From NCBI GenBank assembly GCA_020723305.1, contig DYJC01000016.1, positions 2,650-66,649 of the forward strand: a stretch of DNA of 64,000 bases. Direction: 5' to 3'. Numbering within the stretch: position 1 is the stretch's first letter; each line of letters opens with the position of its first letter. Source of the DNA: Desulfosudis oleivorans (GTDB lineage: Bacteria > Desulfobacterota > Desulfobacteria > Desulfobacterales > SURF-7). Shown piece after piece: positions 1 through 64,000 of the stretch. The notes beneath the pieces were generated by a model. It was given only the letters and a program-made list of their open reading frames with translations, did not search any database and had not been told where the DNA came from. The position numbers were made by a program, and so were the translations under genes.

Positions 1-280
1 GATTATCACTCGCGGAAACGGCATTACAGCACCTCAGGAGTACTTTCCAATTGACAAAAAAGCCACTCCGATGTTAACACTGTTTATGTTTAAAAATATT
101 GATAATAGTTGTCAATGATGAATACCCCATATAGGAATTATTTTTTTCCAATCACCCTTATTGCACTAACTTCCTTTTTCTTTTCCTGTGGAGATTGTGG
201 CGGAGATACCTCCTGCACACCTAATTCTGTCGGAACGCAATATATACATTCAAATTGCTATGCAGCACCCGGCTAACAAT

Positions 281-2653
281 ATGAAACAAATTGCAATGTC
301 TTTTAAGCGACTTTTTCGATTTCAGAATGGGATATTTTTGTTTCTTATTGTAATTATATTGTTTTCATATTCACAAGTTCTGAATTTCGACTATGTGAAT
401 TTAGATGATGATGTAAATGTATATGAGAATAAAAATATTCAATCCGGGTTCACACTTGAGAGTATCAAATGGGCTTTCACCTCATCCTATTGGGGTACAT
501 GGCAGCCAATGGTCTGGCTATCCTTTATGCTCAATTATCAGCTCCATGGAGAATCCCCCGGATGGTTTCATCTGACAAATGTTCTTCTTCATTTTTTCAA
601 TACACTGCTTTTATATTTTATCTTGAAACGGATGACTGGCTTTCATTATCGAAGTGCTTTTATTGCCTGTATATTCGCAATTCACCCAATCCACGTAGAA
701 TCTGTAGCCTGGATAACGGAAAGAAAAGATGTCCTGAGTACTTTCTGGGGGATGCTGTCGATATGGTATTATATCCGATATACGGAAAACAGGAAAATTC
801 TTCATTATATTCCGGTTTTCCTTTTTATGGGTTTTAGCCTCATGGCCAAGCCCATGTTGGTGACCTTGCCATTTGTGCTTCTATTGTTCGACTATTGGCC
901 GCTGAAACGAATGGAGTTAATGGAACTCCATGAAAAAAATCATAATACCGGTTATTTGCCGGCTGTCGGTTCTTTGTTTTCAACGACCGCAAGACGTTTG
1001 CCATTTTTAATTCTCGAAAAAATCCCTCTGTTTTTTTTGTCCGTACTATCATGCATCATAACTGTTTATGTCCAAAAGGAAGGGGGGGCAATAAAGTCCT
1101 TATCCTATTTCCCTGTCACTGTCCGAATTTCAAATGCCCTGGTATCTTATGTCGCATACTTGCAAAAATTTATTTGGCCCTTTGATCTTATGGTGTTTTA
1201 TCCTCATCCCGGTAAAATAATAATTGGAAAAACAATAGTCGCTATAGTGTTGCTTGTAAGTTTTACTCTTTTTGTTCTTCGGAAAAGTAAGGACGCTCCA
1301 TGGCTTTTTGTCGGGTGGTTTTTTTTTACAGGAACATTATTGCCTGTAATCGGAATCGTACAGTTGGGCGGTCATGCCATGGCAGATCGGTTCGTATATT
1401 TCCCGTCTATCGGTGTATATATAATAATAGCGTGGGGAGTATCTTCTCTAACCGGACAATCGAATGGAAATATAAAGTCTTTTTTAGCAGCTTTGACAGC
1501 TTGCTTTTTACTCATTCTGGCAATGGCTTCCTGGAAACAAGTGGGCTATTGGAGAGACAGTGAGATGCTTTTCAAGCATGCATTAAGTGTGTCGGATGAT
1601 AATTACATAGCAAATAACAACTATGGTATCGTTCTGAGAAATAGAGGCAAAACCGATGACGCAATAAAGCATTTCAAAAAAGCGATTACAAACAAAGGAA
1701 ATAATGTAATTGCGATGAACAATTTAGGCGTAGCCCTCGAAAGTATCGGGAAGCCTGATCCGGCAATTTTTTATTACCAGGCGGCAATTCAAATCAACCC
1801 CAATTATGCTGATCCGTATGTCAATCTCGCTTTTATTCTGCTTCACAAAGGGCAATATGAGGACGCATTGGAATTGTGCAATAAGGCATTGAATATTAAA
1901 CCGGAATTAGAAAGTGCGTATTCGCTGTTAGGGGATATTGCTGCCGCAAAAGGTGATTTACAACAAGCAATTTTTTTTTATAACAAAGCAATAGAAATGA
2001 ATCCAAGTTCTCACTTTGCACATAATCGAATAGGCGCAGCTTTACTTAAGCAAGATAGATTTAAAAAGGCGATTACTCATTTCAGAGAAGCGCTTAGATA
2101 CAGCCCTCATGATTGTAACTATCAAAAAAATTTGGAAGCAGCTATTGAACTGAGAAAGAAGGTTATCGATCTGATCAATAATCTTCACCTTGCAATGAAT
2201 CGAGAACCGGATAATTTGCACCTGAGAATCAAGCTGGGGAAGATGTATAAAAAAAACGAACAATACAGCGAAGCTATTGCGCTTTTCCAGCAAATCCTCT
2301 ATGAAAAACCGGATGCTGCTGCCGTGTTGCTGGAAATGGCATTGATTCATATGGAAGAAGAAGATAATGACATGGCAATACAATATTTTATGAAACTTAG
2401 CGCACTGGATCCGGGGAATAAGGTGTATCTATATAATATCGCCTGTTTATACGCCAGGCAGGATATGACCCACAATGCAATGGAATGGCTGCAAAAAGCG
2501 GTTGATGCCGGTTACCAAAATCGAGATCAAATTATGAATGATCCGGATTTGTCGGTATTGAAAAATACGAATGATTTTAAAAAGATTTTACAGAAATTGA
2601 GTTCCCCTGGTTCGACAAACACCCCGGAAGCAAAAAAGATTTTAAAAAGGTAG
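281..2653 (+). CDS. TMTC-like GT-C glycosyltransferase (PMT_2/DUF1736-type membrane domain) with C-terminal TPR array
   Basis: ORF 188..2653 starts at GTG; ATG at 281 or 296 lies just before the first TM helix. The polytopic N-half has the first-loop acidic motif FDYVNLDDDVNVYEN, HLTNVLLHFFN and HPIHVESVAWITERKDVLS, the motif set shared with eukaryotic TMTC O-mannosyltransferases. The C-half is a run of TPRs ending in a YNIACLYARQ...AVDAGYQN cap motif. Confidence 0.8.
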   Translation: MKQIAMSFKRLFRFQNGIFLFLIVIILFSYSQVLNFDYVNLDDDVNVYENKNIQSGFTLESIKWAFTSSYWGTWQPMVWLSFMLNYQLHGESPGWFHLTNVLLHFFNTLLLYFILKRMTGFHYRSAFIACIFAIHPIHVESVAWITERKDVLSTFWGMLSIWYYIRYTENRKILHYIPVFLFMGFSLMAKPMLVTLPFVLLLFDYWPLKRMELMELHEKNHNTGYLPAVGSLFSTTARRLPFLILEKIPLFFLSVLSCIITVYVQKEGGAIKSLSYFPVTVRISNALVSYVAYLQKFIWPFDLMVFYPHPGKIIIGKTIVAIVLLVSFTLFVLRKSKDAPWLFVGWFFFTGTLLPVIGIVQLGGHAMADRFVYFPSIGVYIIIAWGVSSLTGQSNGNIKSFLAALTACFLLILAMASWKQVGYWRDSEMLFKHALSVSDDNYIANNNYGIVLRNRGKTDDAIKHFKKAITNKGNNVIAMNNLGVALESIGKPDPAIFYYQAAIQINPNYADPYVNLAFILLHKGQYEDALELCNKALNIKPELESAYSLLGDIAAAKGDLQQAIFFYNKAIEMNPSSHFAHNRIGAALLKQDRFKKAITHFREALRYSPHDCNYQKNLEAAIELRKKVIDLINNLHLAMNREPDNLHLRIKLGKMYKKNEQYSEAIALFQQILYEKPDAAAVLLEMALIHMEEEDNDMAIQYFMKLSALDPGNKVYLYNIACLYARQDMTHNAMEWLQKAVDAGYQNRDQIMNDPDLSVLKNTNDFKKILQKLSSPGSTNTPEAKKILKR

Positions 2654-2661
2654 ATGGTTAT

Positions 2662-4098
2662 ATGGATTCCGCCCGACTGCTTTATCAAAATAAAAGAAGT
2701 ACTCATTGGGATAATGTGTCATCCCAAAAAGAAAAATCAGATAGGATCGGTGCGTATTATCAGAAATTACTGCAAGCATATTACAGGTTCCTTATTCCAT
2801 CCGGGATGCGGGTCCTTGAATTGGGAAGCGGTATTGGAGAACTGCTGAATGCAGTTGAGCCTTCTTATGGCGTTGGGGTAGATTTTTCGGGTGAGATGAT
2901 CAAAAAAGCAGGTGCAAAATATCCACACTTGAAGTTTATTCAGGCCGATGCACAGGAATTGCAGATTAATGAAAAATTTGATTTCATTGTTCTGTCCGAC
3001 CTTGTAAACGATCTTTGGGATGTACAAACGGTGTTCAATAAAATAAGAGCACTCGTTCACCCGGGTTCGCGACTTGTTTTGAATTTGTATAACAATTTAT
3101 GGCGAATTCCATTAGGGATCGTAAAACACTTGCATCTTGGGTTTGATGTGTTGGAACAGAATTGGTTCTCACCACACGATGTTACAAATCTATTGGAATT
3201 ATCGGGGTTTGAAATCGTGGGCCGAAATCCCAAAATTTTATTTCCACTGGATGTCCCATTTATAGCAGGGGTAATGAACAAGGCGGTTGTTAATTTTATA
3301 CCATTCCAATGGTTGGCGTTAACCAATTTTATCGTTGCCAAGCCCAAATTAACAGCAGAGGAGATTAGAACGAGGCAGAACCCGGTGGTTTCCGTAGTGG
3401 TCGCTGCCCGTAATGAAGCCGGAAATATTGAAAATATCTTTAAACGTATTCCCCAAATGGGAAAGTCGACGGAAATAATTTTTGTTGAAGGCGGCTCATC
3501 TGATAATACCTTCGGGATAATAGAACAAAAGATAAGTGAATTTCCAGATATCAAATGTAAGCTGTTTAAGCAGCCGGGAAAAGGAAAGGGTGATGCGGTT
3601 CGCCTTGGGTTTGAAAAGGCCGGTGGTGATGTTCTGATGATTCTTGATGCGGATTTAACAGTTCCACCGGAAGATTTGCTACGTTTTTTGGATGCGCTTG
3701 TATCAGGGCAAGGCGAATTTATTAATGGTGTCCGATTGGTTTATCCCATGGAGGGTGAAGCGATGCGGTTTTTCAATATTCTCGGCAACAAGTTTTTCAG
3801 TCTGGCTTTTTCATGGTTACTGGGGCAACCAATCAAAGATACCTTATGTGGGACAAAAGTTTTATATAAGAAAGACTATGCGTCAATAGCAAACAATAGG
3901 AAGTACTTTGGAGATTTTGATCCGTTTGGAGATTTTGATCTTATATTTGGAGCTTCAAAATTGCAACTGAAGTTCAAGGAAATACCAATTCGATATCGTG
4001 AACGGGTTTATGGGGATACCAATATCAGCCGATGGCGCCACGGCTGGTTGTTACTGAAAATGGTATTGTTTGCAGCAAAAAGAATTAAATTTATATGA
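2662..4098 (+). CDS. Fusion of class I SAM methyltransferase and family-2 glycosyltransferase (polyprenyl-phosphate sugar synthase-like)
   Basis: 478-aa ORF starting 9 nt after the upstream stop. The N-half has SAM motif VLELGSGIGELL. The C-half has GT2 motifs VSVVVAARNEAGNIE, EIIFVEGGSSDNT and MILDADLTVPPEDL (DxD), resembling DPM1/GtrB-type enzymes. Confidence 0.75.
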   Translation: MDSARLLYQNKRSTHWDNVSSQKEKSDRIGAYYQKLLQAYYRFLIPSGMRVLELGSGIGELLNAVEPSYGVGVDFSGEMIKKAGAKYPHLKFIQADAQELQINEKFDFIVLSDLVNDLWDVQTVFNKIRALVHPGSRLVLNLYNNLWRIPLGIVKHLHLGFDVLEQNWFSPHDVTNLLELSGFEIVGRNPKILFPLDVPFIAGVMNKAVVNFIPFQWLALTNFIVAKPKLTAEEIRTRQNPVVSVVVAARNEAGNIENIFKRIPQMGKSTEIIFVEGGSSDNTFGIIEQKISEFPDIKCKLFKQPGKGKGDAVRLGFEKAGGDVLMILDADLTVPPEDLLRFLDALVSGQGEFINGVRLVYPMEGEAMRFFNILGNKFFSLAFSWLLGQPIKDTLCGTKVLYKKDYASIANNRKYFGDFDPFGDFDLIFGASKLQLKFKEIPIRYRERVYGDTNISRWRHGWLLLKMVLFAAKRIKFI

Positions 4099-4164
4099 AG
4101 TGTAAGGATGGGCACCAAATCTAAATAAAAATAATATTTTAAATGGATTCAAAGTATTGTTGTT

Positions 4165-6777
4165 ATGTTGAAGTTGAAGTCTCAATCGAATGAAAACAAT
4201 TCAGGCTATAAGATTTATATTGTTTTGTTTATATGCTTGTCTGTTATTGCTGTGTATGCGCAAGTTTTCAATCATGATTTTATCAATTTCGACGATAATG
4301 AATATGTATACGATAATAAATATGTCATCAACGGTATAACTACAGATGCTTTGTCAAGAGTATTCCGTTTTTCAACAAATGGTGAGCGAAATTATTATCA
4401 TCCGTTAACCACACTTTCGCACATGTTGGACTGCCGGCTTTTCGGCCTGTCTCCTGGCCGGCATCATCTAACGAACCTTCTATTGCATCTGTTAAATGTA
4501 ATTTTACTGTTTATTGTTCTATTTTCCCTTACAAGGAAAATATGGCAAAGTGCTTTTGTGGTTGCACTTTTCGCATTGCACCCTTTAAACGTAGAGTCAA
4601 TTGCTTGGGTTGCAGAAAGAAAAAATCTTTTAAGTACCTTTTTTTGGTTTCTTACACTATTGTTATACATTCGTTATGTGAGAAAACCTTCTGTGAAATG
4701 GTTTATAGCCGTATTTTTCTCCATGTTGCTGGGGCTTTTTGCAAAACCAACTCTGATTACTTTACCATTTGTACTTATGTTGCTTGATTTTTGGCCATTA
4801 GGAAGGATAACATATCGAGACTCTGGTTTCTCATTATCTCAGAATTATCATCTCATTGCTGAAAAGATCCCATTGCTTTTTCTTTCGGTTGCTTGGACGT
4901 ATTTATCAATCCATTCTAACCAGCGTCTTGGAATAATGGTATCAGATATTACAGTCTCTATGGATCTTCGCATTGCGAATGCGCTAATTTCTTATGTGAA
5001 ATATATAGGAAAAATGCTTTGGCCATTTAATCTGGCCATATTCTATCCATATCCTACTCAGATGCCGCCTGTTTGGCAGATCACTGTAGCGTCTTTGGTT
5101 TTAAGCAGTGCTACAATCTATGTTGTAAAAAAATGGAAAATATTTCCATGGTTGTTGGTTGGATGGTTTTGGTATCTTGGAACGTTATTCCCTATGATTG
5201 GAATTGCACAAAACGGACTTTGGCCGGAAATGGCTGACCGATGGGCTTATATTCCTTCAATAGGAATTTACATAATGATTGCTTGGGGGGTATCAACTAT
5301 CTTTCGTTCCAGCAAGATAGTTGCGAGAGCAATACCTGTTTTCGCATGTGTTTTTTTTATTGTTATTAGTGTGATATCCTATGTCCAAACAAGTTTTTGG
5401 AAGAATAGTATCACGCTGTTTGAACACGTTATTAAAGCTACGAAAAATAATGTTATAGCTTATAACAACCTGGCTAACGCATTAATAATTAAAAAAGAAA
5501 GTGATCTCAGGGTTCCAATGGCGTACTTACAAAAAGCAATTGAATTGGACCCATCATTTACAAATTCGTACAGCAATTATGCTCTCTGCTTGTATAAACA
5601 ACAGCAATATAAGGAGGCAATATCATACTTTTTAAAAGTAATAGACATCAAAGAAAACGATGCTAACCTACATTGCCTGCTGGGGATGTCACTGCTTGAA
5701 CTGAATAATATTCCGCAAGCAATTTATCATATCACAAAAGCAAAACAGTTGAATCCTGATTCTTTTGAAATATTAATCAATTCGGCAATTGCGTATGAAA
5801 AAGCGGGGAAATTAATCGATGCAATTGGAATGTATAAGGAGGCGTTACAGTTTAAACCTCTTTCTCAGGAGATATACACTCACCTTGGACGTTCCTTGAA
5901 GGGCCTTGGGAGATATAAAGATGCTCTGGATTATACAAAACAGGCTCTTGCTATCAACCCTGAATATGCGGAGGCCCATAACACCATAGGAAATATATAT
6001 CAATCAATGGGGCAGGAAGAACTTGCCATAACTCATTTCAAGAAAGCGATTCAATTTAAACCCGATCTTTCAGAAGCATATAATAATTATGGAGCGATAC
6101 TGCTTAAGAAAAGACATTTGGATGAAGCGATATCCCACTTTGAAATAGCATTACAGAAAGATCCTAACCTTGTAGTAGTTCAAAAAAATTTGGGAGATGC
6201 TTATTTTCTTAAAGGAAATTTTGCGAAAGCGATTTCTTGCTATCAAAACGTATTGCAGAAAAAACCCAATCTGTCCAATACGCAGCAGCTAATTAATGAA
6301 GCTTATCGTTTAAAGGAACAGATGGAAATACAGATCCAGGATTTAGAGAAGAAGTTGCGTGGGACTGCAGACGATGATAAAATTTATTTTGAATTAGGAC
6401 AACTTTTCAGGCAAGCAGGTAGGTCGGAAGAAGCACTGCATCATTTCAGAAAGGCAATGGATTTGAATCCTGGTTTGGTGCAGGCTTTAAATTCAATTAT
6501 TTTTATCCTCACTGAAAAGGGCGATTATCAGGAGGCAATCGATGTATATAAAGGGTATTTGAAAATGTACCCCCGAAAGGTAAATATATACTACAATATA
6601 GCATGTTTATATGCACGGGAAAATAAAATTGCCGAATCGGTTCAATGGTTACATCAAGCGATTGATCAAGGATATAGTAATTGGGAACTTATAAGAACTG
6701 ATCGGGATATGGAAATTGTTAGAAACAGTTCGGAATATAAAAAAATGGCCTTAAAATTTCATGAGTTGCGGAAATGA
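4165..6777 (+). CDS. TMTC-like GT-C glycosyltransferase with C-terminal TPR array (paralog)
   Basis: 870-aa ORF with NHDFINFDDNEYVYDN, HHLTNLLLHLLN and HPLNVESIAWVAERKNLLS. Long TPR array. C-terminal cap YYNIACLYAREN...AIDQGYSNWE...SSEYKKM. Confidence 0.8.
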   Translation: MLKLKSQSNENNSGYKIYIVLFICLSVIAVYAQVFNHDFINFDDNEYVYDNKYVINGITTDALSRVFRFSTNGERNYYHPLTTLSHMLDCRLFGLSPGRHHLTNLLLHLLNVILLFIVLFSLTRKIWQSAFVVALFALHPLNVESIAWVAERKNLLSTFFWFLTLLLYIRYVRKPSVKWFIAVFFSMLLGLFAKPTLITLPFVLMLLDFWPLGRITYRDSGFSLSQNYHLIAEKIPLLFLSVAWTYLSIHSNQRLGIMVSDITVSMDLRIANALISYVKYIGKMLWPFNLAIFYPYPTQMPPVWQITVASLVLSSATIYVVKKWKIFPWLLVGWFWYLGTLFPMIGIAQNGLWPEMADRWAYIPSIGIYIMIAWGVSTIFRSSKIVARAIPVFACVFFIVISVISYVQTSFWKNSITLFEHVIKATKNNVIAYNNLANALIIKKESDLRVPMAYLQKAIELDPSFTNSYSNYALCLYKQQQYKEAISYFLKVIDIKENDANLHCLLGMSLLELNNIPQAIYHITKAKQLNPDSFEILINSAIAYEKAGKLIDAIGMYKEALQFKPLSQEIYTHLGRSLKGLGRYKDALDYTKQALAINPEYAEAHNTIGNIYQSMGQEELAITHFKKAIQFKPDLSEAYNNYGAILLKKRHLDEAISHFEIALQKDPNLVVVQKNLGDAYFLKGNFAKAISCYQNVLQKKPNLSNTQQLINEAYRLKEQMEIQIQDLEKKLRGTADDDKIYFELGQLFRQAGRSEEALHHFRKAMDLNPGLVQALNSIIFILTEKGDYQEAIDVYKGYLKMYPRKVNIYYNIACLYARENKIAESVQWLHQAIDQGYSNWELIRTDRDMEIVRNSSEYKKMALKFHELRK

Positions 6778-6841
6778 TTTTTTGGGGTATGCAAGGCGTA
6801 TTCAAGAGAATAGCATTTCCCTATGTGGTTGAGATAAAAAA

Positions 6842-7621
6842 ATGTTGAACAGGCTGAAAAAAATTCTGACCCATCCCCTTATGCGGGATGTTGATCTGGA
6901 TTCACCGGAAACAGCTTCTCGCGTTTTTACCATAATTAATGAAAAAAAAAACCTAAAACAGATTTATGAAAACTGGTATTCTTTCATATTACAAGCATTA
7001 CCTGCTGATAGAAATGGATCTATACTTGAGTTAGGATCCGGCAGTGGCTTTTTGGAGAAATATATTCCGAATTTAATTACATCCGAAATACTCAACATAC
7101 AGGGAGTCCGTGTCGTATTGGATGGTCAAAGTCTGCCGTTTCAAAAAAACAGCCTTAGTGGAATTGTTATGGTGGATGTGCTTCATCATTTGCCGGATGT
7201 GAAAACGTTCTTCAGGGAAGCTGCAACCTGTGTATCGCGAGGAGGTGTTATTGTTATGATTGAGCCTTGGGTGACATGGTGGTCAAGTATTGTTTATGGT
7301 CATCTGCACCATGAACCGTTTGATGCCAAAAGCAATGAATGGACTTTCGCTAAAGGAGCGCCTCTTACACAGGCGAATTCAGCATTGCCATGGATTGTTT
7401 TTCAGCGAGATAGAGAAGTTTTTACCAGGGAGTTCGCAGAATGGCGGATACTTGACATTCAGCTCCATACCCCTTTCATCTACCTTTTATCCGGAGGGGT
7501 GACGTTGCGAAATTTTGTTCCGGGGTTTCTATTTGATTTCTGCAAGAGGTTTGAAGCATTTTTAAATCCCTGGATAGGAACGTGGGCGATGTTTGCCACG
7601 ATTGTTTTGAAACGTAACTGA
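6842..7621 (+). CDS. Class I SAM-dependent methyltransferase
   Basis: 259 aa with SAM motif I ILELGSGSGFLEKYIP and a later GIVMVDVLHHLPD motif typical of Methyltransf_11/23-type enzymes. Confidence 0.7.
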   Translation: MLNRLKKILTHPLMRDVDLDSPETASRVFTIINEKKNLKQIYENWYSFILQALPADRNGSILELGSGSGFLEKYIPNLITSEILNIQGVRVVLDGQSLPFQKNSLSGIVMVDVLHHLPDVKTFFREAATCVSRGGVIVMIEPWVTWWSSIVYGHLHHEPFDAKSNEWTFAKGAPLTQANSALPWIVFQRDREVFTREFAEWRILDIQLHTPFIYLLSGGVTLRNFVPGFLFDFCKRFEAFLNPWIGTWAMFATIVLKRN

Positions 7622-7647
7622 TCTGAAAAAATGGGGAACAGCCCAAC

Positions 7648-7676
7648 TTGACAAAAACGGTTTTATTTTTTATGGT
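7648..7676 (+). promoter_or_regulatory. Candidate sigma70-type promoter (TTGACA-N17-TATGGT)
   Basis: TTGACA at 7648-7653, a 17-nt spacer, then TATGGT at 7671-7676, about 20 nt upstream of the 7697 ORF in an otherwise non-coding gap. Pattern match only. Confidence 0.3.
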
Positions 7677-7696
7677 TTTTTACATTTTTTACGATT

Positions 7697-9274
7697 ATGA
7701 AAATAGGAGATTATCTGGTAATGGGGAATAAGAATATGAGATATTTTACTTTTCGCGTACTTTTATATAGTTTGGTGATTTGTGCAACCACTGCCGCCGG
7801 TTGGGAACCAAGTCAAGCCTCTGATAGCAACTCAGAAAGACTATTTTCCGAACAACTGATACCGGTCGGGAAAAGTACAAAAGATCATTATATTTTTAAA
7901 GATTCGATTAAATACAACAGCGATCAGTCAAAGATGACCTATGTGGCTAATAAGGATAAAAAAAGTATTGTTTCTGTTAATGGGGATGCTGGAAAGTCAT
8001 GGGATAATATTGTTTTACCAACTCCTATTTTCAGCCCTGATGGGGATAGGGTGGCTTATATCGGGATTGATGGGAAGGATGTGCATCTGGTTGTTGATGG
8101 AAAACTTGGACCACGATTTGATAAAATTTGGGAGGTTCAGTTCAGTCCGGATAGCAAGCACTTCGCTTACCTGGCATCGTTAACAGAAAATAAAAATATC
8201 GATGTGTATCTGGTTATCAATCATAGAAAAGGACGAAAACTGCTGACAATCAAGGAGATGGGATTCAGCCCTGATTCAAGACATCTTGCATATATTGCCA
8301 TGCTATCAGATGGGAAGCAGCATCTGATTGTCGACAATCAAAAGGAAGGCCCTGGATTCGACATCCTGTTTAACATTGTCTGGAGTCCGGATTCAAAACA
8401 CTTAGCATATATTGCTGGAGATAAGCAACGCTTTTACGTGGTGCAGGATGGGGAAAAAACCAGCATATCGGGCGATTTAATAGGAATGACAACTTATAGC
8501 CCGGACTCGACCCAGCTTGCTGCCGCGGTGTTTGATAAAGAAACAAAAATGTGGACGATCTATTTGAATGAAAAAAAAATTGGGTCGTTTCCCTTTGTGG
8601 AAAAATTTAAATTCAGTCCTGACTCTAAGCATTACACTTTTCAAGGCGGAGAATCAAAAAGTGATTTCTCAATAATTCATAATGGGACAGAATATGGACC
8701 GTATGAAAATTGTTCGCTTCCCGTGTTCAGTAAGGATTCATCCCGTTTTGCGTATAATGCAAAAGATGGTGATGAATGGTTTATGGTTGTGAATGGGAAG
8801 GAGCAAAAAAAGTATTCTGTCGTTTATAATCCAATTTTTAGCGATGACTCCTTGCACTTGGCTTATCGTGTAAAAACAAACGATGATATGATGCGGATTG
8901 TTTTTGATAATCAGGAATTAAAGGCATATAAAAATGTCGGCACGCCGATATTCAGTCCCAAAGAATCACGGTTAGCCTATGCCATTTATGAAAATAATAA
9001 ATGGTTCTTTAATCTGGATGGGAATGAGGGTAAACAGTATGATAGCCTTGGTATAGGTGGTTTCAGTGAGGATGGTAAAATATTTGTTTACACTGCAAAA
9101 CGAAATGACAAGTATTTTGTCGTGGTTAACGGCCAGGAAGGGGAAACCACGTTTGACGGTACACTTGCAGGTTCAGAGGTAATATTCAGTTCGCCACAAT
9201 ATTGCCATTTTTTCGTTTTTAAAAACGTTGCTGATGGAAGTGAATTATATAGACTGGATGTAAAAATAAAATAA
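7697..9274 (+). CDS. Secreted PD40/TolB-type beta-propeller repeat protein
   Basis: 525 aa with a signal-like MRYFTFRVLLYSLVICATTAAG; the start may be 7697, 7721 or 7736. About eleven ~38-40-aa repeats each begin FSPDSKH(L/F)AY and contain VV.(D/N)GKE...YD. Confidence 0.7.
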   Translation: MKIGDYLVMGNKNMRYFTFRVLLYSLVICATTAAGWEPSQASDSNSERLFSEQLIPVGKSTKDHYIFKDSIKYNSDQSKMTYVANKDKKSIVSVNGDAGKSWDNIVLPTPIFSPDGDRVAYIGIDGKDVHLVVDGKLGPRFDKIWEVQFSPDSKHFAYLASLTENKNIDVYLVINHRKGRKLLTIKEMGFSPDSRHLAYIAMLSDGKQHLIVDNQKEGPGFDILFNIVWSPDSKHLAYIAGDKQRFYVVQDGEKTSISGDLIGMTTYSPDSTQLAAAVFDKETKMWTIYLNEKKIGSFPFVEKFKFSPDSKHYTFQGGESKSDFSIIHNGTEYGPYENCSLPVFSKDSSRFAYNAKDGDEWFMVVNGKEQKKYSVVYNPIFSDDSLHLAYRVKTNDDMMRIVFDNQELKAYKNVGTPIFSPKESRLAYAIYENNKWFFNLDGNEGKQYDSLGIGGFSEDGKIFVYTAKRNDKYFVVVNGQEGETTFDGTLAGSEVIFSSPQYCHFFVFKNVADGSELYRLDVKIK

Positions 9275-9342
9275 ATTATTAATCTATATCCTATCATTTT
9301 GTTTGGGCCAATACTGCAGACGGTATATAGGCGTTAGAGATT

Positions 9343-19255: not shown

Positions 19256-19321
19256 TGCATGAATTTATCGGCTTGAGAAGATGGGGTTTATTGAGCGGTT
19301 ACAATTGATCAGGATTTTTTT

Positions 19322-20458
19322 TCAGGGCTTCTTCAAACCTGAGATATTATCTTGAGGAGAGATTGCTGCTTCTTTACCACTATAAGCATTTAATTCAATA
19401 AGCCCTAATTTTTTTATTTCATTAAATAATCTTTGGGTGAAAAGATATGCACCTTCATTATTAAAATGTCCATAATCAATAATGGCGGAATCATTCAATC
19501 CACAGTCTTCTGGTCTATTCCAAACTATGGAATGCACGTTTTCGTTGTTTAAGGTAAAAATATAATCTAAATATATCAAATTAGCAGCAGTTAATTCCTG
19601 AATTCCTTCTATAACATCTATATATTTATTGCGTAATGGGGGTTGAAGAATAACAATCTTTTTAGTCTTTTTCTCGACGATATTTATAAGACGGTTAAGA
19701 TATTCAGCCTTATATTCAGCAAATTGGTAATTCCCCATTGCTTTAATTTGATTTCGAACCGAAAAAATTTGATCAGTAGCAAGTTTTATATATGCTGATT
19801 GTTTGTAATGGTATTCTGGAATATAATCAGGATTATAAGGTTCTGGACGTTTTCCAATCATAAGTGAATAAAAAATAGTACCCCATTCCTCAAGGGTGCG
19901 ACGTTGGGAGTGTGGAAAAAAGTAATCTGATAACAAAAGTAACCTCAATTTTAAATCTGGTAACGCTAATCTTTCTTGAAAAGTAGACCAGGTAAGAAAA
20001 GCAGTTTCTCCGGCACCCAAAGGATAAAAATTTTTATTGAACATCCATGGGGCAACCTCAATAATTACAAGTGGATTTGAGTTTAGCAAGTCGGGATATT
20101 TTCTGCAAAATAATAATTCCTCCCAAGTACCAGCACCATTACTTTGGAGTATAAGTATTTTTGACTGTTCAATACCTGATAGTTTAGAAAAAAGATCTCT
20201 CTTGATACAGGAGGCTATACGAGAACTCCCCAAAAAGATCACTTTTGCATTATTAGGCCTTTTAAGATCAAGGTATGAAATAACGGGGGTTACAAAAGAT
20301 TTATTATTAATCATTTCCAAGGAATCTCGGTTAATTGAAAGACCAACACAAGTGCAGGTCAAAATAATTAGTGTTAAAATAAAAACCTTTATGTGAGATG
20401 ACAATTTATTAAAAAAACTAAAAATTGAAATAAATAAATGGTTGGACATAGCTTTCAC
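19322..20458 (-). CDS. SGNH-like periplasmic partner of MBOAT O-acyltransferase (DUF1574/AlgJ/PatB-like)
   Basis: 378 aa with one N-terminal TM helix. SGNH-type block I VIFLGSSR and block V IDYGHFN. It overlaps the 3' end of the upstream MBOAT gene by 41 nt. MBOAT plus an extracytoplasmic SGNH-like partner is the AlgI/AlgJ-X, PatA/PatB arrangement. Confidence 0.55.
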   Translation of the reverse strand: MKAMSNHLFISIFSFFNKLSSHIKVFILTLIILTCTCVGLSINRDSLEMINNKSFVTPVISYLDLKRPNNAKVIFLGSSRIASCIKRDLFSKLSGIEQSKILILQSNGAGTWEELLFCRKYPDLLNSNPLVIIEVAPWMFNKNFYPLGAGETAFLTWSTFQERLALPDLKLRLLLLSDYFFPHSQRRTLEEWGTIFYSLMIGKRPEPYNPDYIPEYHYKQSAYIKLATDQIFSVRNQIKAMGNYQFAEYKAEYLNRLINIVEKKTKKIVILQPPLRNKYIDVIEGIQELTAANLIYLDYIFTLNNENVHSIVWNRPEDCGLNDSAIIDYGHFNNEGAYLFTQRLFNEIKKLGLIELNAYSGKEAAISPQDNISGLKKP

Positions 20459-21839
20459 CTATGAAGGAGATACTCAGGATGAGCAAGGCATAGACAATAC
20501 TTCTCCAGAGCCACGGGGTCTCTGACGTTACCAGCAATTCTCGGTTGAATCTGTATGGTAGTAAATCTATTGCCAAGACAACGGCCATATAAAAAAGTGT
20601 AATGAATATGAGCGAAGCTGATGAATACCCGAGGTGGGAAATATTAAATAAAAAATATGAATAGTTATATGCAGTCTCTAAATCAGGCGCTCTGAAGAAT
20701 ATCCATGCAAACGCTACGATGTGAAATGTAATGAACACTGAGAACAAGGACTTCATAGTGCCATGAACTTGCAGGGTGGTTGACCCTGGTTTTTTGAGAC
20801 TGCCCCTAAAATATCTTGATAAGGCCAAGTATGTTCCATGGATGCCCCCCCAAGCTACAAATACCCATGATGCTCCATGCCAGAGACCACAAAGGAGCAT
20901 AGTGGCGAGAAGGTTAATATATGTCCGGGCAGTGCCTTTCTTGCTGCCTCCCAAGGGGATGTAGAGATAGTCCCTTAGCCAGGTTGAAAGGGATATGTGC
21001 CACCTCTTCCAGAATTCCCTGATATTTTTTGACAGGTAAGGCTGTTTGAAATTTTCCATTATCTCTATGCGTAGAAGCTTGCTGGCCCCCCGGACTATGT
21101 CCGTGTAGCCGGAAAAGTCTGCATAGATCTGAAGTGTATACAGATAAATCCCGCATAGAAGATCTATGGACATAAACTGTTGTGGAGAAGAAAAAAGTTG
21201 ATCAACATATGGGGCAACTGCATCTGCGATCACTTTCTTTTTGAAAAAACCAAGGAGTATCAGATGCAGGCCAGCAAAAATCTGTTCTTTACCAATAATC
21301 CTCTTCCTATCAATCTGCTGTAGAAAGGTGCCAGCTCTTCCGATGGGTCCAGCAGATATTTCCGGAAAATAGCCAACGAATAAAGCAAATGATATGATAT
21401 CTGCAGGCGCTTGCTCACCTCTATAGACATCCATAAGATACCCAATGATCTTGAATGTGAAAAAACTGATTCCAAGGGGTAATATGAGGTTCAGTATCTG
21501 CATATTGGGTAAAAATCCAAAAGGCTGAAAGGCTGCAATGAATGAGTCGACGAAGAAATTGTAGTATTTGAAAAATCCCAGAATACTCAGATTATACATT
21601 AAGCTCATGATTAAAATGGTTTTTCTTGTTGTCTGATCCTTTGCTGCGTGTATTTTCAAACCAAAATAAAAGTTTAATGAAGTAGTAATAATAATAAGTG
21701 CGAGAAAACGATAGTCCCAGTAGCTGTAGAAAAGATAACTTGCAATAAGTAGGAATATGTTCTGCCACAACCCCGATAAGGAATAGTATACTGGGAGTGT
21801 TGCAAGTATAATAATTATGACCCAATAATTGAAAAGCAT
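20418..21839 (-). CDS. MBOAT-family membrane O-acyltransferase (AlgI/DltB-like)
   Basis: ORF 20418..21935; ATG at 21839 gives MLFNYWV, a typical MBOAT N-terminus. The catalytic-His region FWKRWHISLSTWLRDYLYIPLGG is the canonical AlgI/DltB motif. Confidence 0.85.
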   Translation of the reverse strand: MLFNYWVIIIILATLPVYYSLSGLWQNIFLLIASYLFYSYWDYRFLALIIITTSLNFYFGLKIHAAKDQTTRKTILIMSLMYNLSILGFFKYYNFFVDSFIAAFQPFGFLPNMQILNLILPLGISFFTFKIIGYLMDVYRGEQAPADIISFALFVGYFPEISAGPIGRAGTFLQQIDRKRIIGKEQIFAGLHLILLGFFKKKVIADAVAPYVDQLFSSPQQFMSIDLLCGIYLYTLQIYADFSGYTDIVRGASKLLRIEIMENFKQPYLSKNIREFWKRWHISLSTWLRDYLYIPLGGSKKGTARTYINLLATMLLCGLWHGASWVFVAWGGIHGTYLALSRYFRGSLKKPGSTTLQVHGTMKSLFSVFITFHIVAFAWIFFRAPDLETAYNYSYFLFNISHLGYSSASLIFITLFYMAVVLAIDLLPYRFNRELLVTSETPWLWRSIVYALLILSISFIGESYVQPFIYFNF

Positions 21840-21979
21840 TATAACTTGATCTTCAAATTTTTCATAAGGTGAATCCGATAAAACAATATCCTCTATGACA
21901 GAAAGAAAACACTCGACCTTGATTTTGGATGTCAAGCTGTTTCAGGGTGATATCATGGTTTGGCCCTTTAAGTCATGAT

Positions 21980-23125
21980 TTATCCAAAAAAATCCGTTAT
22001 TTTTTCGATAACTCTGTCTGTTTCATTATCACTCATTTCATAATACATCGGTAAGCGCAGAATCCTGTCACTTAGACACTCAGTATTTGAAAGATCGCCA
22101 TTTGTTCTGCCAAATTTAATGCCTGCAGGTGATGAGTGCAGGGGGATATAATGGAATATGGCATAAATGCCAAATCCTTTAAGGAAATCGATTAATCTGG
22201 TCCTTTCATCATTGGATCTTAGAATAATATAGAAAATGTGGCCATTACAGACATTCAATTCTTCAACGTAAGGTAAACGAATAATACCTTTATCCTCAAA
22301 TGGTTTTAAAAGTTGATAATATTTGTTAAATATTTTACATCGAACGGATATTATTTTCTCTGCCATTTCGAACTGGGCATATAAAAAAGCACCCACTAGT
22401 TCACTTGGTAGAAAAGATGAACCGATATCCACCCAGGTGTACTTGTCAACCTCACCTCTCAGGAAACGGTTGCGATTGGTTCCTTTTTCCCGGATAATCT
22501 CCGCCCGTTCGATAAATCTATCGTCATTTATTAACAGTGCGCCTCCTTCACCGCTGATGATATTTTTGGTTTCATGGAAGCTGAGGCACCCCAGGTGACC
22601 GATGGTTCCCAGGGCTTTGTCTTTGTATTTTGAAAGCAATGCCTGTGCTGCGTCTTCAATCACATATAAATGGTGTTCATCTGCAATTTCGGATATTTTG
22701 TCCATTTCACAAGGTATACCGGCATAATGCACTGGTACGATAGCTCTTGTTTGGGGCGTAACTGCCTGGACAATTTTTTTTTCATCCAGGTTGAGTGTGT
22801 CCGGTCTGATGTCTATGAATACAGGCACCGCACCGCGAAGTACAAAGGCATTGGCAGTGGATACAAAGGTGAACGAGGGCATGATGACTTCATCACCGGG
22901 CTTGATATCACACAATATGGCAGCCATCTCCAGCGCGGCGGTACATGAATTCGTGAGCAGAGCTTTCCGGCAGTTCAGTTGTTCTTCAAGCCATTGGTGA
23001 CATCGTTTTGTAAATGGCCCATCCCCAGATAAATGAGCCTCAATAACGGCCTGGGCGATATTGTAAAGTTCTTTTCCGACAATGAATGGTTTGTTGTAAG
23101 GTATGGTGTGATCCTGAGAAGACAT
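21980..23125 (-). CDS. wecE: dTDP-4-amino-4,6-dideoxyhexose (Fuc4N-type) transaminase, DegT/WecE family
   Basis: 381 aa. From memory it aligns over its full length with E. coli WecE/RffA: IPYNKPFIVGKEL, GDGPFTKRCHQWLE, PGDEVIMPSFTFVSTANAFVLRGA, VPVHYAG, SFHETKN (PLP lysine), EIIREKGTNR, DKYTWVDIGSS, HYIPLH. Confidence 0.8.
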   Translation of the reverse strand: MSSQDHTIPYNKPFIVGKELYNIAQAVIEAHLSGDGPFTKRCHQWLEEQLNCRKALLTNSCTAALEMAAILCDIKPGDEVIMPSFTFVSTANAFVLRGAVPVFIDIRPDTLNLDEKKIVQAVTPQTRAIVPVHYAGIPCEMDKISEIADEHHLYVIEDAAQALLSKYKDKALGTIGHLGCLSFHETKNIISGEGGALLINDDRFIERAEIIREKGTNRNRFLRGEVDKYTWVDIGSSFLPSELVGAFLYAQFEMAEKIISVRCKIFNKYYQLLKPFEDKGIIRLPYVEELNVCNGHIFYIILRSNDERTRLIDFLKGFGIYAIFHYIPLHSSPAGIKFGRTNGDLSNTECLSDRILRLPMYYEMSDNETDRVIEKITDFFG

Positions 23126-23161
23126 ATCTTCATCCCTTTTATATTTTTATTGCGGTTCGTC

Positions 23162-23698
23162 TCAAAAAGAAGTTGTATTATCTTTTATTTCACGCTTTTT
23201 TATTATCTTTGCAGGAATCCCGGCAACTATGACATAGGGAGGAATATTTTTTGTGACCAAAGATCCAGCGGCAATTACGCTGCCCTCGCCAACAGTCACT
23301 CCATGAATTATTGTACAACAAGCACCAATCCAGACATTGTCCTTGATAATAATGTTTCCGCCGCTATCCGGTAATGATAGTCTGGTGTAGTCATGCCCGG
23401 CACCTAATAACGTTACCTCAGGGCCGATTGCAACGTTATTGCCAATTTTGATGGTATAGTTTCCGGCTAATCTGGATCCAAAGAATTTACATCCTCTATT
23501 TATCGCAACATTATTTCCAATGGAGATTTTTGATGGGTATCTGAAATAACAAGAGTAATCAATAAGAACATCTTTACCCAGTTTTTTAAATACAGCCTTA
23601 AAAAATAAAAAACGTATAATAGGCGGGCAAAGATCGATTACACCCATAAGGATTTTTGTTATATAGGAATAATATAAAAATAGAAATTTTTTACTCAA
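23162..23698 (-). CDS. Hexapeptide-repeat (LbH) acetyltransferase, WbbJ/LacA-like
   Basis: 178 aa with left-handed beta-helix repeats (IKDNVWIGACCTIIHGVTVGEGSVIAAGSLVTKNIPPYVIVAGIPAKI) and a hydrophobic N-terminus. Confidence 0.75.
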   Translation of the reverse strand: MSKKFLFLYYSYITKILMGVIDLCPPIIRFLFFKAVFKKLGKDVLIDYSCYFRYPSKISIGNNVAINRGCKFFGSRLAGNYTIKIGNNVAIGPEVTLLGAGHDYTRLSLPDSGGNIIIKDNVWIGACCTIIHGVTVGEGSVIAAGSLVTKNIPPYVIVAGIPAKIIKKREIKDNTTSF

Positions 23699-24032
23699 AA
23701 TTTCCCCATGAATAAATAACTATACCTGTTATTATAATAAAAACCGAAAGTATTTTTCTTTTTGATATACTTTCATTCAATATTATTTTTGTAAAAAAAA
23801 AAGTAAACAAATAAGATAACGGCAATAGTGCCGTGGCAGTCAAAAGGCTTATTTTTTTTAAACAGTACACAGAAATGACCGTTGTTATAAAAAACAATAA
23901 GTACCCAACTACAAGGTATCTGTTAATTATGAAAAAATCAGGTTTATTCATTGTGCTCATTTTTAGTAGAACTTGAGCGAAGCCAGTTATTCCTGTTGCA
24001 AGAATATAAAGTAAAATGAAAAGTATCTTCAT
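23691..24032 (-). CDS. Small four-TM EamA/SMR-like protein (ArnE/ArnF-like flippase subunit candidate)
   Basis: 113 aa, about four TM helices, directly downstream of a similar 121-aa protein. The size and pairing match the ArnE/ArnF heterodimer. The call rests on architecture only. Confidence 0.5.
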   Translation of the reverse strand: MKILFILLYILATGITGFAQVLLKMSTMNKPDFFIINRYLVVGYLLFFITTVISVYCLKKISLLTATALLPLSYLFTFFFTKIILNESISKRKILSVFIIITGIVIYSWGNFE

Positions 24033-24036
24033 AATT

Positions 24037-24402
24037 TTATTTCTCGGTCAATAATGTTACCATTCCCAAAAAAATAATAAAAAGACCTGATATCATGGAC
24101 CAGGAAACCGGCTCATTGAATAAAAATTTTGCAAAAATGGTATTAAAAATAAGAGATAAACTGAGAAAAGGATAAGCAAAACTCAGGTTAAAGAATTTCA
24201 GGGAAAACAACCAGAATATTGACTGCAAAAATAAAAACGTGAGTGCTAATAAATAATAAATGTTGAGATAGGTAAAAAGAAATCCATTATTCAATGATGA
24301 AATCGCTGCATATTTACCAAATACGTAAGCAATTGACTGGCATATCACTGATAGAAGAATTAGCAAAAATTTAATATTCATATACCTACTTCGGGTATTC
24401 AA
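24037..24402 (-). CDS. Small four-TM EamA/SMR-like protein (ArnE/ArnF-like flippase subunit candidate)
   Basis: 121 aa, about four TM helices, paired with 23691..24032. Confidence 0.5.
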   Translation of the reverse strand: MNTRSRYMNIKFLLILLSVICQSIAYVFGKYAAISSLNNGFLFTYLNIYYLLALTFLFLQSIFWLFSLKFFNLSFAYPFLSLSLIFNTIFAKFLFNEPVSWSMISGLFIIFLGMVTLLTEK

Positions 24403-24467
24403 ATGGTCGCCAGTTTGTCGTTATCAAGCACGTAATGGGCGCCTATTATGTGATGATCATATACCCC

Positions 24468-25037
24468 CTAATGATTGAAATAGGTCTGCCCAGCTTTGAT
24501 AAAGCTCTTAGGTGGTATATCGTTATGCTCAATAATAATAGAGCCTGCACCGATAAAACTGTCTTCACCTATTCGGGCACCACCGCATATCGTAGCGTTT
24601 GGGGACAGAAAAATATTGTTGCCGATATTACAGTCATGGTTGACAACTACCCCTGGCCAGACCGTAACCAACTCGCCCACAACAGCATTGTAATCGATAA
24701 CAGCACCAGCCATAATTATCGTCCCCTGACCGATTTTTTTTTTATCATGAACATACGCCTTGTCATGTATAAGGGTGGGGACCTCATAACTGTTTTTCCT
24801 TACCTCCCGGTAAATAACCCAGCGCGCTGATAGGTCCCTGTATCCGACTGCAATTACAATTGCATATTCATTTGCGGGGATTTTTTTTTTTACATATTCA
24901 AATGTTCCGACGATCTCTTCGCCTTGATAAATATCATCGATATACCCTTGAAAAGGATAGCCCAGATATTCTACCAAACCCTTCATGACCTTGCCGAATT
25001 CTTTTGATCCGTAGATCAATATTTTTTTTTTATTCAT
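24468..25037 (-). CDS. NeuD/PglD-family nucleotide-aminosugar N-acetyltransferase
   Basis: 189 aa. N-terminal Rossmann-like KILIYGSKEFGKV plus C-terminal hexapeptide repeats (IGQGTIIMAGAVIDYNAVVGELVTVWPGVVVNHDCNIGNNIFLSPNATICGGARIGEDSFIGAGSIII). The gene contains three A/T homopolymers of 10-11 nt. Confidence 0.75.
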   Translation of the reverse strand: MNKKKILIYGSKEFGKVMKGLVEYLGYPFQGYIDDIYQGEEIVGTFEYVKKKIPANEYAIVIAVGYRDLSARWVIYREVRKNSYEVPTLIHDKAYVHDKKKIGQGTIIMAGAVIDYNAVVGELVTVWPGVVVNHDCNIGNNIFLSPNATICGGARIGEDSFIGAGSIIIEHNDIPPKSFIKAGQTYFNH

Positions 25038-25840
25038 ATGGATAAGATTGCGATGTACCCTGTCAGAGCCCAGAATTTATTACATTCGTTAATGACTTTG
25101 TTTATATAGTAGTCCATAATGCTTTTCCAGATGATATCTGCGGACTTTTTAATATCATAAGTTGATGGAAGCAGTGGTTCCCCAATTATGCCCTGGTTAG
25201 ATCTGTAGGTTAACGGAATTCCCAATACATTACAATCAATGGCTTTCTTAGGGGTTTCCGTGCTGAGCTCCTTCAGCCGATCCATCCGTTTTTCAGTGAA
25301 GTAAGTTTCACCCAACAGTTGATAGAGAAGAAGAAACTCCCTCCAGTCCGCATGTTTGCCGGTATTATAGTTCAATTTATCCTGGATGATGGCATTGACT
25401 TCCCCCATGGTTAAAACAATAACAGGCCGTTTTTCACTTTCGGGGGATTCGAATTGCTGGTTGACAATATTGAAGGCTACCTCATTTATTGACGGGTCAG
25501 CTGGACCGTGCCCGCTTACAATAATAACCGCATCAAATGAATTTTTAAAAAGAGAAAGGCAGATCTCTCTAATGTACCTTCTGAATGTATCCTCTTCAAC
25601 AGTCACAGAACCTTTGTAATTCATGTTTGATTTGACTGGTGAATAAAATACAGGAGGGAAAGAATAACAGAAGTATCCCCTTGAGATAAGTTCTTGTGCT
25701 ACTTTTCGGGAGATTGCTTCACTGATAATCGAATCCGACTCAACGGGCAGAACCGGACCATGCTGTTCAAGACTCCCCACCGGTAAAATCGCGAAGGCTT
25801 TTTTACCGGCTGTTTTACATCCGGCGATTGCATCTTCCAT
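25034..25840 (-). CDS. Creatininase-family amidohydrolase
   Basis: ORF 25034..25936; ATG at 25840 removes the overlap with the upstream gene. AFAILPVGSLEQHGPVLPVESD matches the creatininase-family active-site region. Its stop overlaps the next start (ATGA at 25034-25037). Confidence 0.7.
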   Translation of the reverse strand: MEDAIAGCKTAGKKAFAILPVGSLEQHGPVLPVESDSIISEAISRKVAQELISRGYFCYSFPPVFYSPVKSNMNYKGSVTVEEDTFRRYIREICLSLFKNSFDAVIIVSGHGPADPSINEVAFNIVNQQFESPESEKRPVIVLTMGEVNAIIQDKLNYNTGKHADWREFLLLYQLLGETYFTEKRMDRLKELSTETPKKAIDCNVLGIPLTYRSNQGIIGEPLLPSTYDIKKSADIIWKSIMDYYINKVINECNKFWALTGYIAILSI

Positions 25841-25878
25841 TTCTTTTGAGGATAAGAAATTGTAATACACGGCGATAC

Positions 25879-26712
25879 CTATTTTGTGGCAATGACTCTT
25901 ATATATTTGAACAAATGCCGGGTTAATGGTAGGCACTCATGCAGAAAATTCCTTGTCGCATCAGCATGCATTGAGAGACTTTCATCATGGATCATATTGC
26001 CCTCACCGATAAACCATTCGTATATGATTTGAACTTTTGAGAAACCGGCATCTTCCAGCATCTGCGTAATGTCCTCCTCTTTGAAGCCGCCTGAAATATG
26101 CTTTAAATGCTCTGATTTCAAAAGAAGATCTTTATCAATATCAAAATTATCCTCCAACTCTTGGTCTTTATGTTTAACAGCGTATATTTCCCTTTCGACA
26201 AATGCACTGTATTTCTGTTTCTCGCTGAGCAATTTGATTGAATCCCAGAAGTAAAAATTGGGGTCCAGGTCGGAATAAAAAACGCCGCCTGGTTTCATCA
26301 CTCTGTAAATTTCATTGAAAACCGGAGAGAGATCATGAAGATGGTGCAGTACGGCGTAAGCGGTCACCATGTTGAACTGATTGTTCTCAAAAGGCAGGTC
26401 TTCTGTTGTCGCAAGCTGAACCTGGATATCGCACTCCGGGTGGTTCGTGTCGATTTGCTGAATCATCTCGGGTGTTATGTCTACGCCTCGTATTTTTTTG
26501 AAGTATTTTTTTGCAATATCAATAATAAAACCTGCACCGCATCCAATGTCCAGCAGCATATCGGCACCGGATTGTCTCACAAGACCCTGGAGGACCGTTT
26601 CAATTTTGGCGATATTTTCCGGACGGTAATGCGGTTCCGTACTCTTATATACTTTTGAAAGCCTTGCATGTAACTCTATGTTGGATTCCAACACTTCTTT
26701 TTTTGATATCAT
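25879..26712 (-). CDS. Class I SAM-dependent methyltransferase
   Basis: ORF 25879..26844; ATG at 26712 (MISKKEVL) avoids overlap with the radical SAM gene. SAM motif LLDIGCGAGFIIDIA and later AVLHHLHD. Confidence 0.7.
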   Translation of the reverse strand: MISKKEVLESNIELHARLSKVYKSTEPHYRPENIAKIETVLQGLVRQSGADMLLDIGCGAGFIIDIAKKYFKKIRGVDITPEMIQQIDTNHPECDIQVQLATTEDLPFENNQFNMVTAYAVLHHLHDLSPVFNEIYRVMKPGGVFYSDLDPNFYFWDSIKLLSEKQKYSAFVEREIYAVKHKDQELEDNFDIDKDLLLKSEHLKHISGGFKEEDITQMLEDAGFSKVQIIYEWFIGEGNMIHDESLSMHADATRNFLHECLPLTRHLFKYIRVIATK

Positions 26713-26719
26713 CTTTTCA

Positions 26720-27652
26720 TTACCTAGGTGGTTTTTTATTTTCGGGATAAATAAAAATCGATCTGCCAGCCTGCCAGTCTTTGCATTCTGAGCAGAGATC
26801 ATGGGTGAAATCAAGATTCCAGTGTTTTTCCCTTCTTTGGGCAAGCTCTCCCTGCCACAACTCCTTTATGGTTGATGAATGCAGGTTGCCGGGGCTGAAT
26901 TTGCCGTCATAATCCGCATCGCATTGTGCGAATTTTCCGTTCCAATGGATCGAAACGGTTCTTGCAAGCCATGAACAGGGAAAGTCCCTTTCAGAATCCG
27001 GAAGGTTAAGGTTATCCGCTTTCACCCCGGTTCCCCAACCCAGTTTCGGTCTGATTTTGACTACCTGTCCTTTTCCTAACCAGTGGCTTTTGAACGCCTC
27101 CAGCTCTTCTTCATTTTCACCCATGACAATATACTGGAGAATCAAGGTGGGGAGGTCTGATTTTTTCTTTGTTTTAGCTTCAATGATATAGTCAATATTT
27201 TTATTGAGTTGATCAAAATCACCACCAACCCTGATTTTTACGTATGTCTCCTTTGAAAAGGCATCAATCCCGAAGATAATGTAATCCAACCCGGCATCAA
27301 TAAGCCGGTCGGAAAGATCCGGTGTCAGAAGCAGGCCGTTTGTATTCAGGTTTACACTCTTGATGCCGTTGTCTTTTGCATATTTAACCATTTTCACCAG
27401 TTTTTCACCCAGGAACAACGGCTCTCCCATGATTGCAAGCCAGATTCGGGTTGCGGGGTTTTCTCTGGCAACCTCATCGGCGATTTTTTGAAAGAGTTCA
27501 AGGCTCATCTCCCCCTTTTCACGGGTTAAGCTTTTTTGAGGGCACATAATGCATTTCAAGTTACAAAACGCCGTTACTTCAACGATAACATCTACCGGAA
27601 ACGGATATCGCTGCAGCGTTTTTCTGACGTTGTCTAAATCGGGTATTAACAT
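26720..27652 (-). CDS. Radical SAM protein with C-terminal Cys-rich (SPASM/twitch-like) region
   Basis: 310 aa with cluster motif FCNLKCIMCPQ (CxxxCxxC), GEPLF, and C-terminal cysteines (FPCSW...AQCDADYDG...LCSECKDW). Confidence 0.75.
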   Translation of the reverse strand: MLIPDLDNVRKTLQRYPFPVDVIVEVTAFCNLKCIMCPQKSLTREKGEMSLELFQKIADEVARENPATRIWLAIMGEPLFLGEKLVKMVKYAKDNGIKSVNLNTNGLLLTPDLSDRLIDAGLDYIIFGIDAFSKETYVKIRVGGDFDQLNKNIDYIIEAKTKKKSDLPTLILQYIVMGENEEELEAFKSHWLGKGQVVKIRPKLGWGTGVKADNLNLPDSERDFPCSWLARTVSIHWNGKFAQCDADYDGKFSPGNLHSSTIKELWQGELAQRREKHWNLDFTHDLCSECKDWQAGRSIFIYPENKKPPR

Positions 27653-27667
27653 CGGCTTATTCTCCTA

Positions 27668-28615
27668 TTACGTATCATGTTGTGTGTCATGATTTTCATG
27701 AAGGTAAGTATCTTTGACGATAACATATGGCCTGTTTTTACTTTCAACAAATATCCTGGACAGGTACATTCCGATTATTCCCAAAAACGAAAACGTCATG
27801 CCGGCAATCAACCAGATCGATACGATCAATGAGGTCCAGCCGGTGATCGGGCTTGTCAGGAAAAGTTTTTTGAATATCAACAGAATAAGCCATGTGAAAG
27901 ACACTCCTGAAACAATGATTCCCGTAAAGAAAATGATTTGCAAGGGTTTGTTGCTGAAAGAGGTTATTGCGTTTACGGACAGTTGTATCTTTTTTTTCAG
28001 GGTATAGGAAGATTGACTTTTTGATATTCTTTTAATTGTAAGGGGTATCTGGTTGAATCCGGTGAGATGCCAAAGCCCCGGCAGGTATATCTCCGATTCT
28101 TTAAACAGCGTGAGGCTTTGGACGTAGTTTCGGTTCATTAGCCGGGTCACCGCCGTATATTCGGCAATTTTTTTATCCGAGAAGAATGACAACAATTTAT
28201 AGAAAAGAGAGCCGGAAATTTTTTCAAACAACCCTCCTTTTCTGTTCTCAACTACGCCGAAAACCACATCGATTTCTTTATTTTCAAAGTATTTGTCCCA
28301 GAACTGCTTGAGATTTTCCGGTTCTTCCTCCAGGTCTGAATCAATCAGAAAAACATATTCTCCGGTGCTGTATGACAAACCGGTCATCAGGGCCTTGTGG
28401 TGGCCGAAATTTCTGGACAGATTGATAACTTTCACTTTTTTGTCTTTATGGAATAAACGGACAGCTTTTCGGATTGAGTCATCCGGGGAGCCGTCGTTGA
28501 CAAAAACTATCTCATAGTCATCCGTAATTGTCTTTGCAGACGCGGTCATTCGTCTATAAAATTCCTGAATCGTTTCGGAAGAATTATATAAGGTTGTAAC
28601 AATCGATAGTTTCAT
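27668..28615 (-). CDS. GT2 polyprenyl-phosphate glycosyltransferase (GtrB/ArnC/CsbB-like)
   Basis: 315 aa with MKLSIVTTLYNSSETI, VFVNDGSPDDS and LIDSDLEE (DxD), plus two C-terminal TM helices (IIFFTGIIVSGVSFTWLILLIF, LIVSIWLIAGMTFSFLGIIGMYL). This is the architecture of lipid-carrier-charging GT2 enzymes. Confidence 0.75.
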   Translation of the reverse strand: MKLSIVTTLYNSSETIQEFYRRMTASAKTITDDYEIVFVNDGSPDDSIRKAVRLFHKDKKVKVINLSRNFGHHKALMTGLSYSTGEYVFLIDSDLEEEPENLKQFWDKYFENKEIDVVFGVVENRKGGLFEKISGSLFYKLLSFFSDKKIAEYTAVTRLMNRNYVQSLTLFKESEIYLPGLWHLTGFNQIPLTIKRISKSQSSYTLKKKIQLSVNAITSFSNKPLQIIFFTGIIVSGVSFTWLILLIFKKLFLTSPITGWTSLIVSIWLIAGMTFSFLGIIGMYLSRIFVESKNRPYVIVKDTYLHENHDTQHDT

Positions 28616-28625
28616 TTGCCGGTTC

Positions 28626-29309
28626 TCAGTTCATCATGAATTTTTTGGCAGACATCCCTTCATTGAAAATCATATCGACGATGCTGACAAAATGGTCAAA
28701 AGGAGGGAAGGGTTGAAAATATTCAGGGTAGTTTGAGTAGTCCATCCAGTGAATTTCAATATTGTTTTGAACAAACAGTTCCTCCTTAATGTAGTTTTTA
28801 GCAGTTGGGCCGGATATGTACACGTTCCCGCGGGCCTGTTTGCAGAGTTCTATGAGAGCTTCTGTTTTTCCCGGAATCAGATTGTATTCAGTTGACCAGG
28901 TCAGTGTCGTTTCTATCCCGAGAAGCTTGTTGATTGCAGTAATAAATCTGTAATTAATGTCAGAAAGATACATTTCTTTGGCTGTCAGGTAAAGATTTTC
29001 AAAATAAGCTTTATATTCTTGGAAGTATTTTGTTTTTGCATAGGATTGCGAGATCGTTTTCCAGTGTTTTATATTCCACCGTGTATCCGATATTTTTGTA
29101 TCCCTAATCTGCTGGTTGATTGATTTAACCGAGACCGGTATTGTCAGCCACTTGATACCGCCCTGTGTTTTGATCCTGTTTCTGTTTCTCCAGTCATGCT
29201 TTGTATATTGAACGTGATCATAAATGATGAATTCATCAGCAAGGTTCAGGATGTCGAAATAGCCTTTCCAGGGAATATAGTTCGATTGTAATATGGCTAC
29301 TTTTTTCAT
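28626..29309 (-). CDS. WbqC-family protein
   Basis: ORF 28626..29366; ATG 29309 gives MKKVAILQSNYIPWKGYFDIL, the conserved WbqC-family N-terminus found in O-antigen/aminosugar clusters. Confidence 0.7.
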   Translation of the reverse strand: MKKVAILQSNYIPWKGYFDILNLADEFIIYDHVQYTKHDWRNRNRIKTQGGIKWLTIPVSVKSINQQIRDTKISDTRWNIKHWKTISQSYAKTKYFQEYKAYFENLYLTAKEMYLSDINYRFITAINKLLGIETTLTWSTEYNLIPGKTEALIELCKQARGNVYISGPTAKNYIKEELFVQNNIEIHWMDYSNYPEYFQPFPPFDHFVSIVDMIFNEGMSAKKFMMN

Positions 29310-29598
29310 TAATAAATAATCGCTGTATAGAAACATTAACATCTTTAAACCACATGCAAAAATCATCTGCTTTGATTCCTGACAAGGTGCTTTATGCTTA
29401 CATTTTTATATTGCTATTGTCAAATATGATTACGAAACCTAAGTAACAGCCTTGACCGCATACAAGGCGGTATCATTTTCCTATCAATACCTTGATCCTA
29501 AATGTTTTTCATGGTATTCGCTGGTTGTCGGTTTCATCAGGTATTCTTTAAAAACGGTTTGGGGATGCGGATTTGAATTTAAAATAAATGAAATTCAC

Positions 29599-31803
29599 AT
29601 GAAGATAGGTAAAAAAATATATCCTTTTCTCGTTCTACTGCTACTTATTATCCTTTTTTTTGGAGAAAGACTGATACCGTTCAATAACCGTTTTATCGGA
29701 GGGATCGATGTTTCCCTTTTTTTTTTCTGGGAAAGAGGGTTTGTAAAAGAAGAGATCCTTTCCGGCAGCGCTCCTCTCTGGAATCCGTATACCGGCGGGG
29801 GAGTTCCGTTTTTCCCTAGTCAACTGTTCTATCCGCTCACTTTTATATATGTCGTTTTGCCGCTGCCTTGGGCCTTCAACGCAGATATTCTTATCCACCT
29901 GTATATTGCCGCTATCGGCATGTATTGCTTGGTATCATTACTGTCCGGATCTAAAAGTGCCGGAATTGTCACAGGTGTGGTCTATTGTCTCAGTGGCTAC
30001 ATGTTAGACCGGATCATGGCGGGACATATTGTGTATCTTTATTCAGCAGCTTACCTGCCATGGATTTTCTTTTTTATCGAAAGAGCGCACAAGACCAAAC
30101 AGATGCGTTTCTTGATATTTTCCAGTATCATTCTGGGAATACAAAGTTTGGCGGCAGATGCCCAAAATGGTCTTTACATGGCTTTATGCCTGAGTATATA
30201 CTATTTCATTCGTTTTTTTCCGGATAAAAGCAAGTTCAATGTCAGTTCTTTTCTCAAATACGTAGGGTATTACTTCCTGTTTCCGATGATTTCATTCGGT
30301 CTCTCCGCAGTTCAGCTTCTTCCTTATCGTGAATTCATCCAGCATTGCACCCGTGACAAGATTACATATGACATCGCTACTTTTTTTTCGTACCCACCGG
30401 ATAATTTTTTCACCTTCCTAGTCCCCAAAATGGAGAGTTCCATAATCAATACCAATTGGGAATTCAGTGGCTACATCGGTATTTTTTCGCTGGTACTGAT
30501 CGGGCTCGGTATGCTGCTTCCGCAACACCGCAAGAACAAACTGATTATTGTGGCGATTTTGCTGATCCTGTCCACAATTTTGCTGGGACATTTTACTCCG
30601 TTCTATCATTTATATTATAAATACATGCCGTTAATGGATAATATGCGGGTTCCGGCCCGTTGCATTCTTCTATTCGTTTTTTTCTTGGTTATACTGGCAG
30701 GTTTCGGGGCGCAATATCTGACTGAATCAAATCTTCACCGGAGACATCATGTCTATTCCTTTTTATTGATCGCAGTATTATCCGTGTGTCTGCTGTATGG
30801 CGCAAAACAATACGGAGTTCCCTATTTTTCAAAGGAGGTACTGCATGTTTTTGGATTTTTAATGGGAGCTTTGCTGGTGCTAAATATAAAACCATATATC
30901 CGCAATAATCATATAATTTGCAGTCTTGTGGTTATCGCGGTGTTTATGGATTACCTGATTATATATAAAAAAGACATTCCTGAAATCGATGGGGACAAAC
31001 TTTCAGAGATATGCCCCTATGAGAATTTCATTAAAAACAGGGAAGGGTTGTTCCGGGTTCTTTTGCCGGGAAACGGCTTCAATGATGCTCGCGCATTCAG
31101 GTTCCGTTATTACAACGCAAACGGCTATAATGTGGCCTTTTTAAAAGATTATTACAGGTTTATGCATGAGATGGCCGGAATCCCGCAAAATATATTTGCG
31201 AAACATTATCTCAGCGATAAAATTTTTAAACAGGATTTGGTTTTCAGTTCAAGGATTTTAAACATCAAATACGCCATGGTATTGAATGAGCAAAATGGTT
31301 CCGCCGCTCTGGTTTCATTAAAAGACGTCATGCCGAGGGCGTTTTTAGTCAAAGATGCTATCTATCTTTCCGATAAAGAAGATCATCTTGAATATTTAAA
31401 GAATCCGGATTTCGATCCGAGCAGGCAAGCCCTCCTTTTGGCTTCGGAAAAAGAAGCCTGGCCGATGCCGGACCCTGAAAACACCGAGAAGATAGGTGAT
31501 TATGATGACCTGACAATAACAGACTACAAACCAAACAGAATAGAATTGGCATCTACCAGTCGGGAAAATGCCTTTATGGTATTGAGTGAAAATCATTATC
31601 CCGGCTGGCATGCTTATGTAGATGGGGAGAAAGTCAATATTCTCCGGGCGGATTATCTATTGAGAGCCATTCATCTTCCGGCAGGCACCCATCGAATAGA
31701 GTTCGTTTATATGCCAAAAAGCCTGATCACCGGCGCAGCCATCACTCTTTTCACTATTATCATTCTGGGAAGCATAATAACCTATATATACAAAAGGCAT
31801 TGA
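29599..31803 (+). CDS. YfhO-family polytopic membrane protein (GT-C-like glycosyltransferase)
   Basis: ORF 29452..31803; ATG 29599 (MKIGKKIYPFLVLLLLI). Many TM segments, LWNPYTGGGVPF near the N-terminus, a large C-terminal soluble domain and a final TM helix. This is the YfhO architecture. Confidence 0.7.
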   Translation: MKIGKKIYPFLVLLLLIILFFGERLIPFNNRFIGGIDVSLFFFWERGFVKEEILSGSAPLWNPYTGGGVPFFPSQLFYPLTFIYVVLPLPWAFNADILIHLYIAAIGMYCLVSLLSGSKSAGIVTGVVYCLSGYMLDRIMAGHIVYLYSAAYLPWIFFFIERAHKTKQMRFLIFSSIILGIQSLAADAQNGLYMALCLSIYYFIRFFPDKSKFNVSSFLKYVGYYFLFPMISFGLSAVQLLPYREFIQHCTRDKITYDIATFFSYPPDNFFTFLVPKMESSIINTNWEFSGYIGIFSLVLIGLGMLLPQHRKNKLIIVAILLILSTILLGHFTPFYHLYYKYMPLMDNMRVPARCILLFVFFLVILAGFGAQYLTESNLHRRHHVYSFLLIAVLSVCLLYGAKQYGVPYFSKEVLHVFGFLMGALLVLNIKPYIRNNHIICSLVVIAVFMDYLIIYKKDIPEIDGDKLSEICPYENFIKNREGLFRVLLPGNGFNDARAFRFRYYNANGYNVAFLKDYYRFMHEMAGIPQNIFAKHYLSDKIFKQDLVFSSRILNIKYAMVLNEQNGSAALVSLKDVMPRAFLVKDAIYLSDKEDHLEYLKNPDFDPSRQALLLASEKEAWPMPDPENTEKIGDYDDLTITDYKPNRIELASTSRENAFMVLSENHYPGWHAYVDGEKVNILRADYLLRAIHLPAGTHRIEFVYMPKSLITGAAITLFTIIILGSIITYIYKRH

Positions 31804-31820
31804 TTTAATTTGGGTTTAAT

Positions 31821-32135
31821 TTGATTAATTCTTTGTATCCTGAAGTGCTCATCATACTATGCGCCATTATCAGTGGTGCCGAAGCATGGACCCACGTCGC
31901 CGAATACGGTCGATCAAAAGAAGAATGGTTCAGTCTGCACTGGTGTCTGGATGTGTCCTTTCGTGAAGATCTTTGCCGGGTACGAAAAGACCATGCCCCG
32001 GAAAATTTTGGAATCCTGCGCCACATGGCAATGAATTTACTCAAACAGGAAAAATTCTTCAAAGGCGGCATCAAGGCTAAACGACTTAAAGCCTCATGGG
32101 ATCACAAATACTTGCTGAAACTACTTGCTGGATAA
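31821..32135 (+). pseudogene. Internally deleted ISAs1/IS4-type transposase remnant
   Basis: The 104-aa ORF joins an N-terminal DDE_Tnp_1-associated segment (VLIILCAIISGAEAWTHVAEYGRSKEEWF) directly to the extreme C-terminus (HWCLDVSFREDLCRVRKDHAPENFGILRHMAMNLLKQE...KRLKASWDHKYLLKLL). The catalytic core is missing. Confidence 0.7.
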
Positions 32136-32300
32136 TTTCGTATATGCGATTGCCCTGAAATAACCCTTGCTTCATGACCATTGGGGGAATCCTGATGATG
32201 CATTTCTATCAGTGATAGAATTAAAGGCAAACCCCTTGATCCTGGAATCGTTATATTGTACATGTAGTTTCCGAAAACAGAAAAAAATCAATAATACAGA

Positions 32301-32424
32301 TGAGCCAATTTCAAAACTATTATAAAGCGTCACACCAGCGAAAGTCAGTGCTCAGAAAAGAGCTGAAAATACTGGATTTTCGTTTTCGCCGGAACTACAA
32401 CAAGAGACTTTTGAAATTGGCTCA
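32301..32424 (-). repeat. MITE-like repeat, copy H (shortened)
   Basis: Termini TGAGCCAATTTCAAAAC ... CTTTTGAAATTGGCTCA. The core has a degenerate GTCACACC(A)GCGAAAG hairpin module. It ends 25 nt before the moxR start. Confidence 0.8.
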
Positions 32425-32449
32425 GATCATTTTTCATTAGAGGAGTTCT

Positions 32450-33439
32450 ATGACAATCGACGTAAAACAGATCAGTGAAAAAGTGCAGATGGAAAGTCCG
32501 GTGATTCGCCGGATACGGGAGGAGATTCACAAGGTGATTGTCGGTCAGGAAAAGCTGATTGATGGTTTGTTGATTGCGCTTTTCTGCAACAATCATGTTT
32601 TGATCGAAGGGGTTCCGGGGCTTGCCAAAACGCTTTCGGTTACCACTCTTGCGGGAATGATTCAGGCGACCTTCCAGCGGATCCAGTTCACGCCGGATCT
32701 TCTGCCTGCGGATGTGATCGGAACGCTGATTTATAATCCCAAAACCGGTGATTTTTTGACCAAAAAAGGCCCCATCTTTGCCAATATTGTTCTGGCGGAT
32801 GAAATCAACCGTGCGCCGGCAAAGGTTCAGAGCGCTTTGCTTGAGGCCATGCAGGAACGTCAGGTTACGATCGGGGATACCAGCTATGGTCTGGATGATC
32901 CGTTTCTGGTGATGGCAACGCAGAATCCCATAGATCAGGAGGGGACATATCCGCTTCCGGAAGCGCAGGTTGACCGCTTTATGTTCAAACTCAAGGTTTC
33001 TTATCCTACAAAGGCACAGGAACATCTGATTCTGAAAAAAATGGCACGATCTATTCCGCAGACAGATGTGGAACCGGTCATGTCGCCGGAAGATATACGG
33101 AGGCTCCGGGCGCTTTCCGATGAAATTTATATGGATGAAAAAATTGAGGAATATATTGTCAATCTTGTGGAAGCCTCCCGGAATCCGGACGCATACGGGC
33201 TGGATATCGGTCAGTTGATACGATATGGCGCCTCTCCGCGGGCAACCATATTTCTTGCCATGGCATCCAGGGCAAATGCCTTGCTGGAGGGCCGTGGGTA
33301 TGTCACGCCGCAGGATGTAAAAACAGTGGCCATGAATGTGCTGCGGCACAGGATTGTGGTGACCTATGAAGCGGAAGCGGAAGAAAAAACATCGGAAGAT
33401 GTGGTTGAACAGATCCTTCAGAGTGTGGATGTGCCATGA
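32450..33439 (+). CDS. MoxR-family AAA+ ATPase
   Basis: 329 aa with AGGAG upstream. VIVGQEKLIDGLLIALFCNNHVLIEGVPGLAKT (Walker A) and VLADEINRAPAKVQSALLEAMQE (Walker B region). Its stop overlaps the next start. Confidence 0.9.
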   Translation: MTIDVKQISEKVQMESPVIRRIREEIHKVIVGQEKLIDGLLIALFCNNHVLIEGVPGLAKTLSVTTLAGMIQATFQRIQFTPDLLPADVIGTLIYNPKTGDFLTKKGPIFANIVLADEINRAPAKVQSALLEAMQERQVTIGDTSYGLDDPFLVMATQNPIDQEGTYPLPEAQVDRFMFKLKVSYPTKAQEHLILKKMARSIPQTDVEPVMSPEDIRRLRALSDEIYMDEKIEEYIVNLVEASRNPDAYGLDIGQLIRYGASPRATIFLAMASRANALLEGRGYVTPQDVKTVAMNVLRHRIVVTYEAEAEEKTSEDVVEQILQSVDVP

Positions 33440-34323
33440 TACCGGAAGAGCTGGTTAAAAAAATCCGGTACATCCAGATTTATACCAGTAAGGCTGTCAA
33501 CGACTCCCTTGCCGGTGAATATGAAAGCGTTTTCAAGGGCAGGGGCATGGAGTTTGATGAGGTGCGGGAGTATAAAATCGGGGATGAAATCCGTTCCATT
33601 GACTGGAATGTCACGGCCCGGATGGGTGAACCATATGTAAAACGGTTTGTGGAAGAAAGAGAGCTGACCGTTTTATTTCTTGTGGATCTATCCGCATCCG
33701 GGGATTTTGGAAGCAGAAAACAGTTAAAGAATGAGGTCGCTGCCGAACTTTGTGCGCTTCTTTCATTTTCAGCCATCAAGAATAACGACAAGGTCGGGTT
33801 GATTGTTTTTACAGACCAGATCGAAATGTTTATTCCTCCAGCCAAAGGGACCAGCCATGTGTTGAGACTCATCCGTGAATTACTTCAGTTTAAACCCAAG
33901 CAGAAAAAAACAGATATTGCTTCAGCCCTTGCTTATCTGGATCGGATTACCCATAAAAAGTGCGTTGTATTTCTGGTCTCTGATTTTATCGCAAATGATT
34001 TTCAAAAAAAACTGCGGATTATTGGACGGCGTCATGACCTCATTGCGGTTTCGATTACCGATCCTCATGAGATCCGGTTGCCGGATGTGGGGTTGATCGA
34101 ACTTGAGGATTCGGAAACCGGAGAGATGTTTCTGGTTGATACGGGCAGTGCAATGGTTCGAAAACAGTATGAAAAATATGGACAGGAGAGACAGCGGAAT
34201 CTGAAAAAGCTTTTTCAGTCCATGGGAATTGATCAGGTTGAAATTTTTACAGATGGCAATTTTGTCTTTGATCTTGTAAGGTTTTTTCGGACAAGGGAAA
34301 GACGAAGGAATGTTAGGGTATGA
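33436..34323 (+). CDS. DUF58 (vWA-like) protein, MoxR partner
   Basis: 295 aa. YESVFKGRGMEFDEVREYKIGDEIRSIDWNVTAR ... FLVDLSASGDFGS is typical of DUF58. Confidence 0.85.
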   Translation: MIPEELVKKIRYIQIYTSKAVNDSLAGEYESVFKGRGMEFDEVREYKIGDEIRSIDWNVTARMGEPYVKRFVEERELTVLFLVDLSASGDFGSRKQLKNEVAAELCALLSFSAIKNNDKVGLIVFTDQIEMFIPPAKGTSHVLRLIRELLQFKPKQKKTDIASALAYLDRITHKKCVVFLVSDFIANDFQKKLRIIGRRHDLIAVSITDPHEIRLPDVGLIELEDSETGEMFLVDTGSAMVRKQYEKYGQERQRNLKKLFQSMGIDQVEIFTDGNFVFDLVRFFRTRERRRNVRV

Positions 34324-34337
34324 TGTTATACCCCCTG

Positions 34338-34407
34338 TTACACCCCCCTGGCCCCCCTCGAGGGGGGAATTGCCTCAAGGGGGGAATGCCATAAAAAGGG
34401 GGGATTT
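34338..34407 (+). repeat. C6/G6 palindromic repeat locus R1
   Basis: Core CACCCCCCTGGCCCCCCTCGAGGGGGGAAT at 34341-34370, followed by degenerate half-units (CTCAAGGGGGGAAT, AAAAGGGGGGATT). Confidence 0.85.
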
Positions 34408-34421
34408 ATGAGGAGTGTGTG

Positions 34422-35930
34422 ATGCCAAATACGACTGAGATCTCCGGGGTAATTCTGGCTGCAGGAAGAGGGATGCGTGCCTATCCGAAAACCAAATATA
34501 TCCCCAAAGCCCTTCTGGAAGTGGATGGAAAGCCGCTGATCGAGAGAAATATCGAAATCATGCGGGATCAGCTTGGGGTGAAAAAAATCATTGTTGTTGT
34601 CGGGCATTATGGCAACCAGATACCGGAATACCTCAATCAGAAAAATATGGGGGTTGATTTCAGCTTCGTGGTTCAGAAACAGCAGAAGGGTATTGGGCAT
34701 GCATTGCTGATGGTGGAAGAGCATATCAAGGAAAGCCGTTTTATCGTGATGCTTGCCGATGAATTCTACATGGACTCCAATCATCGGGACATCCTTACAA
34801 TAATGGATCAGGGTACGGAAGCGGATGCAGTGCTGCTGTTCAAGCAGGTTACCAATCCTTCCTTGATTTCCAAAAATTTTACCGGAAACATCCAGCAGGG
34901 AAGGGTAAAATCTCTGATCGAAAAACCGGAAAACCCGACAACCGATCTCCTGGGTGTCGGGACCTATTTATTGAATCAAAAGGTTTTTCACTATATCAAG
35001 CAGACACCTCCGTCCGAACTGAGGCAGGAGGTCGAGATCACGGATGTTCTGTCCAATATGGCCAGGCAGGAGGTGGTGATGGCCTGCATGCTGGAAGGCA
35101 AATACCTGAACGTGAACAACACCGATGATCTGAATCAGGCAAACTATCTGATCCGGGAAAAGATGTTTTCCAGATACAAGGTCAGTGTTGTGATTCCTGC
35201 CTATAATGAAGAAAAAACAATTGAGGGTGTGGTCCAGGATTTTAAAAGTCACGGGGTGGTGAATGAGGTTGTGGTTGTGGATAACAACTCCATGGATAGA
35301 ACCTCAGAGATAGCTGAAAAAGCCGGGGCACGGGTTGTTCTTGAAATGGATCAGGGATACGGGTGCGCATTGCGGAGGGGTCTTGACGAGGCTGCCGGAG
35401 ATATTATTATTCTCACAGAAGCCGATGGAACCTTTCGCTCCAAGGATGTTCCAAAGTTCATGGAATATCTCAAGGATTGTGACATGGTGATCGGTACCCG
35501 AACCACACGGCAGATGATCGAGCAGGGTACAAATATGAAGGGACTTGTACGCTGGGTCAATGTGATTTTCGGAAAAATTATTGAATTATTATGGTGGAAT
35601 CAGGAACCCCGGTTCACGGATGTCGGATGTACCTACCGGGCCATATGGAAATCCAGTTATCAGCGGATACGGCCTTTGCTCAGCGCCAGAGGGCCGGAGT
35701 TTGCTCCGGAGATGATGATTGCGGTGCTGATCTGCAAACAAAGAATTATTGAGATTCCGGTGTCCTATCTTCAGCGTCTGGGCGGAGAATCCAAGCACTC
35801 CGGCCGGTTTTCAGCACTGGCCCGGACAGCTTTTAAAATGATGAAGGTGATATTGAAGTATCGGTTTTTTGCCGGAATTGTTTCGGAGATTCAGGCCCGG
35901 TTTCATACAGGCAGGTTTGTGGGGAAATAG
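34422..35930 (+). CDS. Fusion of sugar-1-phosphate nucleotidylyltransferase and DPM1/GtrB-like GT2
   Basis: ATG 34422 has AGGAG 6 nt upstream. The N-half GVILAAGRGMRAYPKTKYIPKALLEVDGKPLIE is the nucleotidyltransferase signature. The C-half has VSVVIPAYNEEKTIEGVV, VVVVDNNSMDRT and ILTEADGTF, which are GT2 motifs. Confidence 0.75.
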   Translation: MPNTTEISGVILAAGRGMRAYPKTKYIPKALLEVDGKPLIERNIEIMRDQLGVKKIIVVVGHYGNQIPEYLNQKNMGVDFSFVVQKQQKGIGHALLMVEEHIKESRFIVMLADEFYMDSNHRDILTIMDQGTEADAVLLFKQVTNPSLISKNFTGNIQQGRVKSLIEKPENPTTDLLGVGTYLLNQKVFHYIKQTPPSELRQEVEITDVLSNMARQEVVMACMLEGKYLNVNNTDDLNQANYLIREKMFSRYKVSVVIPAYNEEKTIEGVVQDFKSHGVVNEVVVVDNNSMDRTSEIAEKAGARVVLEMDQGYGCALRRGLDEAAGDIIILTEADGTFRSKDVPKFMEYLKDCDMVIGTRTTRQMIEQGTNMKGLVRWVNVIFGKIIELLWWNQEPRFTDVGCTYRAIWKSSYQRIRPLLSARGPEFAPEMMIAVLICKQRIIEIPVSYLQRLGGESKHSGRFSALARTAFKMMKVILKYRFFAGIVSEIQARFHTGRFVGK

Positions 35931-35984
35931 GTTATCGGTTTTCGGTTGACGGTTTTCGGTTAGCCGGTTTGCCGGTTGATGTCT

Positions 35985-36125
35985 TGTGCTAATTTCAAAA
36001 GTCTGTTTTTGTCATTCCGGCGAAGGCCGGAATCCAGTGAAGTGAAGTGCTATCCAGTATTTTCAATTCTTTTCTGGACACCGGCCTTCGCCGGTGTGAC
36101 GTTTTTTAATTTTTGAAATTGGCTC
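35985..36125 (+). repeat. MITE-like repeat, copy A
   Basis: TGTGCTAATTTCAAAAG ... GTCATTCCGGCGAAGGCCGGAATCC ... GGACACCGGCCTTCGCCGGTGTGAC ... TTTTGAAATTGGCTC. Confidence 0.85.
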
Positions 36126-36154
36126 GTCTTATTTGATATTGAACTGTAAAAAAA

Positions 36155-37174
36155 ATGAAACGAATTTGGATCAGACAGGTTTTTTCTGTTTTTTGGATGA
36201 TTGTCGGTGTTATCTTACTGATTTCCTGTGTGGATGATAGCAGCCGGCAGGTTGTTGAAAAAGATCCTGGAATTGAAAAGCTGTATGAAAAAGGGTCAAT
36301 CCAGGTTATCCTTTCCATTGACAAGAGCCGGATGACAACCGCTGAACGTATCCGCCTTTCGCTGACTGCTTTTTCTGATGAAAACACTTCCATTCAGTGG
36401 CCTTCTTTGGAGCAGTTTTTAGGTCAATTCAAGATTTTTGATTATTCCACTGCCCAGCCGGAGCTGGATGATAAAAACCGGAAAAAAACCGTCCGGACAT
36501 ATGTTCTGGAACCGTTTCTGGCTGGGGAATATATCATTCCTTCCATGAAGATCACGTTCGGGAAGGAAAGAGAGGGCAGCAAGGATAAAAATGAACTTGT
36601 TTTAATTGAAACCCAAGAGATCACCATTCCTGTCAAATCCGTACTCCCGGATACCCGGATGGATCGGAAGCCGAATGATATTAAACCGCCGGTTGATATT
36701 CCGCGATCCTATGTTTTCTGGATCTGGGTGATTGCGATGGTTGTTCTTTTATTGATTGTCACGATTTTTTTGGTGATCTGGTTCCGGAAAAAGAAGAAGG
36801 GGAATGATGCCGGAGAAGTAAGGCTGTCTGCTCATGAGATTGCATTTCGTGAGCTATCGAACCTGGCCATACCAACACAAATGGAAAAAATGGAGATCAA
36901 ACTTTTTTATCAGAAAATATCCGATATCCTGAGAAGATATATCGAGAACCGGTTCGGGGTGAATGCACCGGATCAGACAACGGAGGAGTTCCTGACAGGG
37001 ATGGATTTCCGGAACATCATCGAGCCTTCCCATAAACCGCTTTTGCGGAATTTTCTGGCTCAATGCGACCTGGTTAAGTTCGCGGAACACCGGCCTGGGA
37101 AAGAGGATATTGAAGAATCCTTTAACAAGTGCAGACATTTTATCAACCAGACCAAAATAGAACAGAATTTGTAA
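36155..37174 (+). CDS. DUF4381-like membrane protein with extra N-terminal lipoprotein domain
   Basis: 339 aa. Lipoprotein-like signal (VILLISC) and a ~180-aa N-domain. A single TM helix FWIWVIAMVVLLLIVTIFLVIWF is followed by KKKKG and AHEIAFRELSNL, as in DUF4381. It occupies the usual slot between DUF58 and batA. Confidence 0.55.
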   Translation: MKRIWIRQVFSVFWMIVGVILLISCVDDSSRQVVEKDPGIEKLYEKGSIQVILSIDKSRMTTAERIRLSLTAFSDENTSIQWPSLEQFLGQFKIFDYSTAQPELDDKNRKKTVRTYVLEPFLAGEYIIPSMKITFGKEREGSKDKNELVLIETQEITIPVKSVLPDTRMDRKPNDIKPPVDIPRSYVFWIWVIAMVVLLLIVTIFLVIWFRKKKKGNDAGEVRLSAHEIAFRELSNLAIPTQMEKMEIKLFYQKISDILRRYIENRFGVNAPDQTTEEFLTGMDFRNIIEPSHKPLLRNFLAQCDLVKFAEHRPGKEDIEESFNKCRHFINQTKIEQNL

Positions 37175-37180
37175 CTGACC

Positions 37181-38239
37181 ATGCACTTTGAATCGCCATT
37201 ATCATTTCTTCTTCTGCTCCTAATACCTTTTCTTTTATGGATCAGGCATCGAAGGGCAAAACCAGGAACGATCCGTTTCCCCTCGATACAGCATGCCGTG
37301 AAAGCGGGAAAATCGATCCGCCGACAATGGGTCTGGGTTCCTTCATTTCTTCGGGTTCTTGCACTTGTTTTTCTGACAATTGCCCTGGCAAGGCCCCAGA
37401 CCGGCTCAGAGCAGGTTCGGGATATCACCCAGGGTATTGCCATTGAGATGGTTGTGGATCGATCCGGCAGCATGGGGCAGGAGATGGAATACCGGGGAGT
37501 CAAAACAAACCGGCTGGAGGTGGTAAAACAGGTATTCAAGGAATTTCTGCTGGGAAATGAGGATGACCTCAAGGGAAGACCAAGCGATCTCATTGGAATC
37601 ATCTCTTTTGCAAGGTACCCGGATACAACCTGCCCGTTGACCCTGGCTCATGGTGCGCTCTCTCCCTTTATCGACAGCATCAAACTGGTTCAGACACGGG
37701 AGGAGGACGGAACCGCCATTGGAGATGCGCTTGCACTGGCGGCCGCGCGTCTGGAAAAAGTGGATGAAACAGTTGCTCTCCAAAGACAACAGGGAAATGA
37801 CAGCTACACCATTAAAAGCAGGATCATCATTCTATTGTCCGACGGTGAAAACAACAGAGGAAAACGGACTCCTCTGGAAGCAGCCGCGCTGGCAGCAAAA
37901 TGGGGTATAAAGGTCTATACGATCGCTATCGGAGGGGAGGATTCGGGAACCTCCATTCAGACGCCGTTTGGTGTTTATACAATTCCAGGCGGGCAAGGCG
38001 TTGATACAGAATCTCTCAAAGCGATCGCAAAACAGACCGGAGGTTCTTTTTATCAGGCGGAAGATGAGAAATCCCTTCGATCCATATATGAAGAGATTGA
38101 TAAAATGGAAAAAACAGAAATTGAATCCATTAAATATATTGACTACAAAGAGGTTTTTCTTCCGTTTGTTTATATGACGCTTTTTCTGATCGGGCTTGAA
38201 ATTCTGTTACGGGAAACCATCTTCAGGAAGATACCATGA
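37181..38239 (+). CDS. batA: vWA-domain membrane protein BatA
   Basis: 352 aa with N-terminal TM helices, MIDAS VVDRSGSMG and a C-terminal TM helix. Operon position follows DUF4381. Confidence 0.8.
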   Translation: MHFESPLSFLLLLLIPFLLWIRHRRAKPGTIRFPSIQHAVKAGKSIRRQWVWVPSFLRVLALVFLTIALARPQTGSEQVRDITQGIAIEMVVDRSGSMGQEMEYRGVKTNRLEVVKQVFKEFLLGNEDDLKGRPSDLIGIISFARYPDTTCPLTLAHGALSPFIDSIKLVQTREEDGTAIGDALALAAARLEKVDETVALQRQQGNDSYTIKSRIIILLSDGENNRGKRTPLEAAALAAKWGIKVYTIAIGGEDSGTSIQTPFGVYTIPGGQGVDTESLKAIAKQTGGSFYQAEDEKSLRSIYEEIDKMEKTEIESIKYIDYKEVFLPFVYMTLFLIGLEILLRETIFRKIP

Positions 38240-39255
38240 CCGGACTGCATCTGAACAACATTGAACAGCTTCATTTTCTATGGGTTGTATTGCCCCTGAT
38301 CGCTGTTTATATTTATGGCTGGTATCGGCGGAAAAAGGCGCTTGGAGATTTCATCGAGGCAGGACTTCTTCATAAAGTCCATATTTCGGCAACCAGCGGG
38401 TTCCGGCATCGCAAAATGATTCTGCTCCTGATTGCCGTAATCATGCTTGTGATTTCCATGACCCGGCCGGCCTGGAATTTTAAATCCGAGCGGATTGAAC
38501 GAAAAGGCCGTGATGTTGTTTTCCTTCTGGATGTCTCAAAAAGCATGCTGGCCGAGGATCTTGTACCCAATCGCCTGGAGCGGGCAAAACTCGCCATCGG
38601 GGATTGCGTGGATCAGCTTCAGGGAGATCGGGTCGCCCTGGTGGCCTTTGCCGGAACAGCTGCTGTGAAATGCCCGCTCACCCTGGATTATGGATTTTTC
38701 CGGATGATGCTGGACAGGATATCGACCGACAGCATTGAAAGAGGGGGAACAATGATCGGTGATGCAGTTCGAATGATACTTGCCGAGGTTCTGGACAATC
38801 AGGAGAAGGAATTCAAGGATATCATCCTGATCACGGACGGCGAGGATCATGAAAGCTTTCCGGTCGAGGCGGCAAAACAGGCTGGTGAAAAAGGTATCCG
38901 GATCATCGCAATCGGCTTAGGGGATGAAACAGAGGGCAAGCGGATCCCCATAACAACCGAACAGGGAACTCAAAAATTTCTGACCTACAAAGGACAGGAG
39001 ATCTGGACAAAGCTGGACGCCGCAACCCTGCGAAAGATGGTTCGGGAAACCCCCGGAGGGAAATATCTGAATGTTGCAACCGGAACCATCGATCTGGGAA
39101 AAGTATATCTGGATCTTGTGGCATCAGCAGCCAAAAAGGATCTGGAATCGGAAACCATCAAACGGTATGAGGAAAAATTTCAGGTTTTTTTGGGTGTTGC
39201 TTTTATTCTGATTTGTGTTGAAATGATTATGAGAGTAAAAGCAAAAGATAATTAA
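38236..39255 (+). CDS. batB: vWA-domain membrane protein BatB
   Basis: 339 aa. FLLDVSKSMLAEDLVPNRLERAKLAI contains the vWA MIDAS motif. The start overlaps the batA stop (ATGA). C-terminal TM helix. Confidence 0.8.
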   Translation: MTGLHLNNIEQLHFLWVVLPLIAVYIYGWYRRKKALGDFIEAGLLHKVHISATSGFRHRKMILLLIAVIMLVISMTRPAWNFKSERIERKGRDVVFLLDVSKSMLAEDLVPNRLERAKLAIGDCVDQLQGDRVALVAFAGTAAVKCPLTLDYGFFRMMLDRISTDSIERGGTMIGDAVRMILAEVLDNQEKEFKDIILITDGEDHESFPVEAAKQAGEKGIRIIAIGLGDETEGKRIPITTEQGTQKFLTYKGQEIWTKLDAATLRKMVRETPGGKYLNVATGTIDLGKVYLDLVASAAKKDLESETIKRYEEKFQVFLGVAFILICVEMIMRVKAKDN

Positions 39256-39286
39256 TATTCCCCCCTATATAATTGTGTCACATATA

Positions 39287-39343
39287 TTCCCCCCTTGAGG
39301 GGGGCGAAGGGGGGTGTCCTTGAGGGGGAATTAAAGGGGGATG
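39287..39343 (-). repeat. C6/G6 palindromic repeat locus R2 (inverted core plus half-units)
   Basis: ATTCCCCCCTTGAGGGGGGCGAAGGGGGGTG is the reverse complement of the R1 core with a few changes. It is followed by CCTTGAGGGGGAATTAAAGGGGGATG. Confidence 0.8.
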
Positions 39344-39390
39344 TAAATACTATGGTTTTTTCCAAAAAGTTACTATCGTGAATGGCTCAA

Positions 39391-39420
39391 CACCCCCCTG
39401 GCCCCCCTCCAGGGGGGAAT
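39391..39420 (+). repeat. C6/G6 palindromic repeat R3
   Basis: CACCCCCCTGGCCCCCCTCCAGGGGGGAAT, 53 nt upstream of the DUF559 start. Confidence 0.85.
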
Positions 39421-39472
39421 AAAAAATAAAAAATTCCAAATACGATTACCCAGGGAACCGGAGGAGCAGCCC

Positions 39473-39937
39473 TTGATAAAAGGCATTATACCTTACAACC
39501 CTGAACTAAAAGAACCGGCAAGAGATCTTCGAAAAAACAGCACGCTTTCAGAAGTGTTGCTTTGGCAGCAAATTCAGAAAAGGCAGATAGGAGGATATAA
39601 ATTTTTACGTCAAAAGCCGATTCATAATTACATTGTTGATTTTTATTGTAAGGATCTCATGCTTGCAATTGAAATTGATGGAGATTCTCACAATGTTAAA
39701 ATGGATTCAGATAGAAGACGGCAGTGTGATTTGGAGTTGATTGGTATTCGGTTTTTGCGATTTCTGGATATTGATATTAAAAAGAATATGGAAGGGGTGT
39801 TGATCGCTATACATAAATGTATTGAAGGGATTGAGAAAGGGCTTTTTGATATTGGCAACTCGACATCTACTACACCCATTACACATATTACACCCCCCTG
39901 CGCCCCCCTCGAGGGGGGAATAAACAGCAGGAAGTAA
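39473..39937 (+). CDS. DUF559 endonuclease-domain protein (Vsr/restriction-endonuclease-like fold)
   Basis: TTG 39473 has GGAGGAG 6 nt upstream. ARDLRKNSTLSEVLLWQQIQKRQIGGYKFLRQKPIHNYIVDFYCKDLMLAIEIDGDSH...IRFLRF matches the DUF559 pattern. The last ~15 codons read through repeat R4. Confidence 0.8.
   Translation: MIKGIIPYNPELKEPARDLRKNSTLSEVLLWQQIQKRQIGGYKFLRQKPIHNYIVDFYCKDLMLAIEIDGDSHNVKMDSDRRRQCDLELIGIRFLRFLDIDIKKNMEGVLIAIHKCIEGIEKGLFDIGNSTSTTPITHITPPCAPLEGGINSRK
39891..39921 (+). repeat. C6/G6 palindromic repeat R4
   Basis: CACCCCCCTGCGCCCCCCTCGAGGGGGGAAT, in the same orientation as R3, overlapping the 3' end of the DUF559 ORF. Confidence 0.85.
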
Positions 39938-39970
39938 CTCAAGGGGGTATAAGCAGCCGGAAAGACTTTT

Positions 39971-40912
39971 GTGATGGATTTGAAAGTTCAAATAAAATTA
40001 TACATTAGAAAGACAAATTTTGCAGTTTTGCTTCTGCTTATCTTGATCCCCGGCCACGCCCTGGGAGAATCCGCAGCAGAGATTGTCAAAAGAGGCAATA
40101 CTGCCTATTCCCTTGGCAAGTATGATGAGGCTTTGTCTGCATATGATGAGGCGTATCAAAAAGCCCCGGAATCCTCCCGGATTTTGTTTAACAAGGGTAC
40201 GGCTTTTTATCAGGAAGGGGAGTATCCGAAAGCGATTGAGGCATTTCAGGAAGCGGAACAGAAATCCAAAGAGCCTTTGTTGAATGCTTATACCCGGTTT
40301 AATCTGGGAAACAGCTATTTTCAGGAGGCGGAGCAGAAAAAGCAGACTGATCCAAACAAGGCACTGGAGTCATATGGCAAGAGCATCTTGAATTATCAGG
40401 AAGCGCTTGAACTATCCCCTGATTTTACAGAATCTGCGGAAAATATTGAAATCGCAAGGCTGGCAATGAAATCCGTCCAGGATGAGATGAATAAGCAGCA
40501 GCAATCATCTGAACAACAGAAACAGGCTGCGGAAAAGCAGGAATCCAATCAGCCAGGGCAGGCCACTGAAAATCAGCAGCAGGCAGCGGAAAATTTGAAA
40601 AAAGCGCTGGATTCCTTACAAGATGACAGCAAAGACAAACAGCAGCAGAATTCGCCAAAAGAAGATCAACAGCAGGGAGAGAACCAGCAGGAACAGCAGA
40701 ATCAGCAGGAGCAGGGGAAACAACAACAGGAGCAAGGGAAACAAAAGCAGCAGGAAGGGGCTCAGCAGAAATCAGAAGAGATGACCCCGGAAAATCAAAA
40801 TAGTCAATTGTCGGATGATGCGCTGGATATCCTTGATGAGGAAAAAGAAAACTTGAAACATCGTAACATGATCCGGATGAATGGTGATCCGGGAGTTGAA
40901 AGAGACTGGTGA
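39971..40912 (+). CDS. batC: TPR protein BatC-like with Q/E-rich tail
   Basis: 313 aa (GTG 39971 or ATG 39974) with a signal-like N-terminus. TPRs include GNTAYSLGKYDEALSAYDEAYQ and GTAFYQEGEYPKAIEAFQEA. Long Gln/Glu/Lys low-complexity tail. Operon position. Confidence 0.65.
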   Translation: MMDLKVQIKLYIRKTNFAVLLLLILIPGHALGESAAEIVKRGNTAYSLGKYDEALSAYDEAYQKAPESSRILFNKGTAFYQEGEYPKAIEAFQEAEQKSKEPLLNAYTRFNLGNSYFQEAEQKKQTDPNKALESYGKSILNYQEALELSPDFTESAENIEIARLAMKSVQDEMNKQQQSSEQQKQAAEKQESNQPGQATENQQQAAENLKKALDSLQDDSKDKQQQNSPKEDQQQGENQQEQQNQQEQGKQQQEQGKQKQQEGAQQKSEEMTPENQNSQLSDDALDILDEEKENLKHRNMIRMNGDPGVERDW

Positions 40913-42789
40913 TGAAAACAGCAAGGCTTTTGCATATATTACTTTTTCTGTTCTTCATGGTGATTTCGGTTTCGGTCTCATCAGCAGCTCAGCAGATAAA
41001 TGCTGATGCAGTTGTTGAAAAGAGTTCTGTTTTTGCCGGCGAATCCATTGGGTTTGAGATTCGTGTATCCGGAAGTGACAAACCGGAAAAGCCGGACCTG
41101 CCGGAAGTAGAAGGCTGTAAAATTGATTATCAGGGCGGGCAGCAGAACAGCAGCAGTTCGATTAGCATCATCAATGGACAGGTTTCCAAGATTGTTCAAA
41201 CCGGGCATGTCTTTTCATACCGGCTTACCCCGGTTAGACCCGGAAGAATCGTCATACCGCAGATTACGGTTCACGCAGAAGGGAAGACAACCGCCACCAG
41301 ACCGGTTGTCATCGATATCCAGAAACCAGTGGAAACAGAAGATTTCAAGCTCAGGATGCAGATATCCAAAACAGATTGTTATGTCGGAGAGCCGGTTTCA
41401 CTTCAATTCACCTGGTATATGGGAAAGGATGTCCGAAGCCTTCAGGTCATGATGCCTCTGCTGGAGAGTGAGATGTTCTTTTTTGCCGATCCAAAGATTG
41501 ATACCAAAGATGGAAACCAGTATTACCGCATACCGCTGGGCAAGAGTGAGGCGATCGGAAAAATGGGAAAAGGGCAGATGGACGGCAGGGAATACGCCAC
41601 CTTGACCTTTGAGAAAATCATGATTCCGAAAAAAGCCGGAACTATTTTAATTCAGCCTGCGACCGCTGTAGCAGAAGCCCTTGCCGGATACCGGCAGCAG
41701 AAAAATCCCTTTGGGGATGATTTTTTTTCAGGCTTTTTCAAAGATGATTTTTTCAAGGGACGAAGCAGTGTGTATCAGAAAGTTATTGTGCCCTCCAATC
41801 CACTGGAGCTATCGGTATCCGAGTTGCCGGTTCAGGGGCAGCCGAAAAATTTTACAGGGCATATCGGAAAATATAAAATTACAACTGCAGCTTCTCCCAT
41901 TGAGGCAAATGTGGGTGATCCGATCACCCTCAAGGTGATTGTCAGCGGACCGGAATATCTTGAAGATGTGGAATTTCCTCCATTGGATCAGCAGGCAAAT
42001 CTTGCGGCGGATTTTAAGATTCCAAAAGAGAGAGCGGTCGGGGAGTTGACCGGAAAGGGAAAAGTTTTCACGCAGACCATACGGCCCAACCGGCCTGGTA
42101 TCGATCAGATACCCGCCATCGAACTTCCATACTTTGACACTGGAAGCAAACAGTATAAAGTGGCAAAGAGTGAGCCGATTCCCATAACGGTTAAAAAAGC
42201 AAAGGTAGTAACCGCCCAGGATGCCGAAGGGCTTGTTTCACCCATGCAATCAAACGGCAGTAGTGTGGAATCCCTGGGTTCGGGCATTGCCTATAATTAT
42301 GAAGATCTGGGCGTTCTTGAGAAAAAGAGATTCGGCCTTGCACAATGGGTAAAATCACCATTGTGGTTGTTCATGATCGGATTTCCTCCTTTTGTGTTTT
42401 GCATCCTGGCTGTCGGGGTGGCTGTCCGGAAAAAAAATCAATCAGACCCCGAGGGGCAGCGTGCAAGGAAAGCTTTTTCAGCACTTGAAAAACAGTTGAA
42501 GCCGGCTCAAAAATCCAGCCGGACAGACTTGCAGGCAGACAGGATTCTGGAGATTTTCCGGAAATATCTGGGAGACAAGCTGCATATGCAGGGAGGGGCG
42601 ATCACCTTTATCGATGCAAAGGAAAAGCTTTTGCAGCAAGGGGCCGATGCTGAGACAATAGCGCAGGTAAAAGATTTTTTTGAGAAATGTGAGGCAGAGA
42701 GCTACGCCGGAGCGTCCGGGCATATCAGCAGCAAAGATTTGGCCTCATTGGCAATGAATGTTGCAGGGCGTTTGGAAAAACAGATATAA
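40909..42789 (+). CDS. batD: BatD-like (oxygen tolerance family) membrane protein
   Basis: 626 aa with a signal peptide, repeated beta-rich segments, a TM helix LWLFMIGFPPFVFCILAVGVAV and a cytoplasmic tail. The start overlaps the batC stop. Confidence 0.7.
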   Translation: MMKTARLLHILLFLFFMVISVSVSSAAQQINADAVVEKSSVFAGESIGFEIRVSGSDKPEKPDLPEVEGCKIDYQGGQQNSSSSISIINGQVSKIVQTGHVFSYRLTPVRPGRIVIPQITVHAEGKTTATRPVVIDIQKPVETEDFKLRMQISKTDCYVGEPVSLQFTWYMGKDVRSLQVMMPLLESEMFFFADPKIDTKDGNQYYRIPLGKSEAIGKMGKGQMDGREYATLTFEKIMIPKKAGTILIQPATAVAEALAGYRQQKNPFGDDFFSGFFKDDFFKGRSSVYQKVIVPSNPLELSVSELPVQGQPKNFTGHIGKYKITTAASPIEANVGDPITLKVIVSGPEYLEDVEFPPLDQQANLAADFKIPKERAVGELTGKGKVFTQTIRPNRPGIDQIPAIELPYFDTGSKQYKVAKSEPIPITVKKAKVVTAQDAEGLVSPMQSNGSSVESLGSGIAYNYEDLGVLEKKRFGLAQWVKSPLWLFMIGFPPFVFCILAVGVAVRKKNQSDPEGQRARKAFSALEKQLKPAQKSSRTDLQADRILEIFRKYLGDKLHMQGGAITFIDAKEKLLQQGADAETIAQVKDFFEKCEAESYAGASGHISSKDLASLAMNVAGRLEKQI

Positions 42790-42828
42790 TTGGATGGAGT
42801 TGCTGTTTATGATTCCTGTTGAGTACTA

Positions 42829-43006
42829 CACCCCCCTGGCCCCCCTCGAGGGGGGAATTTTTAAGCGGGGAATCCTCGAGGGGGGGTTTTCAGGCGAAGA
42901 ATCCTAAAGGGAGAATTTTCAAGCGGGGGATCAATTCGCTCCTCAAGCGGATACCATAAGGTATTCCCCCCTTGAGGGGGGTGAAGGGGGGTGTCCCTTG
43001 AGGGAA
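42829..43006. repeat. C6/G6 palindromic repeat cluster R5
   Basis: A plus-oriented core at 42829-42858 is followed by a run of degenerate half-units (AAGCGGGGAATCCTCGAGGGGGGG, AAAGGGAGAAT, AAGCGGGGGATC). An inverted core ATTCCCCCCTTGAGGGGGGTGAAGGGGGGTG begins at 42963. Confidence 0.85.
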
Positions 43007-43101
43007 GACGCTGGTGGGTATTCTTGAGACGATCACATGGATGCCACTGAGAGAAAATTGAAAACCGGTATTTTTTAATAGAGAATTTAATTCCAGTATT
43101 T

Positions 43102-43989
43102 TTGGACATGAATGATACGCATGATCGAAACAAACCAGTAATCCGGAGAATGAAATTGAAGACCGCATTGTCTGTATGCTTATGTGTGTTTTTGTTTGCT
43201 GTCTTTTTCACAAAACCCCTGCCGGCCCAATCCCTTGACACGGCCGAGGTGATGGAACTCTATCGTCAGGCCCGGGAGATGTTCCGGCAGGCAAATGAAC
43301 TGGCCACTTCTGATCCGGATCAGGCAGAACAGCTTTATCGGAATTCTGCAATGCGGTTTGAGAAAATTGTCCGGCAGGGAGGAATCCGGAACGGGGAAAT
43401 ATTTTATAATATCGGGAATGCCTATTTTAAAATCAGTGATATCGGACGAGCGATCCTGAATTACAAGCGGGCAGCGCTTTTTATTCCCAATGATTTGAAT
43501 CTGAGACAGAATTTGCAATTTGCCAAAGCCCGGCGAATTGACCGGATTGAGGAGCCTCAGAGAATGCAGGTTTTAAAGATTCTGTTTTTTTGGCATTATG
43601 ACCTGTCTTCTCATACCCGGATGATTCTTTTTACCGTTTTTTTTATTCTGTTCTGGGTTTTTGCCGGTTTCCGGTTATTTTTTTCAAAATCGTTTTTAAA
43701 CTGGCTGATTCTTTTTTTAGCAGGATTTTCATTCCTGTTTCTGGGGTCACTGGCCATCGATACGATTTATCATTATAACCGGGAGCCGGGGGTTATTATC
43801 AATCATGAGGTTATTGCCCGAAAAGGGGACAGCATATCCTATGAGAGCAGTTTTAAAGAACCGCTTCATCCCGGAACCGAATTTACCTTGATTGAAAAAA
43901 GAGGAAGCTGGTATTATATCGAACTTCCGGATTTCAGAAGATGCTGGGTTCCTGAGGCCGATGTCGAACTGGTGATGTCCAATCTGTAG
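43102..43989 (+). CDS. batE: BatE-like TPR / membrane / SH3b protein
   Basis: 295 aa. TPRs (IFYNIGNAYFKISDIGRAILNYKRA), three TM helices and a C-terminal SH3b-like GSWYYIELPDFRRCWVPEADVELV. The start is uncertain (43102 TTG, 43108 or 43150 ATG). Confidence 0.6.
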   Translation: MDMNDTHDRNKPVIRRMKLKTALSVCLCVFLFAVFFTKPLPAQSLDTAEVMELYRQAREMFRQANELATSDPDQAEQLYRNSAMRFEKIVRQGGIRNGEIFYNIGNAYFKISDIGRAILNYKRAALFIPNDLNLRQNLQFAKARRIDRIEEPQRMQVLKILFFWHYDLSSHTRMILFTVFFILFWVFAGFRLFFSKSFLNWLILFLAGFSFLFLGSLAIDTIYHYNREPGVIINHEVIARKGDSISYESSFKEPLHPGTEFTLIEKRGSWYYIELPDFRRCWVPEADVELVMSNL

Positions 43990-44130
43990 AGCCAGTTTCA
44001 AAACGCCCCATTTTGGCCAATCTCGGCGTTGGGCTCAAATTTTAATCCTCGAAATACTCAATGTATTACTGCGGTTAAAATTTTCGCCCGCCTTGATCTT
44101 GACCAAACTGAAACGTTTTGAAATTGGCTC
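43989..44130. repeat. MITE-like repeat, copy I (same termini, different core)
   Basis: GAGCCAGTTTCAAAACG ... CGTTTTGAAATTGGCTC termini. The core lacks the CCGGCGAA hairpin modules but is itself roughly palindromic. Confidence 0.7.
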
Positions 44131-44421
44131 TATAAATTATTTGTGAATTCATCGAAATTATCCTTGAATTAAAAAATCTTTTGAATTAAGAAAAATATTA
44201 GGCAGATAAGTGAATTTCATTTGCCATGACATCGGCTTTCGTCTACTGTGTTTCAAGAATCTAAAATACAAATAATGTGGATTTTTGTCATTGTTCGATA
44301 GCGGTCTTCAAAACTCATATCCACAAGATATTTTACGAATACTTATTCTTTTTTTCATTCAGACGAATCGATATTTTGATCAAGAATCTAAGGTGCTCAT
44401 TTAACAATAACAGGGAAAAAA

Positions 44422-46581
44422 ATGCCTAAACCAAAGAATCAACCTGTGAATTTGAAAGTCGGGGAATTACTGAAAATGGAAGGGTTTGTCCAGGATGATC
44501 AGATTCAAAAAGCCCTGGAGATTCAGGAAAATGAAATTTTAATGGCCCGTCTGCCTGTTGAAGAATATATGCTGAAAAAAAAGCTTCTCACCAAAGTTCA
44601 GTTTGATAAACTCAAAGAGCATCCGGAGTATGGCAAATTTACAGCAGATCAGCTCGCATATAAGCTGAACATCATCAGCAAAAAAAATCTGGATGAAATC
44701 CAGAATCGAAGGAACCTGCAGCGGAGTATTGGTGAGATCCTTTGTGAAATGGGTACCATTACAACAAATGATCTGAATCATATTCTTCAGAAATACAGCA
44801 AGCATCAGAAATTTGGTGAAATCCTGTTACGGCAGGATTTTATTAATGAAGTCAACCTCAACATCGCTCTTCGAGAACAGACTCACCGGACAGATCCTCT
44901 GGGCAAAATACTTGTCCAGAAAAAGTTTATTACGGTTGATCAGCTATATCAGGTATTATCCAAACAATACAATATCCCCTACCGGAAGCTTGACGGATTT
45001 GTCGTCTATGACAATCAGATTGAGAAACTTATCAATATTGTCGGGTATCGATATGCCAAAAAAAATATGATCATCCCTTTGATGCTTGAGGATAATACGC
45101 TTACCCTGGCTGTCTCCTCTCCGGAGAAACTGGCTGTCGTTCATGAACTCGCTTATGTGTATACCCATCTGAAATTAAAATGCATATTTGTTTCCGAAGA
45201 AAAGTTTGATGAACTTTTTGAAACCCTATACGGGGTTGCCATCAAAGCATCAAAAGCTGCTGCGGATGATCGTTCCAGAAAAGAGACCGTCAGTCTTATC
45301 GATATCGATCTTGGAGAAGATACCGGCGATACAAGGGATACCAAATCCGGTAACATCTATGGAACCACCACCATAGAGGCGGAAGAGGTTGTTAATTTCA
45401 TTATCAAATACGGCATCAGTAACAATGCCAGCGATATTCATATTGAACAGAATCGGAAAAAGCCGAAAATCCGGTACCGGATTGACGGTATTCTCCAGAC
45501 ACTCAAGCTTGCATGGCTGGATGAACGGATCAATGAAATGATCGGCGCCATTATTTCCCGGATCAAGGTGATTTCAAACCTTGATATTGCAGAGCGGAGG
45601 ATGCCTCAGGATGGCGTGTTCCGGGTAAACTATTTTGATCGGGAAAAAAAACAGGGATTTGATCTGGATTTCCGGGTGGCGACCTGTCCGGCAATCATTG
45701 GTGAAAATGTTACCTTAAGAATCCTTGATTCCCGAAAAGCCGATGTCGGACTGGATCGCCTTAATCATTCGGCCCATGTTCTGGAGCCATTCAAAAACAC
45801 CTTGAAAAGTTCAGCAGGAATGGTGCTGGTTTCCGGACCGACCGGTAGCGGAAAAACCTCGACACTGTATGGCGCCCTGATGCATATCAACAATCCCGGG
45901 GTCAAAATTATTACGGCAGAAGATCCGATTGAATACAGTTTCCCGGATATCATGCAGACCCAGATCAATCCAAAGATCAATTTAACCTTTGCAAAACTTC
46001 TGCGCTCCTTTTTACGTTTTGATCCGGACATCATTCTTGTGGGAGAGATGCGGGATAAGGAAACCGCGAGCATTGGTTTTGATGCAGCGTTGACCGGTCA
46101 TCTTCTGCTCAGCACGATTCATACCAATGATGCGGTGAGTGCTGTTACACGACTTCTTGACCTTGGGATCGAGCACAATCAGATGGCATCGAGCCTTATG
46201 GCTGTAATGGCGCAACGTCTTGTAAGGACAACCTGCCTGTCATGCAAAAAGGAGTACACTCCCCAAAAAGAGGAGTGGATGCTTTTGTTTGACAAATACC
46301 CTGAACATCTGTCCTTTTTTATGGGCGAAGGGTGTGAAGAATGCAAGTTTACCGGGTACAAAGGCAGAACACTGATTTCTGAAATTTTCGTTGTGGACCG
46401 GAATGTTTCCCTTGCCTTGAATCGGGGGGAAAATGAAAATGAAATCCGTCGGATTGCGCTGAAAGGGGGAATGAAAACCATGCTGGATGACGGAATCATG
46501 AAACTCAATCAAACAACCCTGGAAGAGCTGATCCGGGTGGTGCCCCATGAAATGCTGAAGGAGTTTAAAGCAAGAAAATGA
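44422..46581 (+). CDS. GspE/PilB/MshE-family secretion ATPase with extended N-terminus
   Basis: 719 aa with Walker A GPTGSGKTST, Walker B ILVGEMRD and tetra-Cys CLSC...CEEC. A ~300-aa N-extension carries four MshEN-like 24-residue motifs. Confidence 0.85.
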   Translation: MPKPKNQPVNLKVGELLKMEGFVQDDQIQKALEIQENEILMARLPVEEYMLKKKLLTKVQFDKLKEHPEYGKFTADQLAYKLNIISKKNLDEIQNRRNLQRSIGEILCEMGTITTNDLNHILQKYSKHQKFGEILLRQDFINEVNLNIALREQTHRTDPLGKILVQKKFITVDQLYQVLSKQYNIPYRKLDGFVVYDNQIEKLINIVGYRYAKKNMIIPLMLEDNTLTLAVSSPEKLAVVHELAYVYTHLKLKCIFVSEEKFDELFETLYGVAIKASKAAADDRSRKETVSLIDIDLGEDTGDTRDTKSGNIYGTTTIEAEEVVNFIIKYGISNNASDIHIEQNRKKPKIRYRIDGILQTLKLAWLDERINEMIGAIISRIKVISNLDIAERRMPQDGVFRVNYFDREKKQGFDLDFRVATCPAIIGENVTLRILDSRKADVGLDRLNHSAHVLEPFKNTLKSSAGMVLVSGPTGSGKTSTLYGALMHINNPGVKIITAEDPIEYSFPDIMQTQINPKINLTFAKLLRSFLRFDPDIILVGEMRDKETASIGFDAALTGHLLLSTIHTNDAVSAVTRLLDLGIEHNQMASSLMAVMAQRLVRTTCLSCKKEYTPQKEEWMLLFDKYPEHLSFFMGEGCEECKFTGYKGRTLISEIFVVDRNVSLALNRGENENEIRRIALKGGMKTMLDDGIMKLNQTTLEELIRVVPHEMLKEFKARK

Positions 46582-46722
46582 GCCGGTTCCAGAAGTCTCT
46601 TGTTGTCATTCCGGTAAAGACCGGAATCCGGAGAAATGAAGTGCTATCCAGTATTTTCAGTTCTTTTCTGGACACCGGCCTTCGCCGGTGTGACGGTTTT
46701 TAATAGTTTTGAAATCAGCGCA
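46579..46722 (+). repeat. MITE-like repeat, copy B
   Basis: TGAGCCGGTTCCAGAAG ... GTCATTCCGGTAAAGACCGGAATCC ... GGACACCGGCCTTCGCCGGTGTGAC ... TTTTGAAATCAGCGCA. Its first three bases are the stop codon of the upstream ATPase gene. Confidence 0.85.
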
Positions 46723-46752
46723 AATGACTACTCTTTTTTGAACGGAGCGAAT

Positions 46753-48591
46753 TTGAAAAAAGCGGATGAGATATCATCAACTGAAAAGCTTCTCCATGTA
46801 ATCCGAAAAGGAAATGAAACCAGCCTGAAGGAATCCGGAGAAGCCGGAGATGATTTTATCGATCAGGAATTCAAGCCATCACTCTATACCATCGTTCCAT
46901 TCAAAAAAAAGATAACACTCAGCATCATTATCGGCAATCATGATCTCATGCTCGTCCTGATCAGCCGGATATCCGACCAGGACTGGAGTCTTCTGGATCG
47001 GAAAAGAGTTGTCTTTTCCCCGCAAATGAAAAAGGATTACAAACCGTTTTCTGTTTTTCTCCGGTCATCCATTTTACAGTTTCTGGAAGGCCGAAAGCCG
47101 GACTATATCTGGAGTACCATCCCCTCTACGAAAATTGAAACACGTTTCCTCACCATTCCAAAGGTGTCCTCCAGTCAGATACCCAAAGTTGCCTATTTTT
47201 CCTTTACCAAAATCAATCCAACCAATGGGGAGGATTTGCTTTTTGACTTTGAGATCTTGGGTGAAGTTTCTCAGGGAGGCGCTCAGAAACTACAGTTGTT
47301 TGCCTATACTGCATTTTCCAAGGAGGTTGACAATCTTCGGAAACTGTTTGTCGGAATAGGCTTGCCTCTTACCGGCATTTCCATTGTTCCGTTTGCAATG
47401 CAGAATCTTTTCAGAAGCAAGCTTCTGGGCAATCTGCCGGCAAATATATGTACCCTGTATGTGGGCAAGGACTGGTCCCGCATAGATATTTTTTCAAAAG
47501 GGAATCTTGTCCTGTCTCGGGATATCAAGACAGGGATCAACAGTCTTATCGAAGCAGTGAAGGGCCGGACAGAGAGAGAAATCCAAGAGGATGAACCGGA
47601 TAATAACCATCCGTACCTGGAAGATAAGGAGTTTTTAGAAAAATTTTTCAAAGACCTTTCCATCCGTGGCGCTGAAACCGGTCAGGGCATGAGTTCCGGC
47701 ACCCTGAACCATGCCGGTATGCTGGAGATGATTATCCCGGTAATCCGGAGACTGGTTCGACAGGTTGACAGAACATTTGAGCATTTTACCGTTAATTTTG
47801 ATCATGAACCCATCGGGAAAATTTTTATTACCGGAGATCTTTGCGCACATCCGCAAATCATTGATCTGATCAGTCAGCAGTTGAATTTTGATATTGATTG
47901 TATCGATCCTTTTTCAACCGGTATTGTCCGCATAAAAAAAAATCAGATACCCGATACAGTAGCGGAGAAGGATTCTTTTGCTCCGGCAATGGGTCTTGCT
48001 GTTTCAAATAACAACCGGACTCCGAACCTTCTTTACACTTACTTACAAAAAGGAATCACATCCAGAATTCAGAAAATCAATCAATATGTATTTATGGCTT
48101 TTCTGGCTGCCATGTCTGCCGGTATTGTTTTTTTTTACTGGCAGGATCATGCCATGAAGTTGAAAAAAGAGCGGATTGATCGATTGCATGTTCAGCTCGA
48201 GAACTTCAATCCTCTGGTTGAAAAAAAACTGATTCTTCAGATGGCTTCGGTTCTGGATAATGAAAGAAAGGAAAATGTTTGCCAGGCAGAAAGGTGTCTG
48301 GGCCTGGTGATGCTCTCTGAACTGGCTAGCAGAACTCCGGAAAATATCCGTCTATTAAAAATGGATGCTCAGTTTTTTAAAGATCCTTCCGAACCCGGCA
48401 AGAACAAACTTCTGCTGATCGAGGGAGCTGTCTTTCAGAGGAGTACTCCGGCGGATGCGGATCTGGCTGTTTATTTAATTCAACTTGGAAAATCTCCAAT
48501 TTTCAAACAGGTCAGCATAAGAGAAAAGTCGATTCAGATGATGAACGGTGAAAAAGTTTTGAAATTTATTGCGAAACTGGAATCTGTGTAA
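46753..48591 (+). CDS. PilM-PilN fusion (MshI/GspL-like) pilus assembly protein
   Basis: Track ORF 46636..48591 begins inside MITE B and has no ATG before codon 105. TTG 46753 is proposed because GGAG lies 5 nt upstream. The N-half is PilM-like. A TM helix YVFMAFLAAMSAGIVFFYW is followed by a coiled-coil/periplasmic part. Confidence 0.6.
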   Translation: MKKADEISSTEKLLHVIRKGNETSLKESGEAGDDFIDQEFKPSLYTIVPFKKKITLSIIIGNHDLMLVLISRISDQDWSLLDRKRVVFSPQMKKDYKPFSVFLRSSILQFLEGRKPDYIWSTIPSTKIETRFLTIPKVSSSQIPKVAYFSFTKINPTNGEDLLFDFEILGEVSQGGAQKLQLFAYTAFSKEVDNLRKLFVGIGLPLTGISIVPFAMQNLFRSKLLGNLPANICTLYVGKDWSRIDIFSKGNLVLSRDIKTGINSLIEAVKGRTEREIQEDEPDNNHPYLEDKEFLEKFFKDLSIRGAETGQGMSSGTLNHAGMLEMIIPVIRRLVRQVDRTFEHFTVNFDHEPIGKIFITGDLCAHPQIIDLISQQLNFDIDCIDPFSTGIVRIKKNQIPDTVAEKDSFAPAMGLAVSNNNRTPNLLYTYLQKGITSRIQKINQYVFMAFLAAMSAGIVFFYWQDHAMKLKKERIDRLHVQLENFNPLVEKKLILQMASVLDNERKENVCQAERCLGLVMLSELASRTPENIRLLKMDAQFFKDPSEPGKNKLLLIEGAVFQRSTPADADLAVYLIQLGKSPIFKQVSIREKSIQMMNGEKVLKFIAKLESV

Positions 48592-49139
48592 TGGCAAAGG
48601 CACTAAAAATAGACAGGCTGCCCAAACTACCCAAGAGAAGTTTTATCTATTTGCTGATCTGCGGAGGAGGGATATTTCTGTTCTGCCTTATTGGCATTTA
48701 TCCAAATTTCAAAGAAATATCCTCCCTTGATGATGAAATAACGATTCTGAATCAAAAGATCAGTGAACAGGAAATACTGTTTCCGGTGTTCAAAAAAATG
48801 TTGTCACGAATCAAACAATCCACCCATTTGAAGGGCAGAGAGGACACACGTGAAAAACTGAAAACAGAGGATATCGCCGCCTTTTCAGATATTATCGGAG
48901 GGTTTTCACAAAAAAATGATCTGAGTATTCATGAAAATACCATTGATATCCGCAAATTTAAGGAAAAGGGTGGATTTCTGGAGATGAATTATTCAATGCA
49001 AGGGGAGCTGGATGATTTCCGAATATTTATTATCCAGATGATGGCCTTGCCCTATGATATTCGAATCGGTCGGCTTGAGATTGAGCCGGTATCTGAGCAG
49101 AAAGCTTTTCAGCTTCGCATTTGGGTGGCGCTGAAATAG
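48591..49139 (+). CDS. PilO/MshJ/GspM-like bitopic assembly protein
   Basis: 182 aa with TM helix FIYLLICGGGIFLFCLIGIY followed by a coiled coil. The ATG overlaps the upstream stop (TAATG). Called by architecture and position only. Confidence 0.45.
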   Translation: MAKALKIDRLPKLPKRSFIYLLICGGGIFLFCLIGIYPNFKEISSLDDEITILNQKISEQEILFPVFKKMLSRIKQSTHLKGREDTREKLKTEDIAAFSDIIGGFSQKNDLSIHENTIDIRKFKEKGGFLEMNYSMQGELDDFRIFIIQMMALPYDIRIGRLEIEPVSEQKAFQLRIWVALK

Positions 49140-49177
49140 CCGGTTTGCCCTTCGACCGGCACATCATGGAATTTATA

Positions 49178-49320
49178 TGGGTTAATTTCAAAACGTTCCA
49201 AAGCGTCACACCGGCGAAAGCCGGTGTCCAGAAACATACTGAAAATACTGGATAGCGCTACGCTTCACTGCGTGTCCGGCTTTCGCCGGAATGACAAAAC
49301 AGACTTTTGAAACTGGCTCA
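49178..49320 (-). repeat. MITE-like repeat, copy C
   Basis: Inverted orientation: TGGGTTAATTTCAAAACG ... GTCACACCGGCGAAAGCCGGTGTCC ... GTCCGGCTTTCGCCGGAATGAC ... CTTTTGAAACTGGCTCA. Confidence 0.85.
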
Positions 49321-49399
49321 TATGAGTTGCCTTTTTACGGACATGTCATTTTGATGAAAGAGTAACAATCTGGATCTATAAGTCGGTGTTTATACACAA

Positions 49400-49882
49400 A
49401 TGAGTAGACGGGAAAAAATAATTGTCGTTGCCATGATCCTTGCCGTCGTATTGGGAGGGTTCAACTTCCTTGGGAAGCCTCCCGATCCTTTACTTGTCGG
49501 CAAGGAACAGCATATCAATGAGTTGAACCAGTTTATTGCAAAAGCAATTTCTCAATTGAATGATAATGGCGGCAAGGTTTCGGAGTATATCCTGAAAACA
49601 GCATCGCTCAAATTGGATAAAGATCCGTTTCTGAAAATGGAAGCGAAAAAAGCATCGGTTCCGGAGCAAAAAAGTTCAATCGCAGAAAAGGATGAACAGA
49701 CGTTGCATTATTCGGGATATCTTCAGTTGGGCCATAAAAACATTGCGATAATCAATGGATATGAGTATGAAAACGGAGATGCAATGGAATCCCTTGGCTA
49801 TATTGTTCAACAGATTACGCCTGAAAAGGTGATTCTGGAATCAATGGGGAAAGAAAAGATCATTCTTCTTATTGAAGAATAA
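49400..49882 (+). CDS. Small bitopic protein, PilP/MshK/GspC-like candidate
   Basis: 160 aa with TM helix IIVVAMILAVVLGGFNFLG and a beta-rich C-terminus YSGYLQLGHKNIAIINGYEYENGD...VILES. It sits directly before the secretin gene. Confidence 0.35.
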   Translation: MSRREKIIVVAMILAVVLGGFNFLGKPPDPLLVGKEQHINELNQFIAKAISQLNDNGGKVSEYILKTASLKLDKDPFLKMEAKKASVPEQKSSIAEKDEQTLHYSGYLQLGHKNIAIINGYEYENGDAMESLGYIVQQITPEKVILESMGKEKIILLIEE

Positions 49883-49897
49883 GGGTTTAAACCGTAC

Positions 49898-49931
49898 CAC
49901 ACCCCCCTTAATCCCCCCTCAAGGGGGGAAT
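49898..49931 (+). repeat. C6/G6 palindromic repeat R6
   Basis: CACACCCCCCTTAATCCCCCCTCAAGGGGGGAAT, followed by the half-unit CCCCAAGGGAGAAT. Confidence 0.8.
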
Positions 49932-49987
49932 TGTGAGCGTCAGAGACCCCAAGGGAGAATATAAAAAAACGAAAGGTTGTTACGCTA

Positions 49988-52120
49988 ATGAATTTTCAAG
50001 TTGAAAAAACCATTTTCGTGTATATGACAGCAGCAGTTTTTTTTCTGGCGGCAATATACGGCTGTGCAGAAAAAAACGGTTTGAACTCCAATCTTTCATT
50101 TGACAAATGGCGGGCAATGGCAGGTACAAACAAAGGTCATTCCCCGTCTGATAAAGGTCAGTCCACTGTTGTTTCCGATGACCTGTCCAAAAAGATACCG
50201 CATAAAGTGGAAGCGGTTTCAACAAGAAAAGTATTGCCTTCCAAAAGAATTACCATGAAACTTCAGGATACGGGCATATCCACGATTCTCAGGGCTCTTG
50301 CCAAGTCTGTTGAATTGAATATTCTGATCAACGAGAACATTAAAGGGAAAACCAGTATTCATGTCAAGGATGCAAGGTGGGATGAGCTGTTCAACGGGAT
50401 TGTCCGATCCAATGGACTGGCTTATGTCTGGGAGGGAGATCTGCTTCGGGTTATGACCATCGAAGATCTGCAACGTGACTTGAAACAGGCGGAGCAGCAG
50501 AGGGATTTACGGCTCACGGAGCCGATGCTGACAAGGATCATCCCGATCCGGTATGCGGATGAAAAAAAGCTGGGTGAGAATCTGGTCAAATTTCTTTCCA
50601 AGGATCAGAAAGGAGCTGCAATCGGATCCATATCCGTGGATGCGCATACAAAATCACTGGTGATTCAGGCACTGCAATCCGATCTGGATAGGCTGGCAAC
50701 CCTTGTGAACGATCTTGACAAACCCATTGCACAGGTTCTGATCGAGGCGAATATTATTGAAACCAGCCGGGAAACAGCAAGAGACCTGGGTGTACAGTGG
50801 GGAGGAGTGGTGAAAAGAGCAGGATCGACCAATCAATACCTGACTTCCGGTTCAAACAGTTCCGGAGCCTTGGGAAACAGTTTGGAAGCTCCCATAGCGC
50901 CCACTTCCGGTATGGCTGGAAATTTTCCGGCAGACCTTGGCAACAGTGGTGGATTGACCCTTGGCTATGTTGCAGAGAAGGCAGGCGAAAGGGTTCTTGC
51001 TGTGCAGCTCTCGGCTTTGCAGGCAGAGGGGAAACTGAATATTCTTTCCAGCCCGTCGATCACCACACTGGACAACCAGTCTGCCATTATTGAATCCGGA
51101 TCAACCGTTCCCTACCAGACGGTTTCTTCCAACGGCGATATCAACATTCAATGGAAGGATGCGGTTTTAAGACTGGAAGTCGAACCCCATGTGATCGATG
51201 AGGCATCACTCAAACTGGCGATCAAGACCCGGAAGGATGAGCTGGATTTTTCAAGGGAAGTGGATGGCAACCCGACCATCATAACCAAAAAGGCGGAAAC
51301 CAGTATCTTTCTTTTGGATGGCCAGACAACCGTGATCGGAGGACTGAACAAGGAAACCAAAACCGATACGGAATCGGGTGTACCGGGTCTGATGCATATC
51401 CCGTATGTGGGATCTTTTTTTAAAGGCACCAGTCATGGGGACAGCATGGAGGATGTACTGATTTTTATTACTCCTCATATTTTAAAGAAATCGCCTTCCA
51501 TACAATCCAAGGAAACAGAAATCTCTGAAAGTGAAGGAAAGATACTGGCTCAGGAACTGGAAAATGAATCAGTTCAGGAGAAAACAGATGAGCATCCTGC
51601 ACAAGGAAGCCCCCGTTTGGAAAAACCGGCTGTACTTGGAAAAGTTTCTGCGGAAGAATCGGAAACACTATGGCTGATGACGCAATCTGTCTATGGCGTG
51701 TATCGTCCGGAACTCGTGGAACAAGTCATGAAGATCAACCCCCATATTCAACATCCGGATCATATTGGTGTCGGGCAGGTGATCTATTTCCCGGCTATAC
51801 ATGAATCCGGAAGGATTTCTCAACAGAATGCATTCTGGATTCAGATTGATGAGGATGGAGAACTGGAAAAAGCCTATCGCAAGCTGCGATACTATAAAAC
51901 CTTGCTGCCGGACATTCAGATGATTCCTTACTGGAACGACCAGACAGGGCTGCATTTTGCCATTATTCTGAAAGAGGTATTTACAAAAGAGGAGCCGGCC
52001 CAGGAAAGAAGAAGTATACTTCCGGATTCCATGGGTGAAAAAGCAGAGGTGATTTCAATGTGGAAATCAGGGACTGTTTTTTTTGCAGATCCTTTCACAT
52101 CCTTGAAAAGAGCGGAATGA
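49988..52120 (+). CDS. Lipoprotein secretin (PilQ/MshL/GspD family) with C-terminal LysM-like extension
   Basis: 710 aa with lipobox FLAAIYGC and an N-domain ITMKLQDTGISTILRALAKSVELNILI. The secretin core includes VLIEANIIETSRETARDLGVQWGG, LNILSSPSITTLDNQSAIIESG, GVPGLMHIPYVGSFF and VLIFITPHIL. About 210 extra residues follow the core. Confidence 0.85.
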   Translation: MNFQVEKTIFVYMTAAVFFLAAIYGCAEKNGLNSNLSFDKWRAMAGTNKGHSPSDKGQSTVVSDDLSKKIPHKVEAVSTRKVLPSKRITMKLQDTGISTILRALAKSVELNILINENIKGKTSIHVKDARWDELFNGIVRSNGLAYVWEGDLLRVMTIEDLQRDLKQAEQQRDLRLTEPMLTRIIPIRYADEKKLGENLVKFLSKDQKGAAIGSISVDAHTKSLVIQALQSDLDRLATLVNDLDKPIAQVLIEANIIETSRETARDLGVQWGGVVKRAGSTNQYLTSGSNSSGALGNSLEAPIAPTSGMAGNFPADLGNSGGLTLGYVAEKAGERVLAVQLSALQAEGKLNILSSPSITTLDNQSAIIESGSTVPYQTVSSNGDINIQWKDAVLRLEVEPHVIDEASLKLAIKTRKDELDFSREVDGNPTIITKKAETSIFLLDGQTTVIGGLNKETKTDTESGVPGLMHIPYVGSFFKGTSHGDSMEDVLIFITPHILKKSPSIQSKETEISESEGKILAQELENESVQEKTDEHPAQGSPRLEKPAVLGKVSAEESETLWLMTQSVYGVYRPELVEQVMKINPHIQHPDHIGVGQVIYFPAIHESGRISQQNAFWIQIDEDGELEKAYRKLRYYKTLLPDIQMIPYWNDQTGLHFAIILKEVFTKEEPAQERRSILPDSMGEKAEVISMWKSGTVFFADPFTSLKRAE

Positions 52121-52134
52121 TAAGGGGATAGGGC

Positions 52135-53745
52135 ATGGATTACTTTGAAATCCTGAATTTGAGCAAAGAACCTTTTTCCAATTCACCGGATCCGGAATTT
52201 TTTTTCCAGTCCAGGCAGCACAAGGAGTGCTTGCAGAAATTGGAGATCTCCATCCGGCTTCGCCGAGGGCTGAATGTGGTTGTCGGGGAAGTGGGAACCG
52301 GAAAAACCACGCTTTGCCGTCAACTGATTCAAAAATTTTCAACTGATGAAAAAATCGAAACCTACCTGATGCTGGATCCCCAATTCTCTTCTTCTCAGGA
52401 GTTCCTGTCCGCCATTCAACGCTTGTTTGATGAAAGGGAAGTTGCCACAGATCCTCCGGGGCAGGAAGGCGATATCAACGCAAAAGAACGGATCAAGCAG
52501 GTTCTGTTTCAAAAAGGAGTCGATGAGAATAAGACGATTGTGCTGATTATTGATGAGGGGCAGAAGATTTCAGAACCCTGTCTGGAGATTCTTCGGGAGC
52601 TTTTGAATTATGAAACCAATCATCATAAGCTTCTGCAGATCATTATTTTTGCCCAGAAAGAGTTTGAAGAAGTAATCGCAAAGCATGAAAATTTCAAAGA
52701 TCGTATTAACCTGTACCATCGACTCGGGCCCCTTGATTTTCGCGACACCTGGCAGATGATTGCTTTTAGGTTACAACAATCCAGCCGGGACAAAACCGTC
52801 CGTCCTGTATTCACCCTGCCGGCATTCCTGGCCATCTATATTTCAACCTCCGGGTATCCCAGAAAGATTATCAATTTATGCCATCAGAGCATGCTGGCGA
52901 TGATTGTCCAGAACCAGCCCAAAGCCGGATGGCTCCTGATTCGGGCCTGTGCACGAAGGAATATGATTGGAAATCCTTTTACCGGGAGGCTGTCGCTGAC
53001 CTTCGGGTTAGGGTTGCTTCTGGTCGTATGTTTACTGATTTTTGGAAATCCGGATCTGTTTCATTTCTGGAAGGTGAATGCTTCTGAGAAGAAACAGGAA
53101 GTGCTGAAAAAGGATCAACCGGAAAAACCCAGGCCTGCCGAGGTTGCCGGGAAACCGGAAATAAAGGTTCCGGTTCCCCCCAAAAAGGAAATTCCTCCAA
53201 ATGATGCGGTTGATCCATCCAGTGAAACCGCGCCCAGGGTTCTCGGAAAGGTTTCGATTCAAAAGGGAGAGTCCCTTGGATTGATCTCTTTGAGTATATT
53301 CGGAAGGGTTGATCCCATGACCCTGGAAAGCATTGTTGCTGCCAATCCGCATATTGCAAGACCGGAAAATATCGAGACCGGAACAGTCATTCATCTTCCT
53401 GCAATTCCGGTGCGTGTCCGGAATACAGGCTTGCCATGCTGGTGGGTGAGGTTAGGCGAAACAGGCAGTCCGGAGGAGGCAATGGAGTTTATCCGTTCCC
53501 ATCCGGAACATGATCCGCCTTTTCGAATGATCCCTTTTTATTCAAAAAAATTAGGTCTGAAATTTGAGATCATTGCCAAGGAATATTTTTTTGATCCGGA
53601 TTCGGCGCAGAAACTGCTGGAAAAAATAGAGACAGCTGATTTCCCCCATGCCGGCATTCGATCCGGCTGGGGTGATGAAAAAGATGTTTTATATGCCAAT
53701 CCGTATCTGGTTTATAAAAGCGGGTCTGGAATGAGAAAAGAATAA
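52135..53745 (+). CDS. ExeA/GspA/MshM-like AAA ATPase with TM helix and periplasmic LysM-like module
   Basis: 536 aa. MDYFEILNLSKEPFSNSPDPEFFFQSRQHKE, Walker A GEVGTGKTTL and Walker B VLIIDEGQ. TM helix LTFGLGLLLVVCLLIF, a Pro/Lys-rich linker, and a C-terminal module homologous to the secretin tail. Confidence 0.8.
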   Translation: MDYFEILNLSKEPFSNSPDPEFFFQSRQHKECLQKLEISIRLRRGLNVVVGEVGTGKTTLCRQLIQKFSTDEKIETYLMLDPQFSSSQEFLSAIQRLFDEREVATDPPGQEGDINAKERIKQVLFQKGVDENKTIVLIIDEGQKISEPCLEILRELLNYETNHHKLLQIIIFAQKEFEEVIAKHENFKDRINLYHRLGPLDFRDTWQMIAFRLQQSSRDKTVRPVFTLPAFLAIYISTSGYPRKIINLCHQSMLAMIVQNQPKAGWLLIRACARRNMIGNPFTGRLSLTFGLGLLLVVCLLIFGNPDLFHFWKVNASEKKQEVLKKDQPEKPRPAEVAGKPEIKVPVPPKKEIPPNDAVDPSSETAPRVLGKVSIQKGESLGLISLSIFGRVDPMTLESIVAANPHIARPENIETGTVIHLPAIPVRVRNTGLPCWWVRLGETGSPEEAMEFIRSHPEHDPPFRMIPFYSKKLGLKFEIIAKEYFFDPDSAQKLLEKIETADFPHAGIRSGWGDEKDVLYANPYLVYKSGSGMRKE

Positions 53746-53750
53746 TAACT

Positions 53751-53891
53751 TGAGTTACTTTCAAAACGATGAAAAACCGTCACACCGGCGAAGGCCGGTG
53801 TCCAGAAAAGAATTGAAAATACTGGATAGCACTTCATTTCTCTGGATTCCGGCCTTCGCCGGAATGACAACAGACTTTTGAAATTGGCTCA
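53751..53891 (-). repeat. MITE-like repeat, copy D
   Basis: TGAGTTACTTTCAAAACG ... GTCACACCGGCGAAGGCCGGTGTCC ... ATTCCGGCCTTCGCCGGAATGAC ... CTTTTGAAATTGGCTCA. Confidence 0.85.
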
Positions 53892-53944
53892 CTTACTTGT
53901 TGTTTTATCAAGTTTGATGGTTTCGTAAAAAAAGTTTATTTTTT

Positions 53945-54017
53945 GTCATTCCGGCGAAAACCGGAATCCAGTGATGTATTTCAATGGTTTCTGGACTCCG
54001 GTTTTCACCGGAGTGAC
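53945..54017 (+). repeat. MITE-like repeat, copy E (core only, no termini)
   Basis: GTCATTCCGGCGAAAACCGGAATCC ... CTGGACTCCGGTTTTCACCGGAGTGAC, in the opposite orientation to copy D, which lies 54 nt upstream. Confidence 0.75.
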
Positions 54018-54067
54018 GGAATGAGGACATTTTATGAGTTCATCAAGCCTGCAAGGTAGAAAAAACC

Positions 54068-55777
54068 GTGAGGACAAAAAAGAAACTCGGAACAATGCTG
54101 TTTGAAGCCGGTCTGTTAACCGAGGCACAACTGGCAAAAGCAGTTAAGGATCAGCAGAAATATAAACTGAAACTGGGGCAGACCCTGGTCCGTGAAGGGA
54201 TCGTCAGTGGATCTCAGATCGCCGATATTGTTTCCAAACAGCTGAAAATAGATAAGTATCAGCCGGATAAATATCCGATTGACGTGGCTCTGTCCAAGAT
54301 TATTCCGGTTGAGATTGTTCAGAAGCATCAGGTGGTACCGCTCAGCAAGGATCGTTTCTTGCTGACGGTTGCCATGACCGATCCAATGGATATCGATACC
54401 CTTGACAAAATAGAGGTGCTTACCAATACCGAAGTGGAAGTGGTGATCTGCACGGAAAAAGAGCTGAATCATATTGTCAGCAGCATGTATGGCTCCCTTT
54501 CCGGTATCGGCGGCGTCCTTGAGGGTATCGAGGAGATGGAGTTTGAACGGAGTGATGAATCGGAACAGCAGCCGCTGACCGAGGATGTGGAGGTGGGCTC
54601 GCTTCACGACATGGTTGAGGAAGCCCCGGTGATCCGGCTGGTGAACTCGATCCTGGCGCAGGCTGTGCGTGAAGGGGCAAGCGATATCCATATCAGCCCG
54701 GAAAAAGATTTTGTCCAGGTTCGGTTCCGTGTCGACGGCAGGCTTCACGAGGTGCCGGCACCGCCAAAATCTATGATATTATTGATCATCTCACGATTGA
54801 AAATTCTGGCGAACATGGATATCGCAAGATCCAGGATTCCCCAGGACGGCCGGTTCACGGTAAAGATGGATAACAAGGAAATCAATATCCGCGCCTCTAC
54901 CATCCCGACGATTTACGGTGAAAATCTGGTGCTCCGGCTGCTGGATACTAGTGCCGGGGTTTACTCTCTGGGAAGCCTCGGGATTGTGGATCAGGATATC
55001 CAAAAAATTGAGAATGCCATCAGCAAGCCCTATGGAATGATTCTCAGTACCGGGCCGACCGGAAGCGGCAAGAGCACCTGCCTGTATTCCATTTTACAGA
55101 AGATCAACAAGCCGGATATCAATATCATCACACTGGAAGATCCGGTGGAATACAGGGTTGAAAAGATCCGGCAGATTCAATTGAACAGGAAAGCAGGAAT
55201 GACGTTTGCGGACGGGCTGCGGTCGATCATGCGCCAGGATCCGGATGTGATCATGGTCGGCGAGATCCGGGATGCGGAAACCGCAACCATCTCCGTACAG
55301 GCAGCCCTGACCGGTCATCGGGTGTTAAGTACGGTGCACACCAATGATGCTGCCGGGGCCATTACCCGTTTCATTGATATGGGCATTGAACCGTTCCTGG
55401 TTTCATCGGTGATGCTGCTTTCCATTGCACAGCGCCTGATCCGGAGGGTTTGCCCGTATTGCAAGAAACCCTATAAGCCGCCTCAGTCCGCCCTGGAATA
55501 CTGGGGGCTCTCTAAAATAGAGGGAGCTGATTTTGTAAAGGGAACCGGCTGTTTCAACTGCATGGATACCGGGTACAAAGGGCGCGTTGGATTGTATGAG
55601 ATATTGAGCATTGATGAGATGGTTCAGAACATGATCCTCCAGAAAAAATCCGCCCAGGAAATTACACGCGCTGCAAAAGCAGAAGGCCTGCTCAGCACAT
55701 TAATGGAAGATGCCACCCGGAAAGTACTGGAGGGTGTTACGACTCTGGAAGAAGCAGCTTCAGCGGTGATGGTATAA
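54068..55777 (+). CDS. MshE/GspE/PilB-family pilus ATPase with N-terminal MshEN-type motif pair
   Basis: 569 aa, GTG start. N-terminal KLGTMLFEAGLLTEAQLAKAVKDQ-QKYKL-KLGQTLVREGIVSGSQIADIVSKQ. Walker A GPTGSGKST, Walker B IMVGEIRD and a CPYC...CFNC Zn motif. Confidence 0.85.
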   Translation: MRTKKKLGTMLFEAGLLTEAQLAKAVKDQQKYKLKLGQTLVREGIVSGSQIADIVSKQLKIDKYQPDKYPIDVALSKIIPVEIVQKHQVVPLSKDRFLLTVAMTDPMDIDTLDKIEVLTNTEVEVVICTEKELNHIVSSMYGSLSGIGGVLEGIEEMEFERSDESEQQPLTEDVEVGSLHDMVEEAPVIRLVNSILAQAVREGASDIHISPEKDFVQVRFRVDGRLHEVPAPPKSMILLIISRLKILANMDIARSRIPQDGRFTVKMDNKEINIRASTIPTIYGENLVLRLLDTSAGVYSLGSLGIVDQDIQKIENAISKPYGMILSTGPTGSGKSTCLYSILQKINKPDINIITLEDPVEYRVEKIRQIQLNRKAGMTFADGLRSIMRQDPDVIMVGEIRDAETATISVQAALTGHRVLSTVHTNDAAGAITRFIDMGIEPFLVSSVMLLSIAQRLIRRVCPYCKKPYKPPQSALEYWGLSKIEGADFVKGTGCFNCMDTGYKGRVGLYEILSIDEMVQNMILQKKSAQEITRAAKAEGLLSTLMEDATRKVLEGVTTLEEAASAVMV

Positions 55778-55778
55778 A

Positions 55779-57002
55779 ATGGCTAAATTTTCGTACAAGG
55801 CGATCAATGAGCAGGGGGAAAATTTATCCGGTTCCATTGAGGCAGAGTCTTCGGAAATGGCTACCAATATATTGAGTGCAAGGGGTATCATCCCTCTTTC
55901 AGTAAGAGGAGAAGCAGGGGCCGGGGGCGGCGCTTCCCGTCTGGATGCTTTGAATGAATGGCTGACCCCTGTGAAAGCGCCGGATCTGATTATTTTCACC
56001 AAACAGTTCCGGACCTTGCTGAAATCCGGTGTGCCGATTGTTAAATTACTGGAGGTGGTGGGAAGCCAGACGGAAAATATCAAGCTGAAGAAGATCATTC
56101 ATTCCATGAACGATGATATCCGGGAAGGGGCAAGCCTGCATGATGTTTTTAGAAAACATCCAAAGGCATTTTCCCCCCTCTATTGCAGTATGATGAAAGC
56201 CGGAGAGGCAAGCGGCGCCTTGCCGGAGGTTCTGGAAAGGCTGGCGTTCATCATCGAACATGAACACAGGATAAAGTCGGATGTGAAATCCGCGCTTCAA
56301 TATCCGATGATTGTTATTGTTTTCCTTTGCGTTGCCTTTTTTGTGCTGTTAACGTTTGTGATTCCAAAATTCGTAAGGGTGTTTGTGAGCGCCGGGATTG
56401 ATCTGCCGATGCCCACCCGGATCTGCATGTTCATGTATGAGTTCATGGCAAATTACTGGGTTATTCTGGTTGGAGCCATTGTCTCCGGAGTGATTGCGCT
56501 GTTTTATTATACCAAGACAGAGCAGGGGAGCTATGTCCGGGATACGCTGTTTATGAAAATACCGGTTATCGGCACACTGTTTGTCAAGGCGGCCATGTCC
56601 AGGTTTGCAAGTATTTTTGCCATACTCCAGTCCAGCGGAGTGGATATCCTGGACTCCATGAAGATTCTTTCCGGAACCATCGGGAATCTTGCCATTGCAA
56701 GGGAGTTCCAGAACATTATTAACCGTCTGGAAGAGGGAAGAGGCATTGCCGAACCCTTGGCCAAAGCCAGGTATTTCACGCCGATTGTGATTAACATGAT
56801 TGCCATCGGAGAGGAGTCCGGAAACCTGGATGAGATGCTGGAGGAGATATCGGCTCATTATGATTTTGAACTGCAATATGCCATGAAGAAATTGTCCGAT
56901 GCCATTGGACCGATTTTAACCATCGGACTTGCCGCGGTAGTTGGTTTTTTTGCCCTGGCCATATTTTTGCCCATGTGGGATCTCACAAAGGTTGTGAAGT
57001 GA
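55779..57002 (+). CDS. GspF/PilC/MshG-family platform protein
   Basis: 407 aa with two GspF-type repeats and three hydrophobic regions. It starts 2 nt after the ATPase stop. Confidence 0.85.
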   Translation: MAKFSYKAINEQGENLSGSIEAESSEMATNILSARGIIPLSVRGEAGAGGGASRLDALNEWLTPVKAPDLIIFTKQFRTLLKSGVPIVKLLEVVGSQTENIKLKKIIHSMNDDIREGASLHDVFRKHPKAFSPLYCSMMKAGEASGALPEVLERLAFIIEHEHRIKSDVKSALQYPMIVIVFLCVAFFVLLTFVIPKFVRVFVSAGIDLPMPTRICMFMYEFMANYWVILVGAIVSGVIALFYYTKTEQGSYVRDTLFMKIPVIGTLFVKAAMSRFASIFAILQSSGVDILDSMKILSGTIGNLAIAREFQNIINRLEEGRGIAEPLAKARYFTPIVINMIAIGEESGNLDEMLEEISAHYDFELQYAMKKLSDAIGPILTIGLAAVVGFFALAIFLPMWDLTKVVK

Positions 57003-57084
57003 TGTGTTGATGTTATCGAGGAAAAATTTTTGAGATAATCAGCTAGCCGGGAAAGCCATACCGGCAAAACGATTTGCTGTATTT

Positions 57085-57229
57085 TGAGCCAATTTCAAAA
57101 GTCTGTTGTTGTCATTCCGGCGAAAGCCGGACACACAGTGAAGCCTTGCGCTATCCAGTATTTTTAGTTCTTTTCTGGACACCGGCTTTCGCCGGTGTGA
57201 CGTCTTTTGATAGTTTTGAAAATAGCTCT
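57085..57229 (+). repeat. MITE-like repeat, copy F
   Basis: TGAGCCAATTTCAAAAG ... GTCATTCCGGCGAAAGCCGGACAC ... GGACACCGGCTTTCGCCGGTGTGAC ... TTTTGAAAATAGCTC. It lies about 75 nt upstream of the pilin gene. Confidence 0.85.
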
Positions 57230-57303
57230 TTTGATAAATTGATTGTTTTTTTTTTGAAATTGAATATACTGTGAGTATCTAAAATCTTGGGAGGGATTTT
57301 TTG

Positions 57304-57696
57304 ATGAAGAAACGAAATCTGGTAAAAAATGAAGAGGGTTTTACGCTGGTTGAGATTATCGCTGTTCTGGTTATCCTTGGAATTTTAGCAGCCGTGGCCA
57401 TACCAAAGTATTTTGATCTTCAGAAAGAGGCAAAAGAAAAAGCCCTTACTGCAGCGATGTCAGAGGCGATTTCAAGGGTTAACGGCCATTTTGGTAAGCA
57501 ACTCCTTTCCGGTTCAGCATGGAATACGATTACCTACAGCAACGCAACCCTGGGAGATGATCTGGGAGATTTTACACTCAATGTGACCAATGCTTCCGGT
57601 AATTCAATCACCCTGACGGTTACGGCAAAACCAGGCAGGGCAGCTGATGGCGCTACCATACCACCCAAGACCATACCCAAACCCGGGTCAATTTAG
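57304..57696 (+). CDS. Type IV pilin / pseudopilin (probable major subunit)
   Basis: GGGAGGG lies 8 nt upstream of ATG 57304. Prepilin motif KNEEG|FTLVEIIAVLVILGILAAVAIPKY with Glu5. 130 aa, no Cys pair, and a Pro/Thr/Lys-rich C-terminal tail. Confidence 0.8.
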   Translation: MKKRNLVKNEEGFTLVEIIAVLVILGILAAVAIPKYFDLQKEAKEKALTAAMSEAISRVNGHFGKQLLSGSAWNTITYSNATLGDDLGDFTLNVTNASGNSITLTVTAKPGRAADGATIPPKTIPKPGSI

Positions 57697-57763
57697 ATTT
57701 TTTAACCATCTGGTTTTAGAAAAGGGAGATGTTTTGATGAAAGCATATGAAACAGCGCCCTTT

Positions 57764-59875
57764 TTATTTTTTTTCTATTTTCTTTTGCCCCCTATTCAGG
57801 AGCAGTCGATCCTTCTGATAGGATTGAATGACAGGCTGCAAGACAGCCAAATCCGGAAGATAGATCTTTGTTTCGGGATTTTTCATGGATAACCTGATCT
57901 GTTCCATTATGGACAGGCCCTGTTTGTTTTTCATCAGGCTGTCCAAATGGTGCCGGCAATTTCCGGTTTGGCCGAGCCGGGCATGCAATTCAATCAGGGC
58001 AAGGTGTGCCTGCGGAAAGTCCGGTTCCGATTCACTTACCTGATTCCAGATGGAAATCGATTTTTCCCATTCTTTTCTTTTCCGGTAAATTTCAGCCATT
58101 GCAATCCGATAATCCGTCTGATCCGGATCAAGAATTGTAACTTTCCGTATGGCTTCCAGTGCGCTGTCCAGTTTGTTTTCTTTCAATAAAATAACGCTTT
58201 TTGCAAACAGAAGGTCTGGATTATCCGGCCAGAAAGAAAGTGCATGTTCGACTAGACCCATGGCTTTTTGGCGATCGCCCTGTATCATATGGATACGGGA
58301 AAGTTCTGCCCAGATATAGGGAGAACCATTGTTGATATGTAGCGCTTCCTCAAAGGCGGATCCGGCTTTGCTGTACTGTCTTGTCACATATGCATCATGC
58401 AGCGCCTTATTGAATATCAGGGTCCGGTGCTGAATTTTATTGTTAAACCGGTTTATCTTTTCCGCCTTTTCCAGCATCCGGATCGATTCTTCCGTACGGC
58501 CGATCTCCCACAAACTTCTTCCCAGATTGAGGAAAGGCGTACTCAAGTTCGGGGATTTCCTGCTGTTATCCTGCCAGAGGCGGACGCCGGATAAAAAAAG
58601 ATGGTTCCGCATGTAGGTTGTATGGGACTGTGATACAAGAAGGATGATTCCAGCGATTAAGAAAAGGGTTCGCATGAATCTGGTTTTGGACAGGTGGTCA
58701 ATTGGTCTCGTCAGCATGATCGCAAAAATCAGAAAAAAGAAGATGGAGGGTAAATAGTTCCGGTGCTCATAGATCAGTTCAAGGGGAAGAAAGGAGCCCT
58801 CGATCAGATGATTGAAAATAAAAAAAAGAATCCCGAAACCGATAACCGGATATTTCCGGGAAGAATACACGCCAAAGTACAGGAAGGAACACAGAAGGGC
58901 GATAGAGGGCAGGGTCGACCATGGGGAAAACAGGCTCCGGGAGATTTCAATATCATGAAGGAGTGTAAACCCGGAGCTGACCGGATAAAGCAGAAGCGAG
59001 ATATAAAAAATGATTACCCTGGGTTCGGTCAGAAGCCGTTCCAGCATCGTAAAATACCGGATCTTATACCCGTTTAAAATAGAGGCCGGAGAAAAAAGAA
59101 ATGATCCCAAGATCAGCATGCCGGTCAGGATCAACAGAAAAAGCAGGATATGTTTTTTGTTTTTTTCTTGCGGTAACCCTTGAATGATGATGACGTCATA
59201 TAAAAAGATTGAAATTGGAAGCATCAGGGCATTTTCTTTGCCGGCAATGGCTAAAATGCCTGCGAGCATAAATAAAAGAAACCCGATTCCTTTTTGTTTT
59301 GCTTCCGCATGCACCCGGAAAAAGATGTAGAATAGCATGGACAGGATATAAAACATGGCAGACATGGATGCCATTCTTTGCACAATATAGGTTACGGCTG
59401 TGACCTGAATGGGGTGGGAAGCCCAGAAAAGGGTGGAGAAAAGAGAAATCGGGTAGATATTTTTCAGAGAATCCGTTGCCGGGTTCTGAAGTTTCAGCGT
59501 AATATGGATCAATAAAAACAGAAGAATGGATGTAATGCAGTGAATTGTAAGATTGACGATATGATATCCAAATGTATTATTCCGGCTGAAGTAATAATTC
59601 AAGGCAAAGGTCAGATAGGATAACGGCCGTGTATCATAGGTATGATTCAGTTTTTTCCCATACAGGATGTTTTTTAGGGAATCCAATGAAAATTCCCGCA
59701 GATGGATATTGGGATTATCTGTGATGTTCAAAAAGTCGTCATAGTGGAAGGGAGCGTGGAAACTGTTGCTGTAGATTATGAGCAGCAAAATCAGAATGGC
59801 CGTAACGGCAAACAGACCTTCCCTTGCTGTGGGGAGAAGAATACGATTTTTTGTCATAGGGTAATATCGGGGCAT
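57764..59875 (-). CDS. TMTC-like GT-C glycosyltransferase with C-terminal TPR array (fourth paralog)
   Basis: 703 aa with APFHYDDFLNITDNPNI, YHIVNLTIHCITS and HPIQVTAVTYIVQRMASMS, then TPRs in the C-terminal ~270 aa. It is convergent with the pilin gene. Confidence 0.75.
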   Translation of the reverse strand: MPRYYPMTKNRILLPTAREGLFAVTAILILLLIIYSNSFHAPFHYDDFLNITDNPNIHLREFSLDSLKNILYGKKLNHTYDTRPLSYLTFALNYYFSRNNTFGYHIVNLTIHCITSILLFLLIHITLKLQNPATDSLKNIYPISLFSTLFWASHPIQVTAVTYIVQRMASMSAMFYILSMLFYIFFRVHAEAKQKGIGFLLFMLAGILAIAGKENALMLPISIFLYDVIIIQGLPQEKNKKHILLFLLILTGMLILGSFLFSPASILNGYKIRYFTMLERLLTEPRVIIFYISLLLYPVSSGFTLLHDIEISRSLFSPWSTLPSIALLCSFLYFGVYSSRKYPVIGFGILFFIFNHLIEGSFLPLELIYEHRNYLPSIFFFLIFAIMLTRPIDHLSKTRFMRTLFLIAGIILLVSQSHTTYMRNHLFLSGVRLWQDNSRKSPNLSTPFLNLGRSLWEIGRTEESIRMLEKAEKINRFNNKIQHRTLIFNKALHDAYVTRQYSKAGSAFEEALHINNGSPYIWAELSRIHMIQGDRQKAMGLVEHALSFWPDNPDLLFAKSVILLKENKLDSALEAIRKVTILDPDQTDYRIAMAEIYRKRKEWEKSISIWNQVSESEPDFPQAHLALIELHARLGQTGNCRHHLDSLMKNKQGLSIMEQIRLSMKNPETKIYLPDLAVLQPVIQSYQKDRLLLNRGQKKIEKK

Positions 59876-59965
59876 CTGCTTCGAGGTAAATTTTGTTTAT
59901 TGTTGCGTATGTATATATCTGTTTCAGGATCAGAGTCAATATGACCTGCAACAGAAACATTACAC

Positions 59966-59994
59966 TTGACAGGAATAGGTAAAAACGTACTAAT
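59966..59994 (+). promoter_or_regulatory. Weak candidate sigma70-type promoter for the minor pilin genes
   Basis: TTGACA at 59966-59971, a 17-nt spacer, then ACTAAT at 59989-59994. The -10 matches only 4 of 6 positions. Pattern match only. Confidence 0.2.
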
Positions 59995-60071
59995 ACAATT
60001 GGTTTTGGATTCATTTTCAAATAAACATCGTGTTGTCCAGAAAAATGCAACCATGACTGAAAAAAACATGA

Positions 60072-60581
60072 ATGCCTGAACAGATGAGACAATCAGCCCA
60101 TAATATTTTTCCTCCGCGCAGCCCAGATGGATTTACCGTAATTGAACTTATCGCGGTACTGGTCATGATCAGCGTGATCAGCGCGGTCATTCTGGGACGG
60201 ATGGGTGGGGATATAAAGGCGGATCTTGACGCACGAACCGACACCTTGAAAGCACATCTCCGGTATGCCCAGTCAAGGGCGATGGATTCAGATCTGATCT
60301 GGGGAATCCGGTATACCGGAACAGGATATTTTCTTTTTTCTTTTAACGGGAGTTCACAATCTGCGATTCGTATACCGGATGAGGAGAATGTGATTGTTGA
60401 TCTTTCAGGCAATGGAATCAGCCTGGGCTCTTTTCAGGCAATTTCATTTGATTCATGGGGAAGCCCATATGCAAATGCCACAGGAACCGGTTCTTCTGCC
60501 GGACAGACAATTGTTGTTTCTGACGGAAGCAACCCCCTGAATTCGATTGCAGTCACAAAAAATACAGGATTTATCCAATGA
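60072..60581 (+). CDS. Minor prepilin-type protein (GspH/FimT-like)
   Basis: 169 aa. Prepilin motif SPDG|FTVIELIAVLV. LKAHLRYAQSRAMDSD resembles GspH/FimT-type minor pilins. Confidence 0.7.
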   Translation: MPEQMRQSAHNIFPPRSPDGFTVIELIAVLVMISVISAVILGRMGGDIKADLDARTDTLKAHLRYAQSRAMDSDLIWGIRYTGTGYFLFSFNGSSQSAIRIPDEENVIVDLSGNGISLGSFQAISFDSWGSPYANATGTGSSAGQTIVVSDGSNPLNSIAVTKNTGFIQ

Positions 60582-61000
60582 TGAAAAAAAGAACCGCATT
60601 CCATTATGACCAAAGGGGTTTTACGCTTCTGGAGGTCATTATTACCCTGGTGATCGCTGCGATCTTTGGAAGCATGCTGATACAGTTTACCGGCACAAGC
60701 ATGTCCAGAAGCGCTGATACGGTTGAGCGGGTCAGAAACGGAAGCACACTTGTCCGGACGATTGAATCGATCACAAAAGATTATCGAAGCTGGATACAAA
60801 ACAATCCGGATGATCCCCTGGTCAATTTTAAAAATACAATCGATGCCTCCTATGGAGGAGGAAATATTGCCGTCCAAACGGTTTTTTCAGATGTTGATTC
60901 CGGAATGGATACGGATGTTGAAATACTCTGGGTCACGGTCTCCGAACTGGATGAAGGCCTGAATGTCAGGCAATCCCTGGTTACACTTTTTACCAGATGA
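60578..61000 (+). CDS. Minor prepilin-type protein
   Basis: 140 aa with DQRG|FTLLEVIITLVIAAIF. The start overlaps the upstream stop (ATGA). Its stop TGA is the first 3 nt of MITE copy G. Confidence 0.7.
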   Translation: MMKKRTAFHYDQRGFTLLEVIITLVIAAIFGSMLIQFTGTSMSRSADTVERVRNGSTLVRTIESITKDYRSWIQNNPDDPLVNFKNTIDASYGGGNIAVQTVFSDVDSGMDTDVEILWVTVSELDEGLNVRQSLVTLFTR

Positions 61001-61142
61001 GCCAATTTCAAAACGATTGAAAAGTGTCACACCGGCGAAAGCCGATGTCCAGAAAGGAACTGAAAATATTGGATAGTGTTACACTTTACTTCGTGTCCGG
61101 CTTTCGCCGGAACTTCAACAACAGACTTTTGAAATTGGCTCA
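60998..61142 (-). repeat. MITE-like repeat, copy G
   Basis: TGAGCCAATTTCAAAACG ... GTCACACCGGCGAAAGCCGATGTCC ... GTCCGGCTTTCGCCGGAAC ... CTTTTGAAATTGGCTCA. Confidence 0.85.
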
Positions 61143-61166
61143 GATAGAATTGAGAAGCAGCACACA

Positions 61167-61733
61167 ATGAAAAATGAAAACGGATTCACCTTGATTGAAA
61201 TCATCATATCCCTTGTTATTGTCGGGATCATGGTGTCGATTGTGGGAATCCTGATGGTGGTGGGTGTTCAGGAATATGCTTTTTCAAAAGAAAATGTGGC
61301 AATGTCTCAAAAAGCATCCCTTGCAGTAAAGCGAATTGAAAAGGAGATCCGGGGATTGACAGTGATGGATGAGATTAATTCAGACAATTCCTGTATCCGC
61401 TATAAAATCGAGACCCTTTCTCCTTATTACCGGGCAATCGCTATTCGTGGCAACACCATTGAATTAAAAATATTGCCGAATGCCGATTGTGGCTGCGCAA
61501 CCAATGGAGATGTTTTGGTGGATCAGGTTTCAGGCCTTGTTTTCTCATACGAGAGCAGCGCTACTGATCCTTCAACGGTTTCATCATCACCGCCTTTGAA
61601 GTTATCGGATCTGTCAGAGGTCCGGGTTGTATTTACCCTGAATCTCCGGTCAGGGGAAGTGTCTAAAAGTTTTGAGGTGCGGATCAATCCGAGAAATAAC
61701 GGGAATCTCAATGGCCCGGGAGTACAGTTGTAA
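61167..61733 (+). CDS. Minor prepilin-type protein (PilW/GspJ/MshO-like)
   Basis: 188 aa with NENG|FTLIEIIISLVIVGIM followed by AMSQKASLAVKRIEKEIRGL, typical of PilW/GspJ-type subunits. Confidence 0.7.
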   Translation: MKNENGFTLIEIIISLVIVGIMVSIVGILMVVGVQEYAFSKENVAMSQKASLAVKRIEKEIRGLTVMDEINSDNSCIRYKIETLSPYYRAIAIRGNTIELKILPNADCGCATNGDVLVDQVSGLVFSYESSATDPSTVSSSPPLKLSDLSEVRVVFTLNLRSGEVSKSFEVRINPRNNGNLNGPGVQL

Positions 61734-61757
61734 GTGACCTGTCAACCATACATTGTC

Positions 61758-64000
61758 ATGATGAAAAAAAAGATGCAAAACATGTTTTTTTGCTATGGTT
61801 CAATAATGCGGACAAAACCGGTTCGATGGTGCCGGTTCCGGACGAATCCGGAAACCGGAGCTGTGCTTCTGGTGCTGGTTGTTCTGATGGTGATGGTCGG
61901 TTTTCTGGGTGCTGCAATGACACACCAGACCGCCATCGGGAGTCTGAGTTCCGTCAGCGGAAACCGTTCACAGCAGGCCTTTTACCTGGCAGAATCCGGA
62001 TACCGGTATGCTGCAGCCAAGATGAAGAAAGGTTCGGATCTGAACACACTTCACGATCATGGTCCTTATGCAATCGGTAATTCCGGAACATTCACGATTC
62101 AGTTTTACCCCTATATTTTTGATGCCGTGAACACGGATGGTGCCGGGACGCTTACAGCCAAAGTGCCGTTTGGAGATGCACCTTCTGTTGCCATGTCTGC
62201 CGGCACAGGTAATTTTTTCTATCTGAAAACCACCAGTCAGACAGAACCGTTCCAGACGATTCTGGTATCGGATGATACCATATCCTTTGTCAAGGATACG
62301 GGATTATGGAACGTGCTTTCTTCCGAAAGAGTCCGGCTTGCGGTCAAAAGCAATGGGGATCCCTTGATAGAGGGAGGGGATCTGAATCTGCAATCAACCA
62401 GTTCTGCCGATGCGTTTCCGCTTCGTCATGGCCGTATTCTGATGGATGGGAAGGTTTATCAGTACAAAATCCGTGAGCCGTTAAAACTCGCAGTTATAAC
62501 CAGAGCGGATGACCAGCCGTGGGAAGCCCCGGCACTGTATAACGGCATGGATGTGATCCTGCTCGATTTCATGGAATTGCATTCAACCGGCAGGATCGGA
62601 AACGGCTCTGCATCTGTCAGCCAAAAGGTTGTCTACAACATCCCGGTTTATGGAACAGATAATGAAGAGTTTCATGATCCTTTTGACGACAAATCCCACT
62701 GGGAAGAGACTTCAACAAAGGGGAGCCATGTGATCGAAACAGTGGCCGGTGACAAGGTGCTGAAGGTTGAGTCAACAACCGTTACCGGTCCGGTAAGCAA
62801 AAGCCAGATCGCCCTTGTGCCATCTACAACCGGTATTGATTTTTCTAAAACCCATCGCATTGCCGGTGATTTCCTGAGTTATGATACCCAGGTAAAAGTC
62901 GGGTTCTCTCCCGATATACCAGTTCATTACATGGCGGGGATCTCTTTTCGTCTGAATGGAACAACAGGGGAACACTTTGGTGTTTCCTTTCAAAAGCCGG
63001 ATTTTTATGATCTATCAGGAGCTATCGATCAGATACCGGATGATCTGGTTCCAGGCCCGATGCAGAATCAGTACGGGATTGTGCTGTGGCAGGAGCTTGC
63101 AGCAGGATGGGACTGGCTTGCCTATAAAAAACTGACGCCTGTGACCCTGTTTCAGGATACTATGGAAGGTGACAGCTCTGCCTGGAGTCAGACCGATACC
63201 TGGGGAAAAACCACCTGGGCGCACGGTTCAGGCCATTCCTTTACAGACAGTGTTTCCGGAAACTATTCCGATAATCAGGAAACAGCTATCATTTCCAGAA
63301 CCCTTGACCTGTCCGGCAGGAAAGAGGTTTCTCTTTCCTTCTACCATTACTACAGCATCGAACCGCCATTGCTCATTTTTGGGGGGTATACGGATTTTGG
63401 AGCGGTTGAGATCTCAAACGATAACGGGACAACCTGGACAGAGCTTGCCCGGTTTGCCAACTGGTATGTTTTTTTTATTGAAATGAGCCAGAACTCCTGG
63501 AAAAAGGAAACGTTTTCAATTCCGGATGCATTCTTGTCCGATCAGATGAAGATCCGGTTCCGTCTGGTGACAGATTACTCCGTGACAAGGGATGGCTGGT
63601 ATATTGATGATGTCCGGCTTGATTCCAACTGGTTCCCGGAAACAGACGCGACTCTGGTTGTGCATCTGGTTGAGGCAGCAGCCATTGAATTCACAAATGG
63701 AATTTTGCCGAAAATTGAAGACAAGGATATCCTGATCAGTCAGGTGAATGGGACAAGAGGTGTTGTTGTGGGAGAGCCGATCGTCAATTCCGGTTCATGG
63801 GCTTCCGGAAACGCTGCCGGGATTATCCGGTTGAACAATCTTTCTGCACCCGTCTTTCCAAACGGGCCGGTTCAAATCATTGGAAAGGGAACCAATCTGG
63901 CCAATGTAACGGGCTTTCGGGCAAGGGATAACTATATTCAGGTGTATTATGGAGACAGGATCGGATACGGCATCCCGAACAGCACTCCGCTTGACAATGA
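61758..64000 (+). CDS. Large PilX_N/GspK-like pilus-associated protein with jelly-roll domain (3' partial, continues beyond window)
   Basis: The frame is open from the stop at 61731-61733 to the window end. It is absent from the ORF track because no stop is reached. ATGs occur at 61758, 61761, 61773, 61782 and 61806. The N-terminus ETGAVLLVLVVLMVMVGFLGAAM...QAFYLAESGYRYA is PilX_N/GspK-like. The region ~63190-63630 (TWAHGSGHSFTDSVSGNYSDNQ...VSLSFYHYY...AVEISNDNGTTWTEL...IRFRLVTDYSVTRDGWYIDDVRL) resembles MAM/InhA-type jelly-roll domains. Confidence 0.7.
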   Translation, partial: MMKKKMQNMFFCYGSIMRTKPVRWCRFRTNPETGAVLLVLVVLMVMVGFLGAAMTHQTAIGSLSSVSGNRSQQAFYLAESGYRYAAAKMKKGSDLNTLHDHGPYAIGNSGTFTIQFYPYIFDAVNTDGAGTLTAKVPFGDAPSVAMSAGTGNFFYLKTTSQTEPFQTILVSDDTISFVKDTGLWNVLSSERVRLAVKSNGDPLIEGGDLNLQSTSSADAFPLRHGRILMDGKVYQYKIREPLKLAVITRADDQPWEAPALYNGMDVILLDFMELHSTGRIGNGSASVSQKVVYNIPVYGTDNEEFHDPFDDKSHWEETSTKGSHVIETVAGDKVLKVESTTVTGPVSKSQIALVPSTTGIDFSKTHRIAGDFLSYDTQVKVGFSPDIPVHYMAGISFRLNGTTGEHFGVSFQKPDFYDLSGAIDQIPDDLVPGPMQNQYGIVLWQELAAGWDWLAYKKLTPVTLFQDTMEGDSSAWSQTDTWGKTTWAHGSGHSFTDSVSGNYSDNQETAIISRTLDLSGRKEVSLSFYHYYSIEPPLLIFGGYTDFGAVEISNDNGTTWTELARFANWYVFFIEMSQNSWKKETFSIPDAFLSDQMKIRFRLVTDYSVTRDGWYIDDVRLDSNWFPETDATLVVHLVEAAAIEFTNGILPKIEDKDILISQVNGTRGVVVGEPIVNSGSWASGNAAGIIRLNNLSAPVFPNGPVQIIGKGTNLANVTGFRARDNYIQVYYGDRIGYGIPNSTPLDN

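What the first reader, a model, noticed from the sequence alone, without database searches (positions are those of the whole stretch)
39287..39937. DUF559 endonuclease cassette bounded by direct copies of the C6/G6 repeat, inserted between batB and batC
Seen: the bat operon genes are otherwise contiguous or overlapping. Between batB (ends 39255) and batC (starts 39971) lies a 154-aa DUF559 ORF with its own GGAGGAG RBS. Same-orientation repeat units flank it at 39391-39420 and 39891-39921, and the ORF's last codons read through the second. An inverted unit lies at 39287. Established: DUF559 has a Vsr/restriction-endonuclease-like fold. REP elements have dedicated RAYT transposases, which sets a precedent for a protein domesticated with a palindromic repeat family. 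Inference: DUF559 may be the nuclease that recognises, nicks or spreads the CCCCCCTCGAGGGGGG palindrome, acting as a selfish homing-like unit. The whole repeat-gene-repeat module looks like a discrete insertion.
Basis: partly seen in the sequence, partly recalled or inferred. Interest (0 to 1): 0.65.

Follow-up and report, generated by a model that had tools for sequence, protein, structure and literature searches.

The report
Small nuclease gene framed by BoxC-type repeats
A 0.7-kb insertion in the bat operon carries a small Vsr-like (DUF559/YcjD-type) nuclease gene framed by copies of a C/G-rich "triplex-motif" repeat (the BoxC/PIT/TM family, whose origin has been unknown for 30 years), and the same gene-plus-repeat pairing recurs in many bacterial phyla including E. 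coli, which makes this nuclease the first concrete candidate partner for these repeats.

Summary
A 154-aa DUF559 ORF (39473-39937) lies between batB and batC, and three copies of a ~31-nt repeat surround it. Three relatives have batB directly followed by batC, so it is an insertion.

Two corrections are needed. First, the defining frame is inverted, not direct: 39286-39317 and 39890-39921 form a 33-nt inverted repeat. Second, the repeat is not just a palindrome. It is a three-block C6/C6/G6 unit of the known BoxC/PIT/"TM" intrastrand-triplex family.

The pairing is general. In 80 loci from many phyla, the gene is usually flanked upstream by hairpin plus G-tail and downstream by C-tail plus hairpin. 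Two paralogues in one genome are similar exactly from unit to unit. The protein (dN/dS 0.03-0.25) and the units are both conserved in syntenic orthologues. Gene-less doublets and solo units are common and vary between close relatives. E. coli ycjD ends inside a BoxC-like hairpin, with TMECO no. 9 lying 168 nt downstream.

No paper I could search links DUF559 to these repeats. That the nuclease acts on the repeats remains an inference (about 0.5). The case resembles REP/RAYT but uses a different enzyme.

The parts
38236..39255 (+). batB (VWA protein), the upstream neighbour; the insertion begins after its stop codon
   Evidence: ORF; Pfam VWA_2 E=3e-21. In relatives L083 and L205 its stop overlaps the batC start.
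39256..39285 (.). Left filler containing an isolated half-unit (ATTCCCCCCT)
   Evidence: Read directly from the sequence. Also present in the 93%-identical contig L082.
39286..39317 (-). Left (-) unit: ATT-CCCCCC-TTGA-GGGGGG-CGAA-GGGGGG-TGT, i.e. hairpin plus G-tail. It is the inverted partner of 39890-39921.
   Evidence: 33-nt inverted repeat, 94% complementary (I1). Full-length hit of covariance model R1, built only from foreign loci, E=0.0046.
39318..39345 (.). Degenerate reiterations of the 3' half of the unit (CCTTGAGGGGGAAT, AAAGGGGGAT)
   Evidence: Read directly from the sequence (D1). Similar reiterations follow units in other loci.
39390..39420 (+). Extra (+) unit between the left unit and the gene. 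Together with 39286-39317 it forms an inverted doublet.
   Evidence: R1 hit E=0.0029. 39280-39426 folds as one long DNA hairpin, -38.6 kcal/mol, z=-5.2.
39460..39466 (+). Shine-Dalgarno-like GGAGGAG, 6 nt before the TTG start
   Evidence: Read directly from the sequence.
39473..39937 (+). DUF559 (YcjD-type, Vsr-like) nuclease ORF of 154 aa. The domain is residues 12-117; the tail, residues 128-154, is read-through of the right unit.
   Evidence: Pfam PF04480 E=3.9e-29; NCBIfam NF007294 (the YcjD model) E=1e-21, 77 bits, below its 218-bit cut-off; PDB 3HRL E=3e-15. D56, E67, D69, H73, D80 and R96 are conserved in 99-100% of 81 relatives. AF2 pLDDT 80.8 with the tail below 50. Foldseek: 3HRL, I-Bth0305I, Vsr.
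39890..39921 (+). Right (+) unit: ACA-CCCCCC-TGCG-CCCCCC-TCGA-GGGGGG-AAT, i.e. C-tail plus hairpin, lying inside the last codons of the ORF
   Evidence: R1 hit E=0.012.
39922..39970 (.). Right filler containing a half-unit (CTCAAGGGGGTAT) and a possible remnant of the old batB 3' end (CCGGAAAGAC)
   Evidence: Read directly from the sequence. It resembles L083 ...CGGGCAAAGACATGA. The match is weak.
39971..40912 (+). batC (TPR protein), the downstream neighbour
   Evidence: ORF; Pfam TPR families.
34316..34414 (+). Solo (+) unit (34340-34370) plus half-unit reiterations, between the DUF58 and nucleotidyl-transferase genes
   Evidence: R1 E=0.0034. Absent in the 93%-identical L082. Present in the 83%-identical L083, where 9-nt direct repeats (TATGTGATG) flank it.
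42822..43000 (.). (+) unit 42828-42858 and (-) unit 42963-42994, with degenerate half-units between them, in the batD-to-next-gene spacer
   Evidence: R1 E=0.0005 and 0.0056. In L083 the two genes overlap and there is no spacer.
49899..49931 (+). Solo (+) unit in an intergenic spacer
   Evidence: R1 E=0.016; ORFs end at 49882 and start at 49988.

Best explanation
**What it is.** The region is one copy of a widespread small cassette. It consists of a YcjD-type DUF559 (Vsr-like PD-(D/E)XK) nuclease gene of about 117 codons, held tightly between two inverted copies of a roughly 31-nt C/G-rich unit. Upstream is [hairpin + G-tail]; downstream is [C-tail + hairpin]. The unit belongs to the BoxC/PIT/TM 'intrastrand triplex motif' family.

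**History here.** In this Desulfobacteraceae-like genome the cassette was inserted at the batB/batC junction. It later gained an extra unit between the left end and the gene.

**Proposed mechanism (inferred, not shown).**
1. The nuclease recognises the unit, either as duplex DNA or in its folded hairpin or triplex form.
2. It nicks or cuts at or near the unit.
3. Repair copies sequence from other unit-bearing loci. This keeps the units uniform and moves the gene between unit-marked sites.
4. The same process leaves gene-less inverted doublets and solo units in intergenic spacers.

This parallels how RAYT transposases maintain REP/REPIN elements, but with a different enzyme superfamily.

**Shown:** the architecture, the element boundaries, presence/absence differences between relatives, conservation of both gene and units, and cross-phylum recurrence. 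**Inferred:** binding, cleavage, and the repair or copying route.
For: **Window units belong to a cross-phylum family.** Covariance model R1 was built only from foreign loci. It finds exactly the 7 window units, full length, at E=5e-4 to 0.016; the next best hit is E=1.6.

**Position and orientation in 80 genome loci.** The loci come from Bacteroidota, Ignavibacteriota, Chlorobiota, Brocadiales, Cyanobacteriota, Marinimicrobia, Calditrichota and Fibrobacterota.
- Within 100 nt of the gene, 54 upstream units are (-) against 7 (+), and 59 downstream units are (+) against 7 (-).
- Only 20 of 190 units lie more than 300 nt from the gene.
- 41 of 43 (-,+) pairs are spaced 371-649 nt apart (most 371-450), i.e. 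they enclose the gene.

**Element boundaries.** Paralogues L013 and L014, from one genome, share 463 bp at 87% identity. The shared stretch runs from the outer end of one unit to the outer end of the other. An identical 622-bp copy sits in two unrelated contexts, L206 and L207.

**Insertion polymorphism.**
- The cassette is absent at batB/batC in L083, L204 and L205.
- The unit cluster at 34.3 kb is absent in the 93%-identical L082.

**Constraint.**
- dN/dS is 0.03-0.25 in the 11 of 14 pairs (12 syntenic orthologue pairs, 2 paralogue pairs) where dS could be estimated.
- In the Pontibacter trio and the L049 pairs, unit cores are 29-32 of 30-32 nt identical although synonymous sites differ by 25-76%; three other pairs are about 80-90% identical.
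- Catalytic-type residues are conserved in 99-100% of 81 proteins.
- The fold matches 3HRL, the homing endonuclease I-Bth0305I and Vsr.

**Gene-less derivatives.** 86-bp (-,+) doublets with the same outer architecture are the commonest paired arrangement among C6/G6 units in metagenomes. They fold as one hairpin, z=-10.

**Generality beyond this subfamily.** A Pseudanabaena plasmid has a 35-nt inverted repeat, 97% complementary, around the gene. PCC 7002 pAQ6 and Azospirillum show the same pattern.

**E. coli.** ycjD has its stop codon in a BoxC-like hairpin loop. TMECO no. 9 lies 168 nt downstream.

**Closest relatives share the variant.** The C6/G6 variant is also found beside P0124 (73% identical), L002 (63%) and L141 (57%).

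**Independent hint.** 'DUF559 domain-containing protein' is enriched (odds ratio 14.3) among genes hit by predicted inversions between inverted repeats (PMC9881135).
Against: - No biochemical or genetic evidence links the protein to the unit.
- A PD-(D/E)XK nuclease alone cannot perform strand transfer. Yet units reach new, non-homologous sites, and one solo insertion carries a 9-nt target duplication typical of DDE transposition.
- There is no general target duplication at 22 canonical cassettes.
- Units greatly outnumber genes: 2 of 120 unit-selected metagenome loci carry DUF559. At least about 1,200 E. coli genomes have TMECO copies but no ycjD.
- Covariation between protein clade and unit variant is imperfect. 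L003 and L004 (61-62% identical) carry other flanks, while L154 (43%) carries a C6/G6-like unit.
- Some loci lack one or both units. Both were found in 38 of 75 loci with the stricter profile.
- Long vertical retention under purifying selection is unusual for a purely selfish homing gene.
Confidence: 0.5

Rival explanations
1. Passenger model. The units are ends of miniature transposable elements, or self-propagating unstable DNA (polymerase stalling and recombination at triplex-forming sequences). They are moved by some other enzyme or by host repair. The DUF559 gene is simply cargo caught between two units and carried along.
For: - Units vastly outnumber genes.
- A 9-nt direct repeat flanks one solo insertion.
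- In one metagenome the doublets sit at the centre of larger composite palindromic elements with their own terminal inverted repeats.
- TM loci are intrinsically unstable and stall polymerase in vitro (PMC4666352).
- TMECO copies persist in E. coli genomes that lack ycjD.
Against: - The same small gene family, and no other cargo, sits between the units across many phyla at fixed, very short distances.
- In the unit-selected sample, no (-,+) pair with a gene-sized gap held any other gene.
- The protein is under strong purifying selection.
- No transposase is associated, either here or in the 2015 survey.
Confidence: 0.2
2. Guardian model. The nuclease is a host-beneficial, structure-specific repair enzyme, like Vsr. 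It processes hairpin or triplex structures formed by TM units, for example at stalled forks. It has no role in spreading them. Linkage arises because the gene and units were acquired together, or because the units regulate the gene.
For: - Vertical retention in syntenic positions with dN/dS of 0.03-0.25.
- Vsr-like fold.
- Single copy in E. coli.
- The cassette is tolerated in-frame inside hsdR in three genomes.
Against: - Several copies occur per genome, with similarity bounded by the units.
- Identical copies occur in unrelated contexts.
- The tight, oriented frame is not explained by a trans-acting repair role.
Confidence: 0.15
3. Cis-element model. The flanking units are expression signals of the gene: UTR hairpins, 5'-3' pairing of G-tail with C-tail, insulators or an invertible switch. 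Solo units are decayed cassettes.
For: - The upstream unit ends 0-30 nt before the start codon in most loci, and the stop codon often lies inside the downstream unit.
- The G-tail and C-tail are complementary.
- DUF559 genes are enriched among predicted inversion targets.
Against: - PIT/TM elements showed no promoter or terminator activity in earlier work (as summarised in PMC4666352).
- No terminator-like site was found here.
- The number, uniformity and polymorphism of solo units and doublets are too great for relics.
- No inversion was seen among 12 syntenic orthologue pairs.
Confidence: 0.08

Closest known systems
BoxC / PIT elements / TM (TMECO) intrastrand-triplex-motif repeats (E. coli and more than 260 genomes; Holder et al. 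2015, PMC4666352; earlier Bergler 1992 and Hoyne/Maher 2000, as cited there)
   Same: - The same three-block design: C-block, short loop, G-block, 3-4-nt loop (often TTA), G-block.
- Block 3 is the mirror of block 2.
- Dispersed, intergenic, and often found as inverted pairs.
- Loci vary between close strains.
- Covariance model R1, built from canonical units in other phyla, recovers the window units.
   Different: - The window variant has pure C6/G6 blocks instead of CCCTCNCCC.
- The published work found no associated gene or mobility function. Here a DUF559 gene is systematically framed by the units, and E. coli TMECO no. 9 sits beside ycjD.
REP/REPIN elements with RAYT (TnpA-REP) transposases
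   Same: - A protein-coding gene flanked by inverted copies of a short hairpin repeat.
- Many gene-less inverted doublets that fold as long hairpins, plus solo units in intergenic spacers.
- Vertical retention of the gene under purifying selection.
   Different: - The enzyme is a Vsr-like PD-(D/E)XK nuclease, not a HUH/Y1 transposase.
- The repeat is a triplex-type three-block motif.
- The gene is often multi-copy.
- The unit sequence is nearly the same across phyla, whereas REPs are lineage-specific.
EDxHD homing endonucleases (I-Bth0305I, PDB 3R3P) and Vsr
   Same: Vsr-like catalytic core. Foldseek gives 3R3P E=7e-4 and also hits 1VSR. The acidic and histidine residues are conserved. The gene behaves as an insertion.
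   Different: - Free-standing, with no intron or intein.
- No separate N-terminal DNA-binding domain.
- Framed by its own inverted repeats.
- The presumed target is a dispersed repeat rather than a single conserved gene site.
- Not linked to a cytosine methyltransferase, as Vsr is.
E. coli YcjD and N. gonorrhoeae NGO0050 (PDB 3HRL), DUF559 proteins of unknown function
   Same: The same family: NF007294 E=1e-21, though below its curated cut-off; 3HRL E=3e-15 and TM-score 0.86. The ycjD ORF also ends inside a BoxC-like hairpin.
   Different: About 41% identity to the E. coli ycjD locus by tblastn (H8/H9). E. coli has units only downstream, and a single copy.
Rickettsia palindromic elements and other MITEs that insert in-frame into genes
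   Same: Palindromic elements that can sit inside ORFs without breaking the reading frame. The whole cassette is in-frame within hsdR in L005, L008 and L009.
   Different: This element carries a nuclease gene. No transposase relationship is known.

Membership tests
DUF559 / COG2852 (YcjD-type, Vsr-like PD-(D/E)XK nucleases) | Significant match to the family profile | tested here: met
   PF04480 E=3.9e-29, 101 bits against a cut-off of 20.6. NF007294 E=1e-21 but below its equivalog cut-off.
DUF559 / COG2852 (YcjD-type, Vsr-like PD-(D/E)XK nucleases) | Conserved acidic and histidine active-site residues (D...E-x-D-x3-H) | tested here: met
   D56, E67, D69 and H73 are invariant in 81 relatives and present in the window protein.
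DUF559 / COG2852 (YcjD-type, Vsr-like PD-(D/E)XK nucleases) | Vsr-like restriction-endonuclease fold | tested here: met
   AF2 model with core pLDDT above 90. Foldseek: 3HRL E=6e-8, 3R3P E=7e-4, 1VSR listed.
DUF559 / COG2852 (YcjD-type, Vsr-like PD-(D/E)XK nucleases) | Nuclease activity | not testable with these tools
   Needs biochemistry.
BoxC / PIT / TM intrastrand-triplex-motif repeats | Three consecutive blocks (C, G, G, or the complement) of at least 6 nt, with loops of 1-6 nt | tested here: met
   All 7 units read C6-loop-G6-loop-G6 or the complement. These criteria are those of PMC4666352.
BoxC / PIT / TM intrastrand-triplex-motif repeats | The third block mirrors the second (purine-motif rule) | tested here: met
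   The mirror rule holds (6-9 of 7-9 block positions) in 10 variants, including the window, E. coli, Azospirillum and Mucilaginibacter.
BoxC / PIT / TM intrastrand-triplex-motif repeats | Dispersed, intergenic, over-represented, and found as inverted pairs | tested here: met
   7 copies against 0.01 expected. Intergenic positions. Inverted pairs at 39286/39390 and 42828/42963.
BoxC / PIT / TM intrastrand-triplex-motif repeats | Forms a triplex in vitro | not testable with these tools
   Shown only for E. coli TMECO oligonucleotides (PMC4666352).
REP/REPIN-RAYT systems | Gene flanked by inverted hairpin repeats, with gene-less doublets dispersed in the genome | tested here: met
REP/REPIN-RAYT systems | The gene encodes a HUH/Y1 (IS200/IS605-like) transposase | tested here: not met
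   The protein is DUF559/Vsr-like. It is therefore not a member, only an analogue.
Homing endonuclease genes (EDxHD family) | Residence in an intron or intein, or insertion into a conserved target gene whose empty allele is cut | tested here: not met
   The gene is free-standing in intergenic spacers. The hsdR case has no intein motifs visible by reading the ORF translation; no intein/Hint profile search was run. Cleavage was not tested.
IS/MITE transposable elements | Terminal inverted repeats | tested here: met
   33-nt inverted repeat here. Similarity between paralogues stops at the units.
IS/MITE transposable elements | Target-site duplication | tested here: inconclusive
   A 9-nt direct repeat flanks one solo insertion. 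There is no excess over controls at 22 cassettes.
IS/MITE transposable elements | A recognised transposase (DDE, HUH or serine/tyrosine) | tested here: not met
   The only ORF is DUF559.

The most novel reading that the evidence does not exclude
YcjD-type DUF559 nucleases are the long-missing cognate enzymes of the BoxC/PIT/TM triplex-motif repeats. A roughly 120-aa Vsr-like nuclease would recognise a ~30-nt hairpin or triplex-forming unit. Together they would form a second, independently evolved REP/RAYT-like partnership. It would be spread over many bacterial phyla, be responsible for the known instability of TM loci, and be able to settle even in-frame inside genes.
Probability: 0.4. Interest if true: 0.9.

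Novelty: new variant of a known kind. Interest (0 to 1): 0.8.

Why it matters
BoxC/PIT/TM repeats have been known in E. coli since the early 1990s, and a 2015 survey found them in hundreds of genomes. That survey linked them to genome instability. It found no associated gene, no mobility function and no mechanism of spread (PMC4666352). DUF559/YcjD is a very large family of small nucleases with no known role.

A systematic physical pairing of the two turns both open questions into one testable hypothesis. It can be tested in E. coli K-12 with existing strains. If it holds, three things follow:
- It would add a second enzyme class to the REP/RAYT type of repeat-plus-enzyme partnership.
- It would explain rearrangement hot spots.
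- It would provide a very small nuclease with a long, possibly structure-dependent recognition site.

There is also a practical point. These units break short-read assemblies: contigs L001 and L082 both end inside one.

Tried and rejected
- **Rfam.** No family matches, in the window (gathering threshold) or in 8 loci (E-value mode). Only chance microRNA-like hits appeared on the palindromes.
- **Literature.**
  - No paper contains the unit sequences.
  - None of the 25 DUF559 papers describes a repeat association, apart from one table row on inversions.
  - Searches for COG2852/PF04480, EDxHD, REPIN/RAYT and ycjD, and for follow-ups on the triplex motif, gave no link.
- **General target-site duplication at cassette ends.** No excess over mismatched-flank controls.
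- **Clean covariation between protein clade and unit variant.** Only partial. The neighbour-joining tree on 117 aa is noisy and confounded by host phylogeny.
- **Phage carriage.** There are no protein relatives in 2.9 million viral contigs. The canonical unit occurs only 10 times there, never beside DUF559.
- **Defence-system membership.** Only a weak PADLOC hit, to the nuclease domain of a methyl-directed restriction enzyme.
- **Intrinsic terminator or promoter role of the units in the window.** There are no terminator-like sites, and promoter-like sites are at background level.
- **Source genome.** Not in the genome collection; the best DUF559 match is 63%. DUF559 copies in the same genome therefore could not be counted.
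- **Orthologous cassettes.** DNA for the two contigs that carry them (P0121, P0123) was not retrievable.
- **Per-genome correlation of TMECO number with ycjD in E. coli.** It could not be extracted from the search tool, which gives totals only.
Full report
**1. The observation.**
- The sequence is as described. batB (38236-39255) and batC (39971-40912) are separated by 715 nt.
- That gap holds a 154-codon ORF, 39473-39937, with a TTG start and GGAGGAG 6 nt upstream.
- The ORF matches Pfam DUF559 at E=3.9e-29 over residues 12-117.
- The neighbours are BatA, BatB (VWA), BatC (TPR) and BatD.
- The core CCCCCCTNNAGGGGGG occurs seven times in the window, against 0.01 expected from shuffles.
- Three copies surround the ORF: an inverted one at 39286-39317 and two forward ones at 39390-39420 and 39890-39921. 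The last lies inside the final codons of the ORF.

**2.
- The left inverted unit and the right forward unit form a 33-nt inverted repeat, 94% complementary, around the gene (I1).
- Each unit has three blocks, not two: ACA-CCCCCC-TGG-CCCCCC-TCGA-GGGGGG-AAT. That is a C-rich tail followed by a 16-nt palindrome.
- The stretch 39286-39420 is itself an inverted doublet. As single-stranded DNA it folds into one long hairpin (z=-5.2).

**3. It is an insertion.**
- The organism is Desulfobacteraceae-like. Its BatB is 85% identical to that of a Desulfobacteraceae MAG.
- In that relative (L083), batB and batC overlap by ATGA. In L204 (84%) and L205 (74%) they are adjacent or overlapping, with no cassette.
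- Two short-read contigs of the same or a sister strain (L001, 100%; L082, 93% nucleotide identity) both end inside a repeat unit just after batB: L082 in the left unit, L001 in the (+) unit at 39390-39420.
- Two other metagenome contigs carry DUF559 proteins 82-83% identical in the same position, followed by BatD; in one of them (P0123) BatA and BatB lie directly upstream.
- The insertion is therefore older than the strain, but is absent from several relatives.

**4. The pairing is general.**
- A search of one genome per species with the protein returned 80 loci. They come from Bacteroidota, Ignavibacteriota, Chlorobiota, Brocadiales, Cyanobacteriota, Marinimicrobia, Calditrichota, Fibrobacterota and others.
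- In most of them the gene is preceded by TCCCCTCC-nn-GGAGGGG-TT-AGGGGTGGGT and followed by ACCCACCCCT-nn-CCCCTCC-nn-GGAGGGG-AAT.
- With a profile of the unit, within 100 nt of the gene 54 upstream units are inverted against 7 forward. Downstream, 59 are forward against 7 inverted.
- Only 20 of 190 units lie more than 300 nt from a gene.
- Both flanks are detected in 38 of 75 loci. One flank is detected in 49 (upstream) and 54 (downstream).
- 41 of 43 inverted-then-forward pairs are 371-649 nt apart (most 371-450), i.e. they enclose the gene.
- The upstream unit typically ends 0-30 nt before the start codon. The stop codon is often the TAA inside ACCCACCCCTAA.
- The peptide patterns used for retrieval were dominated by the invariant DFYCKDLM motif. 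The sample is therefore not biased towards repeats.

**5. The window repeat belongs to this family.**
- A covariance model was built only from units in the foreign loci. It finds exactly the seven window units, full length, at E=5e-4 to 0.016. The next hit is at E=1.6.
- The 16-nt palindrome has the same length. It differs from the canonical one by two compensated pair changes.
- Several of the closest relatives of the window protein carry the same C6/G6 variant:
  - P0124 (73%) has the canonical arrangement. The inverted unit lies 8 nt before ATG, and the ORF reads through the forward unit.
  - L002 (63%) and L141 (57%) also carry it.
- Covariation is not clean. L003 and L004 (61-62%) have other flanks.

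**6. Element boundaries, mobility and constraint.**
- Two paralogues in one MAG (L013, L014) are similar over 463 bp at 87% identity. The similarity runs from the outer end of one unit to the outer end of the other.
- An identical 622-bp copy lies in two unrelated contexts, L206 and L207.
- In 11 of 14 pairs (12 syntenic orthologue pairs, 2 paralogue pairs), dN/dS is 0.03-0.25; dS was saturated in the other 3.
- In the Pontibacter trio and the L049 pairs, unit cores are 29-32 of 30-32 nt identical although synonymous sites differ by 25-76%. Three other pairs are about 80-90% identical, mostly differing in loop and spacer.
- Both the gene and the units are therefore maintained. Gene conversion could contribute to the uniformity of the units.
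- The residues D56, E67, D69, H73, D80 and R96 are conserved in 99-100% of 81 proteins.
- The AF2 model has pLDDT 80.8, with the core above 90. The unit-encoded tail, residues 128-154, is disordered.
- The model matches 3HRL (E=6e-8), the homing endonuclease I-Bth0305I (E=7e-4) and Vsr.

**7. Units without genes.**
- A metagenome scan for the C6/G6 hairpin gave 120 loci with 173 hairpins. Of these, 131 carry the ACACCCCCCT tail.
- Only two loci hold a DUF559 gene. In both it is adjacent to a unit.
- The commonest paired arrangement is an 86-bp inverted doublet with the same outer architecture as the cassette. It folds as one hairpin (z=-10).
- In one organism these doublets sit at the centre of larger composite palindromes.
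- In the window, the unit cluster at 34316-34414 is missing from the 93%-identical L082. It is present in the 83%-identical L083, where a 9-nt direct repeat flanks it.
- No such duplication is general at cassette ends.

**8. What the repeat is called.**
- More distant DUF559 genes show the same design with other variants: a Pseudanabaena plasmid (35-nt inverted repeat, 97% complementary), PCC 7002 pAQ6 and Azospirillum.
- E. coli ycjD is the family's named member. Its TGA stop lies in the loop of a CCCTCTCCC...GAGCGAGGG hairpin.
- Downstream of that come a degenerate copy of its own 3' end, and then CCCTCGCCCCTCTGGGGAGAGGGTTAGGGTGAGGGG.
- That last sequence is TMECO no. 9 (1,351,204-1,351,239) in Holder et al. 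2015. Their paper equates these repeats with BoxC and PIT elements.
- What that paper reports:
  - It shows triplex formation in vitro.
  - It finds the motif in more than 260 genomes.
  - It links the motif to locus instability.
  - It states that no mobility function or gene association was found.
  - It never mentions ycjD, DUF559 or an endonuclease.
- In all ten variants I compared, the third block is the mirror of the second, with A or T opposite the A:T pair. This is as expected for triplex-type motifs.
- ycjD is present in 3,378 of 5,426 complete E. coli genomes. A TMECO 36-mer is present in 4,605, at 1-11 places. Units therefore persist without the gene.
- Published counts are 29 in strain 55989 against 1 in IHE3034. 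ycjD and eefRABCD are mutually exclusive at this locus. These facts are suggestive but not yet a test.

**9. Interpretation.**
- The cassette is a member of a cross-phylum family in which a YcjD-type nuclease gene is framed by inverted BoxC/TM units.
- The architecture, the gene-less doublets, the polymorphism and the conservation of both parts resemble REP/REPIN-RAYT systems. The enzyme, however, is a Vsr-like PD-(D/E)XK nuclease, so it is an analogue and not a member.
- I favour (about 0.5) the view that the nuclease recognises the unit or its folded form, and that break repair spreads and homogenises the units and the gene.
- The rivals are:
  - a passenger gene in elements moved by something else (0.2);
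  - a host repair nuclease guarding against TM structures (0.15);
  - cis-acting expression signals (0.08).
- The main weaknesses are:
  - there is no biochemistry;
  - units are in great excess over genes;
  - one solo insertion has a transposition-like 9-nt duplication;
  - covariation is imperfect.

**10. Novelty and verdict.**
- Both components are known separately. Their systematic pairing is not described in any paper I could search. The one hint is a table listing DUF559 proteins among genes enriched for flanking inverted repeats.
- The library lacks most subscription journals, so prior description cannot be excluded.
- I rate it a new variant of a known kind, of high interest. It makes a 30-year-old question directly testable in E. 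coli K-12.

Noticed in passing
L008:1978-5754 (Aequorivita nionensis); also L005:1933-5835 and L009: The whole cassette (units, DUF559, units) sits in-frame inside a type I restriction hsdR gene, between the AVNRA motif and the GSGKS helicase motif. This gives uninterrupted ORFs of 1258 aa (L008) and 1300 aa (L005); L009 reads through in the same way. The units are translated as Pro/Ser/Glu/Gly-rich linkers (PTPSPSEEGN..., PTPGPSQEGK...). The frame is kept in Flavobacteriia and in two anammox bacteria, which suggests a tolerated or functional domain insertion spread by gene transfer.
   Followed up: partly
window 34316-34414; L082:1295-1303; L083:2150-2215: A solo unit with half-unit reiterations lies between the DUF58 and nucleotidyl-transferase genes. 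It is absent from the 93%-identical relative but present in the 83%-identical one. In L083 it is flanked by an exact 9-nt direct repeat (TATGTGATG) that duplicates the stop/start overlap, so both genes stay intact.
   Followed up: partly
window 42790-43101: The 313-nt spacer after batD holds a forward unit, a run of degenerate half-units (TCAAGCGGGGAAT, CCTCGAGGGGGGG, CCTAAAGGGAGAAT...) and an inverted unit. In L083 the two genes overlap and there is no spacer. The bat operon has therefore taken up repeats at three junctions.
   Followed up: partly
L223:3030-3440 (E. coli MG1655 1351040-1351440): Downstream of ycjD there is a degenerate duplicate of the last ~60 nt of ycjD together with its hairpin, and then TMECO no. 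9. This looks like the remnant of a second cassette end, or slippage at the unit. According to PMC12817139, ycjD and the eefRABCD efflux operon are mutually exclusive at this fabI-sapF locus.
   Followed up: partly
L088, L098, L106, L123, L130, L149, L158, L178, L196 (metagenome Ga0272440): The 86-bp C6/G6 doublet sits at the exact centre of at least two larger palindromic repeat families. Their own inverted ends are AGGTGATTTCCGGAAAAGAATTTACCAAG... and TGTTGAATTAAGGATAAAT.... These are either composite miniature elements or insertions into the tips of other palindromes.
   Followed up: no
L206:2319-2940 and L207:2197-2818: A 622-bp stretch is 100% identical in two contigs whose upstream flanks are unrelated. 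It comprises 182 nt of AT-rich leader, a partial unit, an inverted unit, the DUF559 gene and a forward unit. Both contigs end in tandem reiterations of ATCCCCTCAAGGGGGGAATTTAAAGTGA. This indicates recent mobility, or possibly an assembly artefact at repeats.
   Followed up: partly
L001 (ends at window 39415) and L082 (ends at window 39315): Short-read assemblies of the same or a sister strain both break inside a repeat unit after batB. These units fragment metagenome assemblies and will hide such cassettes.
   Followed up: no
L025:2840-2996 and 3401-3555; also L034, L042, L043: In several canonical loci the gene is flanked on both sides by near-identical direct copies of a ~155-bp forward-spacer-inverted doublet. 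The structure is like one and a third turns of a tandem repeat, or like Campbell-type integration of a circle into a resident doublet.
   Followed up: no
L004:2850-3400 (Calditrichaceae): A protein 62% identical to the window's is flanked by direct, not inverted, copies of a quite different ~70-nt repeat (GACATCCCTCTGGTTG...GTCTCCCTTCnnAAGGGAGATT). The gene can evidently associate with another repeat type.
   Followed up: no

What the first reader, a model, noticed from the sequence alone, without database searches (positions are those of the whole stretch)
51626..53715. Secretin and ExeA-like ATPase carry the same ~160-aa LysM-like periplasmic module
Seen: the secretin has ~210 residues beyond its conserved C-terminal end (..VLIFITPHIL). 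Residues ~547-703 align by eye with residues ~367-527 of the next gene product. Matching pairs are VLGKVSAEESETLWLMTQSVYG / VLGKVSIQKGESLGLISLSIFG, NPHIQHPDHIGVGQVIYFPAI / NPHIARPENIETGTVIHLPAI, FWIQID / WWVRLG, MIPYWNDQTGLHFAIILKEVF / MIPFYSKKLGLKFEIIAKEYF, and ADPF / ANPY. The first part has the LysM pattern (..SLW.I....YG.....I...NP.I..P..I..G..I..P). The second resembles a SPOR-like alpha/beta unit; that assignment is tentative. Established: Aeromonas ExeA binds peptidoglycan through a periplasmic domain, and with ExeB it is needed to assemble the ExeD secretin. Secretins normally lack C-terminal PG-binding domains. Inference: the module has been duplicated onto the secretin itself, giving direct secretin-to-cell-wall anchoring alongside the ExeA-type factor. 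I do not recognise this architecture.
Basis: partly seen in the sequence, partly recalled or inferred. Interest (0 to 1): 0.7.

Follow-up and report, generated by a model that had tools for sequence, protein, structure and literature searches.

The report
Pilus secretin with borrowed cell-wall anchor
In a small group of sulfate-reducing bacteria, the outer-membrane pore of a type IV pilus machine carries at its tail end a copy of the two-part cell-wall-binding module (LysM plus SPOR-like) normally found on its neighbouring inner-membrane helper ATPase; this position and domain type were not found described for secretins, though cell-wall binding itself was not tested.

Summary
The secretin (49988-52120, 710 aa) extends 207 aa past the conserved secretin end. 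Its residues 547-707 align with residues 367-528 of the next gene, a GspA/ExeA-like AAA ATPase (33% identity, E = 4e-24). Three MAG loci and 19 database clusters keep the fusion, so it is not a frameshift, and it is under purifying selection (dN/dS 0.11-0.29).

The shared ~160-aa unit models confidently (pLDDT 92.8) as a LysM (beta-alpha-alpha-beta) packed against a divergent SPOR-like domain. DamX SPOR is the top and only specific fold match.

Its usual home is the C-terminus of the ATPase: 416 clusters (50% identity) at E <= 1e-10, and only 1 of the 150 listed hits is a secretin. Tailed secretins form one small group nested among tail-less relatives with the same operon.

Related operons show the pattern again with other domains: SPOR on both proteins (L008), and a LysM-only secretin tail (L009). 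The secretin's tail type always occurs on its partner ATPase.

Published peptidoglycan-binding domains on secretins are N-terminal (AMIN, SPOR). This one is C-terminal, at the S-domain position, so it is a new variant of a known kind. The likely role is a flexible ring of wall anchors. Binding and topology are inferred.

The parts
49988..52120 (+). Secretin gene (710 aa), PilQ-type, with C-terminal LysM + SPOR-like tail
   Evidence: ORF. TIGR02515 PilQ 308.3 bits against cutoff 284.35. Pfam Secretin 343-500, Secretin_N 182-249.
49988..50065 (+). Lipoprotein-type signal peptide ending in the lipobox Cys26 (…AAIYGC)
   Evidence: Hydrophobic segment plus x-G-C, with the Cys conserved in all 23 listed tailed and tail-less relatives. 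Inferred lipoprotein; not tested.
50243..51487 (+). Conserved secretin core (N0/STN, N1, secretin domain; residues 86-500)
   Evidence: Pfam. Aligns to solved PilQ structures through their C-terminal ends. dN/dS 0.064-0.084.
51488..51625 (+). Acidic low-complexity linker (residues 501-546)
   Evidence: Only 22% identity to L003 and dN 0.75 while the flanking domains are conserved. Linkers of 40-70 aa with variable composition occur in all tailed secretins.
51626..51805 (+). LysM half of the secretin tail (residues 547-606)
   Evidence: Model shows beta-alpha-alpha-beta, pLDDT > 95. Family profile hits solved LysM domains. Phage_tail_X 14.6-15.1 bits, below cutoff for this copy. dN/dS 0.02-0.18.
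51806..52117 (+). SPOR-like half of the secretin tail (residues 607-710)
   Evidence: Beta-alpha-beta-beta-alpha-beta topology. Foldseek top hit DamX SPOR, prob 1.00, rmsd 2.1 A; CwlC SPOR prob 0.97. 5/28 relatives hit Pfam SPOR. dN/dS 0.16-0.35.
52135..53745 (+). GspA/ExeA-like membrane ATPase gene (536 aa)
   Evidence: ORF. AAA_22 E = 1e-21. Starts 14 bp after the secretin stop codon.
52135..52989 (+). Cytoplasmic AAA_22 ATPase domain (residues 1-285)
   Evidence: Pfam AAA_22 43-180. TIGR03015 140 bits, below cutoff.
52990..53049 (+). Single transmembrane segment (residues ~286-305)
   Evidence: Highest Kyte-Doolittle 19-residue window (2.56) at residue 286, preceded by Arg residues.
53050..53232 (+). 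Pro/Lys/Glu-rich periplasmic linker (residues 306-366)
   Evidence: TM plus linker region is 35% identical to L003. Sequence.
53233..53718 (+). LysM + SPOR-like module of the ATPase (residues 367-528), paralogue of the secretin tail
   Evidence: BLASTP E = 4e-24 against the secretin tail. Phage_tail_X 26.3 bits against cutoff 22; LysM E = 0.0039. dN/dS 0.20.
49400..49882 (+). Small TM protein directly upstream of the secretin; possible GspB/PilP-like secretin partner
   Evidence: Pfam T2SSB 23.1 bits (E = 5.9e-5), below the 28.4 cutoff. The equivalent gene in L009 has a faint T2SSB hit. Weak assignment.
46636..49139 (+). PilM/PilN-like fusion (46636-48591) and PilO-position protein (48591-49139)
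   Evidence: PilM_2 E = 1.2e-9. TIGR01175 below cutoff. Conserved gene order in L003-L011.
44422..46581 (+). First MshE/PilB-type assembly ATPase with MshEN c-di-GMP motif
   Evidence: T2SSE 8.5e-112, MshEN. NF053729 78.4 bits against cutoff 38.
54068..57002 (+). Second MshE/PilB-type ATPase (54068-55777) and PilC/GspF platform protein (55779-57002)
   Evidence: T2SSE 1.6e-133; T2SSF 2.1e-60. NF053729 53.6 bits against cutoff 38.
57301..57696 (+). Type IV pilin (131 aa)
   Evidence: N_methyl motif E = 3e-7.

Best explanation
The cluster encodes a type IV pilus machine (PilQ-type lipoprotein secretin, MSHA-like gene order). Its accessory inner-membrane ATPase has the GspA/ExeA layout: a cytoplasmic AAA domain, one TM segment, and a periplasmic wall-binding domain. 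Here that domain is a compact ~160-aa LysM + SPOR-like module.

In one Desulfobacteraceae-centred lineage an old duplication placed a copy of this module at the secretin's C-terminus, behind a 40-70-aa disordered linker. This is the position where T2SS secretins carry their periplasmic S-domain.

Inferred mechanism: each assembled secretin (12-15 subunits) hangs a ring of tethered LysM/SPOR-like modules in the periplasm. These bind peptidoglycan glycan strands. The secretin is thereby fixed to the wall, and possibly directed to septal or polar 'denuded' peptidoglycan, from the outer-membrane side. The ATPase binds the same wall feature from the inner-membrane side.

This would supply, in cis, what AMIN domains, TsaP or FimV supply in other pilus systems.

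Shown: homology, folds, distribution, selection, and recurrence of type-matched tails. Inferred: periplasmic location, peptidoglycan binding, and the anchoring or targeting role.
For: Homology of the two tails: E = 4e-24.

Fold: the model has pLDDT 92.8 and pTM 0.87, so the two halves form one compact unit. LysM evidence comes, including a weak match to the LysM of the secretin-associated TsaP (3jc8, E = 0.035). SPOR-like evidence comes from DamX and CwlC as the only specific fold matches and from 5/28 relatives hitting Pfam SPOR.

Direction of transfer: there are 416 family representatives at E <= 1e-10. Of the 150 listed, about 90 have the ATPase N-terminal domain, one is a secretin, and the rest are mostly truncated ORFs. 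Tail-less sister secretins sit in identical operons whose ATPase carries the module (L005, L011).

A maintained functional domain: dN/dS is 0.11-0.29 for the tail against 0.06-0.08 for the core, with a fast-evolving linker.

Position: the tail starts where solved PilQs end and where the GspD S-domain starts.

Recurrence: L008 has canonical SPOR on both secretin and ATPase (35% identity, E = 1e-12), while its tail-less relative L010 has SPOR on the ATPase only. L009 has a LysM-only secretin tail beside a full-module ATPase.

No AMIN domain was detected on this secretin.

Literature: peptidoglycan binding by PilQ AMIN domains and FimV LysM governs secretin localisation and multimerisation, and AMIN, SPOR and LysM all target denuded septal peptidoglycan (PMC5285504; PMC10653833). 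GspA binds peptidoglycan and acts with GspB in secretin assembly (PMC9239104).
Against: No binding was tested.

The window's own copies do not individually reach the Pfam LysM or SPOR cutoffs. The exception is the ATPase tail on Phage_tail_X.

Foldseek E-values for SPOR are modest (4.5e-3), and hhalign against two canonical SPOR tails was weak and out of register (prob 9%).

The methods section of PMC5285504 states that PilQ's C-terminus is exposed extracellularly. If that held here, the tail could not reach the cell's own wall.

The type-matching of tails may reflect only that the neighbouring gene is the easiest DNA donor, not a functional requirement.

The module tree is too saturated to prove a single origin.
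Confidence: 0.6

Rival explanations
1. The matching tails are a protein-protein docking device. The secretin tail and the ATPase tail bind each other, or co-oligomerise, linking the inner-membrane ATPase to the outer-membrane pore across the periplasm. Peptidoglycan binding would be secondary or absent.
For: In all three lineages the secretin's tail type is one carried by its partner ATPase: LysM + SPOR-like, SPOR, and LysM. From the literature, ExeA multimerises and GspA/GspB act on the secretin.
Against: Cognate tails are no more similar to each other (28-38%) than to unrelated ATPase tails (36-47%), so there is no sign of pairwise co-evolution. Tail-less secretins work with the same ATPases (L005, L011, L010). 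LysM and SPOR are established glycan binders. No multimer prediction could be run.
Confidence: 0.13
2. The tail replaces an S-domain or pilotin. It helps outer-membrane targeting, protects monomers, or promotes multimerisation of the secretin, rather than anchoring the finished pore to the wall.
For: It is attached exactly at the S-domain position. No pilotin gene was recognised in the cluster. Per the literature, FimV's LysM affects PilQ multimer formation.
Against: The secretin already has a conserved lipobox, a known self-piloting solution, in tailed and tail-less relatives alike. The fold is unlike the helical S-domain. The same module sits on an inner-membrane protein, where piloting makes no sense.
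Confidence: 0.12
3. The tail is displayed on the cell surface and binds external glycans, such as chitin, other cells' peptidoglycan or exopolysaccharide, acting as an adhesin next to the pilus exit.
For: PMC5285504 (methods) states that the PilQ C-terminus is extracellular. LysM domains also bind chitin; the top solved matches are the chitin-binding Ecp6 and CERK1.
Against: By alignment the tail begins where T2SS secretins begin their S-domain. From established structural knowledge of GspD-pilotin complexes, the S-domain lies in the periplasm. The paralogous module on the ATPase follows a single TM with positive-inside charges, so it is periplasmic. The SPOR-only and LysM-only variants also mirror the periplasmic ATPase domains.
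Confidence: 0.07
4. The extension is an artefact: a missed frameshift, a fused separate gene or a misassembly.
For: None found. The word-indexed protein search with the tail alone returned nothing, which at first suggested an orphan sequence.
Against: There is an uninterrupted ORF in the window and in three independent MAGs. 19 database clusters from several sources carry the same architecture. The tail is under purifying selection. The exhaustive search finds the family.
Confidence: 0.01

Closest known systems
PilQ N-terminal AMIN domains (Pseudomonas aeruginosa, Myxococcus xanthus)
   Same: A peptidoglycan-binding domain built into a type IV pilus secretin polypeptide. AMIN domains are shown to bind peptidoglycan and to direct the secretin, and hence the machine, to septal or polar wall (PMC5285504, PMC10653833). 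The secretin here is PilQ-type.
   Different: AMIN is a different fold, sits N-terminal before N0, and is not paralogous to another machine component. This secretin has no detected AMIN domain. It carries LysM + SPOR-like at the C-terminus on a long linker.
Legionella T2SS secretin LspD with N-terminal SPOR domain
   Same: A SPOR-type domain fused to a secretin. It is cited as the only T2SS secretin known with a dedicated peptidoglycan-binding domain (PMC9239104, PMC6617341).
   Different: LspD's SPOR is N-terminal, and Legionella lacks GspA/GspB. Here the domain is C-terminal, combined with LysM, and coexists with a GspA-like ATPase carrying the same module.
ExeA/GspA with ExeB/GspB (Aeromonas, Vibrio T2SS)
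   Same: The layout is an AAA+ ATPase, a single TM, and a periplasmic peptidoglycan-binding region, encoded next to the secretin and needed for secretin assembly through the wall (literature). The window's ATPase has this layout. A weak GspB-like protein lies upstream of the secretin.
   Different: ExeA uses PF01471 plus a cysteine-peptidase-like domain. This ATPase uses LysM + SPOR-like, or plain SPOR in L008/L010. The partner secretin is PilQ-type, not GspD. In no described GspA system is the domain also on the secretin.
TsaP (Neisseria, Myxococcus, Pseudomonas)
   Same: A LysM-containing protein forming a peripheral periplasmic ring around PilQ that ties the secretin to peptidoglycan. The family profile weakly matches the TsaP LysM (3jc8_Ta, E = 0.035).
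   Different: TsaP is a separate polypeptide that binds the secretin non-covalently. Here the LysM is covalently tethered to every secretin subunit and is joined to a SPOR-like domain.
FimV/HubP periplasmic LysM
   Same: An inner-membrane protein whose periplasmic LysM promotes PilQ multimer formation and polar localisation. This is analogous to the ATPase-borne module.
   Different: FimV is a polar landmark scaffold with no AAA domain. There is no paralogous domain on the secretin.
T2SS secretin S-domain
   Same: Same attachment point, immediately after the last conserved secretin strand.
   Different: The S-domain is a short helical pilotin-binding segment. The tail here is a 160-aa LysM + SPOR-like globule on a disordered linker.

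Membership tests
PilQ-type type IV pilus secretin (NCBIfam TIGR02515) | Whole-protein score at or above the curated cutoff | tested here: met
   308.3 bits against cutoff 284.35 over residues 86-500. Best solved homologues are PilQ structures.
T2SS secretin GspD (TIGR02517) and MSHA secretin MshL (TIGR02519) | Score at or above the curated cutoff | tested here: not met
   GspD 221.7 against 351.35; MshL 113.5 against 250.2.
LysM domain (Pfam clan including PF01476 LysM and PF05489 Phage_tail_X) | Sequence match at the Pfam gathering score | tested here: inconclusive
   The ATPase tail passes Phage_tail_X (26.3 against 22) but not LysM (17.5 against 20.9). The secretin tail is below cutoff (14.6-15.1 bits). 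At family level, 16/28 members hit Phage_tail_X and 10/28 hit LysM, and the profile hits solved LysM domains at 2.7e-6 to 7e-5.
LysM domain | Beta-alpha-alpha-beta fold | tested here: met
   Model E9-14, H21-29, H34-43, E58-62 with pLDDT > 95. Foldseek hits to LysM proteins have prob 0.84-0.99 but E > 0.03.
LysM domain | Binds GlcNAc-containing glycans (peptidoglycan or chitin) | not testable with these tools
   Requires pull-down or ITC with purified tails.
SPOR domain (PF05036) | Sequence match to the Pfam model | tested here: inconclusive
   Neither window copy matches at E <= 1. 5/28 family members match, best E 1.1e-5, and SPOR is the only recurring family. hhalign against the two canonical SPOR tails of L008 gives prob 9%.
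SPOR domain | RNP-like beta-alpha-beta-beta-alpha-beta fold resembling solved SPOR domains | tested here: met
   Topology. DamX 2lfv: prob 1.00, TM 0.56-0.58, rmsd 2.1 A over 73 columns. CwlC 1x60: prob 0.97, rmsd 3.0 A. All other hits have prob <= 0.47. The best E-value is only 4.5e-3.
SPOR domain | Binds denuded (stem-peptide-free) glycan and localises to septa | not testable with these tools
   Requires binding to amidase-treated sacculi and localisation microscopy.
GspA/ExeA secretin-assembly ATPase | N-terminal cytoplasmic AAA+ domain, single TM, periplasmic C-terminal region | tested here: met
   AAA_22 E = 1e-21. One hydrophobic segment at 286-305 with upstream Arg residues. The periplasmic module follows.
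GspA/ExeA secretin-assembly ATPase | Periplasmic PF01471 peptidoglycan-binding domain (and a cysteine-peptidase-like domain) | tested here: not met
   No PF01471 hit at E <= 0.01 on the whole protein or at E <= 10 on the tail. LysM + SPOR-like is present instead.
GspA/ExeA secretin-assembly ATPase | Adjacent GspB partner and a T2SS context | tested here: inconclusive
   The upstream 160-aa protein hits T2SSB at 23.1 bits, below the 28.4 cutoff. The secretin and ATPases are T4P/MSHA-like, not T2SS.
T2SS secretin S-domain | Short helical pilotin-binding segment after the secretin domain | tested here: not met
   Same position, but the tail is a disordered linker plus a LysM + SPOR-like globule.

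The most novel reading that the evidence does not exclude
The repeated, type-matched copying of the ATPase's wall-binding domain onto its secretin is a functional requirement, not just donor proximity. It is seen as LysM + SPOR-like, SPOR only and LysM only, in three separate branches. Under this reading, inner-membrane-anchored and outer-membrane-anchored copies of the same reader domain grip the same peptidoglycan feature from both sides. They would form a trans-envelope clamp that positions the secretin and threads it through the wall without a dedicated hydrolase, and that selects septal or polar sites.
Probability: 0.25. Interest if true: 0.75.

Novelty: new variant of a known kind. Interest (0 to 1): 0.55.

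Why it matters
How large envelope-spanning machines get through the peptidoglycan mesh and become fixed in it is an open question for pili and secretion systems. Known answers place the wall-binding element at the secretin's N-terminus (AMIN, SPOR) or on separate proteins (TsaP, FimV, GspA, GspB).

This family offers a natural experiment. Closely related operons differ only in whether the secretin carries a tethered copy of its partner ATPase's wall-binding domain, and in which type it carries. That makes it directly testable whether wall binding must be supplied from the outer-membrane side, the inner-membrane side, or both.

The work also defines a sizeable family: a compact LysM + SPOR-like periplasmic module with 416 clusters (50% identity) at E <= 1e-10. 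Pfam recognises its second half only in a minority of members.

Tried and rejected
- **Word-indexed homologue searches.** The search with the secretin tail alone returned nothing. The search with a 28-sequence module alignment also returned nothing despite 4926 candidates. The second failure may be because Pro/Ala-rich linker residues dominated word matching; I did not test this. The exhaustive HMMER search was what revealed the family.
- **Whole-module Foldseek.** This gave no hit at E <= 1e-3. Modelling the second half separately sharpened the SPOR match.
- **hhalign.** The second half against the two canonical SPOR tails of L008 was weak (prob 9%) and out of register. I do not use it as support.
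- **PPR hits.** Hits to designer pentatricopeptide proteins in the PDB profile search are repeat-summation artefacts, with no single domain significant. Rejected.
- **Regnase_1_C.** The hit (17.4 bits, below cutoff, 21 residues) was rejected as chance.
- **Module phylogeny.** The first bootstrapped NJ run timed out. The rerun showed saturation (distances 1.0-1.6) and no clean secretin-tail clade. Inference of a single acquisition therefore rests on the secretin core tree and nearest-neighbour identities, not on the module tree.
- **Frameshift or misassembly.** Considered and rejected.
- **Recent gene conversion.** Conversion between the two tails was considered and rejected, because cognate pairs are only 28-38% identical.

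Full report
**1. What is there**

The region holds two adjacent same-strand genes: 49988..52120 (710 aa) and 52135..53745 (536 aa). They are 14 bp apart, and the gap contains a purine-rich stretch.

The first gene is a secretin. Pfam finds Secretin at residues 343-500 (5.9e-45) and Secretin_N at 182-249, with weak STN/N0 hits. It passes the curated cutoff of the PilQ subfamily (TIGR02515, 308.3 against 284.35) but not those of GspD or MshL.

The second gene has an N-terminal AAA_22 domain (1e-21). It has one strongly hydrophobic segment at residues ~286-305 preceded by arginines, followed by a Pro/Lys/Glu-rich stretch and a C-terminal domain.

**2.

BLASTP of the two full proteins yields a single significant segment. 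Secretin 547-707 matches ATPase 367-528 with 33% identity, 54% positives and one 1-residue gap (E = 4e-24). Everything else has E > 2. The secretin extends 207 residues beyond the end of the conserved core. The finding's coordinates match residue 547 of the secretin to residue 527 of the ATPase.

**3. It is not an artefact**

A scan of one genome per species found three loci with the same uninterrupted ORF:
- a Desulfocicer MAG (94%),
- a Desulfobacterium MAG (93%),
- a Desulfobacteraceae MAG (74%).

In L001-L003 the adjacent ATPase also carries the module. Desulfocicer belongs to Desulfobacteraceae, Thermodesulfobacteriota.

A search with the whole secretin found 18 clusters of 692-730 aa covering 96-100% of the query, down to 48% identity. 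The next ~100 relatives are 500-560 aa with ~70% coverage. An HMM of the module confirms the tail in these 18 clusters. It also detects the LysM part in P0194, giving 19 database clusters in all.

Window against L003, by region:

| Region | dN/dS or identity |
|---|---|
| Secretin core | 0.064 |
| LysM half | 0.18 |
| SPOR-like half | 0.33 |
| ATPase's own module | 0.20 |
| Linker | 22% identical (dN 0.75) |

The tail is therefore a maintained domain on a freely evolving tether.

**4. What the module is**

A profile of the two tails, searched exhaustively against 1.84 billion representatives, found 800 proteins at E <= 1e-3, 416 at <= 1e-10 and 72 at <= 1e-30. Most match the full ~160 aa.

AlphaFold2 on a 28-sequence alignment gave a confident single-unit model of the secretin tail (pLDDT 92.8, pTM 0.87). 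It has beta-alpha-alpha-beta at residues 9-62, then beta-alpha-beta-beta-alpha-beta at residues 76-150.

*First half: LysM.*
- The ATPase copy passes the cutoff of the LysM-clan family Phage_tail_X (26.3 against 22) and nearly reaches LysM.
- 16/28 family members hit Phage_tail_X and 10/28 hit LysM.
- The family profile hits solved LysM domains: Ecp6 2.7e-6, Kbp 5.9e-5, SafA 6.9e-5 and, weakly, the secretin-associated TsaP at 0.035.

*Second half: SPOR-like.* No Pfam model covers the window's copies.
- Modelled alone (pLDDT 85.2), its top Foldseek hit in the PDB is the DamX SPOR domain (prob 1.00, TM 0.56-0.58, rmsd 2.1 A over 73 columns).
- CwlC SPOR follows (prob 0.97, rmsd 3.0 A). All other hits have prob <= 0.47 and rmsd > 5 A.
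- 5 of 28 family members reach Pfam SPOR (best 1.1e-5), the only family that recurs.
- E-values are modest, and hhalign against two canonical SPOR sequences was uninformative. I therefore call it a divergent SPOR-like domain rather than a proven SPOR member.

**5. Where the module normally lives**

I classified the 150 listed representatives by phmmer against the window's secretin core and AAA domain:
- About 90 have the ATPase N-terminal domain followed by the module.
- About eight of these carry two or three tandem modules.
- About 50 are short ORFs, most beginning mid-ATPase or in the linker, i.e. truncated metagenomic ORFs.
- Exactly one (P0007) is a secretin.

The home of the module is therefore the GspA-like ATPase, and the secretin fusion is the rare derived state.

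**6. Genomic context**

The window and all related loci share one operon: PilM/N-like, a PilO-position protein, a small TM protein with a weak GspB (T2SSB) hit, the secretin, the AAA_22 ATPase, an MshE-type ATPase, PilC, and a pilin. Relatives usually have a sigma-54 activator before the pilin. A large TPR membrane protein lies on the opposite strand.

The operon is the same whether the secretin has the tail (L004, L006, L007) or not (L005, L011). In the tail-less cases the ATPase still carries the module.

**7. Evolution**

In an NJ tree of the secretin core (121 sequences, 420 columns), the smallest split containing all 19 tailed sequences (18 clusters plus the window's secretin) has 22 members. 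The extras are P0168, inside in 300/300 bootstraps, and P0249/P0226, inside in 165/300.

P0168 is truly tail-less. It has a 30-aa acidic stub, and there is no module remnant in the 270-bp gap before its ATPase. One acquisition with at least one loss is the most economical reading.

The module tree itself is saturated and does not resolve this. However, each secretin tail's nearest relative is another secretin tail. Cognate ATPase tails (28-38%) are no closer than unrelated ATPase tails (36-47%). So the copy is old and is not being homogenised with its neighbour.

A simple route would be tandem duplication of the ATPase gene, followed by a deletion joining the secretin's 3' end to the post-TM part of the first copy. 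This is inference.

**8. The pattern recurs with other domains**

- **L008.** A related secretin (663 aa, core ~51% identical) ends in a canonical Pfam SPOR domain. Its ATPase (468 aa) also ends in SPOR. The two are 35% identical (E = 1e-12), have no LysM, and are not detected by the module HMM.
- **L010.** The closest relatives of the L008 secretin are tail-less. In L010 the ATPase alone has SPOR.
- **L009.** A secretin has a 91-aa extension containing only the LysM half (E = 1e-11 to profile positions 16-68), beside an ATPase with the full module.

In the core tree these two secretins fall outside the tailed group. So on at least three branches a secretin acquired a C-terminal wall-binding domain, and each time it is of a type present on its own ATPase.

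**9. Topology**

The window's residues ~500-506 align to the extreme C-terminal ends of solved PilQs: 3jc8 896/901, 9x0w 707/714, 6ve2 715/731 and 6w6m 569/571. In GspDs they align to the point where the S-domain begins: 5wq7 578/627, 5zdh 588/646 and 6hcg 594/657.

From established structural knowledge, the S-domain lies on the periplasmic outer face of the barrel, where it binds the pilotin. On that basis I infer that the tail is periplasmic, and that a 46-aa disordered linker would let it reach the wall.

One paper's methods section says the PilQ C-terminus is extracellular (PMC5285504). I keep surface display as a low-probability rival.

The secretin has a conserved lipobox cysteine in tailed and tail-less relatives. 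No AMIN domain was detected.

**10. Comparison with the literature**

PMC9239104 summarises the field:
- PilQ carries N-terminal AMIN domains.
- TsaP contributes a LysM.
- Only Legionella LspD among T2SS secretins has a dedicated peptidoglycan-binding (SPOR) domain. It is N-terminal, and Legionella lacks GspA/GspB.
- GspA binds the wall through PF01471 and works with GspB.

PMC5285504 and PMC10653833 show that AMIN domains and FimV's LysM control secretin localisation and multimerisation. They also note that AMIN, SPOR and LysM all recognise denuded septal or polar peptidoglycan.

Four literature searches found no description of a C-terminal LysM or SPOR on a secretin, nor of a GspA-like ATPase with LysM or SPOR. 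The library covers open-access papers only.

**11. Verdict**

The most likely function is a covalently tethered, multivalent peptidoglycan anchor or targeting device on a type IV pilus secretin. It would complement the same module on a GspA-like ATPase (confidence ~0.6; binding and topology untested).

It is a new variant of a known kind. Wall-binding domains on or around secretins are well known. What appears undescribed is the C-terminal position, the composite LysM + SPOR-like module, its paralogy with the partner ATPase, and the repeated type-matched acquisitions.

Noticed in passing
L008:6707-10160: A related operon in which the secretin (663 aa) and the adjacent AAA_22 ATPase (468 aa) each end in a canonical Pfam SPOR domain. 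The two are 35% identical (E = 1e-12), have no LysM, and are not detected by the module HMM. This is an independent 'matching tails' case.
   Followed up: yes
L009:6001-9529: A secretin (P0194, 606 aa) with a 91-aa C-terminal extension holding only the LysM half of the module, next to an ATPase with the full LysM + SPOR-like module.
   Followed up: yes
proteins P0003, P0004, P0005, P0008, P0010, P0019, P0054, P0058: GspA-like ATPases of 630-870 aa carrying two or three tandem copies, or partial copies, of the LysM + SPOR-like module after the TM segment.
   Followed up: partly
window 44422-46581 and 54068-55777: The cluster encodes two PilB/MshE-type assembly ATPases. Both pass the curated cutoff for the MshE-type c-di-GMP-binding motif (NF053729: 78.4 and 53.6 bits against 38). 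The first has an extra ~130-aa N-terminal extension.
   Followed up: no
window 49988-50065; relatives: All secretins of this family, tailed or not, have a signal peptide ending in x-G-C (a lipobox). This suggests lipoprotein 'liposecretins' that may not need a pilotin. No pilotin gene was recognised nearby.
   Followed up: partly
window 57002-57301, compared with L004:15893-17227, L005, L006, L007, L009: Relatives carry a sigma-54 activator gene between pilC and the pilin gene. The window and L003 have only ~300-500 bp of non-coding DNA there, so the regulator seems to be lost or moved in this sub-lineage.
   Followed up: no
window 32450-42789: A MoxR (AAA_3), DUF58, vWA/BatA, vWA, TPR and BatD operon lies directly upstream of the pilus cluster. 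BatD and TPR genes sit in the same position in L004, L006 and L007, so the linkage is conserved. Tail-less L005, L008 and L009 have other genes upstream.
   Followed up: partly
window 60072-61733: Three further genes with prepilin N-methylation motifs, one weakly GspH-like. They are probably minor pilins and are separated from the major pilin by the large TPR membrane protein on the minus strand (57764-59875).
   Followed up: no
window 1-32000 versus 32000-64000: G+C rises from about 0.35-0.42 in the first half of the window to about 0.44-0.50 in the second half. The cause was not examined.
   Followed up: no
L011:776-2642: P0168 groups inside the tailed secretin group in 300/300 bootstraps, yet it ends after a 30-aa acidic stub. 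A 270-bp gap with no module remnant precedes its ATPase. This is probably a secondary loss of the tail.
   Followed up: partly
L001:6001-8112: The 94%-identical orthologue ends 7 residues earlier than the window's secretin (…FFSDPF, then stop). The last residues after the conserved ADPF motif are therefore dispensable.
   Followed up: no

What the first reader, a model, noticed from the sequence alone, without database searches (positions are those of the whole stretch)
57304..60581. TMTC-like GT-C/TPR gene wedged antisense between major and minor pilin genes
Seen: the fourth TMTC-like paralog (57764-59875, minus strand) is convergent with the putative major pilin (57304-57696) and splits it from the three minor pilin genes. 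The pilin ends in a Pro/Thr/Ser/Lys-rich tail (TVTAKPGRAADGATIPPKTIPKPGSI). Established: dedicated pilin glycosyltransferases are encoded next to pilA in Pseudomonas. TfpO/PilO modifies a C-terminal Ser. TfpW, a GT-C enzyme, adds arabinofuranose to Ser/Thr. Inference: this GT-C/TPR enzyme is a candidate pilin O-glycosyltransferase of a type not yet linked to pili. That would also give a concrete substrate class for the TMTC-like family in this genome.
Basis: partly seen in the sequence, partly recalled or inferred. Interest (0 to 1): 0.6.

Follow-up and report, generated by a model that had tools for sequence, protein, structure and literature searches.

The report
Pilin-linked membrane glycosyltransferase candidate
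A membrane enzyme of the lipid-sugar-using (GT-C) glycosyltransferase type, with a protein-binding TPR tail, sits next to the main pilus-subunit gene here and in about 80% of related loci from sulfate-reducing and syntrophic bacteria, so it is most likely a pilin-sugar-adding enzyme resembling Pseudomonas TfpW.

Summary
A 703-aa gene (57764-59875, minus strand) lies convergent to a 131-aa prepilin (57301/57304-57696), ahead of three minor pilins.

- **Fold.** Residues 1-440 form a multi-helix membrane domain with no Pfam hit. Its model matches only GT-C enzymes (PglB, STT3, ArnT, Pmt1/2, Pmt4). It is homologous to three in-window PMT_2-like/TPR paralogs (hhalign 99.2%). A DD pair in the first loop is invariant. 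Residues 445-650 are TPR.
- **Linkage.** Among homologs of 33-88% identity, 50 of 60 loci with enough flank have a pilin within 800 bp, convergent or co-directional.
- **Donor genes.** About 13 loci also carry a GT2 with C-terminal membrane helices and a flippase-like gene.
- **Accessory status.** In pilC-anchored loci the gene is present in about half, always after the pilin.

The glycosyltransferase reading is well supported by comparison but unproven. "A type not yet linked to pili" is overstated, because TfpW has the same GT-C plus TPR architecture beside pilA. Homology to TfpW could not be tested. The three paralogs share only 20-23% identity with this gene and are not next to pilin genes here.

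Verdict: a probable new, widespread member of the pilin-accessory glycosyltransferase kind.

The parts
57301..57696 (+). Major prepilin, 131 aa (ATG at 57304). Class III signal ...EEG|FTLVE, hydrophobic N-terminal helix, C-terminal ...DGATIPPKTIPKPGSI.
   Evidence: ORF. N_methyl E 3e-7. GspG, PilA and ComGC N-terminal matches. Orthologs sit in the same position in L001-L006.
57764..59875 (-). 703-aa GT-C-fold membrane protein with a C-terminal TPR domain: the candidate pilin glycosyltransferase.
   Evidence: NCBI's call starts at Met7 (P0001, 697 aa).
58586..59875 (-). Membrane (GT-C) domain, residues 1 to about 430, about 11-13 helices.
   Evidence: AF2 model has pLDDT 82 and pTM 0.87. Foldseek top hits are PglB, STT3, ArnT, Pmt1/2, Pmt4 and AftA. 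hhalign to the PMT_2-like paralogs gives 99.2%. No Pfam hit and no PDB sequence-profile hit.
59735..59740 (-). Codons D46-D47: the invariant DD pair in the first loop after TM1, taken as the GT-C catalytic / metal-binding motif.
   Evidence: Invariant in 46 and in 33 sequences. Aligns with the DD of the paralogs. Translation checked.
57926..58543 (-). TPR domain, residues about 445-650, about 6 repeats.
   Evidence: TPR_19, TPR_2, TPR_14 and others. Foldseek matches the OGT and SPY TPR domains and CTPR proteins. Translation checked.
60072..60581 (+). Minor pilin 1 (GspH-like).
   Evidence: Orthologs found in related loci.
60578..61000 (+). Minor pilin 2.
61167..61733 (+). Minor pilin 3.
61758..64000 (+). 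Large pilus-associated protein, about 855 aa in orthologs, running off the window. It has an N-terminal TM helix and a weak InhA-like MAM match. Probable tip or adhesin component.
   Evidence: Orthologs of 854-855 aa in L001 and L003.
55779..57002 (+). PilC/GspF platform protein.
   Evidence: T2SSF E 2e-60. GspF and PilC NCBIfam models.
54068..55777 (+). PilB/GspE-type assembly ATPase with an MshEN c-di-GMP-binding N-terminal domain.
52135..53745 (+). ExeA/MshM-like AAA_22 ATPase with a C-terminal LysM-like part.
49988..52120 (+). PilQ-type secretin.
   Evidence: Secretin E 6e-45. TIGR02515 scores 308 bits against a cut-off of 284.
27668..28615 (-). GT2 with two C-terminal TM helices (GtrB/CsbB/DPM1-like). 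A possible in-trans supplier of a polyprenyl-phosphate sugar donor. It lies divergent from YfhO (29452-31803).
   Evidence: Glycos_transf_2 E 1e-27. TM segments at 225-253 and 260-285. The link to the pilin locus is inferred only.

Best explanation
The 57764-59875 gene most likely encodes an inner-membrane glycosyltransferase of the GT-C fold dedicated to the neighbouring major pilin.

Proposed mechanism:
1. A GT2 enzyme with C-terminal TM helices charges a polyprenyl phosphate with a sugar on the cytoplasmic face.
2. A flippase-like protein moves the lipid-linked sugar to the periplasmic face.
3. The GT-C domain transfers it to Ser/Thr of the pilin, using the invariant D46-D47 in its first periplasmic loop and the conserved E366-x3-E-H-R-N-Y-x-P376 loop.
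4. The periplasmic TPR domain holds the pilin's globular or C-terminal part while the pilin is still anchored in the inner membrane before assembly.

In this genome the GT2 and flippase genes are not in the locus and must act in trans. One candidate is the GtrB-like GT2 at 27668-28615.

The gene is an optional accessory cassette. It is inserted, usually antisense, between the pilin and the minor-pilin genes, in the way tfpO and tfpW accompany particular pilA alleles in Pseudomonas. By analogy, the likely benefit is masking of the pilus surface, for example against pilus-specific phages.

Shown: fold class, conserved motifs, gene linkage, and co-occurrence with donor-pathway genes in relatives. 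Inferred: catalysis, the pilin as acceptor, O-linkage, the sugar, the topology and the biological role.
For: **Enzyme class**
- AF2 model of residues 1-441 has pLDDT 82 and pTM 0.87.
- All meaningful Foldseek PDB hits are GT-C enzymes: PglB 5ogl (prob 0.99, TMq 0.43), STT3 6ftg_5, ArnT 5f15 (prob 0.97), Pmt1-Pmt2 6p25_B (prob 1.00, rmsd 3.9 over 234 columns), Pmt4 9e61 and AftA 8if8.
- hhalign to the in-window paralogs, which reach PMT_2 at 25.5-25.7 bits, gives probability 99.2% and E 1.6e-19 over 375 columns, with DD aligned to DD.
- 34 to 50 invariant columns include D46 and D47.
- The C-terminal half is TPR, with matches to the OGT and SPY TPR domains.

**Link to the pilin**
- The layout is identical in orthologs of 53-88% identity, L001-L006.
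- Across 82 loci of 33-88% identity from Desulfobacteraceae, Desulfosarcinaceae, Desulfonema, Desulfosudis, Smithella and Syntrophales, a pilin ORF lies within 800 bp in 63: 47 convergent and 15 co-directional upstream.
- The figure is 50 of 60 when both flanks are at least 1 kb.
- The linked pilin can be the window type or a T4a-like 113-aa pilin without assembly genes nearby. The pilin is therefore the constant partner.

**Donor pathway**
- In about 13 genome loci and in L127, L149 and L159, the genes GT2 (Glycos_transf_2 plus C-terminal TMs), optionally GT4 or a methyltransferase, and LPG_synthase_TM are co-directional with and directly upstream of the gene.

**Accessory behaviour**
- In pilC-anchored loci about 12 have the gene and about 9 lack it. 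It is always at the same insertion point.

**Precedents**
- TfpW is GT-C plus TPR beside pilA.
- Cyanobacterial Ogt is TPR plus GT41, adjacent to pilA in 38% of genomes and needed for PilA glycosylation.
Against: - There is no experimental evidence that any of these pilins is modified.
- No Pfam, NCBIfam or PDB-sequence match exists for the membrane domain.
- Foldseek E-values are weak (0.08-0.6) and TM-scores are only 0.36-0.43.
- In this window and in its closest orthologs (L001-L006) no GT2 or flippase gene is in the locus. No LPG_synthase_TM homolog is in the 64 kb.
- No Ser/Thr of the linked pilins is invariant. The best positions are about 70% conserved.
- Pilins from clusters with and without the gene do not differ clearly.
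- GT-C enzymes also modify lipids and glycans, so the acceptor could be something else made or exported by this locus.
- About 10 of 60 loci have no pilin within 800 bp, although three of those ten have a pilin 1.8-2.2 kb away.
Confidence: 0.62

Rival explanations
1. It is a pilus assembly or stability factor rather than an enzyme. The TPR domain would chaperone pilins or the secretin, as the TPR proteins PilF/PilW/Tgl or MshN do in other type IV systems. The membrane domain would be only an anchor or a pseudo-enzyme.
For: The TPR part gives weak hits to type_IV_pilW (TIGR02521, E 1e-7) and Tgl. One homolog was named 'Tfp pilus assembly protein PilF' by JGI (P0060). The machinery is MSHA-like (MshEN ATPase, ExeA/MshM-like ATPase), and from my own knowledge the V. 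cholerae MSHA operon includes a TPR protein, MshN. No donor genes are in this locus.
Against: Those TPR hits are far below the family cut-offs (31 bits against 154) and are generic. The membrane domain is the better-conserved half, about 45% against about 40% overall. It carries invariant charged and polar residues in the loops, including the GT-C DD motif, which is not expected of a passive anchor. Operons with a GT2 and a flippase-like gene occur in relatives. About half of related pilus clusters manage without the gene, so it is not a core assembly part.
Confidence: 0.13
2. It is a GT-C glycosyltransferase, but the acceptor is not the major pilin. The target could be a minor pilin, the roughly 855-aa tip protein, another envelope protein or a glycan or lipid. 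Under this reading the pilin adjacency reflects co-regulation or hitch-hiking.
For: The gene lies between the major and minor pilins, so both are neighbours here. GT-C enzymes such as ArnT, Emb and YfhO act on lipids and glycans (hits; for YfhO in this window). Tandem arrays of 2-5 paralogs occur in some loci (L066, L070, L072), which could build or decorate a polymer.
Against: In loci where the gene follows a T4a-like pilin there are no minor pilins or tip protein nearby (L062, L070, L072-74, L077, L081). The only constant neighbour is the major-type pilin. A TPR domain fused to a transferase is typical of protein-directed enzymes such as OGT, TMTC and TfpW.
Confidence: 0.15
3. The adjacency has no functional meaning. 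A common TPR membrane-protein family happens to sit in a conserved syntenic block.
For: The superfamily is very large: 6,044 representatives at E<=1e-30. This genome has several paralogs elsewhere.
Against: The linkage persists at 33-41% protein identity across orders. It survives inversion of the gene relative to the pilin (47 convergent against 15 co-directional), a change of pilin class and loss of the surrounding machinery. That pattern indicates selection on the pair rather than inherited synteny.
Confidence: 0.05

Closest known systems
TfpW, the pilin D-arabinofuranosyltransferase of P. aeruginosa group IV strains (Pa5196/PA7)
   Same: As described in bioRxiv 10.1101/2020.04.19.049825: a polytopic GT-C membrane domain with a cytoplasmic N-terminus, a DDX motif in the first periplasmic loop, a conserved Y-x6-P motif in the last periplasmic loop before a large C-terminal periplasmic TPR domain, similar size (646 aa against 703 aa), ArnT as the nearest structural template, and a gene immediately next to the major pilin gene. 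It is an accessory gene present only with some pilin alleles. Here D46-D47, Y369-x6-P376, the TPR domain at 445-650, an ArnT hit and pilin adjacency are all seen.
   Different: The gene here is usually antisense to the pilin rather than downstream in the same operon. The hosts are anaerobic Desulfobacterota and the pilus machinery is MSHA-like. The associated donor genes in relatives are GT2 plus LPG_synthase_TM rather than the DprE1/DprE2/GtrA-like D-Araf pathway. The full TfpW motif YX6PFX7P is not matched beyond Y-x6-P.
Eukaryotic TMTC1-4 (GT-C/PMT clan O-mannosyltransferases with C-terminal TPR)
   Same: The architecture is an N-terminal GT-C membrane domain followed by lumenal or periplasmic TPR repeats, with an acidic motif in loop 1 and structural similarity to ArnT, PglB and Pmt (PMC7801869; here). 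That paper notes full-length homologs in Deltaproteobacteria.
   Different: There is no match to the TMTC-defining DUF1736 model or to PMT_2, even at E<=10. The relation is only transitive, through in-window paralogs that are themselves just under the PMT_2 threshold. The acceptor proposed here is a pilin, not cadherin-type domains.
Three-component periplasmic glycosylation systems (GtrB-like GT2 + small flippase + GT-C; e.g. Gtr, ArnC/ArnEF/ArnT, CsbB/GtcA/YfhO)
   Same: In about 13 relatives' loci the gene is in an operon with a GT2 bearing C-terminal TM helices and a polytopic flippase-like protein. This matches the scheme reviewed in PMC11127046 and PMC8035078.
   Different: The flippase candidate is of the LPG_synthase_TM (MprF-flippase-like) type, not GtrA or ArnEF. 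The GT-C carries a TPR domain and is tied to a protein substrate gene. In the window itself only the GT-C component is in the locus.
TfpO/PilO and PglL O-oligosaccharyltransferases (Wzy_C family)
   Same: TfpO is an accessory gene next to pilA that glycosylates the pilin, with a role in phage defence.
   Different: It is an unrelated fold and family. No Wzy_C match is found here. Those enzymes transfer preassembled O-antigen units to a C-terminal Ser.
Cyanobacterial Ogt (TPR + GT41) that glycosylates PilA
   Same: It is a TPR-bearing glycosyltransferase encoded next to pilA in many genomes and required for PilA glycosylation.
   Different: It is a soluble GT-B (GT41) enzyme using UDP-GlcNAc, with N-terminal TPR. 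It is neither a membrane GT-C nor dependent on a lipid-linked donor.

Membership tests
GT-C superfamily (membrane glycosyltransferases using polyprenyl-phosphate-linked donors) | Polytopic membrane domain with the GT-C fold | tested here: met
   The AF2 model (pLDDT 82, pTM 0.87) gives Foldseek top hits PglB, STT3, ArnT, Pmt1/2, Pmt4 and AftA with probability 0.94-1.00, but weak E-values of 0.08-0.6 and TMq of 0.36-0.43.
GT-C superfamily (membrane glycosyltransferases using polyprenyl-phosphate-linked donors) | Conserved acidic motif (DxD, DD or DE) in the first extracytoplasmic loop | tested here: met
   D46-D47 lie about 10 residues after TM1. They are invariant in 46 and in 33 homologs and align with the DD of the PMT_2-like paralogs. 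The periplasmic location is inferred by homology, not measured.
GT-C superfamily (membrane glycosyltransferases using polyprenyl-phosphate-linked donors) | Glycosyl transfer from a lipid-linked donor | not testable with these tools
   This needs biochemistry. Indirect support comes from operons with a GT2 carrying C-terminal TMs and with a flippase-like gene in relatives.
Pfam PMT_2 (PF13231) / TMTC (DUF1736, PF08409) | Significant match to the family HMM | tested here: not met
   No Pfam hit for residues 1-444 at E<=10. The paralogs reach PMT_2 at 25.5-25.7 bits, just under the 26.1 cut-off. The gene relates to them by hhalign at 99.2%. It is a superfamily-level relative, not a member.
TMTC-like architecture | N-terminal GT-C domain followed by C-terminal TPR repeats | tested here: met
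TfpW family (pilin arabinosyltransferases) | Sequence homology to TfpW (AAM52060.1) and its homologs | not testable with these tools
   The TfpW sequence could not be obtained. The Kus 2008 paper is not held, there is no plasmid hit and no NCBIfam model matched.
TfpW family (pilin arabinosyltransferases) | GT-C with DDX in periplasmic loop 1, plus a C-terminal periplasmic TPR domain, plus a gene adjacent to the major pilin gene | tested here: met
   The architecture and adjacency are as described for TfpW. Here.
TfpW family (pilin arabinosyltransferases) | Proline-rich motif YX6PFX7P in the last periplasmic loop | tested here: inconclusive
   Y369-x6-P376 is present and conserved (P376 invariant, Y369 at least 90%). 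The following F-x7-P is not matched: the window has S377 and no Pro at +9, and the family consensus has Pro at +7.
TfpW family (pilin arabinosyltransferases) | D-Araf donor pathway (DprE1/DprE2-like genes) | not tested
   No such genes were noticed in the loci examined. The associated genes are GT2, GT4, a methyltransferase and LPG_synthase_TM.
TfpO/PglL O-oligosaccharyltransferases | Wzy_C / O-antigen ligase domain | tested here: not met
   No such Pfam or NCBIfam match.
PilF/PilW/Tgl/MshN-type TPR pilus assembly proteins | Match to the family model at its cut-off; small periplasmic or lipoprotein TPR protein | tested here: not met
   TIGR02521 scores 31 bits against a cut-off of 154. Tgl scores 15.7 bits against 225. 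The protein is a 703-aa polytopic membrane protein.
Type IV pilin (the 57301-57696 gene) | Class III signal peptide with G|F-x-x-x-E and a hydrophobic N-terminal helix | tested here: met
   The sequence is ...EEG|FTLVEIIAVLVILGILAAVAIPKY. N_methyl E 3e-7 and TIGR02532 at 26.9 bits against a cut-off of 16.3.
Three-component periplasmic glycosylation system | GT2 polyprenyl-phosphate glycosyltransferase, flippase and GT-C encoded together | tested here: inconclusive
   Met in relatives: L007-9, L016, L026, L028, L029, L042, L061, L064, L127, L149 and L159. Not met in the window locus or in L001-L006. A GtrB-like GT2 lies 29 kb away, at 27668-28615.

The most novel reading that the evidence does not exclude
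The gene belongs to a large, previously uncharacterised bacterial branch of the PMT/TMTC-like GT-C+TPR superfamily whose natural substrate is the type IV pilin. Under this reading it is unrelated in sequence to TfpW, so a pilin-dedicated GT-C+TPR transferase arose convergently. It would travel as an antisense 'glycosylation cassette' (GT2, MprF-type flippase-like protein and GT-C/TPR) that inserts between the major and minor pilin genes of MSHA-like and T4a pili across Desulfobacterales and Syntrophales. This would be the first substrate assignment for bacterial TMTC-like enzymes. It would also imply that pili of many sulfate reducers and syntrophs are O-glycosylated.
Probability: 0.3. Interest if true: 0.7.

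Novelty: new member of a known kind. Interest (0 to 1): 0.52.

Why it matters
- **A testable function for an unannotated family.** The membrane domain has 6,044 cluster representatives at E<=1e-30 and is currently labelled only 'tetratricopeptide repeat protein'. Comparative evidence now points to a specific partner, the pilin.
- **Wider reach of pilin accessory glycosyltransferases.** The concept established for TfpO and TfpW in Pseudomonas would extend to anaerobic Desulfobacterota. Their pili are studied for attachment, syntrophy and electron transfer, usually on the assumption that the pilins are unmodified.
- **A bacterial model for TPR-guided GT-C enzymes.** These systems could be used to study how TMTC-like enzymes select protein substrates.
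- **An ecological prediction.** The presence/absence pattern, with about half of related clusters carrying the gene, suggests a variable surface-masking trait, for example against pilus-specific phages.

Tried and rejected
- **Full-length Foldseek against PDB.** Only TPR proteins were returned. I re-predicted the membrane domain alone to see the GT-C hits.
- **Sequence-based searches for the membrane domain.** All were empty: Pfam at E<=10, NCBIfam (TPR-only hits), a profile against PDB sequences and tblastn against plasmids.
- **Obtaining TfpW for a direct homology test.** This failed. The 2008 paper is not held and the preprint gives only accession numbers.
- **Structure between the convergent genes.** No terminator-like hairpin was found in the 67-bp gap. 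The promoter and terminator counts match the shuffled expectation.
- **RNA elements.** Rfam found no riboswitch or other RNA in the window.
- **A pilin feature separating clusters with and without the gene.** There is only a weak tendency: [ST]-G-[ST]-W in pilins with the gene against P-G-x-W in those without. The sample is too small.
- **N-glycosylation through the three N-x-S/T sequons.** Rejected as the main idea. The sequons are conserved only in the closest orthologs, and the enzyme has no significant sequence match to any solved structure, PglB/STT3 included.
- **An e-pilin reading.** Rejected. By inspection of the sequence, the mature pilin has about 6% aromatic residues.

Full report
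**1. What is in the sequence**

- A 131-aa prepilin runs from 57301 (TTG) or 57304 (ATG) to 57696 on the + strand. It has the leader ...KNEEG|FTLVEIIAVLVILGILAAVAIPKY and ends in TVTAKPGRAADGATIPPKTIPKPGSI.
- Sixty-seven bases after its stop, a 703-aa ORF on the minus strand ends (57764-59875). The two genes are therefore convergent.
- Three further prepilin-type genes follow on the + strand: 60072-60581, 60578-61000 and 61167-61733.
- A large protein of at least 746 aa then runs off the window.
- Upstream on the + strand is a complete type IV filament machinery: a PilM-like protein, a PilQ-type secretin, an ExeA/MshM-like AAA ATPase, a PilB/GspE ATPase with an MshEN c-di-GMP-binding domain, and PilC/GspF.

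The closest genome relatives are Desulfocicer MAGs at 82-88% identity.

**2. What the 703-aa protein is**

Residues about 445-650 are TPR repeats. Residues 1 to about 440 are polytopic. They have no Pfam hit even at E<=10, no NCBIfam hit apart from TPR models, and no match when a 33-sequence profile is searched against all PDB sequences.

AlphaFold2 with a 46-sequence alignment gave a confident full-length model with pLDDT 84 and pTM 0.81. The membrane domain alone gave pLDDT 82 and pTM 0.87.

The full-length model matched only TPR proteins such as OGT, SPY and CTPR. For the membrane domain, every hit with high probability is a GT-C glycosyltransferase:
- PglB 5ogl (prob 0.99, TMq 0.43)
- STT3
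- ArnT 5f15 (prob 0.97)
- Pmt1-Pmt2 6p25_B (prob 1.00, rmsd 3.9 Å over 234 columns)
- Pmt4
- AftA

The E-values are weak (0.08-0.6), so this is fold-level evidence only.

Independent sequence evidence comes from three other ORFs in the window: 188-2653, 4165-6777 and 12935-15379. They have the same architecture and reach Pfam PMT_2 at 25.5-25.7 bits, just below the cut-off. The gene is 20-23% identical to them over its full length. A profile-profile comparison of the membrane domains gives probability 99.2% and E 1.6e-19 over 375 columns, with the DD pair of one family aligned on the DD of the other.

D46-D47, about ten residues after the first TM helix, are invariant in all homologs aligned. 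So are many loop residues, including the motif E366-LIYEHRNY-x-P376 just before the last two helices.

The protein is therefore a GT-C-fold, PMT/TMTC-like transferase with a C-terminal TPR domain. By its own Pfam score it is not a member of PMT_2 or of TMTC/DUF1736. The family is large: with the membrane domain as query, 6,044 50%-identity cluster representatives score E<=1e-30 and 40,306 score E<=1e-3.

**3. Is the position next to the pilin meaningful?**

Yes. The closest orthologs (53-88% identity; L001-L006) have exactly the same layout: pilC, pilin, the antisense GT-C/TPR gene, three minor pilins, then an 855-aa protein.

A scan of one genome per species returned 79 loci at 33-88% identity. 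They come from Desulfobacteraceae, Desulfosarcinaceae, Desulfonema magnum, Desulfosudis oleivorans, Smithella, Syntrophus and other Syntrophales. I searched all their ORFs with the window's proteins.
- 63 of 82 loci have a pilin of the major type within 800 bp of the gene. Of these, 47 are convergent and 15 are co-directional with the pilin immediately upstream.
- Among loci with at least 1 kb on both flanks the figure is 50 of 60, and three more have a pilin 1.8-2.2 kb away.
- The partner pilin is not always the window type. In several Syntrophaceae loci it is a T4a-like 113-aa pilin ([25 protein letters not shown]...) with no assembly genes nearby. It is then followed by one to five tandem copies of the GT-C/TPR gene.

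The linkage survives inversion, a change of pilin class and loss of the surrounding machinery. That pattern indicates selection on the pair.

**4. The reverse test**

Using a PilC alignment as the anchor, I fetched 80 metagenomic loci with PilC 53-65% identical. Among those with a pilin and enough downstream sequence, about 12 carry the gene right after the pilin or pilins. About 9 lack it: in eight of these the pilin is followed directly by the minor pilins, and in one (L152) nothing related follows the pilin.

The gene is therefore an optional accessory that always uses the same insertion site. Pseudomonas pilin accessory genes behave in this way.

**5. Donor pathway**

In about 13 of the genome loci, and in the metagenomic loci L127, L149 and L159, the gene is the last member of a co-directional operon. 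The operon contains:
- a GT2 with a Glycos_transf_2 domain and C-terminal TM helices, which from my own knowledge is the GtrB/DPM1/ArnC type that makes polyprenyl-phosphate sugars;
- sometimes a GT4 and a methyltransferase;
- an LPG_synthase_TM protein, which from my own knowledge is the MprF flippase-domain family.

In L149 and L159 the order is pilin (forward), then GT-C/TPR, LPG_synthase_TM and GT2 (all reverse), then minor pilins (forward). This is an antisense three-component glycosylation cassette wedged into the pilin operon.

The window and its closest orthologs keep only the GT-C/TPR gene in the wedge. The window has no LPG_synthase_TM homolog. It does have a GtrB-like GT2 with two C-terminal TM helices at 27668-28615, divergent from a YfhO gene. 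That GT2 could supply a donor in trans, but this is inference.

**6. The acceptor**

The linked pilins share no invariant Ser/Thr. The best-conserved S/T positions, at about 70%, are a G-x-[ST] about ten residues from the C-terminus (DGAT in the window pilin) and two β-strand positions.

Pilins from clusters with the gene tend to have [ST]-G-[ST]-W where pilins from clusters without it have P-G-x-W. The sample is too small to rely on.

One pilin paralog beside a cassette (L149) carries a Thr-rich C-terminal extension.

**7. Comparison with what is known**

TfpW of P. aeruginosa group IV strains is described as follows (bioRxiv 10.1101/2020.04.19.049825). It is a 646-aa GT-C enzyme with a cytoplasmic N-terminus, 11 TM helices, a DDX motif in periplasmic loop 1, a YX6PFX7P motif in the last periplasmic loop and a periplasmic C-terminal TPR domain. 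It is modelled on ArnT, is encoded immediately downstream of pilA, and is conserved next to pilA in several gamma- and betaproteobacteria.

That is the same architecture and the same genomic logic as here. Y369-x6-P376 matches the first half of the TfpW motif. The claim of a type 'not yet linked to pili' is therefore overstated.

Whether this family is homologous to TfpW could not be tested, because the TfpW sequence was not obtainable.

Other comparisons:
- Cyanobacterial Ogt (TPR plus GT41) lies beside pilA in 38% of cyanobacterial genomes and is needed for PilA glycosylation.
- The TMTC analysis notes full-length TMTC homologs in Deltaproteobacteria (PMC7801869).
- TfpO and PglL belong to an unrelated family, and no Wzy_C domain is present here.

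I found no paper linking this family to pili in Desulfobacterota.

**8. Rival readings**

- *A non-enzymatic TPR assembly factor* of the PilF/PilW/Tgl/MshN type. The only support is generic sub-threshold TPR hits. Against it stand the stronger conservation of the membrane domain and its motifs, the donor-gene operons, and the dispensability of the gene in about half of related clusters.
- *A transferase acting on a minor pilin, the tip protein or a glycan.* This is not excluded. However, only the major-type pilin is a constant neighbour.
- *Chance synteny.* This is very unlikely given the orientation changes and the range of taxa.

**9. Verdict**

The functional inference of a pilin-directed GT-C/TPR glycosyltransferase is well supported by comparative genomics and fold evidence, and I give it a confidence of about 0.6. 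It remains unproven.

The finding is best filed as a new and widespread member of the known kind 'pilin accessory glycosyltransferase', closest in design to TfpW. It is not a categorically new link between GT-C/TPR enzymes and pili. The other three paralogs in the window are distant and not next to pilin genes, so the pilin cannot be taken as their substrate.

Noticed in passing
window 53752-53975 and 57085-57230: A REP-like element of about 80-150 bp, built from units such as TGTCATTCCGGCGAAAGCCGGAATCCAG, occurs in inverted orientation just upstream of pilB and just upstream of the pilin gene (79-nt arms, 89% complementary). Its translation explains the spurious small ORFs with '...FWTPAFAGVT...'.
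   Followed up: partly
L055:12767-14107 and the equivalent 1.5-1.8 kb gaps in L007, L022, L029, L068, L075, L086: Many related loci carry a sigma-54 activator of about 450 aa with two N-terminal TM helices (Sigma54_activat + HTH_8) between pilC and the pilin gene. It is absent from the window and its closest orthologs.
   Followed up: partly
L066, L070, L072 (also L049, L050, L062): Tandem arrays of up to five GT-C/TPR paralogs occur. In L070 and L072 the array follows a T4a-like 113-aa pilin. This suggests multi-step or multi-specificity modification. Unverified thought: these short Syntrophaceae pilins may be of the type studied as Syntrophus 'e-pili'.
   Followed up: no
L149:11312-11869: A pilin paralog beside a GT2 / flippase-like / GT-C cassette has a C-terminal extension that is Thr-rich (TPTTTTITTTTTT) and then Gly/His-rich.
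   Followed up: no
window 32450-42789: A MoxR (AAA_3) / DUF58 / BatD-like operon contains an unusual NTP_transferase + GT2 fusion protein at 34419-35930.
   Followed up: no
window 15414-31803: A glycan-modification island. It holds Acyl_transf_3, a TPR protein, an IS66 transposase (18072-18890), MBOAT, a DegT aminotransferase, a PglD-like acetyltransferase, a methyltransferase, a radical SAM/SPASM protein, a GtrB-like GT2 with two C-terminal TMs (27668-28615), WbqC and a YfhO GT-C-type protein (29452-31803).
   Followed up: partly
window 7697-9274 and 9343-10854: Two proteins built of roughly 40-aa repeats with the motif FSPDSKHLAY lie among the three ~800-aa TMTC-like paralogs and a methyltransferase-GT2 fusion (2662-4098). 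They are conceivable substrates of those paralogs.
   Followed up: no
window 57301-57696: The pilin has three N-x-S/T sequons (NAT, NVT, NAS). They are conserved only in the closest orthologs.
   Followed up: partly
window 44422-46581: A second T2SSE/MshEN-type ATPase of 719 aa, with an extended N-terminus, lies at the head of the pilus cluster in addition to the PilB-like ATPase at 54068-55777.
   Followed up: no
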